DNA of 64,000 bases, taken from NCBI GenBank assembly GCA_043809085.1, contig JAZDEG010000010.1:11581-75580 (forward strand), in the 5' to 3' direction. The translations under genes and the position numbers were made by a program. Every line of letters starts with the position of its first letter. The first letter of the stretch is position 1. The DNA is from Pseudomonadota bacterium (GTDB taxonomy: Bacteria; Desulfobacterota; Desulfobulbia; Desulfobulbales; SURF-16). Of the stretch, positions 1 through 64,000 are shown piece after piece. The notes under the pieces are model-generated. The model saw only the letters and a program-made list of their open reading frames with translations. It was not told where the DNA came from and made no database searches.

Positions 1-618
1 ATCGAAAAACGTCATACCGCCGAGCAGCAGCAGGAGTATCTGGATCAGGGTAAAAAGCACATAGACGGCCCACAGGATGCGTGCGGTATCCTGAATCCTC
101 GGCGCCAGACGATCCTTGGTTGGCCCGGGCATCTCAGCCTGGAAAAGCTGGGTGCCGCCCACGCCCAGCAGAGGCATAATGGCAAGGGAAAGGACAATAA
201 TTCCCATGCCGCCCATCCAATGGGTCGTTGCTCGCCAGAAAAGCATGCTCTTCGGCAGAATTTCGACCTCGTTTAAAATGGTGGAACCGGTGGTGGTGAA
301 GCCTGACATGGATTCGAAAAAACAGTCCACATAGGCGGGCATGGCGCCGCAGAAATAATAGGGCAGAGAACCAAGGAAGGCCAGCCCCAGCCAGCTCAGC
401 ACGACAACGGCAAAGCCGTCACGGTAGCCCAGATCCTTTTCAGGGGCAAACAGCCATACGGTGAGACCGCCCAGCGCTGCGCCGATGAGGGAACTGAGCA
501 GAAAAACCCGCACCATGCCGTCCTGGTAATAGAGACTGAACGGAATCGGAGTCAGCAGGAAAAGGGAAATCAGAATCAGCAGTTTGCCGATTATATTGAG
601 GACACCGCCGGTTCGCAT
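1..618 (-). CDS. trkH: Potassium uptake protein TrkH, N-terminal part (gene runs off the window edge)
   Basis: My own minus-strand translation from the ATG at 618 reads MRTGGVLNIIGKLLILISLFLL...FESMSGFTTTGSTILNEVEILPKSMLFWRATTHWMGGMGIIVLSLAIMPLLGVGGTQLFQAEMPGP, a typical TrkH/KtrB signature. It starts 8 nt after the trkA stop. It is open-ended, so it is absent from the ORF track. Confidence 0.85.
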   Translation of the reverse strand, partial: MRTGGVLNIIGKLLILISLFLLTPIPFSLYYQDGMVRVFLLSSLIGAALGGLTVWLFAPEKDLGYRDGFAVVVLSWLGLAFLGSLPYYFCGAMPAYVDCFFESMSGFTTTGSTILNEVEILPKSMLFWRATTHWMGGMGIIVLSLAIMPLLGVGGTQLFQAEMPGPTKDRLAPRIQDTARILWAVYVLFTLIQILLLLLGGMTFFD

Positions 619-626
619 ATGTTTTG

Positions 627-1973
627 CTACTCAAAAAAGGCTTCGACCTTGGAGATGGCTTCCTTGGCAAAAAAGACGACCAAGTTGTCGCCTTCCTCAA
701 GCGTGGTCTCACCGGACGGAATGATGACCCTGCGTTTGCGGACGACGGCGCCGAGGACGGCGTCCCGGGGAAATTTCATTGCCTTCAAGGGCAGGCCGAG
801 AAATTTCGCCTTTTCGGTGACCATAATTTCCATCACCTCGGCATCGCTGCCCAGCAGGGTGGCAACCGCGACAATGTTGCCGGAGCCGCGGACAAAACGG
901 AGAATCATATTTGCTGCGACCAGACGCGGACTCAAGGGTACGTCAATCCCCAGCTTGCCCAACAGGGGAAGAAAATCGGGCCGAGTGATTTTGGTGATAC
1001 ACTTGCGGGCGCCGTGGTGCTTGGCCAGCAGGCTTGACAGGATGTTGGTGGTGTCGCTGTGGGTGGCGGCAATGACCAGATCGGCCTGATCAACACCCTC
1101 CTCCAGCAGCTCATGGGAATCAAGCCCGTCGAAGTTGAGGATCACCGAGTTTTCCAGCTGCTCGGTGAGAAACTCGCATCGCTTCTGGTCACGATCGACA
1201 ATACTCACCGTGACTTTCTTTTTTTCCATCCTCTTTGCCACCTGATAACCTATGGTGCCGCCGCCGATGATAAAGACTTTTTTGGGAGCCCTGCTGGTAA
1301 AATGAAAAAGGGCTTCAACCTCGGCAATGTCCTTTTTCTGGGCAACGAGAAAGATTTTGTCCCCTGCTTCTATCTTGTCGTCACCGCGGGGAATGATTGT
1401 GAGGCCGTCCCGGATGATGGCAACGATGAGGAAATTGTTACGTAGCTTCATGCCATGCATCTGGTGCAGGGTGACGCCGATCATCGGATTACCCTTGTAT
1501 ACTTCGTAACCCAGCAGTTCTACCTGACCACCGGCAAATTCGGCAACGGCAAAGGCGTTGGAAATCTGGCTCAATGTCATGATTTCGTCCGCCATGGCAA
1601 TATCCGGACTGATGAGGAGATCAATCCCCAAAGCCTTTTCATTCAAGGCCTCACCGGAGCTGTAGAAATCCTCGTTGCGAACCCGGGCGATGCGGCTTTT
1701 CACATTGTACTGTTTGGACAGAATACAGGCGATGAGATTGACCTCATCGCTGTCGGTGACGGCAATGAAAAGGTCGGTCTGTTTGATGCCCGCCTCTTCA
1801 AGCACTCTGGCTGAAGCGCCGCTGCCCCGCATGGGCAGGATGTTCAAGTCCCGTTCAAGTTTCCGCAGTTTGGTTTCATCACTGTCCACAAGGACGACTT
1901 CCTGGCCTTCAACAGAGAGTTTTTCACAGAGGTAGTGGCCGACCTGACCGGCACCGACAATCATTATACGCAT
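627..1973 (-). CDS. trkA: Trk system potassium uptake protein TrkA (two RCK/NAD-binding repeats)
   Basis: 448 aa with two Rossmann motifs (MIVGAGQVGHYL and VFIIGGGTIGYQVA), each followed by an RCK_C-like segment. It lies immediately upstream of trkH. Confidence 0.9.
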   Translation of the reverse strand: MRIMIVGAGQVGHYLCEKLSVEGQEVVLVDSDETKLRKLERDLNILPMRGSGASARVLEEAGIKQTDLFIAVTDSDEVNLIACILSKQYNVKSRIARVRNEDFYSSGEALNEKALGIDLLISPDIAMADEIMTLSQISNAFAVAEFAGGQVELLGYEVYKGNPMIGVTLHQMHGMKLRNNFLIVAIIRDGLTIIPRGDDKIEAGDKIFLVAQKKDIAEVEALFHFTSRAPKKVFIIGGGTIGYQVAKRMEKKKVTVSIVDRDQKRCEFLTEQLENSVILNFDGLDSHELLEEGVDQADLVIAATHSDTTNILSSLLAKHHGARKCITKITRPDFLPLLGKLGIDVPLSPRLVAANMILRFVRGSGNIVAVATLLGSDAEVMEIMVTEKAKFLGLPLKAMKFPRDAVLGAVVRKRRVIIPSGETTLEEGDNLVVFFAKEAISKVEAFFE

Positions 1974-1974
1974 A

Positions 1975-2793
1975 TCAGTTACTTTTCTTCTCCCAGGAGA
2001 TCACTGCCCATTTGATCGGGGTCTTTCTTTTCAGGCTCCAAGCGCCTGTGTCATCAAGTTGCAAACGTTCGCCGACATGGAGATCAAGCAATTTTTCCTC
2101 ATCGGCTGTCAGATCATCAAGCATCCAGCGGCAGCTTCTCAGGGCATCTTCTTTGTCAGTGAAGGTTTTTCGAGGATCCAACACAATATAATCGATTGTA
2201 GGATGAATCCCCATCCGGTGCAAGAGATTCACCGTGAAAATATAGTCTGGTCCCGGGTCGAAATTTCTGCCGATTGCGGCAAAGATATCAGGATCAAAGG
2301 GCCCACAGCCCACTCGATCGACAATGAACACCTTTTTAAGGGCCCATCTGTCCAGCTTTTCCAGGGCTTCTTTCAGGTCAAAGACGGAAAGGGATCGTGA
2401 GCTGACGGTGACATCATGGACCGGAATGGCGAGCTCACTCCAGTCATCCGTCCAGCTGGCCTGAATGGTTTTTATGTTGGATATCCGTTTTCCCGTGGCC
2501 CGGTTTTCGAGTTCATCCAGCATGGCGGCGGAAAAATCAATGGCCGTCACGGATTTGACCAGGTGAGCCAGGGGGAGGGCCAGGGTCCCCGGACCGCAGC
2601 CGACATCAAGCACACTCCAGTCGGCTTCCGGCTGCATCAGCCGAAGAAATTTATCCGCATAGTCCGAGTCGATATTGCGTTTAGCAAAGCCCGCCGCTCT
2701 TTTATCCCACGACTCATTGTCTTTTTTTTTCCAGCTTTTCCGCAGGCGGGCTTCCTGCCACATTCTGTTCCAGTCAATGTCGTCTAGTCGCAT
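1975..2793 (-). CDS. Class I SAM-dependent methyltransferase
   Basis: 272 aa with SAM motif I VLDVGCGPGTLALPLA and an acidic post-I residue (AIDFS). The substrate cannot be inferred. Confidence 0.7.
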   Translation of the reverse strand: MRLDDIDWNRMWQEARLRKSWKKKDNESWDKRAAGFAKRNIDSDYADKFLRLMQPEADWSVLDVGCGPGTLALPLAHLVKSVTAIDFSAAMLDELENRATGKRISNIKTIQASWTDDWSELAIPVHDVTVSSRSLSVFDLKEALEKLDRWALKKVFIVDRVGCGPFDPDIFAAIGRNFDPGPDYIFTVNLLHRMGIHPTIDYIVLDPRKTFTDKEDALRSCRWMLDDLTADEEKLLDLHVGERLQLDDTGAWSLKRKTPIKWAVISWEKKSN

Positions 2794-2809
2794 GGGAGAA
2801 GCATCCGGC

Positions 2810-3124
2810 TCAATCTTTGATCTTGGAGCGCAAATCAGGCATGGTTTCAGGTTTTCGGGAATCCCAGATTTTGCTTTCTTTGCCGGTTGCGGTCACGTTT
2901 TCATAAACGCCATTATCCCGGCGCACCAGCTTGGTAAAGCCAAGGCTTTTCAAGTCACTGTTGGTCTTCGGGGTGCTGATGGAACAAAGGGAGATGAGAC
3001 GTTTAACCGGATTGCCGCATTGCGGACACTGGGTCAGCTTAGGGCTTGAAAGGGACTGACTGATCTCGAAACGCGCTCCAAAGGAACAACTCTGGTCGAT
3101 ATGTTCGTATTCGTAAAGCGGCAT
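2810..3124 (-). CDS. FmdB-family zinc-ribbon-like small protein
   Basis: 104 aa. The N-terminus MPLYEYEH...SC..GARFEISQ....CPQCGNPVKRLIS resembles the FmdB/CxxC_CxxC_SSSS family, although the first Cys pair is degenerate. Confidence 0.5.
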   Translation of the reverse strand: MPLYEYEHIDQSCSFGARFEISQSLSSPKLTQCPQCGNPVKRLISLCSISTPKTNSDLKSLGFTKLVRRDNGVYENVTATGKESKIWDSRKPETMPDLRSKIKD

Positions 3125-3133
3125 ATGCCAACG

Positions 3134-3829
3134 CTATTTTTTCCTTAACCGGTTAATGAGAATTGTCAATTCACCATCCGGGGACATCATCTTCCTGGCG
3201 CTGACCGCTATCACATACTTATTCTTGGCAAGGTCAAGAAATTTCGGCACACTTTTGCGGCGGACGTCGTGGGCAATGTAAATCGTCCCCTCCTGCGCCA
3301 AATAGGTATCAAACACGTTGAGCAGCGGCTGGAAGAATTCATCGCGAAAAAGAATCTCCGCGCCGATAATAATATCAAAGGGGGCAATCTCAGGCGGATT
3401 TTTCCAGTCAATGATTCTGAAATCAACATCGGTCAAGCCGTTTGCCGCAGCGCTGACCCGTTGAAAATCGAGAATATGGGGCTCGTAATCACTCAATGTG
3501 ACCTTATACCCCCTGGCCGCGGCAACAAGTCCGGGGGCGGCAAGACCAGCGCCAAGTTCAAGCACTCTTTGCCCGGGTTGGGGGGGAATGGAGGCCATGA
3601 TATCGGACAGCAGCAAAGACGCTTCCCACAGTTTGACCCAGAAGGGGAAAGTCGAAACATCTGCAAAGGGGTCACGGCCTGCCAGCAAGTGTTCCAAATC
3701 CGTTACCTGCAGAATTTTCAGATCAAGATCCCTGATCCGCAGAGACTCAAACCCCACTTTATACTCTTTTCTGATTCTCTTCAGGATATTTTTTGCTTTT
3801 TCAGGCAGATTGTTTGTTTCCACGTTCAA
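3134..3829 (-). CDS. Class I SAM-dependent methyltransferase (protein-lysine MTase-like)
   Basis: 231 aa with motif VLELGAGLAAPGLVAAARG followed by VTLSDYEP and IIGAEILF, which resembles the Methyltransf_16 type. Confidence 0.6.
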   Translation of the reverse strand: MNVETNNLPEKAKNILKRIRKEYKVGFESLRIRDLDLKILQVTDLEHLLAGRDPFADVSTFPFWVKLWEASLLLSDIMASIPPQPGQRVLELGAGLAAPGLVAAARGYKVTLSDYEPHILDFQRVSAAANGLTDVDFRIIDWKNPPEIAPFDIIIGAEILFRDEFFQPLLNVFDTYLAQEGTIYIAHDVRRKSVPKFLDLAKNKYVIAVSARKMMSPDGELTILINRLRKK

Positions 3830-3898
3830 TTGACCTTTTAATCAGATTTGATGATGCAGTCGCGTGACCGCCCCCCCAGGGCATGTCTGCATCTTGTT

Positions 3899-4708
3899 TT
3901 AATAGCCGAGCAGCAGGGCAATCACGACCACTGCCGAAAGGGCAAAACGGTAATAGGCAAAAACGGCCAGACTTTTTGTACGGATAAACCGCATGAGCAG
4001 GGCAATGACGAAATAACCGGAAATAGCCGATGAAAAAAAGCCGGTCAGATAAAAAAGAATTTCGCTTTGGTCAAGTCCCTGGCTGAAAATTCCCGGAATT
4101 TTATAGACCCCTGCGCCGAAAATAATCGGTGCGGACAGCAAAAAGGAAAAACGGGCGCTTGTAGAACGGTTCAAGCCGAGAAAAAGGCCTGCGGTCATGG
4201 TGCTTCCGCTTCTGGACACACCGGGAATCAAAGCCAATGCCTGGGAAAAGCCGATGATCAGAGTGTCGCTGAGGGTGATTGACGAATAATCACGGATCCG
4301 GCTCCCCCTTTTCTCGGCAAGCCAGAGAAAAAAACCTGCCGCTGACAGTGTAAAGGCGATGGTAACCGGGCCTCGAAAATACTGTTCAGCCGCATGCCCC
4401 CAGAGCAGACCGGCAACAACCGCCGGAATGGTGGCAATGCAGATAAAGAGGCACATGCGTTTCCGTTGGAGAGCTTCTTCGCTGCGGGAACGCCCGAGAA
4501 GGGCGAGGATCAGGTCGGTGAAATCCTGGCGGAAGTATACCAGTATGGCGATCAGTGTTCCCATGTGGAGCGCTATGTCAAAGGTCAGCCCGGCCTCTTC
4601 GATATGAAAAAAGGCCTCGGCCAACGCCAGATGACCGGAGCTCGACACCGGAAGAAATTCCGTTGCGCCCTGAAGAATGCCAAGAAAAGCGGCATAAAGT
4701 AAATTCAC
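3899..4708 (-). CDS. uppP: Undecaprenyl-diphosphate phosphatase (BacA/UppP)
   Basis: 269 aa polytopic membrane protein. It has the signature EFLPVSSSGHL near the N-terminus and PGVSRSGSTM in the second half. Confidence 0.9.
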   Translation of the reverse strand: MNLLYAAFLGILQGATEFLPVSSSGHLALAEAFFHIEEAGLTFDIALHMGTLIAILVYFRQDFTDLILALLGRSRSEEALQRKRMCLFICIATIPAVVAGLLWGHAAEQYFRGPVTIAFTLSAAGFFLWLAEKRGSRIRDYSSITLSDTLIIGFSQALALIPGVSRSGSTMTAGLFLGLNRSTSARFSFLLSAPIIFGAGVYKIPGIFSQGLDQSEILFYLTGFFSSAISGYFVIALLMRFIRTKSLAVFAYYRFALSAVVVIALLLGY

Positions 4709-4761
4709 GTGAAATATTCCGAATTCCCTACGATAGAGGACAGCAGCCTGATGAATAAAAT

Positions 4762-4802
4762 AAAAAAGACCGTTTCATCCGAAGATCAAACGGCCTTTTT
4801 TT
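4762..4802 (-). terminator. Rho-independent terminator downstream of the small exported-protein gene (symmetric, could act in both directions)
   Basis: Stem 4770-4779 / 4784-4793 (ccgttt.atc / gat.aaacgg) is flanked by an A-run (4762-4767) and a T-run (4796-4802). It lies 25 nt after the stop at 4827. Confidence 0.7.
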
Positions 4803-4826
4803 ATTATCGGTTAAGCAGGTAAGGTA

Positions 4827-5033
4827 TTAGCAACCCTCGATCGCTTTGCCTTTCTTTGCTTTTACTTCTACGGCATCACCGGCTTTCAGGTCGCTAGCGC
4901 CGTCGCAGGTCATGGTTACTTTGTCGCCTTCAACGCTGTCTACGGTGCATTTAATTTTAGCAGCCATGGATACGGTTGCGGTGCTTGCGATGAAAGCTGC
5001 GGCCAGGACCAGAGTCAAAAGTTTTTTGCTCAT
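4827..5033 (-). CDS. Small exported Cys-containing protein (68-aa precursor, about 44-aa mature)
   Basis: The ORF track gives 84 aa from 5081. The internal ATG at 5033 has an AAGGAG Shine-Dalgarno 8 nt upstream and yields a classical signal peptide MSKKLLTLVLAAAFIASTATVSMA|AKIK. The mature part has 3 Cys and ends in EGC. I recognise no family. Confidence 0.6.
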   Translation of the reverse strand: MSKKLLTLVLAAAFIASTATVSMAAKIKCTVDSVEGDKVTMTCDGASDLKAGDAVEVKAKKGKAIEGC

Positions 5034-5197
5034 TTTTTTCTCCTTTTGGTGTTGTTTCGGATCTAAAAAGTTTATACCCAATTAACCCTACAGTCGACAA
5101 ATATACTTTGTCGCGGCGAGATGTCAACCGTAAAATGAATGGAGGCTCATGTGCAGAGGGCAACCCTTCTTCCCGCCGGGTTGCCGTTTTCACGCCA

Positions 5198-5698
5198 TTA
5201 CTGGATGATCTGCTTGATATCCTCGACAAAAACCGTGTGCGTTACATAGCCCGGATAACTTTTTACGATATTGCCGTCCCGGTTGATCAAAAAAGAGGTG
5301 GGAATGCCGACAATACCGCCGAAATCACGGGTCACATCCGTGTCCGCCATCAGCACCGGATAATTGATACCGGTTTTTTCAATTACTTTTTTCACCTGCT
5401 TCGTCCCGTCCTGGTCAACGGAGATAGCCACTACGGAAAAACCGTTTTTGCCGTATTCATCCTGCAGATCGATAAGAGAAGGAATTTCCTGCAGACAGGG
5501 GGGACACCAGGTGGCGAAAAAGGTGACGAGCATTACCTTTCCCTTAAACTCTTCGCTGTTAATGTTTTTACCGTCAGCCACGGATTCAAGGGAAAAATTC
5601 GGCATGGCCGTTCCGGCCAGGGCAGAGAAAGCCGGAAAAAGAGCAAGCAAAAAAACAGCGAAAGAAAAGTGTATTTTATTGAGTAAATATTTTTTCAT
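5198..5698 (-). CDS. TlpA/ResA-family periplasmic thiol:disulfide oxidoreductase
   Basis: 166 aa with an N-terminal signal/anchor and the thioredoxin active site FFATWCPPCLQEIP. Confidence 0.85.
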   Translation of the reverse strand: MKKYLLNKIHFSFAVFLLALFPAFSALAGTAMPNFSLESVADGKNINSEEFKGKVMLVTFFATWCPPCLQEIPSLIDLQDEYGKNGFSVVAISVDQDGTKQVKKVIEKTGINYPVLMADTDVTRDFGGIVGIPTSFLINRDGNIVKSYPGYVTHTVFVEDIKQIIQ

Positions 5699-5856
5699 TA
5701 TTTCACCATATGAAGTAGAACTCTAAGAACGGGGCAGTGATACCCGGACGGAATTTCATTTAAGAATGATTACAAATTAAGAGAGCACTAAAATACTCAA
5801 AAGGTTCAATTAATGTCAACAAAAAGATCCATGCCTTTCGCATTTCAGGTGTAAAC

Positions 5857-7287
5857 GTGAGTTCAGGTGGCAAAAAATGGCTTGTTTTTCTCGTAGTTAG
5901 CCTCGGGGTTTTTCTTTCCACCCTGGACAGCTCCATGGTTAATATCGCTCTTCCAGCGATCATGGCAGAATTCGGATCCCCCCTGCACAAAACCGAATGG
6001 GTGGTGATGTCTTATCTGCTCACCACCAGTACGACACTTCTTGTCTGGGGTCATTTTTCCGACCGGCTGGGCAGAAACAGATTTTACGGAGTGGGTTTTC
6101 TCGTTTTCGGAATCGGCTCCCTTTTTTGCGCCTTTGCCCAGACCCTGAACATGCTGATAGCCGCCCGATTTTTTCAGGCCCTGGGGGCGGCCATGTTGAT
6201 GGCAAACGGCCCGGCCCTCATCAGGCAGGCCTTTCCTCCGGAAAAACTTGGCCGCAGCATGGGTTTTGTCGGTATCCCCGTTTCTCTCGGTTTGATGAGC
6301 GGGCCTGTTGTCGGTGGGTATCTCATCGAGTTTTTTTCCTGGCGAGCCCTTTTCCTTCTTTCCCTGCCGGTCTGTTTACTGTTTGCGCCTCTTTCCCAAT
6401 TTGTCCTGCCCGCTAATCCGTCGGCGAACACGTCATCACGGGAATTTGACTGGTCAGGGGCGATACTGTGGGCACTCCTGCTTGGCGCAGTTTCATTTTC
6501 GCTCACCCATGCCGTGCAGAAAGGTGTTTCCTGGTGGATGACAGCGTTTCTCGTCACTGTTTCCCTGCTTGCCGGGATTTTTTTTATCAAGGTTGAAACA
6601 GAAGCTGTTGATCCGGTTCTCCCACTTGCGCTCCTGAAAAAACCCTTTTTTTTCATCGGAGTCATGAGCGCATTGCTTTCCTTTCTGCTGCTTTTTGCTG
6701 TTCTGATTCTCATTCCCTTTTATCTTGATCGTGTCTTGGGATTAAGCCCTTCACGTATCGGCCTTGTGATGTTGACCATCCCTTTGACTGTCCTGCTGGT
6801 AGCGCCACTTGCCGGCTGGTTGTCGGATTCCCTGGGGGCAAAAATCCTTTCCACCCTGGGCCTTGCCTGTTCCTGCCTGGGACTTCTCCTGCTGGCCTTC
6901 CTTTCACCCCAATCGTCGTCCTGGGGTGTAGCCATACGATTGATGTTTCTCGGTATCGGCCAGGCCATGTTTCTTTCCCCCAACAGTGCTTCAGTGCTCG
7001 GCCGGCTGGACGACAAAAAAAGCGGTACTGCAGCAGCACTGCTCGCCACGGCACGAAATCTCGGCATGATGCTTGGTGTTGCGCTGGCCGGACTGGCGTT
7101 TTCCTTTTTTTTCCGCCTCTCTTCCGGCGGATACGACATGCTCCATTATGAGGAGCATATGGCCAATAATTTCTGCCAGGCACTCCAGGGCACATTCCTG
7201 CTTTTCCTGATTGCCGGTCTCTATTCCGTTTATCTTTCCTGGCAGCGCCCTTTTTTTGTTACAAAAACGGGGGGGATCAGACGTTGA
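5857..7287 (+). CDS. MFS transporter, DHA2 (EmrB/QacA, 14-TMS) type
   Basis: 476 aa starting at GTG. The N-terminus VSLGVFLSTLDSSMVNIALP and the motif-A-like GHFSDRLGRNRF are typical of DHA2 drug:H+ antiporters. Confidence 0.8.
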   Translation: MSSGGKKWLVFLVVSLGVFLSTLDSSMVNIALPAIMAEFGSPLHKTEWVVMSYLLTTSTTLLVWGHFSDRLGRNRFYGVGFLVFGIGSLFCAFAQTLNMLIAARFFQALGAAMLMANGPALIRQAFPPEKLGRSMGFVGIPVSLGLMSGPVVGGYLIEFFSWRALFLLSLPVCLLFAPLSQFVLPANPSANTSSREFDWSGAILWALLLGAVSFSLTHAVQKGVSWWMTAFLVTVSLLAGIFFIKVETEAVDPVLPLALLKKPFFFIGVMSALLSFLLLFAVLILIPFYLDRVLGLSPSRIGLVMLTIPLTVLLVAPLAGWLSDSLGAKILSTLGLACSCLGLLLLAFLSPQSSSWGVAIRLMFLGIGQAMFLSPNSASVLGRLDDKKSGTAAALLATARNLGMMLGVALAGLAFSFFFRLSSGGYDMLHYEEHMANNFCQALQGTFLLFLIAGLYSVYLSWQRPFFVTKTGGIRR

Positions 7288-8308
7288 CGTCAATGAGTGA
7301 AAAACGATTAATTGATGCCTTTTGCTCCAATTTTTCTTTCAGTTGCGAAACGATGTTTTGGGTCTCAACACGGCAGGAAAAGGCAACCGGGTGATACCCG
7401 CGGACTTCAAGAATGCGGCAGAGTTCCGGCACATTGGCCGACATATGGTGGCGGGCTTTTTCGGACTGCAGGCAGAATTCTCCGCTTATTGCCTTGTCTG
7501 CCACGGAGGCATGGATGGCAAGCGGACCAATCCCGCTCATATCAAGAAAGAAACTCAAGGCAAAGCTCTCCCTGCCCTTTTGATCTTCATTCCTTTCCAG
7601 GGCCAGAAGCCATTCACCTCCGCCTGTGTTGCCTGCGAAAAAACAGGGAAAGAGGTAAAAATTCGGATTGCCGCCCTGGGGCGGCTGGCTGTTTAAATCC
7701 TGATGGACAGCCATGAGCCTGGTCTGCCTGTCGGAAGAATGGGTTCCCATTTCCTCAACCGTTTTTATCCGAGTAAAGCCGGCCAGCAGATCAAAAATTT
7801 CTTTTTTGGTCGCCGGATGGCCGCTCAACAGTGTTGTGAGAACCTTCACCACCTCAGAATCCGGTTCGCCGGAGATCACTGCAGAGATCAGACCTGTTGG
7901 AATCGTCCGTCCTTGCATCTCCTGAGCCAAAGGCGCCAGCAGGGATATGGGCGTCTTCCCCACCGGCTCTTCCGCCGAGGCGAAAGTTCCGGACAGGAAA
8001 ATTTTCAGGAAATCATGTACAGCGCCTTTTTTCCCGGCAAGAGCAAGAAGCGGCAGACCGCCTCCTTTGCCTACTTCCAGCCAGAGTTCGCTGCCGACCT
8101 TGAGCTCAATCAGGCTTTGCGCGGTTAGTATTTTACCGTTTACATCGAGAACGACTTTTCCGTCGCCGGTAAGTCCCATTACCTTCGCTTTGATGAGATC
8201 GCCTTGGTTGAATTTCGGAAGAGTGTCCTGACTTTTGCTTGTGTCGCCCCTCTGTGTGATCAGGGTTGTCTTTGCGGGGAAGGGCTGCGGGGTTTCAGAT
8301 ATTTTCAT
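7277..8308 (-). CDS. Hypothetical protein with FliK-like (hook-length-control-like) architecture
   Basis: 343 aa. The N-terminal segment reads GDLIKAKVMGLTGDGKVVLDVNGKILTAQSLIELKVGSELWLEV. The C-terminal segment (ALSFFLDMSGIGPLAIHASVADKAISGEFCLQSEKARHHM...L...L) resembles a Flg_hook domain. The start overlaps the stop of the upstream kinase gene by 14 nt. Confidence 0.35.
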   Translation of the reverse strand: MKISETPQPFPAKTTLITQRGDTSKSQDTLPKFNQGDLIKAKVMGLTGDGKVVLDVNGKILTAQSLIELKVGSELWLEVGKGGGLPLLALAGKKGAVHDFLKIFLSGTFASAEEPVGKTPISLLAPLAQEMQGRTIPTGLISAVISGEPDSEVVKVLTTLLSGHPATKKEIFDLLAGFTRIKTVEEMGTHSSDRQTRLMAVHQDLNSQPPQGGNPNFYLFPCFFAGNTGGGEWLLALERNEDQKGRESFALSFFLDMSGIGPLAIHASVADKAISGEFCLQSEKARHHMSANVPELCRILEVRGYHPVAFSCRVETQNIVSQLKEKLEQKASINRFSLIDVNV

Positions 8309-10136
8309 TTTCGGCCAGAGGGAGATTTATTTTGACCTCCAGCCCGTCATCGTGGCGGATAAGGGAAAAATTGCCTCCGTGGGCTTTAATGAATCGGTCG
8401 ACCAAGGTGAGTCCCATGCCGGTACCGTAGGTTTTTGTGGTGAAAAACGGCTCCGTCGCCTTGTTGAGAAAGGCGCCGTTAAGACCGCCGCCGGTATCCC
8501 TGAAAGAGACATGAACCATTTCGTCGTCAACGGTGGAGCTGATCAGTATTGCCCCCCCGGCAGGCATGGCCTCCAGTGAATTGCGGAGAATATTGAGAAA
8601 GACCCGGCGAATCTGTTTGCTGTCCATGTAGATAATGGGATCCGGTTCAGCCAGGTTCATTTCCCAGGTAATATTCTGTTTCACCAGGCTTGTCCTGAGC
8701 AGCATCACGGTCTTTTTGATCACCGGATAAAGGGGACCGAATTGTTTTTCCCCCTGGGGCTGGCTGACAAAGTCAAAAAGTTCGGTCAGGGTCGCCTCAA
8801 GCCGGTCCGTTTCCTTCACCATCACATCAAGGTATTTTTTCCACTCGTCTCCTTCAATCTTGCGGGCCAGAATGCGGGCTACCCCGCCGATGGAAGTGAT
8901 CGGATTTCTGATGATATGAACCATCTGGGCCGCCATCTGACCGAGGGCGGCATAACGCTCCGCTTCAACCAACAAATCTTTGTTTTTGTCGAGTTCGTGG
9001 GTCACCTCTTCCAGTTCGGTCAGCTTAAGCTGCATGTCATGATGGAGCCGACTCTGCTCAATGGCGAGACTTGCCTGGCTGGCAAAAAGCTCCAGGGCAC
9101 TCACATGGCCGTCAGGAATAGGCTTACGGGTGACATAATTATCCGCGATGATGACCCCGATTGGACGGCCGGGGGCAAAAAGCGGAACCACGACAAAGGA
9201 TTCTTCCTGAAGGAGATTGACCAGGTCACGGGGAACAGGGATCGATGACGTGCCTCCGGTGACCTTGAAGCTGACTCTCTCCATGGCGGACTTAATCAGG
9301 ATATGATCGGAAAGGGTTACCGGAATATGAAGTATTTTGACGATTTTGTTCACCGCATCATCGTCACGGGAGCAGGCATTGCCGAGATTGTGGACGATGT
9401 CGATGAACTGCAGGTCCTTGTCCCGCATATCCGTCCATATCTGGGCAGCCTCTTCACGACATCCGGGTCCGATGGCCATTCTTCCGGTCAGAAAGCGGTT
9501 TTCATCATCAAACAAAGCCAGAAAAGCGCGGTTGAAACGGAGACCCTCATTGGCGGTTATGCCAACGAGAATTGCGCGAAGAATTTCGTCCAGTTCGCCG
9601 GAATTAAGATAAACGGTGTTCATCTTCACGGAAAGCTGGTGGAGAAGCTGAATACGGAAATAGGCCTGTTCAAGATCGTCCTGATAACGGCGATTTTCCA
9701 GGACAAGCCGTCTTTTTTCCAGGTTCTTTTTGACCGCCACCATTATTTCATTAAACTGCACCGGCTTGGTGATGTAATCATCGGCGCCGTTGCGAATACA
9801 ATCCAGCGCGACCTGGATATCCGACTGACCGGAAAGCATGATAATGGATGTGTCGGGATAGCTGGCTGTGATTTCCGGAAGCAGCGCGGTACCGTCCACG
9901 TCCGGCAGACCGATATCAAGCAGGATGAGGGCGACGTTGGCCCGGGCGAGCAGAGTCAGCAATTCCTCGCCGCCTCCTGCGTCGGCCACGGGGAATCCCT
10001 GCTGCTCAAAGTAGAGTTTCAAGGGCTCACGGATGGAGATTTCATCATCGACGACGGCAATCACTTCGTTGCCGTGCAGCAGATGTTCAGCCGCCATTGA
10101 GATATAGGGGCGCAGCCCTGAGTTGAGTCCACTCAT
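8295..10136 (-). CDS. Signal-transduction histidine kinase with N-terminal receiver and central GAF-like domain
   Basis: 613 aa. REC domain: IAVVDDEISIREPL...LILLDIGLPDVDG. HisKA H-box: AALGQMAAQMVHIIRNPITSI. HATPase_c motifs: NILRNSLEAM, FRDTGGG, GTGMGL. No TM segments or DNA-binding output were seen. Confidence 0.8.
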   Translation of the reverse strand: MSGLNSGLRPYISMAAEHLLHGNEVIAVVDDEISIREPLKLYFEQQGFPVADAGGGEELLTLLARANVALILLDIGLPDVDGTALLPEITASYPDTSIIMLSGQSDIQVALDCIRNGADDYITKPVQFNEIMVAVKKNLEKRRLVLENRRYQDDLEQAYFRIQLLHQLSVKMNTVYLNSGELDEILRAILVGITANEGLRFNRAFLALFDDENRFLTGRMAIGPGCREEAAQIWTDMRDKDLQFIDIVHNLGNACSRDDDAVNKIVKILHIPVTLSDHILIKSAMERVSFKVTGGTSSIPVPRDLVNLLQEESFVVVPLFAPGRPIGVIIADNYVTRKPIPDGHVSALELFASQASLAIEQSRLHHDMQLKLTELEEVTHELDKNKDLLVEAERYAALGQMAAQMVHIIRNPITSIGGVARILARKIEGDEWKKYLDVMVKETDRLEATLTELFDFVSQPQGEKQFGPLYPVIKKTVMLLRTSLVKQNITWEMNLAEPDPIIYMDSKQIRRVFLNILRNSLEAMPAGGAILISSTVDDEMVHVSFRDTGGGLNGAFLNKATEPFFTTKTYGTGMGLTLVDRFIKAHGGNFSLIRHDDGLEVKINLPLAENENI

Positions 10137-10237
10137 TTTCTTGTCATGTTGTTCTGATACGATGTCGTTTTTTTACCCACGTTTATCATTACTGTTATCT
10201 ATCACTGTGCATGGATAACACCATAGCTGTCAAGGGC

Positions 10238-10280
10238 AAAAAAAATCGCATTCCCGAACCAATCGGAAATGCGATTTTTG
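10238..10280 (-). terminator. Rho-independent terminator after yedE
   Basis: A 10-bp stem (10243-10252 aaatcgcatt / 10268-10277 aatgcgattt) with an inner ccga/tcgg pairing is flanked by A- and T-runs. A second small hairpin lies at 10290-10305 directly after the stop. Confidence 0.6.
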
Positions 10281-10312
10281 ATTTTGTCAACCGGCAGTTG
10301 CCGGTAGGACAA

Positions 10313-11557
10313 TTACATTTCTACTATCAGCTTATTGGCATCCTCATTCCAGTCGACAATAAGGTACCAGGCCAGCAGAAATCCACCGATCAGAAACAGG
10401 GTTCCACCGTAACCGAACACATCCGGCAGGTAAACATAACTACCAAAAACACCGTCCGCCTCAAATTCCCTGTCAGCGAACCAGGCAGAGATGATAGAGT
10501 TGGTGATGGCGAAAATCGGCACCACGATCCACAATTTGATCTGACCTTCACCGACCCGCCACAGGGTGCCGGTACCGCAACCGCCGGCAAGCATGGCGCC
10601 GAAACCGAAAACAACGCCACCAACAACGCCGCCCCAGCCGAAGGTGCCGCGCACGTAGTTCATTGCACCAAGAACAGGGTCTCCATCCAGACGAACCGGT
10701 ACGCCGTATTTGAGCACAACAGCGCCGAGTGCGACGATGAAGATGCTCAGCGCCACGGATTTTGCCATGGTGCAGTTACCGGTCATATGGGGTTCACGGA
10801 AGCCCTGAATCATGCACCAGCGGCCCCTTTGCATGGAATATCCTAGCGCTGCGGCAATCATCAGTATACCACCCAGTGATGCCATGTAGTCGCTGTCTTC
10901 GTTGCCGGAATACATATAAGCTCCGGCAATAAGGGCAATAATGGCGACAAGCCCAAGCAAGCTGTTCAGTCCTCTGGGGAATTCGATGGTTTTAGCGCCG
11001 CCGCTGCCCCAGCTGACGTGCTCCATCTCCCAGTAAATGTATTTGAGTCCGATGATGACGCCGAAAACCAGGCCGAGCCACATGGCAAATCCGTGGGCGG
11101 AAAGATTGCCGATGGCGTTGTAGAAACCGCCGACGTTACAGCCGCCGGCCATCGCTGCTCCAACACCCATAAACACACCGGCAACCAACGCCTTGCACAT
11201 TTCCAGAACCGGAGGGATGCGAAGGGCGAAATCGTTGCCCAGGCAGGCGGATACAAATGCGCCTGCCACAAAACCGATACCGATAACGGAACCGGTATTT
11301 GAGAGAATGCCGCTGGGCGCATCTTCAAAATAGCTGAAAATCCCACTGTCCAGGCCAAGACCGCTTCCTAGCCCGAACATGATCCAGTCACCCCAGTTGC
11401 GGATCGCGCCGACCGCTCCCCAGGGACGCCACCATGCCATGATAAGAATGGAAAACAGGGCGACCATAATGCCGGTCATCGTAGCGTTCCACTCCTCCTG
11501 ACAAAGGGCCTTGTAAATCCCCTTCACTTTACTGCCGAAAATACTTTCCTCACTCAT
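10313..11557 (-). CDS. yedE: YeeE/YedE-family sulfur-compound (thiosulfate-type) transporter
   Basis: 414 aa, polytopic and Gly-rich. It carries the conserved-Cys loops AMAGGCNVGGFYNA and MLAGGCGTGTLWRVGEG typical of YeeE/YedE. It is transcribed divergently from tusA. Confidence 0.8.
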   Translation of the reverse strand: MSEESIFGSKVKGIYKALCQEEWNATMTGIMVALFSILIMAWWRPWGAVGAIRNWGDWIMFGLGSGLGLDSGIFSYFEDAPSGILSNTGSVIGIGFVAGAFVSACLGNDFALRIPPVLEMCKALVAGVFMGVGAAMAGGCNVGGFYNAIGNLSAHGFAMWLGLVFGVIIGLKYIYWEMEHVSWGSGGAKTIEFPRGLNSLLGLVAIIALIAGAYMYSGNEDSDYMASLGGILMIAAALGYSMQRGRWCMIQGFREPHMTGNCTMAKSVALSIFIVALGAVVLKYGVPVRLDGDPVLGAMNYVRGTFGWGGVVGGVVFGFGAMLAGGCGTGTLWRVGEGQIKLWIVVPIFAITNSIISAWFADREFEADGVFGSYVYLPDVFGYGGTLFLIGGFLLAWYLIVDWNEDANKLIVEM

Positions 11558-11771
11558 ACTCTCTTCTCCCTTTTTAAATTAATGCTTCCTCTCGAGACGG
11601 TTGCCGAAACCGTCTGAACCTCTCCTCAAAGGAACCCATTAATGGTTTGTCAATTTTAACATTTTCCAACCTTTACTCTTGGTAAAAAAATTTGTCAAGT
11701 AAGTTTATAGCAAGGATTTCTTTCAACAAAATGGCCCGTTGTTCCGCATGAACAGCGATTCATTTTTCGCC

Positions 11772-11827
11772 TTGACAGAATATTTCTTTCTTGTTAATTG
11801 AAATTTTGTCTTATTCAGGAAAGAAAT
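11772..11827 (+). promoter_or_regulatory. Candidate sigma70-type promoter for the tusA operon overlapped by a 9-bp inverted repeat
   Basis: TTGACA lies at 11772-11777, and 16-17 nt later comes TTAATT/TAATTG (11794-11800). A perfect inverted repeat ATTTCTTTC (11782-11790) / GAAAGAAAT (11819-11827) brackets the -10 region. This is based on sequence pattern only. Confidence 0.3.
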
Positions 11828-11925
11828 GAGGTTGATATCTCAAGGTTGCCTGGTCCGAAACGCTGGATTGCCAGGTATGTCGAAGCGCAAACGTTAAATG
11901 TTAAACCTGTTGTGAGGAGGAATCA

Positions 11926-12183
11926 ATGAGCGACGTTAAACAAGCACCGGCCGATACTAAAGCAGACCGCACACTTGATGCCAAGGGTCTGAGCTGCCCA
12001 ATGCCCCTGCTGCGTACTAAAAAGGAAATTGACAAGATCAGTTCCGGACAGATTCTGGAAGTCCTCGGCACCGACCCCGGATCACGAAACGATCTGCCTG
12101 GTTGGTGTACAAGGGCAGGACATGAGTTCGTCGGTGAAAAAGAAGAATCCGGTTACTTCCGTTTCTTTATCAAGAAAAAATAA
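11926..12183 (+). CDS. tusA: TusA-family sulfurtransferase
   Basis: 85 aa with the active-site motif GLSCPMPLLRTKKEI (CPxP). A GAGGAGG Shine-Dalgarno lies at 11914-11920. Confidence 0.9.
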   Translation: MSDVKQAPADTKADRTLDAKGLSCPMPLLRTKKEIDKISSGQILEVLGTDPGSRNDLPGWCTRAGHEFVGEKEESGYFRFFIKKK

Positions 12184-12184
12184 G

Positions 12185-12206
12185 TGATGCCCGGCATCAT
12201 TTTTTT
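12185..12206 (+). terminator. Weak intrinsic terminator/attenuator between tusA and the dsrE-like gene
   Basis: A 6-bp stem tgatgc/gcatca (12185-12190 / 12194-12199) with a 3-nt loop is followed by T7 (12200-12206). The short stem suggests only partial termination. Confidence 0.35.
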
Positions 12207-12278
12207 CTGAAGGAATCACGCGCCACTTTCAAAAAGGAAAAGAAAGCGGCGCAACATCTGATTAAATGGAGGAATCAA

Positions 12279-12596
12279 ATGGCAAAAAGTATCGGGATCT
12301 TTGTGACGTCTCCACAGAACATGAGACACATCCTTGGCGTAACGAAGGCTGCAGTCGCCAAGGGCTCCAAGGTAAAAATTTTCTTAACCTGGATTTCAAC
12401 ACATCTGACCAAATGTCCGTCATTCAAAGAATTATGCGACATGGACAATGTTGATGTTTCCATCTGCGCCGACAGCTACAAGAAAATGGGATATGATGTT
12501 GCCGATATCCCTGCCGGGCTGACTCAGGAGAAGATGGCGACCCAGGCCCAGCACGGCGCTATAGTTGAAGACTACGACTGCTATATGACCTTATAG
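12279..12596 (+). CDS. DsrE-like small sulfur-relay protein
   Basis: 105 aa. The N-terminal beta-strand SIGIFVTSP and the Cys-containing loop VSICADSYKKMGY match the DsrE/DsrF fold pattern. A GGAGGA Shine-Dalgarno precedes the ATG. Confidence 0.65.
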   Translation: MAKSIGIFVTSPQNMRHILGVTKAAVAKGSKVKIFLTWISTHLTKCPSFKELCDMDNVDVSICADSYKKMGYDVADIPAGLTQEKMATQAQHGAIVEDYDCYMTL

Positions 12597-12605
12597 GAGG
12601 CTACG

Positions 12606-12926
12606 ATGTCGAAAAAAATATGCTTTATGTATGCCAGCAGCGAATATATTGTAGATGGTTTCAGATCCGCCCTTGGTCTTGCCGTAGAAAATATGTACGC
12701 CTATGGCGTTGTAATTAACAACGTTATTCCGGAAAGTGTAATGACGGAGTATCATCGAGAGAATGTTGACTGGATTCGTGACATGGAGGGAGAGATTTAT
12801 TCGATTCCCGATGAAAACGTCGAAAAATACGGATTGGCGAAAATAACTCTTGAGGAACTTGGCCAGAAATTGAGGGAAATGGATGTCATCGTTCCCTATG
12901 GCCTCATGAGAAGCGACAAGAGCTGA
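12606..12926 (+). CDS. Conserved hypothetical, DsrE/F/H-fold-like
   Basis: 106 aa. The N-terminus KKICFMYASSEYIVDGFRSALGLAVE looks like a DsrF/DsrH type without the active-site Cys. The start is 10 nt after the previous stop and has an AGGAGG Shine-Dalgarno. Confidence 0.5.
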   Translation: MSKKICFMYASSEYIVDGFRSALGLAVENMYAYGVVINNVIPESVMTEYHRENVDWIRDMEGEIYSIPDENVEKYGLAKITLEELGQKLREMDVIVPYGLMRSDKS

Positions 12927-12963
12927 TTAAAGCGTCTAAAGATTTTACAGGGAGAATTCGAAA

Positions 12964-13137
12964 ATGAAAATCCTGCATATATACCGTTCCGAACCTAACG
13001 AAGATGTCAAAAAGCTTGTTGCGATCGTCTCTGAGGGCCGTGATAGCGAATCTTTTAATCTGAATGTTGAGTCTCCGGATTACGCCAAACTTGTCGATAT
13101 GCTTTACGGGGCAGATCAGGCAATAACCTGGTGGTAA
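12964..13137 (+). CDS. Unlisted 57-aa ORF, last gene of the tusA operon (conserved-hypothetical-like)
   Basis: My own translation is MKILHIYRSEPNEDVKKLVAIVSEGRDSESFNLNVESPDYAKLVDMLYGADQAITWW. It is below the 60-aa ORF-track threshold. A GGGAGAA Shine-Dalgarno-like element lies about 8 nt upstream. The ORF is followed 37 nt later by a strong terminator. Confidence 0.5.
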   Translation: MKILHIYRSEPNEDVKKLVAIVSEGRDSESFNLNVESPDYAKLVDMLYGADQAITWW

Positions 13138-13173
13138 GAAGTACACACTTTAGATTCATTTTCAATTACGCAT

Positions 13174-13209
13174 AAAAAAACCCGTCGGAAATTTCCGGCG
13201 GGTTTTTTT
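13174..13209. terminator. Bidirectional rho-independent terminator between the tusA operon (+) and the T2SS-like operon (-)
   Basis: A7 (13174-13180), then stem cccgtcgg/ccggcggg (13181-13188 / 13195-13202, one G:U pair), then T7 (13203-13209). Confidence 0.85.
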
Positions 13210-13233
13210 ATGCGCGGTGTGCGGCAAAGCAAA

Positions 13234-13566
13234 TCAGGCTTTGATATGCTCTTCCTCAACCATGCGATCAACAAAATTAAGCAGAAAATCTCGCTGGGCC
13301 TTGGTGGCATAACTGATACAGGAACAGTGCAGGTTGCTCTGGCTGCGCACAAGCAGCTCAATGATCATCTTCTTTTCCGCCAGTTCGATGCCGAAGAAAA
13401 AAGGCCCGCAGTCCTCATGCCCCTGCTGAGCCTCCGCCAGCAAGTCATCGGGCAGGGGCAGCCAGAACATGCCCACCATGCCCCCCTGTTTGACGGTTCT
13501 TTTCAGGTAATTGTCCAGGTTGGCATGTTCTTCCATGCTGAGTTCATCAATTACTATCTGTCGCAT
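13234..13566 (-). CDS. Hypothetical cytoplasmic protein, terminal gene of the T2SS-like operon
   Basis: 110 aa with no signal peptide or TM segment. It contains Cys53 and an HCSC motif. The start is 10 nt after the secretin stop. I recognise no family. Confidence 0.5.
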   Translation of the reverse strand: MRQIVIDELSMEEHANLDNYLKRTVKQGGMVGMFWLPLPDDLLAEAQQGHEDCGPFFFGIELAEKKMIIELLVRSQSNLHCSCISYATKAQRDFLLNFVDRMVEEEHIKA

Positions 13567-13575
13567 ATTTATCCT

Positions 13576-15873
13576 TCATTGCCAGTCAATTCGTGGGTTT
13601 GCGCTCATCGGCGCATGCAGAGTGGGGCGCAGTTTTGCCAATTTTTCCTCAAAGTCACGAACGTACTGGTCAAGCACGTCCTCGGATTCAATGACAAAGG
13701 GGGTGATGATAATGATCAGCTCCGTCTTGCGAGCCGTGTCCTTCTGGTATTTGAAGAGGTTGCCGAGAATCGGGATATCCATGAGAAATGGCACACCGCT
13801 TTGGATGGTTGAATTGTTTTTATCGATCATACCACCCATCAGGATTGACTGCCCACCTTTGACTGCCAGTTTCGTCGTCAGTTCCCGTTTGGAAATTTCA
13901 GGAGAACTGATATCGGAAGTGGTATTTGCCTGAGCCTGACTGACTGTCTGGCTCACATCAAGCAAAATGATGCCGTTGTAATTGATCTGGGGGGTGACTT
14001 CCAGAATAACACCGGTATCCATGTACTGAACCGTCTTGTCAACCTGGCTTAGAGCGGAAATGTTTTCGGTTACCGTGGTGACGATGGGCACCTGCTTACC
14101 GACGTTGACGGTCGCCGTTTCATTGTTCAGCACCAGAACCTGGGGTGAAGACAAAATGGCGAAATTGCTCTTGCTCGCCAGAGTCTGGAGAAAGCCGTCC
14201 AAATCACCGTAATCAAACGAATACGAAAACCCGCTGGGGAAAGTGTTGAAAGAGGGTTTGCCGACAGCGGCAAACTGGACGCCGAATGGCGATTTCGTGT
14301 TGGAAAGAAGCCATTCAACACCGAGTTCCAGTTCATTTTTCAGCTCTATTTCAGCAATCATCACCTCAACCAGCACCTGCCGGGGCAGATTGTCCAGGCG
14401 CTCCAGCAGTTTGACGATGCGGCTGTAATCTGCGGGCAGGGCGCGAATGAGAATGACATTGCGGTCGTCATCGGCAAAAACCACCGGTTCGCCGACAAAA
14501 CGGAGACTCGATGAAGGCTTGGACCCGCCGGATAATGAACCAGAGGTTGATTTTGTTGTTTTTTTGGTTTTTTTGGCTTTATCAGCCGATGAAGTGGGGT
14601 CAGCCTTTGATGATAAGGAATCGGTGGTCTTCTTGGTTGAGCTATCAGAGGATTTAGTAGACGGCTCTTCAGCAAGAAGTTCGTTGATCAACTCGGAAAG
14701 TTCAGATGCAACGGAATTTCTGACGTTGTAGATATAGATATTATCGCGGTCCTGGGTTTGCTCCACATCGAGTTCCCTGATCCAGTCAACGCCATTGGCA
14801 AGCTGCTGCTCGTTGTTGCTGACAAGCATCAGCGAGTTGATCCGTTCAAGGGGCACAACGGAAATGCCTTCATAATCATTCCGATTAATTTTCAGGGCAA
14901 TGAAAATCTCCGTCAACTCATCCCGCAGATCATAAACCGGCGCATTGTCCACGCGGACAATCTTGATGTGGAGGGAGGCAAGTGAGGAAATGTCGATTTT
15001 GCCGATAATACGGAGAATATCAACGACCTTACTTTCATAATCACTGATCAGCAGAGTATTCTGATCAGCCAGTTCGTCGACCGATCCCTGGGCTGACAGG
15101 TATGGTTCAACAAGTTTCACCACCTCGACGGAGGCGATATGGGAAAGGGGTATAACCTGGATGACAAACTGGGATGAATCCTTCAGATCGGCAACCCCGT
15201 CAGGACTATTAATGATCTGGGTAGCTGTTTTCCTGGCTACGTAGATATAGTCATAGTCACCCTCGTTGCGGATATCGAGGCCGTTCATATGGAGAATTTT
15301 CTTAAAAACGGGCAAAAGCTGCTCAGTTGGAATCTTTGTGCCGGAATGGATATTCACCACGCCTTTAACCTGGGGATCGATGATGTAATTAAGGTTCAGG
15401 GTCGCGGCAATTACCTGGATGACCTCATAGATGTCGGCATTGTCGAAATTCAGCATGAGGCCCTCAGCTTCTTCCGCTCCTTCTGCAGCCTTTGCCCTGC
15501 CGCTTGTGCTTTTTGGCGAGGTTTGACGAACCTGGGAGGCAATCCCCTGCAGGTCTTCCTTGCCGACTTCCACATCCCGGACTTTCGACCGGGGTGGGGG
15601 CTTGACCTGCGATTCCTCAACATCCAGCATGGTGGATTTCGTTTGATCGCGGATAACGGAATCACTTGTATTTTTGAGATCAATCTGCGGCATGTCAATC
15701 TTGGCCGGATACGTTGCGCATCCGCTGAGCAGCAATAGGAGAATGACTACGATGGCCATACCGATCCGGGAACATATAGGGTATTTCAGTGTCGAAAGCC
15801 TGTGGGCATGGGTGAAAAAGAGATTTTTGCTACTTTCCATGGGTAACCTTTTTTTGAGAGACACGTCTGTCAT
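13576..15873 (-). CDS. gspD: Type II secretion system secretin GspD, lipobox-containing
   Basis: N0/N1-type repeats (LMLNFDNADIYEVIQVIAATLNLNYIIDPQVKG...). Secretin core: ILSSPQVLVLNNETATVNVGKQVPIV...GVPFLMDIPILGNLFKYQ...ELIIIITPFVI. Lipobox: LLLLLSGC. The track starts at GTG 15894. I prefer ATG 15873, which lies 2 nt after the upstream stop. The start codon remains uncertain. Confidence 0.85.
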   Translation of the reverse strand: MTDVSLKKRLPMESSKNLFFTHAHRLSTLKYPICSRIGMAIVVILLLLLSGCATYPAKIDMPQIDLKNTSDSVIRDQTKSTMLDVEESQVKPPPRSKVRDVEVGKEDLQGIASQVRQTSPKSTSGRAKAAEGAEEAEGLMLNFDNADIYEVIQVIAATLNLNYIIDPQVKGVVNIHSGTKIPTEQLLPVFKKILHMNGLDIRNEGDYDYIYVARKTATQIINSPDGVADLKDSSQFVIQVIPLSHIASVEVVKLVEPYLSAQGSVDELADQNTLLISDYESKVVDILRIIGKIDISSLASLHIKIVRVDNAPVYDLRDELTEIFIALKINRNDYEGISVVPLERINSLMLVSNNEQQLANGVDWIRELDVEQTQDRDNIYIYNVRNSVASELSELINELLAEEPSTKSSDSSTKKTTDSLSSKADPTSSADKAKKTKKTTKSTSGSLSGGSKPSSSLRFVGEPVVFADDDRNVILIRALPADYSRIVKLLERLDNLPRQVLVEVMIAEIELKNELELGVEWLLSNTKSPFGVQFAAVGKPSFNTFPSGFSYSFDYGDLDGFLQTLASKSNFAILSSPQVLVLNNETATVNVGKQVPIVTTVTENISALSQVDKTVQYMDTGVILEVTPQINYNGIILLDVSQTVSQAQANTTSDISSPEISKRELTTKLAVKGGQSILMGGMIDKNNSTIQSGVPFLMDIPILGNLFKYQKDTARKTELIIIITPFVIESEDVLDQYVRDFEEKLAKLRPTLHAPMSANPRIDWQ

Positions 15874-15874
15874 A

Positions 15875-16621
15875 TCAGTTATTCCGGGGTACACCGGGTG
15901 TTTGGATTTTTACATTGTCCGGCAACGCGCGCGGAGCAGGAACTCTTCTTGTCGCCGATGTCCGTCGACTGCTGACCGGGGCTGATGATTTTCTTGTGAC
16001 GGTTGCCCTTGTTTTGGGCGCAGCCTTGGGTTTTGGCGCTGGCGGTGGGGGAGCTATCCGATCCTTTTTCGGGTCGATGAGCATTTTTTCAATGGTTTCC
16101 TCCCCTTTCTGCAGGACAAGTTTTTCCGGTTCTATTGCTACAACTTTATACCCGCTAACCGTGTCTCCGGCAACCAGTTGTGTATAATTTCTTGGTTTCA
16201 GGGGCGCCGGAGCGTTCTTATTAGCGCCTATCGCTGCAGGAGGCGGGGTTTTCGGAGGAGGGTAGACGATCAACCCTTTACGGATATCACCGGCAATAAT
16301 CGACCCGGCATACGAAACCGTGGCTATGTCGACTGACACATCCTGACCATTGTCGGTGTCCGCAGCTTCTTCCTCATTGTCCCCTGGAAGAAACCTTTCG
16401 GCATTGAAGAGATATCCCTGGTTCAGGTCAGGCAAGGCTGCCGGCACGGGGGGATAGAAGACAACCTTTTTTTCCGGAGGGATAACAGGCTGCGGTTTCG
16501 CCTTTTTCGGCACGTTGGCATCGCCTGCATATTCATAGTCGGAACGGTAGGAAACCACCGCTTCCTTGACAAGAAAGAGGAAGGAAAGACTGAGAATGAC
16601 TGAGGCGATGATCTTAACCAT
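15875..16621 (-). CDS. Pro-rich bitopic membrane protein, possible GspC/PilP-like secretin partner
   Basis: 248 aa with an N-terminal TM segment (IIASVILSLSFLFLV). The middle segment GYKVVAIEPEKLVLQKGEETIEKMLID looks like a PilP/GspC HR-type beta domain. The tail is Pro/Lys/Arg-rich. The call rests on position and composition only. Confidence 0.3.
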   Translation of the reverse strand: MVKIIASVILSLSFLFLVKEAVVSYRSDYEYAGDANVPKKAKPQPVIPPEKKVVFYPPVPAALPDLNQGYLFNAERFLPGDNEEEAADTDNGQDVSVDIATVSYAGSIIAGDIRKGLIVYPPPKTPPPAAIGANKNAPAPLKPRNYTQLVAGDTVSGYKVVAIEPEKLVLQKGEETIEKMLIDPKKDRIAPPPPAPKPKAAPKTRATVTRKSSAPVSSRRTSATRRVPAPRALPDNVKIQTPGVPRNN

Positions 16622-17177
16622 TTGTAATTGTATAAAAACCTTTTATGTCGAGAAAAATTTTCATTTCTGATTTTTTATAGGGTTTCAAGGTAAAGCTTTC
16701 AATCTGAAAAAGTTTATCCGAGCGGTAAAGCTGGCTGATTAAATCCATAAACTGGCTCATGCTGCCTGACAGCCGAATCTTGATGGCAATTTCATGGAAA
16801 TCGCGGGGCGCGTTTCTGCCTCCCGTCACAAGCGGTCTGATCGATTCAGGTTCCAGACCGGCCCTTGTAACCTGTTCCTGAATCATTATCTGCATCGCTG
16901 AAGAAACCTCCTCCTCGGAAACGCCGGTGAAAAGGTATTTTTCCAGTTTTGCAGAACGCTGCTTGAGGCGGGCGACGCTTTTTTTCAGGGAAGGCAAGGA
17001 GGCTGCTGTTTCCTGATACTGTTCAAGAAGATTCTGATTGGCTTCCAGTTCTTTCTTCTGATCGCTGTACGTTCCAAGCGACAGGCGGACAATATTGACC
17101 AGCAGAAGAAGAGCGCCAAGGGTGAGAAGAAGAGCCTTCCGGTCAACACCTTTAAGCAGGAGGATGATCCGGTTCAT
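16614..17177 (-). CDS. gspM: GspM/PilO-like assembly-platform protein
   Basis: 187 aa. It has one N-terminal TM segment, then a coiled-coil region, then a ferredoxin-like C-terminal part (IAIKIRLSGSMSQFMDLISQL...FQIESFTL). Its position after the gspL-like gene fits. Confidence 0.5.
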   Translation of the reverse strand: MNRIILLLKGVDRKALLLTLGALLLLVNIVRLSLGTYSDQKKELEANQNLLEQYQETAASLPSLKKSVARLKQRSAKLEKYLFTGVSEEEVSSAMQIMIQEQVTRAGLEPESIRPLVTGGRNAPRDFHEIAIKIRLSGSMSQFMDLISQLYRSDKLFQIESFTLKPYKKSEMKIFLDIKGFYTITNG

Positions 17178-18322
17178 TTGCTGCTGACCTCCACATGAAA
17201 ATATGTCTGGTTTTTCCGACGGCTGGTGGACTTTAACTTCGCCTTGTTCAAGGCGTCGAGATTGCTGGTCAGATCCCCGATATCATCCGTATAACCCTGC
17301 AGCTGGATATCACCCGTTTTCTCGTCCATGCGGATCTGGTCGAGATAACTGTTTTTGGGCAGAGCCTTTGTCGCCTTTTCAAAAAAGCTGATGATGTCAA
17401 AATTCTGGCCGATTCCTTCAATACGCTCAATTGACTCGGTCAGCTGTTTATCTTCCAGGCGGAGCTGCTCCACCTCCTTGATCTGAGGCTGAAGCGCGGA
17501 AATTTCTCCGTCCGTCTTTTTTAGCTGATTGAGAATGGAATATTCCTTTATCGCCCCGACACCCAAAAAGGCACCCAGGTTGAGGATGCAAAGCCCGACG
17601 AGAACATAGCGTAGATAGTCCGGCCTTCGGTAGGAGGCAGGCAAAAGATTGAATTCCTTGTGCAGGGGCAATTCCGCGAGCAGAGCGGAGCTGTCCTGGA
17701 ATCCGCTGCCCTCATCCGGACTGGGGGTATAGATCACCTCCCCGGGGTCAAGTTTCTGCAATTGCTCGGCAGAAGGGGTGCTATGGCAGAGAATCCTGTC
17801 AAGGATGCTGTGTTCGGAAAAAATCAGCAGTTTTGTATAACGACCCGGCAACAAGAGGCTCCACCTCTTTTTTTTGCAGAGCCGGGTCACATAGCGCTGG
17901 CTTTCCGGGAAAAGGCCGACCAGGCGAAAGCCCTGTCCCGCCACTTCATCCAGCCATGGGGTCACTTTTTCTTCAAGCAGAGCGTAAAGGCTTATACTGT
18001 AATCCTGTTTTCCGCGGATAGCAGTGTAGCGGTGCAGCATTTTTCCTTCAAAGGGAGCAAGAATGGCCAGTTGATAGCCAACCGCCTCTTTGATATCTGC
18101 GGTTTTGAGCGGCAGACTGAAATTTTTGTAAAAAAGCAAATCCTCGGACAGGTAAAAAGAGACGTTCAGCCCTGATGGATTTTTGTCCTCACAGCAGCGG
18201 GTGACCCTTCTCCCCAGATCGGTGACAGGATGGGGAATAAATTCAGTCTCCTGTTTGAAAGGTGTGTGAATTTCAAGGCCGTCGGGCCTGATAAATATTT
18301 CGACACTCTCCTTCATGACCAC
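17174..18322 (-). CDS. gspL: GspL-like (PilM/PilN-type fusion) assembly-platform protein
   Basis: 382 aa. It has a cytoplasmic N-domain, a TM segment (YVLVGLCILNLGAFLGVGAI) and a periplasmic coiled-coil/PilN-like tail. It has 4-nt and 10-nt overlaps with its neighbours. Confidence 0.5.
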   Translation of the reverse strand: MVMKESVEIFIRPDGLEIHTPFKQETEFIPHPVTDLGRRVTRCCEDKNPSGLNVSFYLSEDLLFYKNFSLPLKTADIKEAVGYQLAILAPFEGKMLHRYTAIRGKQDYSISLYALLEEKVTPWLDEVAGQGFRLVGLFPESQRYVTRLCKKKRWSLLLPGRYTKLLIFSEHSILDRILCHSTPSAEQLQKLDPGEVIYTPSPDEGSGFQDSSALLAELPLHKEFNLLPASYRRPDYLRYVLVGLCILNLGAFLGVGAIKEYSILNQLKKTDGEISALQPQIKEVEQLRLEDKQLTESIERIEGIGQNFDIISFFEKATKALPKNSYLDQIRMDEKTGDIQLQGYTDDIGDLTSNLDALNKAKLKSTSRRKNQTYFHVEVSSK

Positions 18323-19299
18323 CCTTCTTCCCGAGAATAATAGTTTACTTTGGTGCCGTACAGTTCAAACAGGACTCGCACCTCATGTGCCACAGGAGGG
18401 GTGAGGGTGTCCTTTTCCCTTTCGGCAAGCTCCTGCTCGTCGACTCCGGTCTCACCCCGGACAACGATCGAATAGAACCTGTTGTTGCCGGAGTTATAGG
18501 TGAGGGCGTCTTTGACCTGACTGAACCGCTCCGCGCCGAGGATCTGCAGAGCGTGTTCCTGCCCCAGGTTGACATAAAGTTCTTTTGCCTCCCGGTAAGC
18601 GTTTTTTTTCTCCGCATCCCCTTCAGTCAGGAAATCAAGCATCAACGGGGAAAGACTGTTGAAGTTAACCAGGCCCGTGTCGTTGTGGGTGGTGAAGATA
18701 TCGCTCGCCCGAAATTTACCGGCAAGTGGATCTGTACCGTGAACCAGAAAAAACTCCGATGGCTCCATTATTTTACCGTTTCGGGGAATATAGGGATCAT
18801 CAAGAGCTTCATAGGTCTCCAGCTCAGCCCCATTCAGACGATGAAGGTTGTCACTGTCCTGCCAGTCATACAGCGAATCGATGATAATTTCCCGTTCAGG
18901 GGCGTCTATCTGCATATATTCCAAAAAAAGGTCCAAGAGATTCTTATTGAATTTATTCAAATCGATTTTACCAGATTCGTTCACTACATAGTAGCGCAAA
19001 TGTCCGGTGACAAGAAATGCGTCATATTCATACCCCTCGGCAAATGTTTCATATTCCTCATTAATATATTCCAGAGGCTTGTCAAGTATTCTGAATATTC
19101 CGAGATTCACTCCGGCTTCAGCAAGTGAAAGGCCTGCGGCCCGTTCCTTGGCATTGACGGCTATCCTCAGTTCAGTCCGCACATTCAGAATAAGCTGACC
19201 GGCAAGAAACGATATCAGCAGCATGATGACAATGACCACCAGCAGGGCAAATCCTTGCTGGCCGGCAGGTGATTGTCTTTTATGATAGCCCAGCGACAT
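18313..19299 (-). CDS. gspK: Minor pseudopilin GspK
   Basis: 328 aa. The prepilin-like N-terminus QQGFALLVVIVIMLLISFLAG lacks Glu+5, as is typical for GspK. The size and the helix-hairpin-helix-like middle region fit. Confidence 0.7.
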   Translation of the reverse strand: MSLGYHKRQSPAGQQGFALLVVIVIMLLISFLAGQLILNVRTELRIAVNAKERAAGLSLAEAGVNLGIFRILDKPLEYINEEYETFAEGYEYDAFLVTGHLRYYVVNESGKIDLNKFNKNLLDLFLEYMQIDAPEREIIIDSLYDWQDSDNLHRLNGAELETYEALDDPYIPRNGKIMEPSEFFLVHGTDPLAGKFRASDIFTTHNDTGLVNFNSLSPLMLDFLTEGDAEKKNAYREAKELYVNLGQEHALQILGAERFSQVKDALTYNSGNNRFYSIVVRGETGVDEQELAEREKDTLTPPVAHEVRVLFELYGTKVNYYSREEGWS

Positions 19300-19313
19300 G
19301 TTTGACGTTTTTC

Positions 19314-19664
19314 CTACAGTAAGGGCCGCAGTTTGAGAGAGGCCAGTTCTCCACTAGTGCTGCGCACCTCAAGCAGACGGAATTTATGTCCTTCTATGAA
19401 AAGGGTGGAATTTTCCTCCTGCTCCTCATACACTGCGCTTTCCGAACCGGTATATCTGGTGTCCAGACTGAAAGACACCATTTCGTCAAAAACGTTTGCC
19501 CGTATTTTCTCTACTCTGCCGATATTTTTCAAGGCAACAGAGAAACTTTCCAGGGTGGCCACGTATGCCAGCCCCAGAATGAGTACAGCAGCCAGCACCT
19601 CAAGCAGGGTAAAGCCCTTCTGGCTTTGTCCGGCAGCGGCTCTGCCACCCCTTTCAGATATCAT
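19314..19664 (-). CDS. gspI: Minor pseudopilin, GspI-like
   Basis: 116 aa with the prepilin cleavage/methylation motif KG|FTLLEVLAAVLILGLA, including Glu+5. Confidence 0.6.
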   Translation of the reverse strand: MISERGGRAAAGQSQKGFTLLEVLAAVLILGLAYVATLESFSVALKNIGRVEKIRANVFDEMVSFSLDTRYTGSESAVYEEQEENSTLFIEGHKFRLLEVRSTSGELASLKLRPLL

Positions 19665-20265
19665 CAGGTTGCGCTCCCATCACCCGCATCTCGGTCTGGC
19701 ACCAGGGGGTAAATTCATATTCCTTGCCGTCGTAAGTAACCAGCACGGAGTCACTGCCATCCTCGTAGGAAAAGGAGAGCGGCAGGCTTTTTTCAATCAG
19801 AATTTTCATGCTTTCATAATCCGGAATATAGTCCCCGGTGTAATCATTGTTATAAAAATCCCGTTTTTCCAGATAATAAAGGGAACCGCTGTCCGGATCG
19901 TAGCGGTATACAGCCAGGACGGTTCCGGCATTGGAATAGAGAAGGGGAGCACGAGTCGTCACCCTGAGCACGGTGTCGTCGGCAGAAATGGCAATTTTTT
20001 TGGTCTGACTGTCGTACAGCCCGCATTTTACCTGCCGCTGGAGAAGTCCCAGCAAGCCCTGTTCCCGTTCAATCTGGATAATTCTCTTATCCCCTTTTTC
20101 CGAAAATTTAATACTGACATTTAAAATGGAATAAATCATGGATGAAACCATGGCGAGCAGCAGGACCGCCACCATGACCTCAAAAAGGGTGAACCCACGT
20201 TCCTCCTTGTACCGGTGCCTGAGTGTCACCACCCTTGGTTCATCCATGACAGGGGCCTTATTCAA
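19654..20265 (-). CDS. gspJ: Minor pseudopilin, GspJ-like
   Basis: 203 aa with motif RG|FTLFEVMVAVLLLAMV. The size is typical of GspJ. It has a long (24-aa) leader. Confidence 0.55.
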   Translation of the reverse strand: MNKAPVMDEPRVVTLRHRYKEERGFTLFEVMVAVLLLAMVSSMIYSILNVSIKFSEKGDKRIIQIEREQGLLGLLQRQVKCGLYDSQTKKIAISADDTVLRVTTRAPLLYSNAGTVLAVYRYDPDSGSLYYLEKRDFYNNDYTGDYIPDYESMKILIEKSLPLSFSYEDGSDSVLVTYDGKEYEFTPWCQTEMRVMGAQPDDI

Positions 20266-20746
20266 CTATCGGTAAGCCGGTCAAGGCATCCAGGGCTATG
20301 GAACGGCTTCTGCTGCCCAGGGTAAAGGTCAAAATTGCCGGAGTGGCGGTTGATTGCGGGGTGAAATAAATGATTTCCGGGTTGATGGTGAGCTCGCTTT
20401 CCGGATTGAGATCAAGATTTTTCTCCTCCGCCTCCCCTGCGCCACTCTGCAGCAAAAAATTGTTTTCCTGCATACGTACTTCTATCTCCCGTCCTGAGGA
20501 AATCGCCTCCAAACGGATCGACCGAAGATTTGCCGTGATGGTTCCCATCTGTTTTCTGAAGTCAAGACCGGTGAGCAACCTGCTCAACTGAGGGGTGCTG
20601 ATTCCGGCCACAATTCCCAGCAGCACCAGCACGGTGAGCAATTCAAGCAGGGAAAAGCCTGCTTGACGCAATCGAGCCGGATAAAACCTTTGGTTTGGTA
20701 GCTCAGTCCGGTCCCGCATGAAAAGAAATTCCGCCTTATCCCGCAA
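20258..20746 (-). CDS. gspH: Minor pseudopilin, GspH/FimT-like
   Basis: 162 aa with motif AG|FSLLELLTVLVLLGIVAGIS. It lacks the GspG-type conserved core. Its leader is unusually long (up to 28 aa). Confidence 0.55.
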   Translation of the reverse strand: MRDKAEFLFMRDRTELPNQRFYPARLRQAGFSLLELLTVLVLLGIVAGISTPQLSRLLTGLDFRKQMGTITANLRSIRLEAISSGREIEVRMQENNFLLQSGAGEAEEKNLDLNPESELTINPEIIYFTPQSTATPAILTFTLGSRSRSIALDALTGLPIVE

Positions 20747-21959
20747 TGTCGTTAATGCTTAATATGACCGACAGCATGGAAACGACAATATACCCGGCGA
20801 TCAGGGCGATGGCGAGTATAAAGGCCGGCTCAACAAGGGAGATCAGTCTTTTGATCCTGGTGCGCAGTTCCTGGTCAAAATGGTCGGCAATCTGGCCGCA
20901 GACCTCCCCGACTTTCCCCGATTCCTCGCCAATGGAAAGCAGATCAACCGCCAGGCTCGGCAGCAGAGATTCTCCTTTCAGCTTCGAACTGACTCGCTGC
21001 CCCTCCTTGAGAGCCTCTGTTGCCCGGTGGAGCATCTTCTGAAATTGCTCATTGACCGCAATCCCTGTGCATATGCGCAGGGCCGTGGCCAGGTGGACAC
21101 CGTTATTGACCAGAACCTCAAGGGTACGAAAAATCCGCGTTGTTTCAAGCTCCCGGATAAACCCTGACAGTCCGGGAATTTTCAGGGACTGCCGATGATA
21201 AAGCTCTTTGCCCTCAGGAGTCCCCATATACCAGATAACCAGCGCAATCGGCCCGAAGATCAGAATAAGGGTGATGATAAGATGATCGGAGACAAATCCG
21301 GCCACCGCCATCATAAATGCCACATTGGCTGGAAGCTGCTGCCCGATCCCTTGAAACAGCACCTCAAATCGGGGCAGGATGGTGGTGATGAGTATAATGA
21401 CGGCGATGATACCGACGATGAGCAGGATAAGGGGATAGACCGATGCAGAGATGATAAATTGCTTGAGTTCCTGGAAGGTGGACTGGTATTCCGAAATTTT
21501 GTTCAGCATGGCCGGGAGAATACCGCCTTCCTCTCCCGCCCTGGCGATGTTGATATACATGGGGGAAAAATAGGGGTAGTCGGCAAGGGCCTGGGAAAAA
21601 GATTTGCCTTCCTTGAGTTTCCGTTCCAGGGAGCCGCAGAACTCTTTAAAGGACGCTTTCTGGCTGTGATTTTTCATCACCCGCAGGGCGGCATCAAGGG
21701 AAAGTCCGGCACTGAGCAGCATGGCGATCTGTTTTGTGAAAAAATCGATTTCCGTGCGGGTAATTTTACCCCGATGAAAATCGAGAAAGGCGGGAAGTTT
21801 GAGCTGTTTAGAGGAACCCGGAGTGTATGATTTTATTTCCAGGGGGCGGAGACCCTGCACCATCAGTTTCTTTGCCACCGCCCCTTTGTCGACTTCCTCC
21901 AGCACTCCCTCCTTGATCGATCTGTCGCCGTCAACTGCCTTGTATTTAAAGAGCGGCAT
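20736..21959 (-). CDS. gspF: Type II secretion inner-membrane platform protein GspF
   Basis: 407 aa with two T2SSF repeats and three TM segments. The N-terminus MPLFKYKAVD is characteristic of GspF/PilC. Confidence 0.9.
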   Translation of the reverse strand: MPLFKYKAVDGDRSIKEGVLEEVDKGAVAKKLMVQGLRPLEIKSYTPGSSKQLKLPAFLDFHRGKITRTEIDFFTKQIAMLLSAGLSLDAALRVMKNHSQKASFKEFCGSLERKLKEGKSFSQALADYPYFSPMYINIARAGEEGGILPAMLNKISEYQSTFQELKQFIISASVYPLILLIVGIIAVIILITTILPRFEVLFQGIGQQLPANVAFMMAVAGFVSDHLIITLILIFGPIALVIWYMGTPEGKELYHRQSLKIPGLSGFIRELETTRIFRTLEVLVNNGVHLATALRICTGIAVNEQFQKMLHRATEALKEGQRVSSKLKGESLLPSLAVDLLSIGEESGKVGEVCGQIADHFDQELRTRIKRLISLVEPAFILAIALIAGYIVVSMLSVILSINDIAG

Positions 21960-23664
21960 TGGTAACTCCGCGGCTCACCCTGATAACCTCAGCCAGAGTG
22001 GTTTGTCCCGTTTTTATCTTTCGCAGGCCGTCCTGGTACATATCCTGGAAACCTTCCGCCTGGGCAATTTCTTTCAGTTCCCCCAGGTCCTTTCTTTTGG
22101 CCACCGCACGACACAAAGCATCACTCATGATGAGCAGCTCATAGATTCCGATCCGACCGCTGTACCCGCTGCTCGAGCAGTGGCTGCATCCGGCGCCGAT
22201 GAACATTTCAAAGTCGCCGCCTGTCGGGACATAACCGAGATGTTCGGAAATATTGCCCTGGGTGGTTCGGCAATGGGGACAGATGCGGCGGACAAGTCGC
22301 TGCGCCAATACTCCCCGCAGGGCGGAGGAGATGAGGAAATGTTCCACCCCGATGTCAATCATACGGACAACAGCGGATAGAGCGTCGTTGGTGTGCAGGG
22401 TGCTGAAGACAAGATGGCCTGTCAGGGATGACTGGACGGCAATTTCCGCTGTGTCCAGATCCCTGATCTCCCCCACCATGATGATATCCGGATCCTGGCG
22501 GACAATGGAGCGGAGCCCCTTGGCAAATGTCAGCCCGATTTCCGGACGGACTTGGGTCTGGTTGATTCCTTTCAGCTGATATTCAACCGGGTCTTCCAGA
22601 GTAATGATTTTGTTGGTGCCGGTATTGATTTTGTTAAGGGCGCAATAAAGGGTGGTGGTCTTGCCGCTGCCGGTGGGGCCCGTGACCAGGATGATGCCGT
22701 TGGGATAGGTGATCAGTTCCCTGAATTTCCGTTCAATATCATCGCCCATGCCGAGATGACTCATCTCAAGAATGATCGATCCTTTTTCCAGAATACGGAT
22801 AACCACGCCTTCTCCGTAAATTGACGGCATGGTCGAGACGCGCAGATCGATCTCCTTGCCGCCGATGCGCATGGATATTTTGCCGTCCTGGGGGATTCGT
22901 CTTTCCGCAATGTCGAGTGAGGCGAGAAGTTTGGTACGGGAAATGATAGCCGCCTGCATCGGTGTCGGCGGAATTTCATAATCATGGAGAATGCCGTCGA
23001 TACGGAAACGGATCAACTGCCCGCCCTCGTAAGATTCAATGTGAATGTCGCTGGCCCGCCGGTTTACCGCCGTGTCTATCAGGTTATTGACATATTTGAT
23101 GACCGGCGCCTCGGAAGCCATGTCCTTCAACTTGTCGATGTCCGCTTCGTCCATCACAGCCTGTTCCTGCTCAACTTCATCAAGGCCGAGATCATACTGT
23201 TCGTCGACTATTTTCTTGACATCCTTTTCCAGGGCGATTTGAATTTCGAATGGTTCGGCAACGTCGATCTGGGCCGTGGAAAGAATGTCTCCATCCATCG
23301 GATCATGGCAGACTAAGATAATGTCATTGTCATTACGCCGGACAAGGGCGAAGGGGTGCTCTCGGTGGAAAATTTTTGAGATGGAGACAGGGATGAAGAT
23401 GTCATCTTCACGAGGGACGAATATCTGCAGAGACAGCTGTTCGGAAAGGGCAACGAGAAGGTCATCCTCGCTGATGAACCCCAGGGACACGAGAATGTCT
23501 CCGAGTCCCTGGGGAACTGATTCAAGATGGGTCAGGGCACGTTCCAACTGATTGGGCTGCAGCTTGCCTTTCCGGACAAGCAGATCCCCCAGTTTTTCTT
23601 TCTTGGCAAAGAATACGGTCATGGGGCCTCTTTCAGGGCGTACCCCGTTCATTCCAAGTCGCAT
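21946..23664 (-). CDS. gspE: Type II secretion ATPase GspE
   Basis: 572 aa. Walker A: VTGPTGSGKTTTLY. Asp box and Walker B: IIMVGEIRD. His box: GHLVFSTLHTN. Tetra-Cys Zn site: CPHC...CSHC. It has an N-terminal T2SSE_N-type domain. ATG 23622 is an alternative start. Confidence 0.9.
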   Translation of the reverse strand: MRLGMNGVRPERGPMTVFFAKKEKLGDLLVRKGKLQPNQLERALTHLESVPQGLGDILVSLGFISEDDLLVALSEQLSLQIFVPREDDIFIPVSISKIFHREHPFALVRRNDNDIILVCHDPMDGDILSTAQIDVAEPFEIQIALEKDVKKIVDEQYDLGLDEVEQEQAVMDEADIDKLKDMASEAPVIKYVNNLIDTAVNRRASDIHIESYEGGQLIRFRIDGILHDYEIPPTPMQAAIISRTKLLASLDIAERRIPQDGKISMRIGGKEIDLRVSTMPSIYGEGVVIRILEKGSIILEMSHLGMGDDIERKFRELITYPNGIILVTGPTGSGKTTTLYCALNKINTGTNKIITLEDPVEYQLKGINQTQVRPEIGLTFAKGLRSIVRQDPDIIMVGEIRDLDTAEIAVQSSLTGHLVFSTLHTNDALSAVVRMIDIGVEHFLISSALRGVLAQRLVRRICPHCRTTQGNISEHLGYVPTGGDFEMFIGAGCSHCSSSGYSGRIGIYELLIMSDALCRAVAKRKDLGELKEIAQAEGFQDMYQDGLRKIKTGQTTLAEVIRVSRGVTNAAL

Positions 23665-23721
23665 TCAAACCAATGTCTTGGCCGTTTTCGCGATCTTGGC
23701 CTGAATGCAACGTTGAATAAT

Positions 23722-25131
23722 TTATGATAAGTCTCGCACTTCACGTCCCTCTTTCAAATCACTCCCCTCTAGATACCGTTTAATCGATTCCGCTGCAACC
23801 TTTCCTTGATAAACTGCCTTAGCGGCGGTCTGGGGTCCCAGTACGGAATCTCCGCCGGAGAAAATCCAGGGAACGGATGTCTGCAGAGTTTGCGGGTCGA
23901 CGACATAGGTTCCCCAACGTGTCAACTCAAAGTCTAAGCCGTTGTCTACAAAATGGTCGACATCCTGACTTATGGCGGCGATGACCGCGTCAGCTTCGAT
24001 AAAAAAGTTAGAACCCTCTATCACCACCGGCCGGCAACGACCCGATGTATCGCATTCACCGAGCTGCATGCGATGACATTCTACTTTCTTCAGGCGACCG
24101 TTTTCGCCATGCAGCTTGATTGGCGCAGCCAGGTACTCGACATGGACGCCCTCTTCCTCCAGATGGTGGATTTCGGCCATTGAGGCCGGCATCTCCTTCT
24201 TGGTCCTGCGGTAAAGGATGAACACATCATCAGATCCGGTGCGCAGCGCGGTTCGGGCGACATCGATTGCCACATTGCCGCCACCCACCACAACCACTTT
24301 TTTGCCGAGACTGATCTTTTCGCCGAGACACACGCGACGCAGGTAGTCAACACCATGGGAAACACCTTGGAGATCCTCGCCTTCAAGCCCGAGTTTGCGA
24401 CTGACGTGAGCTCCGACTCCGACGAAGACGGCATCAAATCCTTTTTCTTCCTTCAGTTGCTGAAGCGATATATCCTTGCCGATAATAACATTGTTCTGCA
24501 CGGTGACCCCGCAGTTCTTCAGGGAATCAAACTCGGCATGGATGATGTCCCGTGGCAGTCTGTAAGCGGGAATTCCCACGGACAGCATGCCGCCGAACAC
24601 CGGAAGACTTTCAAATATGGTGCAGTGATAACCTTCATGGGCCAGATGATAGGCAGCGGTCATCCCGGCGGGTCCGGATCCGACAATGGCCACTTTTTTC
24701 TTTTTCGGCAGGGCACAGGGCGATGCTATATTTTTATTATTTTTTACCATCCAGTCCACAAGAAAACGCTCAAGCATACCGATTGCGACCGGCTCTCCCT
24801 TTTTGCCCCGGACACAGGAACCTTCGCATTGAAATTCATGAGGGCAGACCCGGGAACAAACTGCGGGCAAAGAACTTGTTTCGCGGATCGCCCAGTATCC
24901 CTCCTCAAATTGCCTGCAACGTAAACGCTCTATAAACAAAGGGATATTATTCCCGATAGGGCAACCTTCACGGCATGTGGGTTTTTTGCACTGCAGACAA
25001 CGGTTTGCCTCAAGAATGGCAGTTTCTTCATCGTATCCGGCAACCACCTCATCAAAGTTTTTGATCCGGTACGCAATATCAAGTTCTTTCGCTTTTTGCC
25101 TTTCAATGGCAAGACGTTCTTTGGGTTTCAC
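23722..25131 (-). CDS. GltD/NfnB-family NAD(P)H-dependent FAD/FeS oxidoreductase (glutamate synthase small-subunit-like)
   Basis: 469 aa. The N-terminal FeS Cys clusters are CLQCKKPTCREGCP and CSRVCPHEFQCEGSC. The dinucleotide folds are VAIVGSGPAGMTAA and VVVVGGGNVAIDVA. No large-subunit or NfnA-like partner lies adjacent. Confidence 0.8.
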   Translation of the reverse strand: MKPKERLAIERQKAKELDIAYRIKNFDEVVAGYDEETAILEANRCLQCKKPTCREGCPIGNNIPLFIERLRCRQFEEGYWAIRETSSLPAVCSRVCPHEFQCEGSCVRGKKGEPVAIGMLERFLVDWMVKNNKNIASPCALPKKKKVAIVGSGPAGMTAAYHLAHEGYHCTIFESLPVFGGMLSVGIPAYRLPRDIIHAEFDSLKNCGVTVQNNVIIGKDISLQQLKEEKGFDAVFVGVGAHVSRKLGLEGEDLQGVSHGVDYLRRVCLGEKISLGKKVVVVGGGNVAIDVARTALRTGSDDVFILYRRTKKEMPASMAEIHHLEEEGVHVEYLAAPIKLHGENGRLKKVECHRMQLGECDTSGRCRPVVIEGSNFFIEADAVIAAISQDVDHFVDNGLDFELTRWGTYVVDPQTLQTSVPWIFSGGDSVLGPQTAAKAVYQGKVAAESIKRYLEGSDLKEGREVRDLS

Positions 25132-25304
25132 AAAAATCTCCTTCTTGTTTCTCTGTATGTCAAAGCGTGCGGCTAAGTATATCTACCTAATAGTATTGTA
25201 TATTAACTTTTCCTTATTAATATGTTTGCAAGATCTTTTCACGCCAAAAAATCAAATATGGCATGACCAATTTCATCATGCCGCAACTATTGGTAATTAC
25301 AAAG

Positions 25305-25362
25305 TTGATTCTCTCTTTTATTATGCTATAATCTTTTCTGATCGTCAGTTATTAGCTAACTG
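25305..25362 (+). promoter_or_regulatory. Sigma70-type promoter of cheX with a downstream palindrome
   Basis: TTGATT (25305-25310), a 16-nt spacer, then TATAAT (25327-25332). The palindrome CAGTTA-N5-TAACTG lies at 25346-25362. The surrounding spacer is AT-rich and 265 bp long. Confidence 0.55.
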
Positions 25363-25396
25363 TCTATTTTCACCACGTGAATTTTAAAGGAAGTCT

Positions 25397-25879
25397 ATGA
25401 AAGCTGAATTTATTAATCCTTTTTTGAACGCCACAAAAAATGTCCTTGAAACTATGTGTCAAACACAGGTGAAACCCAAAAAACCAAGCCTCAAGAGCAG
25501 CTCCTTGACCTATGGTGAAGTCACCGGCATTATCGGTATGGTTTCCGAAGAAATTACAGGGTGCATGATTCTCAGCTTTTCCAAGGAATGCATTCTTCAA
25601 GTGGTTGCCAACATGCTGATGGAACCTCCGAAGTCCAAGGTTGATGAAGAAATAATCGATGCCGTTGGTGAACTTACAAATATGATCTGCGGCGGGGCCA
25701 AGGCGCAACTCGCCAAAATTGACTATAAATTTGATCTTGCCACCCCTACTATGGTTGTCGGTAAAAATGTTGAAATTTCATATTACTCTGATGCGCCGAC
25801 CATCGTCATTCCATTCAGCACGGAACATGGAGAATTCGTTATTGAGGCAAACCTGGGATCAAAAAAAGGGAAGGGCTGA
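25397..25879 (+). CDS. cheX: CheX-like chemotaxis phosphatase
   Basis: 160 aa. The N-terminus INPFLNATKNVLETM and the motif AVGELTNMICGGAKAQL are typical of the CheX/CheC-like family. Confidence 0.75.
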   Translation: MKAEFINPFLNATKNVLETMCQTQVKPKKPSLKSSSLTYGEVTGIIGMVSEEITGCMILSFSKECILQVVANMLMEPPKSKVDEEIIDAVGELTNMICGGAKAQLAKIDYKFDLATPTMVVGKNVEISYYSDAPTIVIPFSTEHGEFVIEANLGSKKGKG

Positions 25880-25920
25880 TACGGAGAGATTTTTTTTGCT
25901 GTTAGATCGGAAATTTATAT

Positions 25921-25960
25921 AAAAAAAGGCCGCACTTTTTAAAAAGTGCGGCCTTTTTTT
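25921..25960. terminator. Bidirectional rho-independent terminator between cheX (+) and atpC (-)
   Basis: A7 (25921-25927), then a perfect stem ggccgcacttttt/aaaaagtgcggcc (25928-25953), then T7 (25954-25960). Confidence 0.9.
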
Positions 25961-25975
25961 ATTTCATGAGGCTTC

Positions 25976-26395
25976 TTATTTAGGAGCCTTTTCCGCGACC
26001 TTCAATCGAGCCAAGGCTCGATGCAGAGCTGCTTGAGCCCTGGTAAGATTGATTTTCTCCTGCTGGCCTTTTGCATCGGCAAGACGTTTTTCTGCACGTT
26101 CTTTCGCCCGAAGAGCCCTATCTACATCGATAAGATGTCCTGATTCGGCGGATTCAACAAGAAAAGTGATTTTATTATTTGACACCTCACAGAAACCACC
26201 ACTCACCATAAGATAGTTTTCCTTGCCGTCTTTCTTGTAGACAAGGCCCCCTATTTTAATGGTGCTGAGAAAGGGCGCGTGATTTGCCAGGACACCAAAG
26301 TCACCTCCGTAGCCTGGAGCGCTGACGATATCAACATCCTCGCTGACCACCGGACCTGATGGGGTGACTACTTCTAAATGTATAGTTTCAGCCAT
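25976..26395 (-). CDS. atpC: F1 ATP synthase epsilon subunit
   Basis: 139 aa starting [14 protein letters not shown]... It is the last gene of the atp operon after atpD. Confidence 0.9.
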
Positions 26396-26417
26396 TGGTC
26401 ATTCCCTTCTTTGATGA

Positions 26418-27851
<1,434 letters not shown>

Positions 27852-27915
27852 CTAGCAGCTTTAAAATTCTCTGTTCAAGAGGCTGAGCTCTTAAACTCTG
27901 AACTTTTCTTTTCTA

Positions 27916-28788
27916 TTAACCTTTAAGTGCCTCTGCACCGCCGACGATATCCATCAGTTCGCCGGTAATGGCTGACTGACGTGCCTTGTTGTAGATCCTG
28001 GTCAAGTTATCGATTATGTCTCTACATGCTTTCGTCGCATTATCCATTGCGGTCATACGGGCAGCATGCTCACTCGCCCCAACTTCCAGCATGGCGTTGT
28101 AAACCATGACGTTCATATAAAGTGGAAGCAGAACGTCCATGATTTCTTCAGGGCTCGGTTCCGTTATGTATGCGCCGGTCTGACCTTTCTTTTCAGTTTC
28201 CTGGGCCGCAACCGGTTTTACAGGTAAAAAATTCAAGGTAACCGGAGTCTGTCGGCCCACACTGATAAAACTGCCATAGACAATTTTCACTTCATCAGTT
28301 TCACCGGATATAAAGTTGGCTGCAACGTCCTGGGCAATTTCTCGGGCGTTGAACATCTGAAAATTGCCCATGATATCACGATAGACTTTGCGAACTTTTC
28401 CTGTTTTTTTGAAGTATTGCTGACCTTTTTTACCGACACAGACAAAGCTGACTTTTTTGCCTTCCGCTTCGTATTTCTGCATCAGTTTTTCAGCCATTCG
28501 TATGATATTGCTGTTAAAACTACCACACAGACCGCGATCGGATGTGACAATGACAATTTCAGCGGTTTTAACGTCACGCACCCTCATCAAAGGGAACTCG
28601 CTTGATTTCATGTTGCCACTGATGCTGCCAAGAGCTTCATTGAACTTGCCGGCATAAGGACGGAAATTTTCCATCTTCATCTGAGCGCCGCGCAATTTGG
28701 CCGCAGAGACCATGTTCATGGCCTTGGTGATCTGTGATGTCTTCTTTACACCAGATATCTGGCTCTTGACATCTTTTAGACTCGGCAT
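27916..28788 (-). CDS. atpG: F1 ATP synthase gamma subunit
   Basis: 290 aa. N-terminus MPSLKDVKSQISGVKKTSQITKAMNMVSAAKLR and C-terminus ITGELMDIVGGAEAL. Confidence 0.95.
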   Translation of the reverse strand: MPSLKDVKSQISGVKKTSQITKAMNMVSAAKLRGAQMKMENFRPYAGKFNEALGSISGNMKSSEFPLMRVRDVKTAEIVIVTSDRGLCGSFNSNIIRMAEKLMQKYEAEGKKVSFVCVGKKGQQYFKKTGKVRKVYRDIMGNFQMFNAREIAQDVAANFISGETDEVKIVYGSFISVGRQTPVTLNFLPVKPVAAQETEKKGQTGAYITEPSPEEIMDVLLPLYMNVMVYNAMLEVGASEHAARMTAMDNATKACRDIIDNLTRIYNKARQSAITGELMDIVGGAEALKG

Positions 28789-28808
28789 GATTCTCTACTC
28801 CTGGTTTA

Positions 28809-30329
28809 TTAGATTCCTTTGGATGCCTTGAATGTATCGGTAAAGGCCTTGATGGTGCTGTGCATTTTTGCTTCAAGGTCTTTGTCGATTACCTTTTTCT
28901 CCTTGAGGGTGTCAAAGATGTCCGGAGCATTCGCGGCTATGTAAGAATACATGTCAGCTTCATAATCAGCAAGGGTCGTCAAAGGCAGCGTGTCCAGATA
29001 GCCTTTGGTGCCCGCAAAAATAATGGAAACCTGTTTTTCCATGGGCAGCGGCTGATACTGAGGTTGCTTGAGAATTTCAACCAGACGCGCGCCGCGGGTA
29101 AGCTGAGCCTGGGTTGCGGCGTCAAGATCCGAACCGAATCCGGCGAACGCCGCAAGCTCACGATACTGGGCAAGGTCAAGGCGGAGTGTACCGGCTACCT
29201 GTTTCATTGCTTTAACCTGAGCGGCGCCACCAACCCTTGATACAGAAAGACCGACGTTAATTGCCGGACGAACACCGGAGAAAAAGAGGTTCGGCTCAAG
29301 ATAAACCTGACCATCGGTAATGGAAATAACGTTGGTCGGAATAAAGGCGGAAACGTCACCGGCCTGGGTTTCAATAATCGGCAGAGCGGTCAGAGATCCG
29401 GCGCCCAGTTCATCGTTTACTTTTGATGCACGCTCGAGCAGGCGGGAATGGTTGAAGAAGATGTCACCGGGGAATGCTTCACGTCCCGGTGGGCGACGGA
29501 GCAGAAGTGAAAGCTCACGGTAGGAGACAGCCTGTTTTGAAAGGTCATCATAAATAATCAGCGCGTGCTGGCCGTTATCGCGATAATATTCACCCATGGC
29601 GCAACCGGCAAATGCCGCGATATACTGCATCGGCGCGGGATCGGAAGCGCAGGCCGCTACAACCGTAGTGTATTCCATGGCACCGTGTTTTCTGAGCGCC
29701 TCTACAACAAGGGCCACCGTGGATTTCTTCTGGCCGATGGCAACGTAGATGCAATGCATGTCGGTTTCTTTCTGGGCAATGATGGCATCAACACAGAGAG
29801 CTGTCTTGCCGATCTGACGGTCGCCGATGATGAGCTCACGCTGGCCGCGGCCAACCGGAGTCATGGCGTCAACAGCCTTACTGCCGGTGTAGCAGGGCTC
29901 GTGAACACCCTTTCTGGCGATAACGCCGGGAGCAAGAACCTCCATTTTCGAGGAGAGCTTTGCGTTGATGGGGCCCTGGCCGTCAATGGGAGTACCAACG
30001 CCGTCGACAACCCGGCCTTCCATTTCAGGACCAACCGGAACCTCGGCGATCTTGCCGGTACGTTTTACGATATCGCCTTCCTTGATGTGCTTAACATCGC
30101 CGAAGATAGCGCAACCGACGTTGTCCGCCTCCAGGTTGAGGGCGAGTCCGAGGATTCCGTTAGGAAATTCCAGGAGCTCCATTGCCATGCAGTTTTCAAC
30201 TCCATGGACCCTAGCAATACCATCACCAACTGAAATGACGGTTCCAGTTTCACTCAGATCAACTTTTGTTTCGTAGTCTTTGATCTGTCCCTTGATAATC
30301 TGACTGATTTCTTCAGCTTTAATTTGCAT
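28809..30329 (-). CDS. atpA: F1 ATP synthase alpha subunit
   Basis: 506 aa starting [13 protein letters not shown], with Walker [10 protein letters not shown]. Confidence 0.97.
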
Positions 30330-30332
30330 TGC

Positions 30333-30878
30333 TTATTCACTCCCTTTGATGGACTCTTTTAAACCCTCAAGCTGCGTTTTGATACTGCCGTCCAGAATAA
30401 GATCTCCTACCTTTGCGATCATACCGCCGATAATGGAAGGATCTATCTTGGTTTTCAAAACAACCTGCTTGCCTGTTATCTTTTCCAAAGTTGCTTTTGT
30501 TTTTTCCTGCAGTACCGGCTGTAATTCCTTAGCCGTAATGACCAGTCCCTGACAGACATTGCGTTCCGCATCTACCATGGCCTGAAAGGTTTCGGCTATT
30601 TCGGGAAGAACATTCACCCTGTTTTTATGTGCCAGCAGGTTGAGGAAATTTGACATGATCGGCGAAACATCTGCCGATTTGACTATTTCCGCCATAACCT
30701 TGGCACGGACATCGGCAGGATACATGATATTTGTCAAACCGTCGCGCACCTCAGGGGTTGTCACGTACAGCTCTGCAAAACTCTGCAATGTTTTCTCATA
30801 TTCATCCAGGGCGTTTTCCTCTTTGCCCACTGCAAACAAGGCCTTGGAATAACGTTTGGCCAGAATGTCATTTTTCAT
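30333..30878 (-). CDS. atpH: F1 ATP synthase delta (OSCP) subunit
   Basis: 181 aa. The N-terminus LAKRYSKALFAVG is typical of OSCP. The start overlaps the atpF stop by 1 nt (TAATG). Confidence 0.9.
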   Translation of the reverse strand: MKNDILAKRYSKALFAVGKEENALDEYEKTLQSFAELYVTTPEVRDGLTNIMYPADVRAKVMAEIVKSADVSPIMSNFLNLLAHKNRVNVLPEIAETFQAMVDAERNVCQGLVITAKELQPVLQEKTKATLEKITGKQVVLKTKIDPSIIGGMIAKVGDLILDGSIKTQLEGLKESIKGSE

Positions 30879-31555
30879 TATTTCAGACCTCCCACCTTGG
30901 TCAGATAATCTTCAACCAGTTTGTCCTGGTCAGAGTCCTGGAGATTTTTCTTGATAATCTCTTCAGCCATGACCGCTGCCTGCTCAGCGATCTCATTTTT
31001 CAAGCGGCGCCTTGCTTCAGTGATTTCGGTCTGGACCGACATTTCCGCCTGGCGCTTGATATTTTCAGCAGCTTTGTTGGCCTCATCGATGATGCGGGCT
31101 TTTTCTGTCTGGCCAGCGGCAATGGCCTTTTCAACCATATCTTTCAGTTCAGCGTCGATGCCTGCAAGCTTTGCCTCATATTCCTTGTACCGGCGCTCAG
31201 CCTCGGCACGGCGTGTTTCAAGATCCTCAAACTCGGCGGCAATGGTCTGCTGCCTGCCCTTGAGGGCGTCAACAAGAGGTTTTTTCAGGAATTTGATCAA
31301 AATGACCATCAGGGCGGCAAAGTTCATTACCCGCCACATGAGATCTTTCAGCTTTTCCGGAGACAAGCTTCGCGACATACCGCCGCCGTGACCGCCGCCG
31401 TGGGCCTCACCAGCCGCTGCCATTGCATCATGACCGGCAGCTGCGGCGGCATGCGGGTCGCCGCCTGAAGCGTAGATAATTCCCGCTGTGCCGGCAACAA
31501 CCGTAAGCGCCAAAGCCGCAAGGGCAATCTTTGACCACTTAATATTCTTTTTCAT
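30878..31555 (-). CDS. atpF: F0 ATP synthase b subunit with an unusual N-terminal extension
   Basis: I chose ATG 31555 (MKKNIKWSKIALAALAL...), which is 2 nt after the b-prime stop, rather than the track start at 31609. It has a TM segment VMNFAALMVILIKFL and a long charged coiled-coil region. It also has an extra hydrophobic N-terminal segment plus a His/Gly/Ala-rich insert. Confidence 0.8.
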   Translation of the reverse strand: MKKNIKWSKIALAALALTVVAGTAGIIYASGGDPHAAAAAGHDAMAAAGEAHGGGHGGGMSRSLSPEKLKDLMWRVMNFAALMVILIKFLKKPLVDALKGRQQTIAAEFEDLETRRAEAERRYKEYEAKLAGIDAELKDMVEKAIAAGQTEKARIIDEANKAAENIKRQAEMSVQTEITEARRRLKNEIAEQAAVMAEEIIKKNLQDSDQDKLVEDYLTKVGGLK

Positions 31556-31556
31556 C

Positions 31557-31982
31557 TTACAGTGCCCTCCCGAGTACCTTTCCCGCCATTTCTGTGGCAA
31601 AACCCTCAATTTGTCCCTTTAAAGACTGTTCAGCGGCCTGAACATCAGAGGCCACGGTGCGCAGCTGATCAGCCTTCGCCTTATCAGACGTCTCACGGAT
31701 TTTCTTCAGAGACTCTGCGCCAGCGGTCTGAGCTTCGTTTTTCGCGGTATCGAACTCACTCTTAGCTTTGCGTCGCGCATCGTTCAATTTCTGGTCGAAT
31801 TGTTCTGCGCGTAACGCGGCATTTTTATGGAATTCGTCGATATCGCTGTTCAGGTTCGCGATTTTCACTTTCCGTTCTGCAAGAATTTTCCTCACAGGGC
31901 GGTAAAGTACTGCGTTTAGCACCACTATCAGAACAAGGATGTTCAAAATGTGGATCGGCATGGTGATGTCAACTGTAATCAT
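31557..31982 (-). CDS. F0 ATP synthase b-prime subunit
   Basis: 141 aa with an N-terminal TM segment (ILNILVLIVVLNAVLY) followed by a charged helical region. It is the first gene of the atp block. No a, c or I genes lie upstream. Confidence 0.8.
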   Translation of the reverse strand: MITVDITMPIHILNILVLIVVLNAVLYRPVRKILAERKVKIANLNSDIDEFHKNAALRAEQFDQKLNDARRKAKSEFDTAKNEAQTAGAESLKKIRETSDKAKADQLRTVASDVQAAEQSLKGQIEGFATEMAGKVLGRAL

Positions 31983-32215
31983 TTAGCGCCCCCTCTTATG
32001 AGTTTATGTATAAAAATTTTGCAAAAAATGAATAGTCCTTCAGTAAAACACTGGTCTGTCTACTACATTCTTTTTTGGCTGTCAACTTTTTTTAAGCGCC
32101 ATTTTTTCGAATATTTCGCCTAAAATTCTGTACATTTACCTAATTATCACGATTCGAATTTTTTTTAGTGTTACAAAGTGTCTTTCAAAAGTATGAAAAT
32201 TATGAATACCGATTT

Positions 32216-34870
32216 TTATGACAATAGTGATTTGACAATGTCATAGACGCCTTCCAGCGCCTCGGGCAGCTTGTCCGGCATTGTTCCCCCTGCCTGTGCC
32301 ATATCAGGGCGACCACCGCCGCCGCCGCCCACCTTGCCTGCAACTTCCTTGATAATATTTCCCGCCTGTATCCTTCCGGTCAGGTCTTTGGTGACAATGG
32401 CCAGAAGCGACACTTTGTCGTTTAATATACCGCCGAGAACCGCTACACCGCTCCCAAGCTTGTCTCGCACCTTGTCACCGACCTCACGCATGGTTTTTGC
32501 CGAATCAAGAGGAACCTGGATGGAAACGACTCTTACCCCTCCAACTGTTTTTCCTCCAGCAAGCAGGGAGTCCAGGTTGGAAAGCGACAGTCGGGCATTG
32601 AGTTGCCCCACATCTTTTTCCAGCTCCTTGACCCGGGACATCATCTTCTCTATCCGGCCGACCGCTTCATCTGGGGTGCAGCGCAGCAGATCATCTATGG
32701 CCGCTAGTTTTTCCTCATTTTTCTGAAAGATCTGCAATGCCCTGGCAGAAGTCACCGCCTCAATGCGCCTGATTCCGGCGGCAATACCGCTTTCACCTAC
32801 GATCTTCAGCAGGCCTATTTCCCCGGTAGCCCCAACATGAGTGCCGCCACACAGCTCCTTGCTGAAGGTGTCGATGGAGACAACCCGGACCGTACCGCCA
32901 TATTTTTCCCCGAAAAGAGCGGTGGCGCCGGACTGAAGAGCCTCTTCCCGGCTCAGGTTTTCAACGTTGAGATCGCTGTTTGCCCGAATCGCCTGATTGA
33001 CGATATTCTCAATTTTTTTCAATTCCTCGACAGAGATGGGAGAGAAATGGGTGAAGTCAAAGCGCAGCCTCTCCTCATCCACCAGAGAGCCGGCCTGCTT
33101 GACATGATCGCCGAGCACCTGTTTTAAGGCAGCGTGCAGGAGATGAGTCGCCGTGTGGTTGCAGGCAATGGATTGACGCCGCTCGTCGGTGACGACCAGT
33201 TCCGCTTCATCACCGCACTGCAGGAAACCTTTGCTGATTTCCCCCTTGTGAAGAATGATTCCATCCCCGGCTTTCATTGTATCGATGATTTCGGCCGAAC
33301 CACAAGGCGTGTTTATGGTTCCATGGTCACCTATCTGGCCGCCTGATTCCGCGTAGAAGGGAGTCTCCCGGCTGACAAGCAGCACCTTGCCGCCAAGGTC
33401 CGCCCGTTGGACGGACTCCCCTTTTTCGTTGATAATGGCGATAAGTTCCGAGCGATGATTTTTTTTCCCATAGCCGACAAAGGCGGTCGTGACACCGGCG
33501 TTGATGAGTGATTTGATACCAGGGCCGACTTCGGCAAGCCCACTTCCTTTCCAGGATTTTCGTGACTGTTGCCGCTGGTTTTCCATGGCACTGTTGTAGC
33601 CGTTCTCATCGATGGTGTAACCTTCCTCGATCGCCACATCACGGACGATATCCACCGGGAAACCAAAGGTGTCATAGAGTTTGAAGATAAAATCGCCGGA
33701 TATAATCTTCTGACCCGCCTTTTTCAAGCCGTGCATCTCTTTGGCCAGCATTTCAAGTCCGTTATCCAGTGTTTCAAGGAAACGTTCTTCTTCGTTGGTG
33801 ACAACCTGGACGAGCAACCCGGTGGAATTATGGAGGTGGGGGTAGGCATGGGCCATCTCCTGCACGACTTTTTTCGTGATGGAACTTAAAAAAGGGCGGG
33901 TCAGGCCGAGGGTTCGACCGAAACGGATGGCTCGTCGCATGATGCGGCGCAGCACATAACCGCGACCTTCGTTGGAGGGCAGTACGCCGTCCGCCACCAG
34001 AAAGGAAGTGGTACGACTGTGATCGGCAATAACCCGCAGAGCCGTGTCAGTGCGGGCATCCCGTCCGTAAGAAGTGCCGGCCACTCTGGCTATCTCCATG
34101 ATGATACCGGTAAAAAGGTCGGAGTCATAGTTGCTGTGCACACCCTGGATGACCGCGGCAATTCGCTCAAGTCCCATGCCGGTATCAATACTCGGTTTGG
34201 GCAGTGGGGCCATGGTGCCGTCCGCGCTCCGCTCAAACTGCATGAAAACAAGGTTCCACAGTTCAAGAAAACGGTCACAGTCACAGCCCACCGCACAGTC
34301 CGTCCGTCCACAGCCTACTTCCGGACCCTGATCAATGTGGATTTCCGAACAGGGGCCGCAGGGACCGGTATCACCCATTGCCCAGAAATTATCCTTGGCG
34401 CCGAGCCGTATGATCCGGCCTTTCGGCAGGTCATCAATTTTTTCCCATAAGGAGTATGCCTCATCGTCGTCCTCAAAAACGGAAACCCAGAGTTTTTCAG
34501 GCGGCAGGCCGAGTTCTTTTGTCAGAAATTCCCAGCCGTAACGGATGGCATCGTCCTTGAAATAATCGCCAAAGGAAAAATTGCCCAGCATTTCAAAAAA
34601 GGTGTGGTGCCGGGCGGTATATCCAACGTTGTCCAGATCGTTATGTTTACCGCCGGCCCGGACGCATCGCTGGCAGCTTGCTGCGCGGATATAGTCCCTT
34701 TTCTCTTCGCCGGTGAAAAGGCGTTTGAATTGCACCATGCCGGCATTGGTAAAGAGCAGGGTAGGGTCCTCTATGGGCACCAGGGCGGAGCTTTCAACAA
34801 TGGTGTGGCCTTTGGCGGCGAAGTAGGACAGAAATTTCTTCCGAATATCGTTTCCAGTCATGGTTATCAA
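32216..34870 (-). CDS. alaS: Alanine--tRNA ligase
   Basis: 884 aa with IRKKFLSYFAAKGH, the editing-domain HxxxH motif (NHTATHLLH) and CGGTHV. The true start is probably ATG 34861 (MTGNDIRKKF). Confidence 0.97.
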   Translation of the reverse strand: MITMTGNDIRKKFLSYFAAKGHTIVESSALVPIEDPTLLFTNAGMVQFKRLFTGEEKRDYIRAASCQRCVRAGGKHNDLDNVGYTARHHTFFEMLGNFSFGDYFKDDAIRYGWEFLTKELGLPPEKLWVSVFEDDDEAYSLWEKIDDLPKGRIIRLGAKDNFWAMGDTGPCGPCSEIHIDQGPEVGCGRTDCAVGCDCDRFLELWNLVFMQFERSADGTMAPLPKPSIDTGMGLERIAAVIQGVHSNYDSDLFTGIIMEIARVAGTSYGRDARTDTALRVIADHSRTTSFLVADGVLPSNEGRGYVLRRIMRRAIRFGRTLGLTRPFLSSITKKVVQEMAHAYPHLHNSTGLLVQVVTNEEERFLETLDNGLEMLAKEMHGLKKAGQKIISGDFIFKLYDTFGFPVDIVRDVAIEEGYTIDENGYNSAMENQRQQSRKSWKGSGLAEVGPGIKSLINAGVTTAFVGYGKKNHRSELIAIINEKGESVQRADLGGKVLLVSRETPFYAESGGQIGDHGTINTPCGSAEIIDTMKAGDGIILHKGEISKGFLQCGDEAELVVTDERRQSIACNHTATHLLHAALKQVLGDHVKQAGSLVDEERLRFDFTHFSPISVEELKKIENIVNQAIRANSDLNVENLSREEALQSGATALFGEKYGGTVRVVSIDTFSKELCGGTHVGATGEIGLLKIVGESGIAAGIRRIEAVTSARALQIFQKNEEKLAAIDDLLRCTPDEAVGRIEKMMSRVKELEKDVGQLNARLSLSNLDSLLAGGKTVGGVRVVSIQVPLDSAKTMREVGDKVRDKLGSGVAVLGGILNDKVSLLAIVTKDLTGRIQAGNIIKEVAGKVGGGGGGRPDMAQAGGTMPDKLPEALEGVYDIVKSLLS

Positions 34871-35018
34871 AATTTTCAGGTTATGAGAAAATGAAAACCG
34901 GCGCTGTCAAAAACATTAATGCCGATTTTTGTTGTAAAAACTAAAGAATTTAACGCACAATGTGCGTCTATGGAGACTTTTCAGGAGTCCGTCATCCATG
35001 CTCATGTCCGGGCACAAT

Positions 35019-36065
35019 TCAGGCAGCCGGAATTGCCTCTGCCGCTGCGGTCTTCGGCTCTTCCCCAGGCAAGGCAAGGCCGTAACCCATCCGGACCTTG
35101 CGGTCGATTTCCGCCATCATTTCAGGCCGCTCCTTGAGGAAATCCTTGGCGTTTTCCCGACCTTGGCCGATGCGTTCGTTGCCGTAGGAATACCAAGCGC
35201 CGCTCTTCTCGACAATGTTCTCTTCCACCGCCAGATCAAGGAGATCCCCTGCCTTGGAAATACCCTCACCGTATACGATATCGAATTCCGCCGTCTTGAA
35301 AGGAGGCGCAACCTTGTTTTTCACGATTTTGACCTTGGTGCGGTTACCGATGACATCCTGTCCGTCTTTGATAGGTGTCTGCTTGCGGATATCAAATCGC
35401 ATGGATGCATAAAATTTAAGCGCGGTGCCGCCGGTGGTGGTTTCCGGGTTGCCGAACATCACCCCGATTTTCATGCGGATCTGGTTGATGAATATAAGAG
35501 CGGTGTTGGTTTTTTTCAGAATGCCGGTCAGTTTGCGCATGGCCTGCGACATCAGTCGGGCCTGCAGGCCCATATGGGAATCGCCGATATTACCGTCGAT
35601 TTCCGCCTTGGGCACCAGGGCGGCCACTGAGTCGATGACGATGACGTCCACCGCTGCGCTGCGGATAAGGAGTTCGGTAATTTCCAGGGCCTGTTCGCCG
35701 AAGTCGGGTTGGGATACAAGCAGGTCGTCGGTGTTGACGCCGAGACGGGCCGCATAATGGATATCAAGGGCATGTTCAGCGTCGATAAAGGCTGCGGTGC
35801 CGCCGATCTTCTGTGCTTCGGCAATGACATGCAGGGCCAGGGTCGTTTTCCCCGAAGACTCGGGGCCGAATATTTCCGTAATCCTGCCTCTGGGGAAACC
35901 GCCCACCCCGGTTGCGATGTCAAGGCTCAAGGTGCCGGTGGGGATGACCGGAACGGCTTCGGTTTCATTCGACCCGAGCCGCATGATCGATCCTTTGCCG
36001 AACTGTTTTTGTATCTGTAATATCGCTGAATCAAGTGTTTTGCTTTTGCCTTCAGAGATGGCCAT
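35019..36065 (-). CDS. recA: Recombinase RecA
   Basis: 348 aa with Walker [14 protein letters not shown]2-loop-type motifs and [19 protein letters not shown]. Confidence 0.98.
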
Positions 36066-36179
36066 GTTGTTCGCTCCTGCTCTGCTGTTTCTGAAAAAGA
36101 GGGATTCTTTCTCCCCCGCCTTTTTTCTTGTGTTTCATTGCTCAACGATTGCCTGGCGCAAAGGGTGAAACCGTCATCA

Positions 36180-37433
36180 CTACCAGCCGTTATCAAGAAA
36201 GTCAAGCCCATGAAGATGACGGCGCAAAAGATCAAGACCCGTCATGGCGGCTTTGGTCTGAATCATAGTGCGGTTTCCGGAAAAATAGTATCGCAGGGAG
36301 ACGATTTTTTCCTGCCCGGCAATGGCGAAACAGACGGTGCCAACCGGTTTGTCGAGGCTGCCCCCGCCGGGTCCCGCGATACCTGTTATGGAAATTCCTA
36401 TGTCAGCCCCGCTTATTTTTTTGGCTCCCAGCGCCATTTCCGTGGCCGTTTCCCTGCTCACCGCACCGAAGTCGCGCAGGGTCGCATTTCTGACGCCGAG
36501 CACCTGTTCTTTTAAGGAGTTGGCGTAGGCGACAATCCCGCCCAGGAAATAATCCGAGCTGCCGACAATGAGTGTGATGTGGTGCGCCATCAAACCACCG
36601 GTACAGGATTCGGCAAGGGCAAGGGTCAGTCCCTTTTCTTTGAGGATGCGACCGACTATGGTTTCCAGGGGATTATTTTCATCGTCATAGATGCAGCAAC
36701 CGAGGATTTCCCGGATGGAGGACTCGCCCAGCCGGAATCGATCAGCGGTTTCATCAGGTGTTTTTCCCCGTACCGTCAGGCTGACATGAACCTCGGCGGC
36801 GTTGGGATAATAGCCGATGCGCAATTTCTGGTTGCTTTTTTCAAAATCAGCCAGCTTTTCCTGTACCAGAGGTTCAGGCAAGCCGAAGACCTTAAATACT
36901 TTCTGTTTTACCAGGGAGATGTTTGTCCCCCCCCAAGAGGCAAGACGGGGAATAACCCGGTCGAGCATCAGTTCCCGCATCTGATGGGGAACCCCGGGCA
37001 GAAAAAAAATCGGCTTGTCATGGTAAATGAGCATGTAGCCTGCGATCTTATCCCCAGGCTTGAGGATTTCCGCGCCAGAAGGAAGCCAGGCCAGCTTTTC
37101 CAGGGACGGCATTTCCTTAAAAGATTCAGATTGCTTGATTTTCTCAAATATTTCCGGGTAGAGAATGGTCGGCAGGTTGAGGGCATCCGCCACCGCCTGG
37201 TTGGTCATGTCGTCATTGGTGGGGCCGAGCCCGCCGGTGACCACGACAAAATCGGCCCGCTCGATGCTTTCCCGCAGGGCCTTGCCGATCATCTGCGGTT
37301 CATCGCCGATGGTTGCCATGGCGGTGATTTCATGGCCCGCGCCATAGAGATGGCTTGCGGCAAAATAGCTGGTTGAGTTGAGGATTCTGCCGGAGGTCAG
37401 CTCATTGCCGATGGCGATAATTTCTCCAATCAT
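36180..37433 (-). CDS. cinA: CinA-family protein (MoCF-binding domain plus PncC-type nicotinamide-nucleotide amidase domain)
   Basis: 417 aa. N-terminus: IIAIGNELTSGRILNSTS...VVVTGGLGPTNDDMT. C-terminus: LALAESCTGGL...GISITGIAGPGGG. Confidence 0.9.
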   Translation of the reverse strand: MIGEIIAIGNELTSGRILNSTSYFAASHLYGAGHEITAMATIGDEPQMIGKALRESIERADFVVVTGGLGPTNDDMTNQAVADALNLPTILYPEIFEKIKQSESFKEMPSLEKLAWLPSGAEILKPGDKIAGYMLIYHDKPIFFLPGVPHQMRELMLDRVIPRLASWGGTNISLVKQKVFKVFGLPEPLVQEKLADFEKSNQKLRIGYYPNAAEVHVSLTVRGKTPDETADRFRLGESSIREILGCCIYDDENNPLETIVGRILKEKGLTLALAESCTGGLMAHHITLIVGSSDYFLGGIVAYANSLKEQVLGVRNATLRDFGAVSRETATEMALGAKKISGADIGISITGIAGPGGGSLDKPVGTVCFAIAGQEKIVSLRYYFSGNRTMIQTKAAMTGLDLLRRHLHGLDFLDNGW

Positions 37434-38746
37434 ATCTGCTGTCCAAAAACGATCCCATCTTCGATCCGGTCCAGGAGCACATCAACAATGGTGTTACAGT
37501 CCTTGTCAAGCGCCGGAAAAAGGACGGGGATATAATTTTCCGTGAAACCCCTCATGAGCTTGAAGCGATTTTTTCTGTTTTCCGCCAGCACCCGGTGGGG
37601 CGTCCCCAAATGATTACTGTAAAATGCAGCCTTTTTCACCTGATCAAGATTGCGCAGCAGCGCCACTCTCTTTTCCTTCTCCGGACCGGGAATCTGATTG
37701 CGCATGCCGGAAGCCAGGGTGCCGGAACGTCGGGAATAGGGAAAGACATGGAGATAGGTGACCGGTAACCGCTCCAGAAGGTCGTGGGTATTGGCAAAGG
37801 CGCTTTCCGTTTCCCCTGGAAAACCGACGAGCACGTCCACACCGATGGCGGCATGGGGGATTTTCGCCAAGATGCGGTCAACAATCCCGACAAAATCCGC
37901 CGACGTATAGCGACGGTTCATCTCGCGTAAAATTCTGTCATCACCACTTTGCAGAGGAATATGGAAGTGGGGCATGAAATTTGGTTTTTTCCCCATCAGA
38001 TCGAGCAACTCATCCCCGACCTCTCCCGGCTCAAGGGAACTGAGGCGGAAACGGATGTCCGGATAAAGCGATGTTGCCCGGTCGATAAAATCAATCAAAC
38101 GGGTTTGGGGCGAGAGATCCAGTCCGTACATGCCCACATGGATGCCGGTCAGAACTATTTCCTTATACTCCTGGGCGGCAAATATTTCTATCTGGTGGAG
38201 GGCGCTTTGCGTTTCCAGGCTGCGGCTGCGCCCCCTGGCATAGGGCACGATACAGTACGAGCAGAAGTTGTTGCAGCCATCCTGCAGTTTGAGATAGGCC
38301 CTGGTCCGGCCGGCAAAGCGTGTTGCCGTGAGCGGGCAGATAGTTTTCCGGCTGCCGATGTCGCCCATGTGCATTTCCAGGTCGCACTGTTTTTCGGAAA
38401 GGGCGATGTCCACCAGACGGTGCTTGAAGCCGTTGCCGACAATACAGACCGACCAGTCGGCTATCTCCAGCACCTTGCCGGACGCCACCTGGGAATAACA
38501 GCCGGTGACCACAATCCGGGCCTCGCTGTTTGTCTTGAGCGCTCTTCTTATCATCTGACGAGACTGGGCAGCGGCTTTGGCAGTGACGGCGCAGGTATTG
38601 ATGATGTAGACATCGGCCGGTTGGGAAAAGGGAACAATCTCCGCTTTCCGTTCTTCCAGTTGGGAGAGGAAGGCGGCCGATTCAAACTGGTTCACCTTGC
38701 AGCCAAGCGTGGTGATGGCCACTTTCAGTTTTTTTTGTCCGGTCAT
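37430..38746 (-). CDS. mtaB: Radical-SAM methylthiotransferase, MtaB-like (MiaB family)
   Basis: 438 aa. It has a UPF0004 N-domain with Cys residues (TLGCKVNQFES...NTCAVT...TGC) and the radical-SAM motif GCNNFCSYCIVP. Confidence 0.75.
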   Translation of the reverse strand: MTGQKKLKVAITTLGCKVNQFESAAFLSQLEERKAEIVPFSQPADVYIINTCAVTAKAAAQSRQMIRRALKTNSEARIVVTGCYSQVASGKVLEIADWSVCIVGNGFKHRLVDIALSEKQCDLEMHMGDIGSRKTICPLTATRFAGRTRAYLKLQDGCNNFCSYCIVPYARGRSRSLETQSALHQIEIFAAQEYKEIVLTGIHVGMYGLDLSPQTRLIDFIDRATSLYPDIRFRLSSLEPGEVGDELLDLMGKKPNFMPHFHIPLQSGDDRILREMNRRYTSADFVGIVDRILAKIPHAAIGVDVLVGFPGETESAFANTHDLLERLPVTYLHVFPYSRRSGTLASGMRNQIPGPEKEKRVALLRNLDQVKKAAFYSNHLGTPHRVLAENRKNRFKLMRGFTENYIPVLFPALDKDCNTIVDVLLDRIEDGIVFGQQI

Positions 38747-38749
38747 CTT

Positions 38750-39790
38750 TTAGCCTGCAACCTCCCCGCCGCCGATCATTTCTTGCCCCTGATAAAGGAC
38801 GGCAAACTGGCCCGGAGTTATGGCCCGTTGCGGATCGTGAAAAAAAATCCTGTAATAATCGCCGTCGCGACTCACCTCTGCATCTGCCTCCCGGTGGCGA
38901 TACCGTATCCTGACCATGAATCGGGCCGGCAGGGGGGGAGGTGATCCGGAAATCCAGTTCATGCCGGTGACAAGAAACTCCTGATGCCAGAGATCTTCTT
39001 CCTTGCCGACAATGACCCGATTTTTTTCGGCATCGAGCCCTGTGACATAATAGGGGGTGTGATCGCAGATACCCAACCCCCGGCGCTGGCCGATGGTGTA
39101 TTGAAAAAAACCGTTGTGCACCCCGACTTTTTTGCCGTTTCCCGTGACAATATCACCTTTGTTCCAATCTGTCTCTTCTTTCAGAAAATCGGCCACGCTT
39201 CGCTGCTGGAGAAAGCAGACATCCTGGCTTTCCGTGCCGGTGCCCTGAAATTGACTGAAACCGAGGTCACGAGCCTTTTGATAAACCTCCTCTTTCGTCA
39301 GATCCCCCAGGGGAAAAACAAGGCGCGACAGCTGATCCCGGCCGAGTCCGCAAAGAAAGTAGGACTGGTCTTTTTTGGTGTCTCTGCCCTTTATCAGATG
39401 GTACCCATTTTCATCTTGCCTGAGTCGGACATAATGCCCGGTGGCCATTATGTCCATGCCGCGCCGGCGGACGCATTCAAGGAGCTTGCCGAATTTGATA
39501 CGGGGGTTGCAGATGACGCAGGGATTCGGGGTTTTTCCGGCAAAGTAACTCTGGCGGAAATAATGAATCACTTCCTGGTCAAAGCTTTGGGAAAGATCAA
39601 TGATTTCCAGTGGGATATCAAGCTTAGCGGCAACCGCGCTTACCCTGCTTATCTGTTTTTCTCTGTCCGGCAAACCGATATCCATGAAAAAACCATGAAC
39701 CGTATGACGTTCCCGCAGCAATGCGGCGCACACCGTACTGTCAACCCCACCGCTCATGGCAATGCCGATTTTTGTTTCTGTCGTATCCAC
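38750..39790 (-). CDS. mnmA: tRNA 2-thiouridine(34) synthase MnmA
   Basis: 346 aa with the PP-loop IAMSGGVDSTV, the catalytic Cys region NPCVICN and the ATGHY motif. Confidence 0.9.
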   Translation of the reverse strand: MDTTETKIGIAMSGGVDSTVCAALLRERHTVHGFFMDIGLPDREKQISRVSAVAAKLDIPLEIIDLSQSFDQEVIHYFRQSYFAGKTPNPCVICNPRIKFGKLLECVRRRGMDIMATGHYVRLRQDENGYHLIKGRDTKKDQSYFLCGLGRDQLSRLVFPLGDLTKEEVYQKARDLGFSQFQGTGTESQDVCFLQQRSVADFLKEETDWNKGDIVTGNGKKVGVHNGFFQYTIGQRRGLGICDHTPYYVTGLDAEKNRVIVGKEEDLWHQEFLVTGMNWISGSPPPLPARFMVRIRYRHREADAEVSRDGDYYRIFFHDPQRAITPGQFAVLYQGQEMIGGGEVAG

Positions 39791-39822
39791 GGTTGAAGCA
39801 TCAGAAAAAAAGATTTATGTAA

Positions 39823-39871
39823 GAGCCGTTACGAAATAACTTGTCTCTTTATAACTATTTCGTTACGGCTC
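39823..39871. repeat. 16-bp inverted repeat (15/16 pairing) with a 17-nt spacer in the mnmA/U32 divergent intergenic region
   Basis: GAGCCGTTACGAAATA (39823-39838) and TATTTCGTTACGGCTC (39856-39871) pair with one T:T mismatch. Confidence 0.8.
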
Positions 39872-39991
39872 ATTATGCCGTTCCGGCCATGCAGATAACT
39901 CTGTTATTTATTTGCGCCAGCTTAAGAGGCGATCGAGGAAACATTCAACCAGTTTCGATATAAACCAGTCAACAGCAAAATTGAGAATACC

Positions 39992-41245
39992 GTGGAAAAA
40001 AACAAACCTTTTTCCTGTGAACTGCTGGCGCCGGCCGGCAGTCTGGAAAAACTAAAAACCGCCGTCAGTTACGGGGCCGACGCCGTTTACCTCGGCGGCA
40101 GGGAATTCAGTTTGCGGGCCCATGCCGCTAATTTTTCTCCTGCCGACCTGGAAGAGGGAATCGCCTTTGCCCATGAACGTCGTGTGCGGGTCTTTGTCAC
40201 AGTCAACATCTTTGCCCATAACCGGGATCTGGATAAACTGGCCGTCTACATGAAAGAACTTGCCCGGCTCGGCGCAGACGGGCTCATCATTTCCGATCCG
40301 GGAGTGCTGCGCATTGCCCGCCGGGTGGCACCGCACTTGTCCATCCATCTCTCCACCCAGGCCAATGTGACCAATGTGGAAAGCGGTCTCTTCTGGCAGG
40401 AACAGGGGGTTTCCCGGCTTAATCTGGCGCGGGAGCTTTCTCTTGCCGAAATCCGGCAGATCAGGGCGGGGATTTCCGCCAAAATCGAGGTCTTTGTTCA
40501 CGGAGCCCTCTGCATCTCCTATTCGGGACGCTGCATGTTGAGCTTGTATCTCACCGGCCGGGACGCCAATCAGGGCAATTGCGCCCATCCCTGCCGGTAC
40601 GGTTACCGTTTGCAGGAAGAAAAAAGGCCCGGCCAGTTTTTCCCGGTGGAAGAGGACGAGCGCGGCATGTATATCTTCAACAGCAAGGATCTCTGTCTGT
40701 TGAAACGGCTGCCGGAACTGGTGCGGGCCGGGGTCGACTCGATCAAGATCGAGGGCAGGATGAAGGGCATTTATTACGCGGGCGGCATTGTCCGGATTTA
40801 TCGCGCTGCGCTTGATTATATCCTGCAGGCCATGAATAATGATCCCGAAGGCGAGATCGTCATGCCGCCGGTGTTCATGGAGGAGATGGGAAAACTGGGC
40901 AGCCGGGGGTATACGGAAAATTTTTTTGATGCCCCCCCCGAAAAAGACGATATGTGCTACAGTGGGGCGGTGGTGGATCAGACCTATGTCCCGGCTGGGA
41001 TTGTCTTGAAAAGCGGCGCACGGGCGCTTATCGAGGTGCGCCACCGGCTCATGCCGGGCGAAACCCTAGAGTACATGGGGGAGGGATTAAAAAATATTTC
41101 CTTCCAGGTTCTTGCTCTGGAGAACCTGGAAGGCAGGCAGCTTGAGCAGGCAAATCCGGGCAGCCGGGTTATTCTGACCCCGGATCAGGAGATGGAGTTG
41201 AAGCCATTTACCCTGATCCGTCGCATCCAGAAAAACACGGCATAA
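39992..41245 (+). CDS. Peptidase U32-family protein (RNA-hydroxylation TrhP/RlhA-like group)
   Basis: 417 aa starting GTG. The N-terminus ELLAPAGSLEKLKTAVSYGADAVYLGG and the motif E..VHGALCISYSGRC are the U32 signature. Confidence 0.8.
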   Translation: MEKNKPFSCELLAPAGSLEKLKTAVSYGADAVYLGGREFSLRAHAANFSPADLEEGIAFAHERRVRVFVTVNIFAHNRDLDKLAVYMKELARLGADGLIISDPGVLRIARRVAPHLSIHLSTQANVTNVESGLFWQEQGVSRLNLARELSLAEIRQIRAGISAKIEVFVHGALCISYSGRCMLSLYLTGRDANQGNCAHPCRYGYRLQEEKRPGQFFPVEEDERGMYIFNSKDLCLLKRLPELVRAGVDSIKIEGRMKGIYYAGGIVRIYRAALDYILQAMNNDPEGEIVMPPVFMEEMGKLGSRGYTENFFDAPPEKDDMCYSGAVVDQTYVPAGIVLKSGARALIEVRHRLMPGETLEYMGEGLKNISFQVLALENLEGRQLEQANPGSRVILTPDQEMELKPFTLIRRIQKNTA

Positions 41246-41421
41246 GCGAGGAACGGCTCGTTTATGCCGGAAATATCCATGAATTGCCCAGATACGGATA
41301 TTAACGTTTACGCTTCGGTTTGGCTGAAACGGGCTGCTGTTTTTCCTTTTGATCCGGACTCGGCGCTCGAGTGAGAATATCCAGTTCCTCCTGGCAAATC
41401 CCCTCGTCCCGACCTTCTTTT

Positions 41422-42288
41422 TTATGGGATGTCGGCGTGAGACGCAGTCTGCTTATTTTGCCCATGGTCAATTCCTGATTTCATGCCGGCGTCCGCCATA
41501 AGGGAGCTAGTCAGGGTCCGGAGGTTGCTGCTCACCGCTTCCAGAAATCCGTTGTAGAGAAGACGGTTGATTTCACGGGGAATGCCCTTGCTGATCCGGT
41601 GGACAGTGTCATAGGCGTCGCTGGTCAGAAGTTCGGGGGACCCGCCGCATTTGAGCAGCCGGTATTTGACGAACTGCTCGGTTTCCTCCCGCTTCAGGGG
41701 CGTGAGATGGACGGCAAAGGTAATACGTCCCCGCAACGAGGCGTAGGAGGGGTTGTTCAGACGACGGCTCAGGCTTTCTTCGGCAACGAGAAGAACAGTT
41801 ACCAGTTTTTCCTTTTCTGTTTCCAGATTGGACAGGGTGCGCAGAATATGGAGGGCATCAGCTTTCAGAAAGTGGGCCTCGTCAATGACGACGACAAGCC
41901 TCTTGCCCGCGGCGTGAAGCGCAAGCGCCTTTTCCTGCAGAAGATTGAGACGGTCGTGGGTGAGCCTTGCCTTTTGCTCTTCCTGATCTGCTTCAACAAG
42001 AATCTGACTGAGCAGCATCCCCTTCCCCATCTCCGGATAGACCGGCACAATCACCGGTTTGAACCGGGAACGGTCCAGGTCTCGCACCGCAAGCTGGGAG
42101 AGAAGGGTTTTGCCTGTTCCTGAAACTCCACTGAGCAGAATGAGAGCATGGCTGTCCGCAATGCCGATGCGGATTTTCACCAGTGCCTCTTCGTGCTGGC
42201 GGGTACGATAAAAGAGATCGGCATCAAGGGTGTCCTTGAAGGGATTGCGGGAAAAACCGAATTTTTCCGCCCAGCCGGAGTAGCTCAT
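41422..42288 (-). CDS. ExeA/MshM-like AAA ATPase (no peptidoglycan-binding domain)
   Basis: 288 aa. The N-terminus FGFSRNPFKDTLDADLFYRTRQHEEAL and the Walker A LLSGVSGTGKTLL, with Walker B VVVIDEAH, are typical of the GspA/ExeA/MshM family. Confidence 0.7.
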   Translation of the reverse strand: MSYSGWAEKFGFSRNPFKDTLDADLFYRTRQHEEALVKIRIGIADSHALILLSGVSGTGKTLLSQLAVRDLDRSRFKPVIVPVYPEMGKGMLLSQILVEADQEEQKARLTHDRLNLLQEKALALHAAGKRLVVVIDEAHFLKADALHILRTLSNLETEKEKLVTVLLVAEESLSRRLNNPSYASLRGRITFAVHLTPLKREETEQFVKYRLLKCGGSPELLTSDAYDTVHRISKGIPREINRLLYNGFLEAVSSNLRTLTSSLMADAGMKSGIDHGQNKQTASHADIP

Positions 42289-43346
42289 GCTGTTTTCCTT
42301 TGAGGTTGCGGGGCCTGGTCCCTGGCTGCGCGGATGAGGTTCATGTAGCGGCCGAATGAGGAACTGCCGGGTCCATTGGCGCTGTTCCCCTGGAGAAGGT
42401 TATGGGCAATGGTTCTTGTGTTTTTGCTGACTCGAGCCTCGGGCCTGTAGACCGAGTAAGGAATGCGACGCGCTGTGGCCAGGGAAACAGTGTTGTCTTT
42501 CAGGATGTACCCGCCATTCATGATTGTCCGGCCGAGAAATTCCTTGGCGCAGGCCGCAAAACGCTGGGCGACGTCCGCCGCCTGTTTGAGGTTACCCGCC
42601 ATGTTGACCACCAGATAAAGCGGGCACTGTCCCATGTTTTCCTGATGCATTCCCTTCAGCAGTCCATAAGCGTCGGCGAGCGAGGTGATGTCCGGTGTGA
42701 TGACAAAGATGATTTCATCGGCTGACATGAGAAAATCCCTCACTCCCCGACTCATTCCAGCGCCGGTGTCAACAATAATGATGTCAGCGGCTTTTTCCAG
42801 CTGCATCAAGGATTCGATAATCCGCAAGCGGTCCTGACCGGAGCTGTCGGCCATGGAGAGGATGCCGCTGCCGCCGGCAATAATGCCGATGCCTTCCGGT
42901 CCGGCCTCGATGACTTCCGCCATTTCCACATTTTTACGGATTAAATCCATCAGACTGTGCCGCGGGGTAATACCGGCCAGCAGATGGACATTTGCAAGAC
43001 CCATGTCACCATCGAACAGGACAGTCATTTTGCCCATTCGTTGAAATTCGATGGCCAGGTTGAGGGCAAGGTTGGTTTTGCCCACACCTCCCTTGCCGGA
43101 AGTAACGGCAATGACTCTGGCAAATCGCGAAGTTGTTGCCCGTTGACTTGCTCTGCCCTGCTGGTGGCGGGCATGCACATCCCCAAAGGCGGCCACGCTT
43201 GCCGGCGAAAAGTAGAGCACCCCTCCCTGGAGAATTTTCTCCGGCAGTTCTTCGCCATGCTCCGACTCATAATAGCGCAGCAGGCTTTCTTCGAGACCGG
43301 TCCGCTGGACAAGATCCTCTATGGTCAGCAAAGAAAAGTCCATCAT
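42285..43346 (-). CDS. MinD/FlhG-like P-loop ATPase with an N-terminal HTH-like extension
   Basis: 353 aa. The deviant Walker A VTSGKGGVGKTNLALNLA is followed by DGDMGLANVHLL and IIAGGSG (MinD/FlhG pattern). The first ~80 aa contain LTIEDLVQRTGLEESLLRYYESE, which resembles a MerR-type HTH. Confidence 0.7.
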   Translation of the reverse strand: MMDFSLLTIEDLVQRTGLEESLLRYYESEHGEELPEKILQGGVLYFSPASVAAFGDVHARHQQGRASQRATTSRFARVIAVTSGKGGVGKTNLALNLAIEFQRMGKMTVLFDGDMGLANVHLLAGITPRHSLMDLIRKNVEMAEVIEAGPEGIGIIAGGSGILSMADSSGQDRLRIIESLMQLEKAADIIIVDTGAGMSRGVRDFLMSADEIIFVITPDITSLADAYGLLKGMHQENMGQCPLYLVVNMAGNLKQAADVAQRFAACAKEFLGRTIMNGGYILKDNTVSLATARRIPYSVYRPEARVSKNTRTIAHNLLQGNSANGPGSSSFGRYMNLIRAARDQAPQPQRKTA

Positions 43347-46096
43347 GCTGATTTTGTTTTATTACTTTCCTGTATTTTTATTGCCCGGGAAATGGTGTCG
43401 AGCATTTTGTCCAGCATGAAAGGCTTTTTCAGACAGGCAAATGCGCCTTTTTCCGCCGTGTCCTGGATTTCAGCCATGGAGGCATGCCCGGTGATGATGA
43501 TAACCGCTATTTCCGGATATTCCTGTTTGATGAATTTCAGCACGGCAAATCCGTCTTTCCGCGGCATGCGAAGATCAAGCAGCACGACATGATATTTGTC
43601 ATGCCGAAGTTTCTCCAGCCCTTCAACCCCGTCATAAGCGCCGTCAACACTGTACCCAGCCGACCGCAGGAAGTCCTGGGCAACGGAGTTGAGCGCTTCC
43701 TCGTCGTCAACCACGAGAATCCTGTGTTTGCCCTCTTCTGTTGTTCCTTCTTCTTTCTTGCTGGTCTTCAGAATCTGTTTCATCTGGCGCAATCGGTCGC
43801 TCTTGTCCAGAGGGAGCCGTACCAGAAATGTCGTTCCTTTGCCTTCCGTGCTTTCTACCCGAAGGGCCCCTTTATTGTGCTCCATGATGGTATGGCAGAC
43901 GGCAAGCCCGAGTCCCGTTCCCTCACCTTCCAGTTTGGTGGTGAAAAACGGATCAAAGATCTTGCCCAGATCCTTCCGGGCAATGCCGTAACCGGTGTCG
44001 CGGACAGACACATTGATGAAGTCGTTATCCTGCGAGGCATGAATGGTAAGGGTGCCGCCATTAGGCATGGCCTGGCAACCGTTGATAAAAAGATTCAGGA
44101 AAACCTGCTCGATCTGCTGGGGATCGACCAGGACATGGGAAAGTTGGGGGGGAAGCTGGTTGTCGATGGTGATTTCGGTAAAGGGATCTCGCGTTTCCAT
44201 CATGCTCAGGGTTTTCTTGATGACATCAGCAATATCGATCGGGTCGAATTTCGGTTCAGTGGGCTTGGCAAAGCCCATGAGATTGGTGACAACGTTTGCG
44301 ATGCGTTCCACCTGCCCGGAGATCACCCCCAGTCTTTTGAGGGGCTCGGTATTGTCTTCCTCCGACTTCTGCAGCATACGTTTCAATAGCTGCAGGTTCA
44401 GGGATATAACCGTGAGCGGGTTGTTGACCTCATGGGCGGTGCCATAGGCAAGATGACCCACCGTGGCCAGACGGTGGGAATGAAAAAGCTGCTGCTGATT
44501 CTGTTCCATTTTCCGGGACGCCTCGGCCAGTTTTCTGGCCTGCCGGTTGACAGCCTGCTGCAGAAGAAGACGTTCAATGGCAGTGCCTGCGGCAGCGGCA
44601 AAAGCCTCGAAATTTTTCTGCAGGCCGCCGAAGCCGTTGCGGATGAAATCCGGCCCACTGCTGAAATCAACCAACAACTGACCGAGCAGCGGTTCCTTGC
44701 GCCACCTGGAATTTTTATCCGCCACAAAGAAAGTAGCGAGAAATTTCGAGCCGGACATGATGCTGAACATGCGAGACTCGTCAATTCTGCCGTGCACCAG
44801 ATCATGGGTTGCCTGTTCAAGCCGGTTGGCAGCCTCGATCTCAATATCGCTTGTTGAATAATTTTTGCGTTTTGTCATGTCGGCAAGGATGGTGGGCAGC
44901 TCAATATCATGAAAGACCTGGGAATCTGCCATGGAGCCGACAAAACGATGGGCTTTCGGATCGCGGATCAGACAGAGACAACGTTCCACATCAAAGGCCC
45001 GACAGACGGAATCGCAAACGATTTCCGCCGCCTCTTTCAAACTCAGCTCGGTATGCAGCCGCTTATGCATCTCACAGGTCGTGGCGAGAACCTGGTTGGT
45101 GGCAAATAAAGTCTGGTTGTTTTCATCGAGCTGCAGGCTCATGCGACCAAGGCTGACATTGGCCGAGCGCAGCAGCTTCTGGTATTCATCCTTATCCCAG
45201 AAACCGAGAATTTTACACACCTCTTCCACCCGGTGATGAACATTCTCCATGATTTCATTAAGATGCTGGGCGGTAAGATGATGGAGACGCGTCAGATTTT
45301 CCAGGGCAAAATGGAAGTTCTCGTGGCAGACCGGCTGTTCAGTCAGAAAATAGCTTGAACCGACGTTGTGAGTGACACAGAGAACATCTGCGAATCGGAT
45401 AAGCTGGGGCAGGTTGTCATTTCCCGGGGCAATGGGTTCGACAACCGGCTGGTGATGCAGCCACATGGACCGGGTGAGCATATCGGGAAAACCGTAGCGT
45501 TCACCGATAATCTTGCCCACATCGATATGGTTGAAGCCGGCAATTGCCTGCTCGGCATCAAGGGGCAACGGGTCACTGTCCATGCTGGAGGAGGGTTGCT
45601 CGATTTCCTGGCATATGCGGGAGAAAGTATCTGGGAACTGCTGGTAGCAGACAAGTTTTCCCAGATCATGGATCAACCCGCAAAGGTAGGCCTCATCCGG
45701 GGAGGGAAAATCGAGATGGGAGGCCAGTGTCTCGGCGGTGGCGGCCACGCCGATGGCGTGCAGCCAGAAGTGGACAAGTTTTTCCTGCTCTTTTTCCGTG
45801 GTTGCCGAAAAGCTGTCAAAAATCGAAACGGACAGGATAATACTGCGGATCGCATTTAAGCCCGCAGCCGAGATGGCCTGGGGTATGGTGGTAATTTCAC
45901 GCCTGGCTCCGACATGGGCGGAATTGGCATACCGCAGGATCTTGCCGGTGAGCACTTGATCATTTTTCAACAGTTCCGCCAGGGAGTCAAAGGTGGAACT
46001 CTGACCCTCCATGAGACGGATTGCTTCCATGGCCACGGATGGCAGAGTGGGAAGGCTGTCGAGGTTAAACCCTCGCTCCAAAAGGTTTTCCGGCAT
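43343..46096 (-). CDS. Hybrid sensor histidine kinase: HDOD, GAF-like, HisKA/HATPase and C-terminal receiver domains
   Basis: 917 aa. HDOD: LPTLPSVAMEAIRLM...ILRYANSA...GLIHDLGKL. H-box: GHLAYGTAHEVNNPLT. HATPase motifs: RDTGYGI, GTGLGL. REC: ILVVDDEE...VLLDLRMPRKDG. Confidence 0.85.
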   Translation of the reverse strand: MPENLLERGFNLDSLPTLPSVAMEAIRLMEGQSSTFDSLAELLKNDQVLTGKILRYANSAHVGARREITTIPQAISAAGLNAIRSIILSVSIFDSFSATTEKEQEKLVHFWLHAIGVAATAETLASHLDFPSPDEAYLCGLIHDLGKLVCYQQFPDTFSRICQEIEQPSSSMDSDPLPLDAEQAIAGFNHIDVGKIIGERYGFPDMLTRSMWLHHQPVVEPIAPGNDNLPQLIRFADVLCVTHNVGSSYFLTEQPVCHENFHFALENLTRLHHLTAQHLNEIMENVHHRVEEVCKILGFWDKDEYQKLLRSANVSLGRMSLQLDENNQTLFATNQVLATTCEMHKRLHTELSLKEAAEIVCDSVCRAFDVERCLCLIRDPKAHRFVGSMADSQVFHDIELPTILADMTKRKNYSTSDIEIEAANRLEQATHDLVHGRIDESRMFSIMSGSKFLATFFVADKNSRWRKEPLLGQLLVDFSSGPDFIRNGFGGLQKNFEAFAAAAGTAIERLLLQQAVNRQARKLAEASRKMEQNQQQLFHSHRLATVGHLAYGTAHEVNNPLTVISLNLQLLKRMLQKSEEDNTEPLKRLGVISGQVERIANVVTNLMGFAKPTEPKFDPIDIADVIKKTLSMMETRDPFTEITIDNQLPPQLSHVLVDPQQIEQVFLNLFINGCQAMPNGGTLTIHASQDNDFINVSVRDTGYGIARKDLGKIFDPFFTTKLEGEGTGLGLAVCHTIMEHNKGALRVESTEGKGTTFLVRLPLDKSDRLRQMKQILKTSKKEEGTTEEGKHRILVVDDEEALNSVAQDFLRSAGYSVDGAYDGVEGLEKLRHDKYHVVLLDLRMPRKDGFAVLKFIKQEYPEIAVIIITGHASMAEIQDTAEKGAFACLKKPFMLDKMLDTISRAIKIQESNKTKSA

Positions 46097-46203
46097 AACG
46101 GACTGTCAGCCTGTCTCAATAAGGAATGAGATGACGATGCCATATTCCCTGACGGCATCGCCAAATAGTTGCTCCACCGACGGTGAAACTATCGTCCGAT
46201 GCT

Positions 46204-46542
46204 TCATCCGCTGGCGCATGCCTGGTCCTGTTTGCCACCGGCTGCACCGGCCGCGCCGAGGATGTACTGGCGGGAAACCTTTACCCGGATGTTGTCGGCG
46301 ATTTCAAGTGTGACCACCGTGTCGGTCAGACCGGTGATCTTGCCGTGCAGTCCACCTCCGGTGATAACTTCATCACCTTTTTTCAGGTTGGAAAGAAACT
46401 CCTGCAGGGCTTTTGCCTTTTTCTGCTGGGGGCGGATGAGCAGGAAATAAAACACCACAAAGATGAGGATCATCGGCAGAAAGCCTGTAAGAGGATTTCC
46501 GGCGGGAGCTGCCGCATCGGCAGCATAAGCTAATGAGGTCAT
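46204..46542 (-). CDS. yajC: Preprotein translocase subunit YajC
   Basis: 112 aa with LPMILIFVVFYFLLIRPQQKKAK...GDEVITGGGLHGKI. Confidence 0.9.
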   Translation of the reverse strand: MTSLAYAADAAAPAGNPLTGFLPMILIFVVFYFLLIRPQQKKAKALQEFLSNLKKGDEVITGGGLHGKITGLTDTVVTLEIADNIRVKVSRQYILGAAGAAGGKQDQACASG

Positions 46543-46562
46543 GCATTTACTCCTTAATTTTT

Positions 46563-48391
<1,829 letters not shown>

Positions 48392-48509
48392 TTTTTCTTA
48401 CGTAAATAATGTCCAGTTAAAATTAAGAACCGATCCTGATTGCATAAAGCGGCATTTATGATAGGTTGGAAACTTTTGTCCCATTAAATTTTCGGCAGTG
48501 TAACCTAAT

Positions 48510-51500
48510 TTGAAAATGAATTCGATGAAATCATTAAAATACTGGAAAAGGTTTGAGTGTGAAGGGCTGGCGATTTTTGTTGATCCCCGGAAGCCCGACT
48601 GGTTTGTTCCGGATCATAAGGCCGATGCGCTCCTTTGCGGCAATGATTGCGAGGGGGAAAGGGATCTGCTTGCCAAGGCCCGGCTTTTTTCCTTTGCCGA
48701 GAGATCGTCGGCCGACGAATATACCGGCCGGAAAAACTCTCTCCAACTCTCTTTATTAAAAGAGTGCTGGTTCCATCTTACCAATGCTTGCAACCTCGCC
48801 TGCCGCCATTGTCTTTTCAGCGCCTCGCCTTCAGCAACCCATGAGGCCCTTGATCCCGGAGATCTTGAACGGGGCATCAGGGAAGCGCGTGCGCTGGGCT
48901 GCACCCTTTTTTATTTCACCGGCGGCGAACCCTTTGTCTATCCGGAATTTCCTGCCATTCTCCGCGGCCTGCTTGAAGATCCTGATGTGCATGCGGTGGT
49001 GTTGACCAACGGCCTGCTGCTGGAAAAGCACGGAGAGTTGTTCGCCAAGATCCCCAGGGAAAGGCTTCATCTGCAGGTCAGCCTCGACGGTCTGGAAAAA
49101 AATCATGACGCCCTGCGGGGTAAAGGGACTTTTGCCCGATTGGCGTCGGGTCTCGATTTTCTCCACCGGACAGGAATCCATGTCACCTTATCTGTTGCCG
49201 TCAATCAAAGCAATGTCAAGGAGCTTTCCGCTGTCACCGGTTTTGCCGCAGACAAGGGCATACGAAACATCCATTTTCTCTGGCATTTTGTCCGGGGCAA
49301 AGGGAGCCGTGACCAGTTCGTTCCTGCCGCGGAGATATGGACTCATCTGAGACCCGCTCTGGAGACTGCTGAAGCAGCAGGCATAACAGTGGATAATGTC
49401 GAGGCGTTAAGGGGGCAGGTTTTCGCCTCTCCCGGAACACGGCATGATCTCAGCAACAGCGGCTGGGAGTCTATTGCCGTGGGGCCTGACGGAGCGATTT
49501 ATCCTTCGCCTGCCCTGGTGGGTATTGACGATCTCCGCTGTGGTTTTCTAGGCGAGGGACTTGAAAACGTGTGGCGCCAAAGCCCAGTGCTTGAAGATGT
49601 GCGGCAGGCAACCCTGGCTGGCAGCGCTTATGAGAAGAATCCCCTCAAATTTCTCGTTGGCGGCGGGGATATTGATCACAGCTTTATCAGTGGCGGAAAT
49701 TTCGTCGGCCATGATCCTTATGTGGAATTATACAACAATATCGCCCTCTGGCTCATTGCCCGCCGGGCGAGGCGTTATCCCCACAGGGAAGATGGATCTA
49801 TCCTGCTGAAAATGGGCGATGTTCGCTCTGATTGCCCGGATGGAGGAAGCGACGTGTCGCTCACCCATTGCAACTGTGTGGTTTCCCTGGCCGATGACCG
49901 GGGTCATTCAACGGTGCGGGATTTTTACGGCCGTGCCGCTGTTGAGGCCAATGATGAGATTGTCAATCCATTTGCCGCAAAACAGGCGGAGGCCGAGTTT
50001 ATTCCGGCGGTTTCCCGGCAGAGGTCCTACGGTTGCGGCAGTCCCGTGCATGATGCCGGGCTTACGCAAGGCGAGGTGCTGGTTGATCTCGGCAGCGGCA
50101 GCGGCGTCGAATGTTTTCAGGCGGCTGAAATGGTGGGGGAATCCGGTCGTGTGTTCGGCATCGACATGACCGATGCCATGCTCTCGCTCGCCCGCTCGTC
50201 GCAAAAACAGGTGGCCGCGAATCTCGGCTATAATAATATTGAATTCAAAAAAGGCTTTCTCGAATCAATTCCCCTGGAAGACTGCTCGGCCGATGCGGTT
50301 ATCTCAAACTGCGTCATCAATTTAAGCCCGGACAAGCGGCAGACCCTGCATGAAGCCTTCCGCATTCTGAAGCCCGGCGGACGTCTGGTGGTTTCGGATA
50401 TCGTCACGGATGAACAGATTCCGGTGCGAATCAAAAATAATGAAAAACTGCGGGGAGAATGTCTGGGCGGGGCCATGCAGCAGGAGGATCTCATGGCCAT
50501 GCTGCGCGCAGCGGGATTCACCGCAATCAGACTGGTCAAGCGGTTTCCCTACCGACTGGTGGGCGACACCAGTTTTTATTCCTTGACCTTTATCGCCTAT
50601 AAGCCTGGCCCGGCTGAAGAGGTGGAGATTATATACCGGGGCCCATTCGGAGCGGTTTATACGGAAAGCGGGGTATTGCTGCTGAAAGGGAAAAAAATGC
50701 GGATTGCCGTAACCGATTTCGCCGGACTCGATGATTCCGTTTTTGTTGTCGACGGGCAGGGCGCGGTCGTCAATGTCAGCCAGACCGACGGTTGCTGCGG
50801 CCTGCCGCCGGAAAATTCCGCAGCGCCTGCCGTCTCCTGCTGCCCCACCACAACCGCGAAGGGTCGGCAGCACAGCGACTGTATGGTCTGCGGCAACGAG
50901 TTGCGCTATTTCACCAGGGAACGGAACGCCACATGCCACTACTGCGGCGAGCAGAAGGATGCCAACGCCACATGCCTGAACGGCCATTTCGTCTGTGACG
51001 GCTGCCATCAGGACAAGGGACTTGCGGTGATCAAGAAGATATGCACCGAATCAGCGGTTGAAGACATGATCACCCTGCTCAAAAAAATCAGATCGCACCC
51101 TGCCATCTCCATGCATGGACCGGAACATCACGCCATGGTTCCCGGCATTATTCTTTCCGCTTATCGGGCACGGGGCGGCAAGGTGGGGAAAGATGAAATC
51201 CGCACCGCAATAGAGCGGGGGAGCAGGGTACCCGGCGGAGTCTGCGGATTCTGGGGTGGTTGCGGGGCGGCAATCGGGGTTGGCATCGCCTTTTCCGTGA
51301 TCATTGAGGCAACGCCCCTGACCCCGGTAAAGCGCCAGAAAGCGCAGCAGACCACGGCGAAAATACTGGAAAAAATAGCTGGATTTCAGGCCGGGCGCTG
51401 TTGCCAGCGGGAGACGGTGATCGCACTTACAGAGGCGGCTCGCCTGTCGGGAGGTGTTCTGCAGGTATCTCTTTTGGCCGCTGACACCTTGCAATGCAGC

Positions 51501-51602
51501 CAGTATCCGATGAATCGCGAGTGTATCCGGAAAACCTGCCTGCTTTGGGAGAGCCGTGACAAAAACGCGGAGTCGGGGCAGCCTCTCGCCCTGGTGATCT
51601 GA
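48510..51602 (+). CDS. Tri-domain fusion protein: radical-SAM domain, ArsM-type SAM methyltransferase and C-terminal Cys-rich domain
   Basis: 1030 aa in one uninterrupted frame. CNLACRHC lies at nt 48789-48812. ArsM-like motifs are SYGCGSP, VLVDLGSGSGVE, ISNCVINL and GECLGGAM (nt ~49914-50580). The Cys-rich tail spans nt ~50879-51602. The track start is TTG 48510. ATG 48516 and ATG 48525 are alternatives. Confidence 0.75.
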   Translation: MKMNSMKSLKYWKRFECEGLAIFVDPRKPDWFVPDHKADALLCGNDCEGERDLLAKARLFSFAERSSADEYTGRKNSLQLSLLKECWFHLTNACNLACRHCLFSASPSATHEALDPGDLERGIREARALGCTLFYFTGGEPFVYPEFPAILRGLLEDPDVHAVVLTNGLLLEKHGELFAKIPRERLHLQVSLDGLEKNHDALRGKGTFARLASGLDFLHRTGIHVTLSVAVNQSNVKELSAVTGFAADKGIRNIHFLWHFVRGKGSRDQFVPAAEIWTHLRPALETAEAAGITVDNVEALRGQVFASPGTRHDLSNSGWESIAVGPDGAIYPSPALVGIDDLRCGFLGEGLENVWRQSPVLEDVRQATLAGSAYEKNPLKFLVGGGDIDHSFISGGNFVGHDPYVELYNNIALWLIARRARRYPHREDGSILLKMGDVRSDCPDGGSDVSLTHCNCVVSLADDRGHSTVRDFYGRAAVEANDEIVNPFAAKQAEAEFIPAVSRQRSYGCGSPVHDAGLTQGEVLVDLGSGSGVECFQAAEMVGESGRVFGIDMTDAMLSLARSSQKQVAANLGYNNIEFKKGFLESIPLEDCSADAVISNCVINLSPDKRQTLHEAFRILKPGGRLVVSDIVTDEQIPVRIKNNEKLRGECLGGAMQQEDLMAMLRAAGFTAIRLVKRFPYRLVGDTSFYSLTFIAYKPGPAEEVEIIYRGPFGAVYTESGVLLLKGKKMRIAVTDFAGLDDSVFVVDGQGAVVNVSQTDGCCGLPPENSAAPAVSCCPTTTAKGRQHSDCMVCGNELRYFTRERNATCHYCGEQKDANATCLNGHFVCDGCHQDKGLAVIKKICTESAVEDMITLLKKIRSHPAISMHGPEHHAMVPGIILSAYRARGGKVGKDEIRTAIERGSRVPGGVCGFWGGCGAAIGVGIAFSVIIEATPLTPVKRQKAQQTTAKILEKIAGFQAGRCCQRETVIALTEAARLSGGVLQVSLLAADTLQCSQYPMNRECIRKTCLLWESRDKNAESGQPLALVI

Positions 51603-51604
51603 TT

Positions 51605-52429
51605 ATGCCGGAACTGCCTGAGGTTGAAGTCATCCGCCAGGGTCTGCTGTCCCATGTGGTCGGCTGTTTCGTTGTCTCCATTACCTGTTCCGACAAAAAC
51701 CTGCGCCTGCCGCTGCCAAAGTCGGCGTTGCAGGAGTGGGTCAAAGGGCACAGGATCAACGGCATCATCCGGCGCGGGAAATATCTCCTTTTTTCCCTTG
51801 ATAACGGAGCGGGAATGATCGCTCATCTGGGCATGAGCGGGAAACTCGGGATTTTTCCAGCCGCAGTCCCTGCAGCTCTTCACGATCACGTTGTTTTCAG
51901 CTTTGATGACACCATGCAGATGCGATACAACGATACCCGGCGTTTCGGGTTTATCCAGGTGTTTCCTCCCGGGCGTCTCGAAAAATCCGACCCCTTTGCC
52001 AACCTTGGCCGAGAACCGCTCGGGGATGATTTTAACGGCGCCTATCTCAAGGAGATGGCGGGGAAACGTTTGCAGCCGGTGAAAAATTTTCTCCTGGACA
52101 GCCGCATGATTGCCGGCATCGGAAACATTTACGCCAATGAAATACTCTTTTACAGCGGAATACATCCGGCTACGCCGGTGGGCTCAATCAGCCGCAGAAA
52201 ATGGGATGCGGTAGCCGATGTCACCCGCACGGTATTGACCCGGGCCATTGCCTGCGGCGGCAGCACCATCAGCGATTTCGTCAACAGCTCAGGCAAAAAA
52301 GGCTACTTCCAGCTTGAATTGATGGTTTATGGACGAGTCGGGGAAAGGTGCAACCACTGTTCAACCGTTATCGGCAAACAGGTGATCGGCGGGAGGAGTA
52401 CTTTTTTCTGTCCTGTCTGCCAGAAATAG
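51605..52429 (+). CDS. mutM: Formamidopyrimidine-DNA glycosylase
   Basis: 274 aa. The N-terminus is MPELPEVE and the C-terminal zinc finger is CNHC...CPVCQ. Confidence 0.95.
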   Translation: MPELPEVEVIRQGLLSHVVGCFVVSITCSDKNLRLPLPKSALQEWVKGHRINGIIRRGKYLLFSLDNGAGMIAHLGMSGKLGIFPAAVPAALHDHVVFSFDDTMQMRYNDTRRFGFIQVFPPGRLEKSDPFANLGREPLGDDFNGAYLKEMAGKRLQPVKNFLLDSRMIAGIGNIYANEILFYSGIHPATPVGSISRRKWDAVADVTRTVLTRAIACGGSTISDFVNSSGKKGYFQLELMVYGRVGERCNHCSTVIGKQVIGGRSTFFCPVCQK

Positions 52430-52441
52430 GAGGGTTGTCCC

Positions 52442-53602
52442 TCAGACCCTGGAAAGGATGCCGGCCAGCAGAGATGCGGTTTGCTCCAGTTGGTCATCAC
52501 CAAGGTGATGAGTGATGGAAAAACGCAGTCGGGCTGTCCCTTCCGGAACGGTGGGCGGGCGGACGGCGGTGGCGAAAACTCCTTTTTCACGGAGTTGTGC
52601 CGCGATTTCCATCGCTTTCCCGCTGTCACCGATCAGTACTGGCATGATCTGCGAGGAGCCGATATTTTCAATGTTGTGAGCAGAGAGCGCCTTCCGGAAT
52701 CTTTCAACCTTGGCAAAGAGCCGACTTCGCAGCTGCGGCTGCTCCTGAACAATGCGCACCGCGGCAAGGGAAGCGCCGACGACAGCCGGGGGGAGTCCGG
52801 TGGAATAGATAAAACTACGGGCCCGGTTGACGAGAAAATCTATCATCTCCCTGGAGGCTGCCGCATACGCCCCGTAGCTTCCCAGTGCCTTTCCGAAGGT
52901 TCCCATGGCAAGATCAACATCCGCGGCCAATCCCTCCTCCTGAATGATTCCCCCGCCATTTACGCCATAAATCCCGGTGGCATGGGCCTCATCGATCATG
53001 AGCAGGCAATGGTACCTGTTTTTCAATGCCACCAGATCGGCCAGGGGACAACGGTCACCATCCATTGAATAAAGAGATTCCGCGACAATTAAAGCTTCCC
53101 CCGTACCCCGCTGCCGTCGGAGGAGATCTTCAAGGTGATTCATGTCATTGTGGTGAAAACGGACGACCTTTGCCCGGGAAAGCCGGCAACCGTCATAGAT
53201 ACTGGCATGGTTGAGCCGGTCGGAAAAAATGACGTCGTTTCGACCGGCCAGCGCAGGGATGATGCCGCAGTTGGCCAGATAGCCGCTGCCAAAGAGCAGC
53301 GCTGATTCGCGGCCCTTGAATTTAGCCACGTCCTCTTCCAGTTGATGGTACAGAACGAGGTCACCGCTCATCAGGCGGGAGGCTCCAGTGCCGCATCCAC
53401 CCTTTTCGAGAAAATCCCGGCTTTCCGACACCAGACACGGATGGGAGGAAAGGGCAAGATAATCGTTTGAAGAGAAATCAAGCAGAGGGAGATTTTCCTG
53501 TCCGGCAAGAAGGAGCCGGCCACCCCCTGTCCGGCGGACGGGAGTCAGCTTCCGGAGTTTGCCTTTTTTTTGCTGTTCCAGCAGCCAGTCTTTCCGGTCC
53601 AT
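52442..53602 (-). CDS. bioF: 8-amino-7-oxononanoate synthase
   Basis: Motifs FSSNDYLALS, DEAHATG and the PLP-Lys region GTFGKALG. I prefer ATG 53602 (MDRKDW...), which abuts the bioB stop, over the track start 53632, which overlaps bioB by 29 nt. Confidence 0.85.
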   Translation of the reverse strand: MDRKDWLLEQQKKGKLRKLTPVRRTGGGRLLLAGQENLPLLDFSSNDYLALSSHPCLVSESRDFLEKGGCGTGASRLMSGDLVLYHQLEEDVAKFKGRESALLFGSGYLANCGIIPALAGRNDVIFSDRLNHASIYDGCRLSRAKVVRFHHNDMNHLEDLLRRQRGTGEALIVAESLYSMDGDRCPLADLVALKNRYHCLLMIDEAHATGIYGVNGGGIIQEEGLAADVDLAMGTFGKALGSYGAYAAASREMIDFLVNRARSFIYSTGLPPAVVGASLAAVRIVQEQPQLRSRLFAKVERFRKALSAHNIENIGSSQIMPVLIGDSGKAMEIAAQLREKGVFATAVRPPTVPEGTARLRFSITHHLGDDQLEQTASLLAGILSRV

Positions 53603-53603
53603 T

Positions 53604-54521
53604 TCAGCCCCATAAACGGCGAACGGACTCAATGAAAAGACGATCTGCTTCCGGACTGCGCCCCCGCTGGGTGAGATAACCTCCCACCATCATCCCGTCC
53701 GCACCTGCCATGAAGGCGGCGCCGAGGAAGTCCCCCAAGGCCGACTCCCTTCCCGCAGCCAGCCTCAGGGGTATGTTTGGTAAAATCAAACGGAACAAGG
53801 CGATTGCCCGCAGAATTTCATTGATTGACAAGGGTTCTATTTTTTCCAGAGGTGTGCCGGGCAGGGGAATGAGAATGTTGAGCGGCACAGAATCCACCCC
53901 AAGCTCGGCAAGGGTAATCGCCATGGATATCCTGTCTTCCTCGTTTTCTCCCAACCCGATAATCCCGCCGGCACACACCTCCAGGCCTGCCTGCTGCGCG
54001 GCCCTGATGGTGTCGACCCGCTCAGCGAAGCTGTGGGTGGTCACCACATGGGCAAAAAATTCCTTCGAGGCCTCCAGATTATGATGGTAGCGGGAAAGTC
54101 CCGCCTCTTTCAACCGGCGAAAATCGTCAAGGCCGGCAATGCCAAGCGAGGCGCAGACATGGATGTCGAGCTGATCACGGATTGCCGCAATGGTTTCACA
54201 GACCCGGGACAGGAGAGCGGGGGTGACCCCCCGGCCGCTGGTTACGATGGAAAAATGGGTGGCGCCGTCTTCTTTTGCCTGGCGGGCGGCAGCGACTATT
54301 TCTTCGTTTTTTTTAAGGGGATACGTCGGGGTATCGGTCTGAAAATGGACTGACTGGGTGCAGAATCGGCAATCTTCACTGCAATGGCCGGATTTGGCGT
54401 TAATAATGGAACAGAGGGAAATTTTTTTCCCGCGATGCGCAAGTTTGACATCAAGGGCCCGTTGCATCAATTCCCGGCAGGAAAGAGAACGAAGCGCTTC
54501 TATGGCTGTTCTGCTGAGCAC
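53604..54521 (-). CDS. bioB: Biotin synthase
   Basis: 305 aa with radical-SAM motif CSEDCRFCTQS and YHHNLE. Confidence 0.9.
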   Translation of the reverse strand: MLSRTAIEALRSLSCRELMQRALDVKLAHRGKKISLCSIINAKSGHCSEDCRFCTQSVHFQTDTPTYPLKKNEEIVAAARQAKEDGATHFSIVTSGRGVTPALLSRVCETIAAIRDQLDIHVCASLGIAGLDDFRRLKEAGLSRYHHNLEASKEFFAHVVTTHSFAERVDTIRAAQQAGLEVCAGGIIGLGENEEDRISMAITLAELGVDSVPLNILIPLPGTPLEKIEPLSINEILRAIALFRLILPNIPLRLAAGRESALGDFLGAAFMAGADGMMVGGYLTQRGRSPEADRLFIESVRRLWG

Positions 54522-54523
54522 GG

Positions 54524-55852
54524 CTATCGTTTCCTTAATCCAAAAACTCCCCCCTTGGCGCTCTGCCGGGCAAAGGCCGGGCCTCGTTCTTTTCGTCGGG
54601 GGGCTCTTTTGGAGAAGCGTTCTTTTTTCTGCGGAGTCGGAATATGAAGATCAGCAGCAGTTTCCCCTCCGCATGCCTCCTGATAGAGGAGGAAAAATTG
54701 CAGGTTTTCCTTGAAGTAACTTTTTCTTTTGAGATAAGCCGGCCATTTTCCCGCTTCACCACTGGTGGCAAAGAGATTAAGTCGGGCCAGCAATGCGGCG
54801 ATCTGCTCCTTGAGCGCCCGTTTTATGTTGAGATGATCCAGGCGTTTTTCAAGCTCGTCCCGGATTTTACGGGACAGGGAATAGATCTCGCCGTTTTTGA
54901 GTTTGTCGCTCATTTCCGGGAAGTATTTTTTGGCCCACGGAATCAGGAAAAGTCCGAGGAGGAGTCCTTCCGGCAGCTGCTGGTCACTGGCATGCAGCCG
55001 GTCAATGACGGAAAATATCCGGAGAAGGAACGGGAGATTATCTGATCCTTTTTCCGTGATAACCTCTTCATAAAAAGGGAAAAGCACGTAAAAGAGGCCG
55101 CAGTCAACCATATGCTGCAGCCAGGAACTGCTTGAGCCGCCGCGCAGATCCTTCAACAGCTCGTCTCGAATACGGGAAACCGGACAGAGGAGGAGTTTTT
55201 CCTTATGACGGATAATGGCCTGCCATGTTGCTTCCTCAATCGTGAATCCGCTGCGGGCGGCATGGCGGACAGCGCGGAGCATACGGGCGGGGTCCCGGAT
55301 GATCCTTCTGTCAGGGTCACCGACAAAACGAATGATTCGTCGGTCGAGATCCGCAACTCCGCCGGTATAATCAATGATTGTTTCGTTTTTGATGTCGTAG
55401 AAGAGGGAATTGATCGTCAGATCTCGTCGAAAAGCGTCATCAGCTTCGCTTCCATAGGTGTTGTTGGCCGGCAGGACGTCAATTCCACCTTCGATATCGT
55501 ATTCACTCCGGCAGCGAAAAGTGGAAACTTCCATGATTTTGTTACCGGGGAAAAAAACCTGAACCAGCCGAAAACGCCGGCCGATGGTCCGACTGTTGCG
55601 GAACAGCTGCCGGATCTGTCCCGGCCGGGCGTCGGTGCTGATGTCAAAATCCTTTGGTGTTTTACCCAGATACAGATCCCGCACTCCGCCACCGACAAGA
55701 TAGGCGATATAGCCGGCCTCGTGTAGCCGATTGAGGACCTTCAAGGCATCGCGGTCGAGGTCTCGGGCGGTCAGGGAATGTTCAGTCTGTTCCACAATAA
55801 GCGGATCCGCTTCCTCACCGGGGACAATTGATTTCAGTGTGCTTTGCGTCAT
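54524..55852 (-). CDS. pcnB: Poly(A) polymerase / tRNA nucleotidyltransferase-family protein (PcnB-like)
   Basis: 442 aa with AYLVGGGVRDLYLGKTPKDFDIST, RRDLTINSLFYD and a basic C-terminal tail. Confidence 0.7.
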   Translation of the reverse strand: MTQSTLKSIVPGEEADPLIVEQTEHSLTARDLDRDALKVLNRLHEAGYIAYLVGGGVRDLYLGKTPKDFDISTDARPGQIRQLFRNSRTIGRRFRLVQVFFPGNKIMEVSTFRCRSEYDIEGGIDVLPANNTYGSEADDAFRRDLTINSLFYDIKNETIIDYTGGVADLDRRIIRFVGDPDRRIIRDPARMLRAVRHAARSGFTIEEATWQAIIRHKEKLLLCPVSRIRDELLKDLRGGSSSSWLQHMVDCGLFYVLFPFYEEVITEKGSDNLPFLLRIFSVIDRLHASDQQLPEGLLLGLFLIPWAKKYFPEMSDKLKNGEIYSLSRKIRDELEKRLDHLNIKRALKEQIAALLARLNLFATSGEAGKWPAYLKRKSYFKENLQFFLLYQEACGGETAADLHIPTPQKKERFSKRAPRRKERGPAFARQSAKGGVFGLRKR

Positions 55853-56001
55853 GTCTCTTTGAAAAAATATGCTGCGGAAGGGACGGGAATGATGCTTCTC
55901 ACGGAGAGTCTTTTCGTTTTGCCGGGGATGCGGCCCTTACCGGAACAACCGGGGTACGCTGTTCTGCCCCGCACGGCCTGCACGGATCGAATTTCATGAA
56001 A

Positions 56002-56967
56002 TTACGCTTCTTTGTAAACAGATTCGGCCTGGGAAACAAACTGATCAAAAACTTCTTTCACCGTTAATATGTCTTTCATTTTGTAGACATTTTCACCAGT
56101 AAAAAACAGTCCCTCTTCGTAATCACCATCATGGGCCCTCATAAGGCGGTCGCTGATACAGTAATGATGGTCGCATTTTTTCAGACACTTGTAAAGGCAT
56201 TCCTTGACCTTCAAGGTCTCCCCCTTGGCAAGTTTTTGAACAAAAGGGGTGTTGATTGCCCTGCCTGGAAGACCGACAGGTGACGAGGTGAGAACGACAT
56301 CCTCTTTTTGGGCGTTAAGCAGGGTCTGCTTAAATGTGTCTGAAACGGAACACTCCTTGGTCAGGACAAACCTTGTGGCGATCTGAACCGCGTCAGCGCC
56401 GTATTTGTCCATCATTTCACCCATTTCGTAACCGTTTATAATGCCACCTGCCGCGATGAGCGGAACTTTCTTTACAACTTTGCGGATTTCCGGAAAAAGA
56501 TCTCTTAATGCCACATCGGTCCCAAGGTGTCCGCCTGCCTCCTTGGCTTCGACAATGATTGCCGCAGCACCCATTTTTTCCGCCAGTTTGGCAAACGCCG
56601 CCGAAGAGACGATGCTGACGATTGGAGTATTGGTGTCACGGCCGATTTTGAAAATGTCCCTTGAAAATCCGGCGCCTGTGATAATCATGTCAACGCCGGC
56701 TTCAATGGATCCAATGACAAGATTATAGAAGTTTTTCATGGCAAACATGATGTTGACTGCAATAACACCTTTTGTCATGCTTTTGGCTTTGCGAATGTCG
56801 GCCTGAAGCTCTTCAACAGGAAGGGCTGAGCCGCCGATTGTGCCGATTCCACCGCACTCGGCTACTGGAACAGCAAGCGCCGAAGTTGAAACGCGAATAG
56901 ACATTCCTCCCTGAATGAGAGGTACTGGAGCTGTAAAATTGCCAATGGTCAGCGGTGGAAGTTTCAT
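56002..56967 (-). CDS. NMO/FabK-family FMN oxidoreductase (nitronate monooxygenase-like)
   Basis: 321 aa with PLIQGGMSIRVS...CGGIGTIGG and GGHLG. The C-terminal part carries an extra Cys motif CLYKCLKKCDHHYC. Confidence 0.65.
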   Translation of the reverse strand: MKLPPLTIGNFTAPVPLIQGGMSIRVSTSALAVPVAECGGIGTIGGSALPVEELQADIRKAKSMTKGVIAVNIMFAMKNFYNLVIGSIEAGVDMIITGAGFSRDIFKIGRDTNTPIVSIVSSAAFAKLAEKMGAAAIIVEAKEAGGHLGTDVALRDLFPEIRKVVKKVPLIAAGGIINGYEMGEMMDKYGADAVQIATRFVLTKECSVSDTFKQTLLNAQKEDVVLTSSPVGLPGRAINTPFVQKLAKGETLKVKECLYKCLKKCDHHYCISDRLMRAHDGDYEEGLFFTGENVYKMKDILTVKEVFDQFVSQAESVYKEA

Positions 56968-57268
56968 TTTGTAAAATTTAAAACCGTGTTATATGGAAAT
57001 AAGGAATAATGATATAGTTATTGATGGAGTCGTAAAAAATCGACTTTGTTGCGGGGCATTCTTGCATTTCTGCGGCATAGCCAACCGCGCCTTGTTTTAT
57101 CAGAATATGCACGCCTTGCCCATCCGGCGATTTTTCCTGCGCCATCGTTATTTCGACTTCTTGAGAGTCTTTCAGCTATTTGCTGAAACTAATGATCAAA
57201 AGCGACTATGCCGCTCTTGCCCGGATTTGTCAAGAGTTGGGTTACGGATGGTTCTCCGAATATGACAA

Positions 57269-57904
57269 TTGGCCATTTTGACTTGCTCATCTTTTTTCTG
57301 GTATGAAAATATGCGTCGATACAAGGGGATACGCCCTGACTTGATCGGTTTTGATATAGATTGCGTGGTTGCCGACGCCATGGAGGCTTTTATCCGGCTT
57401 TCCGCGGATGAGTATGGCATTGCCGTTCATCCTCATGAAATTACGTCTTTCCATGTTGAGTCGTGCCTGAACATGGATGAGCAGATTATAAATGAAATTT
57501 TTTCCCGCCTGCTCACGGATCCGGTTGAAAATGGATTGAAACCCGTGGAAAATGCTGTTGCGGTTCTGACCCGGTTGTCTCGTCACGCCCCGTTGACTTT
57601 CATCACCGCCCGTCCTCATGGAGAGCCCATTGACAACTGGCTGCGCAGTGTTTTACCGCCGGAAGCGTATGCGAATACTCGATTGGTCGCAATGGGAGAC
57701 CATGACGGCAAGGTGAAACATGTCAAACGGATGGGTCTGCAATATTTTGTCGATGATCGGGTTGAGACCTGTACGGAACTGGCGAAGTCCGGATTTTTCC
57801 CCGTTGTTTTCGATCAGCCGTGGAATCGAGGCAAGCACGAGTTTGCCTCGGTTGACACCTGGTTCGGTATCAAAGAAATGATTGATGTACATGAATATGT
57901 TTAA
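57269..57904 (+). CDS. HAD-superfamily hydrolase (5'(3')-deoxyribonucleotidase-like)
   Basis: 211 aa. The DxD nucleophile motif is [11 protein letters not shown] and motif II is TFITAR. ATG 57311 is an equally plausible start. Confidence 0.5.
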
Positions 57905-58310
57905 CAAAAAAGCTTCTTCGCAATTCAAAAATCCATTGCCCACTGTTGATATCATTATTGAATCAGGGGGCGGCATTGTTCTCATCAGAAGGAAGAATCC
58001 CCCCCACGGGTGGGCCATACCCGGGGGATTTGTCGATTACGGAGAATCGCTTGAGTCCGCGGCCGTCCGGGAGGCCAAAGAAGAAACGGGCCTCGATGTT
58101 TCCCTTGTGCGCCAGATGCACAGCTATTCCGATCCATCCCGTGATCCTCGCTTTCACACCATATCCACTGTCTTTATCGCCCGGGCCGAAGGTGTTCCGC
58201 TTGCGGCGGACGACGCGGCGGAGGCCCGTATTTTCACCGCCGGCAATTTGCCTGATCTCGTTTTTGACCATGGTGACATACTCAAGGATTATTTCAACGG
58301 TGTTTTCTAG
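57882..58310 (+). CDS. NUDIX hydrolase
   Basis: 142 aa with the Nudix box [24 protein letters not shown]. It overlaps the upstream HAD gene by 23 nt. Confidence 0.85.
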
Positions 58311-58427
58311 ACGTTTTTCCGAGCCGCGATTTTCAGCATATCCGGTTCCTTGCCGATTTACTTTTTCACGTTTTTCCCGCCAGACCCCCTGATGTCCTAA
58401 AATTTTCGCAGATACTCATATTTAAAG

Positions 58428-58456
58428 TTGTCAATACACCTTGTCTTTGGTATAAA
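58428..58456 (+). promoter_or_regulatory. Sigma70-type promoter of rpsA
   Basis: TTGTCA (58428-58433), a 17-nt spacer, then TATAAA (58451-58456). An AAGGAGG Shine-Dalgarno lies at 58476-58482 and the ATG at 58493. Confidence 0.5.
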
Positions 58457-58492
58457 GTTTTTTTCTAAATTGGCTAAGGAGGATTAAGTTTA

Positions 58493-60229
58493 ATGGGAAA
58501 CAGTGTAACAGAAAACAAACAACAAGATGGCTTTGATGCCATCGAAGAAGGCATGAGCTTTGCCGAACTCTTCAATGACGAGCAATTAACTGTTGCAAAT
58601 GTCGGAGATGTCGTTCAGGGGACTATTATCGGGTTGACAGACAATTTTGCCGTAATTGATATCGGTGACAAGTCTGAAAGCGAGATCCCGCTGAGCGAAT
58701 TCAGAAGCGAAGGAGAAGATGCTGAAGTACAGATCGGCGATGTCTTTGATGTCTTTGTCGAAAAACGTGAGGCTGAAGGCGGTCTCCGTCTTTCACGTGA
58801 AAAAGCCATCGGAATCAAGGTCTGGGAAGATATTGCCAGTATCCAGGAGGCCGACGGAACCATAAACGGCCGCATTGAAAGCCGCGTCAAAGGCGGGCTT
58901 TCCGTGGATATCGGCGTACCGGCATTTTTACCCTATTCTCAGATTGATCTTCGTCCGGTTAAGGACCTTGATAATATGATCGGGCAAACTTATGAATTCA
59001 AGATTCTCAAGTTTAACCGTAAGCGTAATAACGTCGTCATCTCTCGCCGTGCAATCCTTGAGGAAGAAAGACAGAAACTGCGCCACGAAATGCGATCTTC
59101 TCTTGCAGAAGGTTCAGTTGTGGTCGGTTCCATCACCAACATCACGGATTACGGTGTTTTCATTGATCTGGGCGGCCTTGACGGATTGTGTCATATCACA
59201 GACCTGTCATGGGGACGTGTTTCCCATCCTTCCAAATTGTTCAAGGTCGGGCAGGAAATTGAAGTCAAAGTTCTCAAATACGACAAGGATACGGACAAGG
59301 TTTCCCTCGGCGTCAAGCAATTGAAAGCTGATCCGTGGTCCACGGTTGAAGATAAGTATCCCGTCAGCTCCCAAGCCATCGGCAAAGTGGTCAGTATTAC
59401 TGATTACGGTGTTTTTGCCGAACTGGAAGAGGGTGTTGAGGGTTTGGTTCATGTCTCCGAAATGTCATGGTCCAAGAAGACACGTCATCCATCGAAAATC
59501 GTATCCGTCGGTGATGCGATTGATGTTTCCATCCTGAATATTGATGTCGATGCAAAGAGAATATCCCTCGGAATGAAGCAATTGCAGCCCAATCCCTGGG
59601 ATCTCGTCACCGAGAATTATCCGGTGGGCTCCATCATTGAAGGAAAGATCAAAAATATTACTGATTTTGGTATTTTTATTGGCATCGAGGAAGGGATTGA
59701 CGGCCTTATCCATGTTTCCGACCTCTCGTGGACGGAACGGATCAAGCATCCTTCTGAAAAATATTCCAAGGGTCAGACAATTCAGGCTGTTGTGTTGAAA
59801 ATTGATCGTGAAAACGAACGTTTTTCACTCGGCATCAAGCAGTTGACCCCTGATCCCTGGCAACAGGCCATTGAAAAGTATCCCGTCGGCGCCCTTATCC
59901 AAGGCAAAATCACCAATGTTACTGACTTTGGTATTTTTGTCGAGGTTGAGGAGGGAGTCGAAGGCCTTGTTCATGTTTCCGAGATCAGCAAAGACAAAGT
60001 CAATACACCAGTCGGCATGTATAATGTCGGAGACACAATTGAAACCAAGGTTATCAGTGTTTCCGCCAAGGATCGCAAGATCGGTCTTTCCGTTAAGGCC
60101 ATGTCCGACGATGGTGAAGAAATAAAGCTTGATGATTACAAGAAATTCCAGGCATCAACCGGTCCTTCTACTTTGGGAGACTTGTTGAAGGAAGAACTTG
60201 TCAATCAAGAACGCCGGGAAGAAGAATAG
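58493..60229 (+). CDS. rpsA: 30S ribosomal protein S1
   Basis: 578 aa with six S1 repeats (recurring G.V..ITDFG.F..L..GV.GL.H.SE.S motif). Confidence 0.97.
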   Translation: MGNSVTENKQQDGFDAIEEGMSFAELFNDEQLTVANVGDVVQGTIIGLTDNFAVIDIGDKSESEIPLSEFRSEGEDAEVQIGDVFDVFVEKREAEGGLRLSREKAIGIKVWEDIASIQEADGTINGRIESRVKGGLSVDIGVPAFLPYSQIDLRPVKDLDNMIGQTYEFKILKFNRKRNNVVISRRAILEEERQKLRHEMRSSLAEGSVVVGSITNITDYGVFIDLGGLDGLCHITDLSWGRVSHPSKLFKVGQEIEVKVLKYDKDTDKVSLGVKQLKADPWSTVEDKYPVSSQAIGKVVSITDYGVFAELEEGVEGLVHVSEMSWSKKTRHPSKIVSVGDAIDVSILNIDVDAKRISLGMKQLQPNPWDLVTENYPVGSIIEGKIKNITDFGIFIGIEEGIDGLIHVSDLSWTERIKHPSEKYSKGQTIQAVVLKIDRENERFSLGIKQLTPDPWQQAIEKYPVGALIQGKITNVTDFGIFVEVEEGVEGLVHVSEISKDKVNTPVGMYNVGDTIETKVISVSAKDRKIGLSVKAMSDDGEEIKLDDYKKFQASTGPSTLGDLLKEELVNQERREEE

Positions 60230-60251
60230 TCTCGCCGCTTCCCTATTTCTC

Positions 60252-61178
60252 ATGTCGCAAGAAAGGTTATTCCGCCAGAAGCATCCGATCCTTACAGGTT
60301 TTTTCATCCTGGGAGTGATCAGTGTCTTCTTCTGGTTTGGAATAACCTTTTTTGTTTCAACGATGACTCGCAGTGTCGGCACTTCTGATTTATTCAGCTC
60401 CAACAACGTTGAAATTGGTGTTGTACAACTGAAAGGCGTTATTGCAGATGCCGAAGAAGTGATCGCTCAACTGGACAGGTTCAGCCGTTCGAAAACAGTT
60501 AAAGCCATTGTCGTACGCATTGACAGCCCTGGTGGCGCCGTTGGCGCTTCCCAGGAAATTTATCGCGAAATATCAAGGGTCAACACAATAAAACCCGTAG
60601 TTGCTTCCATGGGTTCCGTTGCCGCTTCCGGAGGCTTTTATGCCTCGTTGGGCGCGGGAAAAATTCTTGCCAGTCCCGGCACTTTAACCGGCAGCATGGG
60701 CGTAATTCTGAAATTCCCCAATCTTGAAGAGATTTTTCAGAAAATCGGCTACAGGGATGAAGTTATCAAAAGCGGCGAAATGAAAGATATAGGCTCACCC
60801 AGCAGACCGCTTTCCGCTGCAGAAAGAGAGTTGCTGCAGAATTTGATTGACGAAGTTCATCAACAATTTATCCACGATATTGCCGCCAGCAGAAATTTGG
60901 AGGTGGATAAAGTACGACAGGTTGCTGATGGCCGCATTTTCTCCGGCGAAACGGCAAAACAGCTCGGATTGATCGATGATTTCGGTAATTTTAATGATGC
61001 AGTCATACTTGCTGCAAAGCTGGCTGGCTATGAAGACGCTGTTCCATCATTGATTTATCCCGATGAAGAGCGGTTGTCATTGATGAAGCTGCTTGTTGAG
61101 AATAAATTTGGTGCAATGTTTCGTCGAGTCACTGCTTCACACCCATTATTGTCTTTTGAGTGGACATATGAGCATTAA
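60252..61178 (+). CDS. sppA: Signal peptide peptidase SppA, 36K type
   Basis: The ClpP/crotonase-like core reads VVRIDSPGGAVGASQEI...MGSVAASGGFYAS. I prefer ATG 60252 over the track start 60198, which overlaps rpsA. It has one N-terminal TM segment. Confidence 0.85.
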   Translation: MSQERLFRQKHPILTGFFILGVISVFFWFGITFFVSTMTRSVGTSDLFSSNNVEIGVVQLKGVIADAEEVIAQLDRFSRSKTVKAIVVRIDSPGGAVGASQEIYREISRVNTIKPVVASMGSVAASGGFYASLGAGKILASPGTLTGSMGVILKFPNLEEIFQKIGYRDEVIKSGEMKDIGSPSRPLSAAERELLQNLIDEVHQQFIHDIAASRNLEVDKVRQVADGRIFSGETAKQLGLIDDFGNFNDAVILAAKLAGYEDAVPSLIYPDEERLSLMKLLVENKFGAMFRRVTASHPLLSFEWTYEH

Positions 61179-61263
61179 TAATTTTCCCCCTTTGACAGCC
61201 TTGTGCAATACGTTCCCCTCACGAAATCGTGGTAATTAAATTTGTTGCTTCAGGAATTTCACT

Positions 61264-61578
61264 ATGCTTAAACGCGATTTGGTAAATACCGTTTCTGATC
61301 AGATTAACGGGCATTTGAAAAAAGATGTGAATCAGGTTGTTGATATTATATTGGATTCAATTTCAGGCGCATTGCATGAAGGCCGAAGGGTTGAAATTCG
61401 AGGTTTTGGCAGTTTAAGTGTGCGGGAGCGTAAATCGAGAACCACAAAAAATCCGAGAACATCCCAGGTGATGCATATTTCATCCCGCAAAACAGTTCAT
61501 TTTACCATGAGCAAATCAATCAAAGAACCGTTGGTTCTAGTTAACAACTCAAGAAAAAAGGAAAAGGGTGAAGGTTGA
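61264..61578 (+). CDS. ihfB: HU/IHF-family DNA-binding protein, IHF beta-like
   Basis: 104 aa with RVEIRGFGSLSVRERKSRTTKNPRT. The rpsA-sppA-ihfB order is a common arrangement. Confidence 0.7.
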   Translation: MLKRDLVNTVSDQINGHLKKDVNQVVDIILDSISGALHEGRRVEIRGFGSLSVRERKSRTTKNPRTSQVMHISSRKTVHFTMSKSIKEPLVLVNNSRKKEKGEG

Positions 61579-61584
61579 TTCCTT

Positions 61585-62238
61585 TCAACCGAGAAAGAGT
61601 GTCGTATCGCCTTTCCCGAAACGCAGAATTTCAGGCAATTCATTGACTAAGGAAATGACGCTTGACGGTGCCGGCGGTGGGCATGGACTGTCTATGATCA
61701 GATCAACCAGATTTCCCAGGTTGTTTTCCACATCATAGGCATCCATCGGATCGATTTCTTCTTCACAGCTTGCCGTCGTTGTCAGTAACGGGTTCCCCAG
61801 CGAGTTGACCAGATATCGACAGATGTTGTTGTCGGGTACGCGAATTCCCACTGTTTTCTGCTTGGTCATCATAATTTTCGGTACTAATTTCATAGCAGGC
61901 AAGACGAAGGTATAGGGACCCGGCAGGGATTTTTTCATCAGCTTGTACGCTGTATTAGAGAGAAAACAGTATTGGCTTACATCTTTTAAATCCGCACATA
62001 TAAAGCTGAATGGTTTCGCTTTGTCCCTTTTTTTTATCTGGTATATTTTCTTCACAGCTTTCTGATTGTATATGTCGCAGCCAATTCCATAGACCGTATC
62101 GGTAGGATAGGCGATGATCGCCCCCTGGCGGAGCGCTTCAACAGCCTGGTCAATGAGTCTTTGCTGTGGATTGTCTTTGTTTATCTGCAGTATGCGCATG
62201 AATTTTTTTCTTACCTTGAGTTTTTTGTTTGGTCTCAT
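61585..62238 (-). CDS. tsaC: L-threonylcarbamoyladenylate synthase (TsaC/YrdC family)
   Basis: Motifs AYPTDTVYGIGCD and KKRDKAKPFSFI. ATG 62199 (MRILQINK...) is a plausible alternative start. Confidence 0.8.
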   Translation of the reverse strand: MRPNKKLKVRKKFMRILQINKDNPQQRLIDQAVEALRQGAIIAYPTDTVYGIGCDIYNQKAVKKIYQIKKRDKAKPFSFICADLKDVSQYCFLSNTAYKLMKKSLPGPYTFVLPAMKLVPKIMMTKQKTVGIRVPDNNICRYLVNSLGNPLLTTTASCEEEIDPMDAYDVENNLGNLVDLIIDSPCPPPAPSSVISLVNELPEILRFGKGDTTLFLG

Positions 62239-62368
62239 TATAACGTATTTTCGTTTCTTTTACGGCTCACTTTTTCGCTTGTTCAAATTTATCCCATCCG
62301 TCGCCCCCGCAGTTTGTCGGAACCGACTATCAGAATCGATCCTTTCCTCATTCACTTTATTGGATCAA

Positions 62369-62773
62369 TCAGGAAGCTGATAATATATCTTTTACGATTT
62401 CGACAACTTGTTTGTCTTGATCATTGAGCATTTTTTTCAGGGCTTCACGGGCTTGTTCTGTCCCTATTATTCCCAGGAGAGTAGCAGCATCACCACGAAC
62501 ATAACTTTTCTCATCCTGCAGTTTGGGGAGCAGCGCCGGAATTGCCAAGACTAGATCTGCCGGATTATAGACATACAGTTCTTCAAAAAGAACCGCCATC
62601 CCGATTCGCACCATATAACGCTCATCACTGATAAGATCTCCGCACAACCCGTAGTGTTCTTTTTCCTGCCTGAACATTGCCACGATGTTTTCGATGTGGC
62701 CCATTTCGATGAAGTCAGCTATTACCTTGATCAGTTCTTCTCTGCTGATATTCGTTCCTTGTTTATTTTCCAT
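62369..62773 (-). CDS. HEAT-repeat protein
   Basis: 134 aa. The segment LLPKLQDEKSYVRGDAATLLGIIGTEQAREALKKMLNDQDKQV has the HEAT/PBS-lyase repeat pattern. Confidence 0.5.
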   Translation of the reverse strand: MENKQGTNISREELIKVIADFIEMGHIENIVAMFRQEKEHYGLCGDLISDERYMVRIGMAVLFEELYVYNPADLVLAIPALLPKLQDEKSYVRGDAATLLGIIGTEQAREALKKMLNDQDKQVVEIVKDILSAS

Positions 62774-62863
62774 TTTTCGATCTTTATGCCTATAGGTTCC
62801 ATTTCCGTGATTCTTTTTTCAGATATACCATGCTGATAACACATCAAAAACGTAAAATAATGT

Positions 62864-63196
62864 TTAGAAACGCTTCACGGGCTTTTTACGCAATCCGTCC
62901 AGCATGTGCATCAGGGCAAGAAAAGGATGATGGAGCATCATGCGTGGGCCCACATAGCGCATCACCTGCCTGATCTTTTCACGCATGATCGGTTTGTAGC
63001 AGTGGACCGCGCAGTTGCCGCAGGTTGTTTTCCCCTGCTGAAAAGGGCACTTCCGTAAACGCTTGCGGGCATAGTCCAGCAACTCCCGGCAGTCGTCGCA
63101 GAGGGCCGCTTTTCCGTCATGATGATGACGGCAATAGACCCGGATCATGACTTCAATGGTTTTCGCTTCCCGTTGTATACGTCTGGAAGAATACAT
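62864..63196 (-). CDS. Nitrous-oxide-stimulated-promoter (YgbA) family Cys-rich protein
   Basis: 110 aa with the Cys pattern YCRHHH...LCDDC...CPF...TCGNCAVHCYKP typical of that family. Confidence 0.65.
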   Translation of the reverse strand: MYSSRRIQREAKTIEVMIRVYCRHHHDGKAALCDDCRELLDYARKRLRKCPFQQGKTTCGNCAVHCYKPIMREKIRQVMRYVGPRMMLHHPFLALMHMLDGLRKKPVKRF

Positions 63197-63344
63197 GCTA
63201 TGCTATAGTTATTATGAGTTTGGCAAAAAGTAAGGGATGATCATCGGCAACAAAAGGCTGATATATATAGCTCAGCGGAATGAGCATTACGCCCATTGCC
63301 CTCTTCATTTCTTCTCACCGAAAAAAAGAAACACCAAAAAATTC

Positions 63345-64000
63345 ATGTTTAACATAGCTTATCTGAAAATTCTTGTGCTTCTTTCTCTGGCATTGGCCGG
63401 GATCATTCCCGGCTATCTCGCCCTGCATGTCACACCTTCATTTCAACAGCTCATTATCACTGAAACAGAAAAAGAGGCTGTTCGTGTAGCGCATCACCTT
63501 GCCTCTATGTACTTCCATGGCCCTGATAATTCTATAAACAAACAATCGATCGCCGTGATATCGGAAACCGATTCGCAGATCCGCCAGGATTTTCAGATAA
63601 AAAAACTGAAAATCTTTTTCCCCTCCGGAGAGATTGCATATTCCTCGGACGCTGAAGATATCGGCAAAATAAATACCGCCAGCTACTTCAGCGAAGAAGT
63701 CGCCCAGGGGAACCTTTACTCCAAAGTCGTCAAAAAGGATGAACCTTCTCTTGAAGGAAGATACCTGCAGGTTGATGTGGTGGAAACCTATGTTCCTATC
63801 ATGCAGAATGGTATCTTCCAGGGTGCATTTGAAATATATTTCGATATTACCAACCAGAATAATCGACTCACGCATCTTGTCGGAAAAATATATGCGGTGA
63901 CGGCCCTTGTTGCAGGGATCCTGATTGCGGTCATTTTATTTACCTATAACCGGGCAATGAAGCACCATGAACAATGCAGAAATCTTGAAATAAAACTCCA
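63345..64000 (+). CDS. Membrane sensor protein, N-terminal part (two TM segments flanking a ~160-aa periplasmic domain); continues beyond the window
   Basis: My own translation from ATG 63345 reads MFNIAYLKILVLLSLALAGIIPGYLALHV...periplasmic segment...IYAVTALVAGILIAVILFTY. It is open-ended, so it is absent from the ORF track. The output domain is not visible. Confidence 0.45.
   Translation, partial: MFNIAYLKILVLLSLALAGIIPGYLALHVTPSFQQLIITETEKEAVRVAHHLASMYFHGPDNSINKQSIAVISETDSQIRQDFQIKKLKIFFPSGEIAYSSDAEDIGKINTASYFSEEVAQGNLYSKVVKKDEPSLEGRYLQVDVVETYVPIMQNGIFQGAFEIYFDITNQNNRLTHLVGKIYAVTALVAGILIAVILFTYNRAMKHHEQCRNLEIKL

Follow-up and report, generated by a model that had tools for sequence, protein, structure and literature searches.

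Locus and gene arrangement

The window (the whole stretch of DNA analysed, 64,000 nt) carries a single open reading frame in which a radical-SAM domain, an ArsM-type methyltransferase and a Cys-rich C-terminal part are joined. The frame and all motifs placed in it by the initial annotation were confirmed coordinate by coordinate, and the claimed three-module layout is real; Pfam Radical_SAM, Methyltransf_31 and DUF5714 are all matched. The features are the following.

48510..51602, + strand: fusion ORF, 1030 aa from TTG 48510
48510..48761, + strand: N-terminal cap, aa 1-84 (AF2 model and alignment)
48762..49499, + strand: radical-SAM core, aa 85-330 (CxxxCxxC and GGEP)
49467..49829, + strand: degenerate SPASM region, aa ~320-440 (GPDGAIYPSPAL ... 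VGGGDIDHS)
49830..49889, + strand: inter-domain segment, aa 441-460 (D-C442-PDGG ... H453-C454-N-C456)
49896..50801, + strand: ArsM-type SAM methyltransferase, aa 463-764 (Pfam, NCBIfam, PDB alignment)
50793..50843, + strand: vicinal-cysteine linker (C762-C763, C777-C778)
50880..51008, + strand: double zinc-ribbon-like motif, aa 791-833 (Cys/His pattern)
51030..51545, + strand: DUF5714 domain, aa 841-1012 (Pfam, 7e-59)
51605..52429, + strand: mutM (Fpg)

Two in-frame ATGs follow TTG 48510, at 48516 and 48525. The latter is probably the true start, giving 1025 aa; it is used by the database copy of the protein (P0001, 1025 aa) and fits the N-termini of homologues. The start of mutM lies 2 nt past the fusion stop codon, and the two genes are probably co-transcribed. 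Between rph and the fusion lie 118 nt. Synteny of the fusion extends to rph, tgt, yajC, mutM and bioFB, with mutM adjoining it in 33 of the 85 related loci.

The annotation of the window covers the ORFs at 32-63 kb, all of them housekeeping, and about half of those below 32 kb. In line with the initial annotation, none of the annotated ORFs is arsR, acr3, arsB, arsC or another ars gene, and no ars gene was seen in those relatives' loci that have called genes. GT2, DUF2064 and DedA genes were searched in the 64-kb window and none was found. Among the annotated neighbours there is no link to arsenic beyond the fusion's own sequence.

Radical-SAM module

In the AF2 model the cap is built of three strands followed by helices (aa 13-63). 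Its residues W12 and P29-D30-W31 are invariant, and it may be the remnant of a peptide-recognition (RRE-like) element. The core (Pfam Radical_SAM, aa 90-232, 2.8e-20) carries CNLACRHC at nt 48789-48812, which is the CxxxCxxC motif with Cys94/98/101, and the invariant SAM-binding motif GGEP (aa 138-141).

The initial annotation described a SPASM-like stretch devoid of its cysteines, and the wider family bears this out: distant members read DG.VYPCPAL...CxxC...CGGGC, the window protein DGAIYPSPAL...VGGGD. Seven auxiliary-cluster Cys of the distant relatives are replaced, and Cys344, the sole Cys left in the region, is not conserved family-wide. Judged by sequence, the radical-SAM domain of the N-terminal module derives from the SPASM type; it keeps the CxxxCxxC [4Fe-4S]/SAM site, but both auxiliary-cluster sites are gone. 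C442 and C456 of the following inter-domain segment are kept across most of the wider family, and the segment, modeled with low AF2 confidence (aa 441-460), may bind a metal or metalloid.

The best structural matches of the domain are the SPASM/twitch enzymes SkfB, CteB, anSME, SuiB and PqqE (Foldseek E 1e-15 to 1e-12, TM about 0.6-0.75 on target). An HMM alignment with the mycofactocin maturase MftC (aa 88-403) extends across the SPASM region, and distant family members retain a complete CxxCx5Cx3C and are recognised by Pfam SPASM. However, unlike these enzymes, the window clade has neither the auxiliary-cluster Cys nor a peptide substrate gene nearby, and the NCBIfam scores are all far under the cut-offs. 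The enzymes of nearest structure abstract a peptide hydrogen and perform no radical addition to metalloids, an observation that counts against a synthase reading of the protein.

Kinship of the domain to ArsS and ArsL holds at the superfamily level only. Identity to a bona fide ArsS is 27% over a 150-residue cluster-binding core, and neither the ArsS model (TIGR04167) nor the ArsL model (NF040542) is among the best 25 NCBIfam matches. Nothing points to the domain making a 3-amino-3-carboxypropyl radical as in ArsL.

ArsM-type methyltransferase

The middle module (Pfam Methyltransf_31, aa 520-669, 2.5e-32) holds VRDFYG, an intact class I SAM-binding motif (motif I, LVDLGSGSG) and the ArsM C-terminal domain. 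Its suggested ArsM type is supported by the five best NCBIfam matches, all arsenite-methyltransferase or ArsM-fusion models, and by the best PDB matches, which are ArsM structures (2.7e-43 to 6e-34). PRK11873 arsenite methyltransferase is the top match with 228 bits, compared with 85 bits for the next unrelated methyltransferase family, but this is under its 263-bit cut-off, and none of the NCBIfam models tried on the fusion protein attains its own. ArsM-type enzymes act on further soft metalloids in addition to arsenic.

Like CmArsM/AS3MT (4fr0, 4kw7, 5evj, 8xt7), the module is of class I SAM fold and has both the ArsM C-terminal domain and a tail rich in CC. When aligned to CmArsM (4fr0/4kw7) by HMMER, Cys509 (50034-50036), Cys601 (50310-50312) and Cys651 (50460-50462), in YGCGSP, ISNCVINL and GECLGGA, fall on Cys72/174/224, the three Cys by which CmArsM binds trivalent arsenic. 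The three metalloid-binding Cys claimed earlier are therefore in place. They are invariant in 35 close homologues and retained in most members down to ~35% identity, in either fusion order.

Unlike CmArsM/AS3MT, the module is set between two further modules and lacks the Cys44-type residue. The absence of this fourth Cys had been noticed initially and holds in 35/35 aligned close homologues; in the alignment with Chlamydomonas ArsM (5evj), the stretch opposite its Cys44 segment reads NDEIVNPFAAK and contains no Cys. The three-Cys state is present, but it is a derived trait of the DUF5714-bearing clade: 129/132 DUF5714-bearing proteins are without any Cys at this position, while most DUF5714-less, distant members keep a CC pair there. 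Family-wide, the pair is lost where DUF5714 is gained.

Linker, zinc ribbon and DUF5714

In the flexible linker C762-C763 is invariant and C777-C778 is ~90% conserved. Bacterial ArsMs have similar CC..CC tails, and the region of the selenoprotein MbdU to which the linker aligns is reported to bear CU motifs. The Cys-rich tail of the initial annotation is partly what it was taken for. CMVC-x14-CHYC-x9-C-x6-CDGC (C791/794/809/812/822/829/832) belongs to the double zinc-ribbon-like motif, whose residues C791, C794, C809, C812 and C822, H826, C829, C832, H833 are all invariant; the remainder is the existing Pfam family DUF5714.

The DUF5714 match is full-length (198.7 bits vs the 26.2-bit cut-off). 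The domain is helical, with invariant H869, H873, H874, C912, C918, R963-C964-C965, C996, C1005 and C1010; GVCGFWGGCGAAIG contains C912 and C918, and GRCCQ contains C964 and C965. No structural match for its fold was found in the PDB. Elsewhere DUF5714 is joined to another radical-SAM type or forms a stand-alone protein. Residues 759-1019 of the fusion match MbdU (metal-binding double selenoprotein) over its first 272 positions, but membership was rejected with 124-129 bits vs the 600-bit cut-off and no selenocysteine. Alignment of GGxCGFxGxCGAAxG and RCCQ to the C_GCAxxG_C_C family is weak (hhalign probability 34%; homology unproven).

Distribution and neighbourhoods of the family

A survey of public genomes, as the initial annotation had proposed, found the fusion widely. 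More than 120 independent database proteins (55-79% identity) are full-length homologues in the same single frame, and the radical-SAM module has homologues in 80 species-level genomes, most of them with the full fusion, so that it is not a sequencing or assembly artefact. The carriers are Desulfobulbales nearly throughout, cable bacteria included. The fusion is a widely conserved enzyme of sulfur-cycling sediment bacteria, and its gene seems to be vertically inherited across the entire order. We found no published description of the family in the literature. The rSAM-ArsM order forms many clusters at 50% identity, and P0178, P0179 and P0183 have the reversed order, ArsM-rSAM/SPASM; their coexistence would support functional coupling of the two catalytic domains.

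Several relatives have TIGR04283 or TIGR04282 glycosyltransferases close by. The canonical partner of these enzymes is ArsS, and their 'arsenosugar' names are themselves deduced from adjacency to it. In L087 a GT2 gene lies directly upstream in the same operon (269.5 bits to TIGR04283, cut-off 182), and L088 has at the same operon position a GT2 assigned by its homology to that of L087 (54% identity, tblastn). L039, a Desulfobulbales locus whose fusion is 58% identical to that of the window, carries TIGR04283 (259 bits) and TIGR04282 (207 bits) 3.4 kb off, and L084, whose fusion has three modules, encodes TIGR04282 and TIGR04283 as one fused protein 1.5 kb off. These two are the only ones of ~80 Desulfobulbales-type loci with such glycosyltransferases within 6 kb. 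In L089 weaker TIGR04282/TIGR04283 matches are close by, and the gene immediately downstream encodes a PiT-type phosphate transporter, and therefore an arsenate transporter too.

Conversely, ArsS occurs in 17/80 glycosyltransferase-anchored metagenome loci (one copy with 469.5 bits to TIGR04167) and the fusion in 0/80, while ArsS was found in 0/95 fusion-related loci and not in the window. The initial idea of organoarsenical biosynthesis thus gains independent support: glycosyltransferases above NCBI cut-offs stand beside relatives of the fusion where ArsS is absent. Other neighbours are an undecaprenyl-phosphate-transporter-like DedA gene directly downstream of the fusion in 13 loci, flippase-like and DedA genes in the L087/L088 operon, and C_GCAxxG_C_C proteins as separate genes in the L087/L088 operons. 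A PF03773-family permease near the fusion relative of L093 was rejected as a specific ArsP (75 bits to SaoE).

Function and alternative explanations

We suggest that the three modules together form a self-contained synthase of an organo-metalloid, most likely organoarsenical, compound, an assignment from sequence that we hold with slightly better than even confidence. The fusion would thereby be a functional counterpart of the ArsS/ArsM and ArsL/ArsM pairs built on a different radical-SAM lineage. Vertical inheritance across an order in a housekeeping context is, however, unusual for arsenic metabolism and could mean another physiological substrate. As in ArsS/ArsM of the arsenosugar pathway, reportedly first shown in Synechocystis, radical-SAM and ArsM-type methyltransferase activities are combined; the fusion has Cys-rich accessory regions, too, and is adjoined in relatives by the same glycosyltransferase families. 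However, unlike in that pair, both activities reside in one polypeptide, the radical-SAM part comes from the SPASM type and has no counterpart of the Cys/Sec-rich C-terminal domain of ArsS, and the ArsM part is without the Cys44-type residue and has a zinc ribbon and DUF5714 added.

The same chemistry might serve Se, Te, Sb or Hg, or sulfur species of the sulfur-disproportionating Desulfobulbales, which we regard as unlikely. The closest non-structural relatives of the methyltransferase and C-terminal parts are selenoprotein families (ArsM/AhpD, ArsM/DUF2284, UXPK-star, and MbdU, which has CU motifs), an order defined by sulfur metabolism carries the gene widely and in housekeeping context, and MerA occurs in 14/80 TIGR04283-anchored loci, which makes that neighbourhood unspecific for arsenic. 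Yet the sole experimentally characterised partners, ArsM, ArsS and ArsL, work on arsenic, the Cys triad has the geometry of an As(III) site, and the transporter of L089 is directly downstream. It is quite improbable that the fusion modifies a peptide or protein (RiPP-type), both domains acting on the same peptide and the ArsM likeness being ancestral. The nearest structures (sactisynthases, anSME, SuiB, ChlB, PqqE), the best NCBIfam radical-SAM matches (peptide maturases, mycofactocin and ScmE/F-type enzymes), the cap and the full SPASM motif of distant members would fit this. However, the flanking gaps leave no space for a precursor gene, no conserved small ORF adjoins the gene in 85 loci, the auxiliary clusters required by peptide-crosslinking enzymes are gone in the window clade, a peptide methyltransferase has no reason to retain metalloid-binding Cys, and arsenosugar-type glycosyltransferases lie close by in relatives.

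Little probability is likewise left to a housekeeping role without metalloid, such as cofactor, lipid or nucleic-acid modification with a structural or Fe-S Cys triad. Conservation and synteny across Desulfobulbales and the DedA and flippase-like neighbours favour it. Nevertheless, known housekeeping methyltransferase families score nowhere near the ArsM models, and lipid-related neighbours fit an arsenosugar-lipid product equally well. More improbable still is a detoxifying ArsM that volatilises arsenic, in which radical-SAM and DUF5714 would only assist as redox or chaperone parts, without C-As chemistry of a new kind. Families in which ArsM is joined to a redox or metal-binding domain (AhpD, DUF2284) exist in NCBIfam, the weak motif-level likeness of DUF5714 to the 'redox-active' C_GCAxxG_C_C proteins fits a reductant role, and the permease of L093 is in keeping with it. 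Against this, that permease is no specific ArsP, no ars gene was seen among the annotated ORFs of the window or in relatives' loci with called genes, loss of Cys44 speaks against efficient methylation of inorganic As(III), and the CxxxCxxC/GGEP site is intact and invariant over the deep family, which argues for catalysis rather than an accessory role.

Proposed mechanism of the putative synthase

Most likely the fusion makes a carbon-arsenic compound via a route so far undescribed; its substrate, product and order of steps are those we infer as follows. Trivalent arsenic would be captured by vicinal thiols of the CC..CC linker, the RCC of DUF5714 and/or C442/C456, and handed over to the Cys509/601/651 site. 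The radical-SAM domain would cleave SAM reductively to a carbon radical, by default 5'-deoxyadenosyl, which would add to As(III) with formation of the C-As bond, as in ArsS and ArsL. Methylation would follow in the ArsM module, with SAM as donor of the methyl group(s) in an SN2 reaction. This should yield a compound of the 5'-deoxy-5'-(methyl/dimethyl)arsinoyl-adenosine type, from which arsenosugars or arsenolipids would derive.

As the Cys44-type residue is missing, either the radical step goes first and the ArsM module methylates an organoarsenical, or DUF5714/linker thiols substitute for Cys44 as ligand and disulfide partner. In the arsinothricin pathway, also served by a radical-SAM enzyme and ArsM, formation of the C-As bond by ArsL precedes methylation of the organoarsenical by ArsM, an order that would suit an ArsM module without Cys44. 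In CmArsM the step from As(III) to MAs(III) requires the full set of four Cys, but Cys44 and Cys72 are dispensable for MAs(III) to DMAs(III) (PMC6138428), and the radical-first order put forward in the initial annotation would be compatible with these mutant data. The RCCLKC tail of ArsL binds As(III) (bioRxiv 10.1101/2024.02.01.577332) and may serve as a precedent for As(III) binding by Cys motifs of radical-SAM enzymes. Comparable vicinal Cys of the window protein are those of RCCQRE and CC..CC, although its RCC lies inside DUF5714 and that of ArsL at the C-terminal tail. The presence of DUF5714 where Cys at the Cys44 position is lost looks like a pattern of compensation.

Overall organization of the fusion

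We suggest that the window protein is an organoarsenical synthase, a reading that we hold, from sequence and from analogy to known enzymes, with slightly better than even confidence. The observation of the initial annotation, a radical-SAM (rSAM), an ArsM-type and a Cys-rich module in one frame, is confirmed, and its interpretation as an organo-metalloid biosynthetic enzyme is partly supported.

The ORF at 48510..51602 (+) encodes 1030 aa from a TTG start in the ORF listing. In-frame ATGs are at 48516 and 48525, and the start at 48525 agrees with the database copy of the protein (P0001, 1025 aa) and with homologue N-termini. All motifs quoted in the initial annotation are present at their positions by coordinate check. 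Pfam divides the protein into Radical_SAM at aa 90-232, Methyltransf_31 at aa 520-669 (2.5e-32) and DUF5714 at aa 841-1012, and no NCBIfam model attains its cut-off on aa 1-460 or on the whole protein. G+C is even over the fusion gene and its neighbours (0.52-0.58).

Features of the fusion ORF. Those with a strand were located by coordinate.
48789-48812, (+), CNLACRHC with Cys94/98/101
D-C442-PDGG ... H453-C454-N-C456, segment between the two catalytic domains; C442 and C456 kept in most of the wider family
50034, (+), Cys509 of the ArsM triad
50310, (+), Cys601 of the ArsM triad
50460, (+), Cys651 of the ArsM triad
C762-C763 (invariant) and C777-C778 (about 90% conserved), CC..CC linker after the ArsM C-terminal domain
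C791/794/809/812/822/829/832, (+), CMVC-x14-CHYC-x9-C-x6-CDGC, double zinc-ribbon-like array after the CC..CC linker
aa 841-1012, helical DUF5714 (PF18978) with invariant H869, H873, H874, C912, C918, R963-C964-C965, C996, C1005 and C1010
C912 and C918, (+), within GVCGFWGGCGAAIG
C964 and C965, (+), within GRCCQ

Conservation and distribution

In a 5.8-billion-protein collection, more than 120 proteins of 995-1110 aa match the window protein with 55-79% identity, 93-100% query coverage and identical Pfam architecture. Desulfurivibrio, Desulfobulbaceae, Desulfocapsa, Thiovibrio and related MAGs are their sources; where a protein has a name, it is no more than 'DUF5714 domain-containing protein', 'methyltransferase domain-containing protein' or 'radical SAM protein'. 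When one genome per species was scanned with an alignment of the rSAM domain, 80 loci emerged, all in Desulfobulbales (Desulfurivibrionaceae, Desulfocapsaceae, Desulfobulbaceae, Candidatus Electrothrix) save for two Paludibacter-binned contigs and a single Desulfuromusa MAG. Most of the 80 carry the full three-module ORF; a genuine two-module form, ending after the CC..CC tail, is found in five, and one further locus looks frameshifted. The survey of public genomes that had been proposed thus recovers the same fusion widely, and the recurrence of the single frame in these proteins and genomes rules out an assembly or frameshift artefact. The fusion looks vertically inherited across the order.

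Sec read-through was considered for the short relatives of about 790 aa and is ruled out: past the CC..CC tail their frames close with a TAA, TAG or TGA stop, and no DUF5714-like sequence lies in frame beyond it. At one Desulfobulbales MAG locus (L067, 5794-8241 and downstream) the frame of the fusion closes behind the CC tail, with the zinc-ribbon/DUF5714 part resuming in another frame; it looks like a frameshifted pseudogene or an assembly error.

The N-terminal radical-SAM module

PF04055 scores 73.6 bits on the window protein (cut-off 29.5 bits), and C94/C98/C101 and G138-G139-E140-P141 are invariant in the aligned homologues. With CxxxCxxC, GGEP and a partial TIM-barrel fold in the AlphaFold2 (AF2) model, the module has the features of the radical SAM superfamily. 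The N- and C-terminal modules were modelled separately; the N-terminal model (pLDDT 82, pTM 0.85) is matched by Foldseek to SkfB, CteB, anSME, ChlB, SuiB and PqqE with E of 1e-15 to 2e-12. Likewise, aa 1-460 alone match only SPASM/twitch-type NCBIfam families, with the Rv1681 family first (99 bits, cut-off 380), followed by ScmE/F, the mycofactocin maturase (aa 88-403), StsB, AlbA and NirJ; all these scores are far under the cut-offs.

The seven-Cys SPASM pattern (C-x9-15-G-x4-C ... CxxCx5Cx3C ... C), which goes with two auxiliary [4Fe-4S] clusters, is missing from the window protein. The initial annotation had described a SPASM-like stretch without its usual Cys, and this holds: YPS and VGGGD stand for YPC and CGGGC, as the window protein reads DGAIYPSPAL ... 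VGGGD and its distant relatives, some of which pass Pfam SPASM, read DG.VYPCPAL ... CxxC ... CGGGC. Since the fold and the HMM alignment still run through the Cys-less region, we describe it as a degenerate SPASM domain. The CxxCx5Cx3C motif is absent from all DUF5714-bearing members.

The rSAM domain is neither ArsS nor ArsL. Among the best 25 NCBIfam matches of aa 1-460 there is no TIGR04167 (ArsS), and no ArsL model (NF040542) among the best 25 either; BLASTP against a verified ArsS (L138, a metagenome locus) gives 35.8 bits and 27% identity, limited to the 150-residue cluster-binding core. The window protein does not match the TIGR04167 model, which includes a C-terminal Cys/Sec-rich domain. 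ArsL is defined by an RCCLKC tail on its rSAM domain (bioRxiv 10.1101/2024.02.01.577332), and unlike in ArsL, the sole RCC motif of the window protein (R963-C964-C965-QRE) sits inside DUF5714.

Ahead of the core lies an N-terminal cap (48510-48761, aa 1-84) with no Pfam match. In the AF2 model it is composed of three strands and then helices, with invariant W12 and P29-D30-W31, and the modelled cap recalls the peptide-recognition element found in RiPP rSAM enzymes.

The ArsM-type module

The middle module is of the ArsM type, as had been proposed. LVDLGSGSG (motif I) is invariant in the aligned homologues, as in a class I SAM methyltransferase. The best NCBIfam match of the whole protein is the PRK11873 arsenite methyltransferase (228.1 bits over aa 484-683), a score under the 263-bit cut-off with profile positions 42-236 of 272 matched. 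It leads other families by a wide margin: five more ArsM-type models rank after it, and the best of the unrelated methyltransferase families, DVU_1556, reaches 85 bits. The best PDB sequence matches are ArsM structures as well (5evj, 2.7e-43; 8xt7; 4kw7/4fr0, about 4e-35). The arsinothricin ArsM model matches aa 589-764, hence the ArsM C-terminal domain is present.

ArsM holds As(III) by conserved cysteines and moves methyl groups from SAM. In the HMMER alignment to 4fr0/4kw7, Cys509/601/651 fall on CmArsM Cys72/174/224, which confirms the correspondence proposed earlier; the triad is invariant in alignments of 23 and of 35 homologues and is kept in most of the distant members. The missing Cys44-type residue is also confirmed. 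Opposite the Cys44 region the window protein has NPFAAK, none of the homologues in the two alignments has a Cys at that position, and the interval from VRDFYG to YGCG is free of Cys both in the window protein and in 129 of 132 DUF5714-bearing homologues. All four ArsM Cys are needed for As(III) -> MAs(III), while Cys44 and Cys72 are dispensable for MAs(III) -> DMAs(III) (PMC6138428).

Linker, zinc ribbon and DUF5714

DUF5714 scores 198.7 bits against a gathering threshold of 26.2, over profile positions 1-172 of 173. The AF2 model of the C-terminal part (pLDDT 81 overall) is confident from the zinc ribbon on, the CC..CC linker is disordered, and a structural search of the PDB with this model gave no match (best E 0.5). 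NCBIfam aligns aa 759-1019 to the first 272 of 468 positions of MbdU (NF045648), with 124-129 bits against a requirement of 600, so that the protein falls outside that family. MbdU is listed with two selenocysteines in CU motifs (2026 review, PMC13188914), whereas the window protein has CC pairs in the matched region and an uninterrupted frame. The likeness of DUF5714 to C_GCAxxG_C_C proteins is at motif level only (hhalign probability 34%, E 4e-4).

DUF5714 is also found fused to an rSAM domain of the HMPTM type, with an HMPTM-like N-terminal zinc ribbon and no methyltransferase (P0210, P0215 and P0268; L092 351-2567). Its presence on another rSAM type suggests that it may be a general accessory module of rSAM enzymes rather than of ArsM.

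The wider family and its cysteines

Five architectures were found in the wider family by exhaustive HMMER search over 1.84 billion cluster representatives, followed by domain scans.

Architectures of the wider family.
(a) rSAM-ArsM-zinc ribbon-DUF5714, down to 38% identity
(b) rSAM-ArsM, about 780-850 aa
(c) reversed, ArsM-rSAM with an intact SPASM domain, about 705 aa (P0178, P0179, P0183)
(d) DUF5714 with the different, HMPTM-type rSAM domain (P0210, P0215, P0268)
(e) stand-alone zinc ribbon-DUF5714 proteins, about 240 aa

The ArsM triad is kept in nearly all members of (a)-(c). The same two catalytic domains are fused in both orders, which by the classical argument is evidence of joint work.

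In distant two-module and reversed members a CC pair (consensus EL-CC-P) precedes the YGCG Cys by 24-27 residues; it occupies the Cys44 position, where the window clade reads EIVNPF. In a motif-based cross-tabulation of 154 rSAM+ArsM proteins, 129 of the 132 with DUF5714 have neither a Cys at the Cys44 position nor the SPASM CxxCx5Cx3C. Most proteins without DUF5714 retain the Cys44-position Cys, and the most distant also retain the SPASM motif.

Tiers of cysteine retention.
Tier 1: SPASM intact, CC present
Tier 2: SPASM lost, CC present
Tier 3: SPASM lost, CC lost, zinc ribbon/DUF5714 gained; includes the window protein

The label 'three-Cys ArsM' given in the initial annotation therefore stands as to the absent Cys44-type Cys and needs amending as to its origin: with a CC pair in the distant members, it is a derived state which coincides with the gain of DUF5714.

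Three further proteins (P0212, P0220, P0263) have the same rSAM type, with C442/C456-type Cys, fused to a methyltransferase without the ArsM triad, which has Asn at the Cys601 position. They are a sister architecture, perhaps with another substrate.

Genomic context

The fusion lies between rph and mutM among housekeeping genes, and the annotated ORFs of the window include no ars gene, as the initial annotation had noted. Upstream are alaS, recA, cinA, a MiaB-like gene, mnmA, a U32 peptidase gene, ParA-like ATPase genes, an HDOD histidine kinase gene, yajC, tgt and rph; downstream are mutM, bioF, bioB, pcnB, an NMO-family gene, rpsA, sppA and a Sua5/TsaC-family gene. The window holds no ArsS and, by tblastn, no GT2, DUF2064 or DedA gene. 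Rfam at gathering thresholds finds no RNA family (tRNA, riboswitch or other) on either strand of the whole window (1-64000), hence no riboswitch upstream of the fusion, and promoter and terminator scans give counts no higher than in shuffled sequence. The secretin, T2SSF and T2SSE genes at 13576-23664 (-), of a type II secretion or type IV pilus-like apparatus, look ordinary and are unrelated to the fusion.

The mutM (Fpg) start is 2 nt past the fusion stop (51600-51607), so that the two genes are probably co-transcribed. Clustering of ORFs from 85 related loci shows a mutM-like ORF downstream in 33 (L001, L003, L004 and others) and a DedA/VTT gene in 13, plus lineage-specific synteny; beyond these, the clustering reveals no conserved partner or precursor-peptide gene. 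The adjacency to mutM may be synteny alone or may be functional, for example in repair of damage from arsenic or radical chemistry.

The DedA/VTT gene is directly downstream of the fusion in 13 Desulfurivibrionaceae loci (L001, L003, L011-L015, L018-L020, L023, L025, L032). In the reversed-fusion operons the DedA protein is weakly similar to the undecaprenyl-phosphate transporter UptA. These neighbours hint at a lipid-linked or exported product.

DedA/VTT genes at four loci.
L001 13192-13872
L003 11248-11931
L087 2789-3487
L088 3668-4375

Arsenosugar-type neighbours are present at several relatives. At L087 and L088 the reversed fusion closes a conserved operon in the order YdjY-domain protein, DedA (UptA-like), flippase-like, C_GCAxxG_C_C, unknown protein, GT2, fusion, and the L087 GT2 scores 269.5 bits (cut-off 182) against TIGR04283, 'arsenosugar biosynthesis glycosyltransferase'. 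L039 (Desulfobulbales) has a two-module fusion with 58% identity to the window protein, with TIGR04283 (259 bits) and TIGR04282 (207 bits, cut-off 134) genes 3.4 kb upstream on the opposite strand. At L084 a fused TIGR04282-TIGR04283 protein is encoded 1.5 kb downstream of a three-module fusion (47% identity). At L089-L091, where the fusion is of the two-module type, genes for a PiT-type phosphate transporter and a DUF2064 protein come directly after it and a GT2 gene lies alongside; the DUF2064 protein and the GT2 match TIGR04282/TIGR04283 best, with scores under the cut-offs. An ArsP neighbour at L093 was downgraded as arsenic evidence, its low NCBIfam scores pointing to SaoE / SO_0444-type permeases.

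The link was also examined in reverse, with the TIGR04283 glycosyltransferase as anchor in 80 loci of metagenome contigs. DUF2064 is present in 27, ArsS-like rSAM in 17 (one of these genes, L138, was verified with 469.5 bits against TIGR04167), MerA in 14, stand-alone ArsM in 5 and the fusion in none. With ArsS at 17 and the fusion at 0 of the 80, we regard the link of fusion and glycosyltransferase as real but uncommon. ArsS is absent from all 95 fusion-related loci, and together with the neighbours of the relatives this puts the fusion in the place of ArsS+ArsM in a minority of arsenosugar-type clusters. Most Desulfobulbales have it on its own.

MerA (mercuric reductase; at L158 8703-10346, 947 bits against PRK13748) is about as frequent near the TIGR04283 gene as ArsS, and the genes around it may form a metal or metalloid island of wider scope. 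The C_GCAxxG_C_C proteins of the reversed-fusion operons are at L087 4432-4866 and L088 5279-5716. NCBIfam has a similar pair in NF045669 and NF045667, families for the consecutively numbered Desulfovibrio DVU_1555 (C_GCAxxG_C_C) and DVU_1556 (ArsM-like methyltransferase), which suggests that the Cys-rich 'GCAxxG' protein is a recurrent partner of ArsM-like enzymes.

Proposed mechanism and alternative readings

ArsS works by a radical mechanism on the 5'-deoxyadenosyl C-S bond of SAM. The synthesis of arsenosugars begins with the joint action of ArsS and ArsM (PMC8552651). In ArsL, As(III) sits on the RCCLKC tail and receives the 3-amino-3-carboxypropyl radical of SAM, and ArsM methylates the product afterwards (bioRxiv 10.1101/2024.02.01.577332). 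By analogy, we propose the following scheme for the window protein.

Step 1: The vicinal thiols would capture a trivalent metalloid.

Step 2: The N-terminal domain would form the C-As bond with a SAM-derived radical. The loss of both SPASM clusters would fit a reaction in which no electron has to be taken from a substrate radical; addition of a radical to the As(III) lone pair would be one.

Step 3: Methylation would take place at the Cys509/601/651 site. The loss of the Cys44 pair favours this order, radical first and methyl second. Alternatively, linker or DUF5714 thiols would stand in for the Cys44-type pair, as suggested by the anti-correlation of DUF5714 with Cys44 and by the separate C_GCAxxG_C_C genes of the L087/L088 operons.

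A fuller picture, which we offer tentatively and consider rather doubtful as a whole, would be a third, independently recruited, SPASM-derived rSAM lineage without auxiliary clusters that forms C-As or other C-metalloid bonds. In Desulfobulbales, including cable bacteria, it would be welded to a three-Cys ArsM and DUF5714 in an apparently vertically inherited, widely conserved protein. DUF5714 and the CC linker would be a new metalloid-relay/redox module replacing the lost Cys44-type pair, and the product a constitutive organoarsenical (an arsenosugar or arsenolipid precursor) of normal physiology, not of resistance.

Four other readings were considered: a RiPP-type peptide maturase, plain arsenic detoxification, the same chemistry on another soft element (Se, Te, Sb, Hg or sulfur species), and an unrelated housekeeping role. 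The last two stay in play, since the gene neighbourhood in the window says nothing either way and inheritance of the family across an order looks vertical; however, none of the four accounts jointly for the invariant ArsM triad, the fusion in both orders and the arsenosugar-type neighbours.

Novelty and significance

An rSAM enzyme with ArsM is already known as a route to organoarsenicals, and to our knowledge the only C-As-forming rSAM enzymes are ArsS and ArsL, each with a separate ArsM. In the window family the rSAM lineage, the single polypeptide, the accessory domain and the Desulfobulbales home would be new; no paper in full-text literature searches mentions DUF5714 or an rSAM/ArsM fusion. 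If the organoarsenical reading is true, this is a third, non-orthologous solution to the C-As bond, and being in one polypeptide it is convenient for studying metalloid hand-over between the radical and methyl-transfer sites. It would also offer a first clue to what DUF5714 does, and perhaps to the role of the related C_GCAxxG_C_C and MbdU proteins; we know of no function for any of the three. Desulfobulbales would then be likely organoarsenical producers; these sulfur-cycling and cable bacteria are abundant in sediments, paddy soils and aquifers, settings in which toxicity and mobility are governed by the speciation of arsenic. The anti-correlation between the Cys44-position Cys and DUF5714 is open to direct test by mutagenesis and domain swaps.
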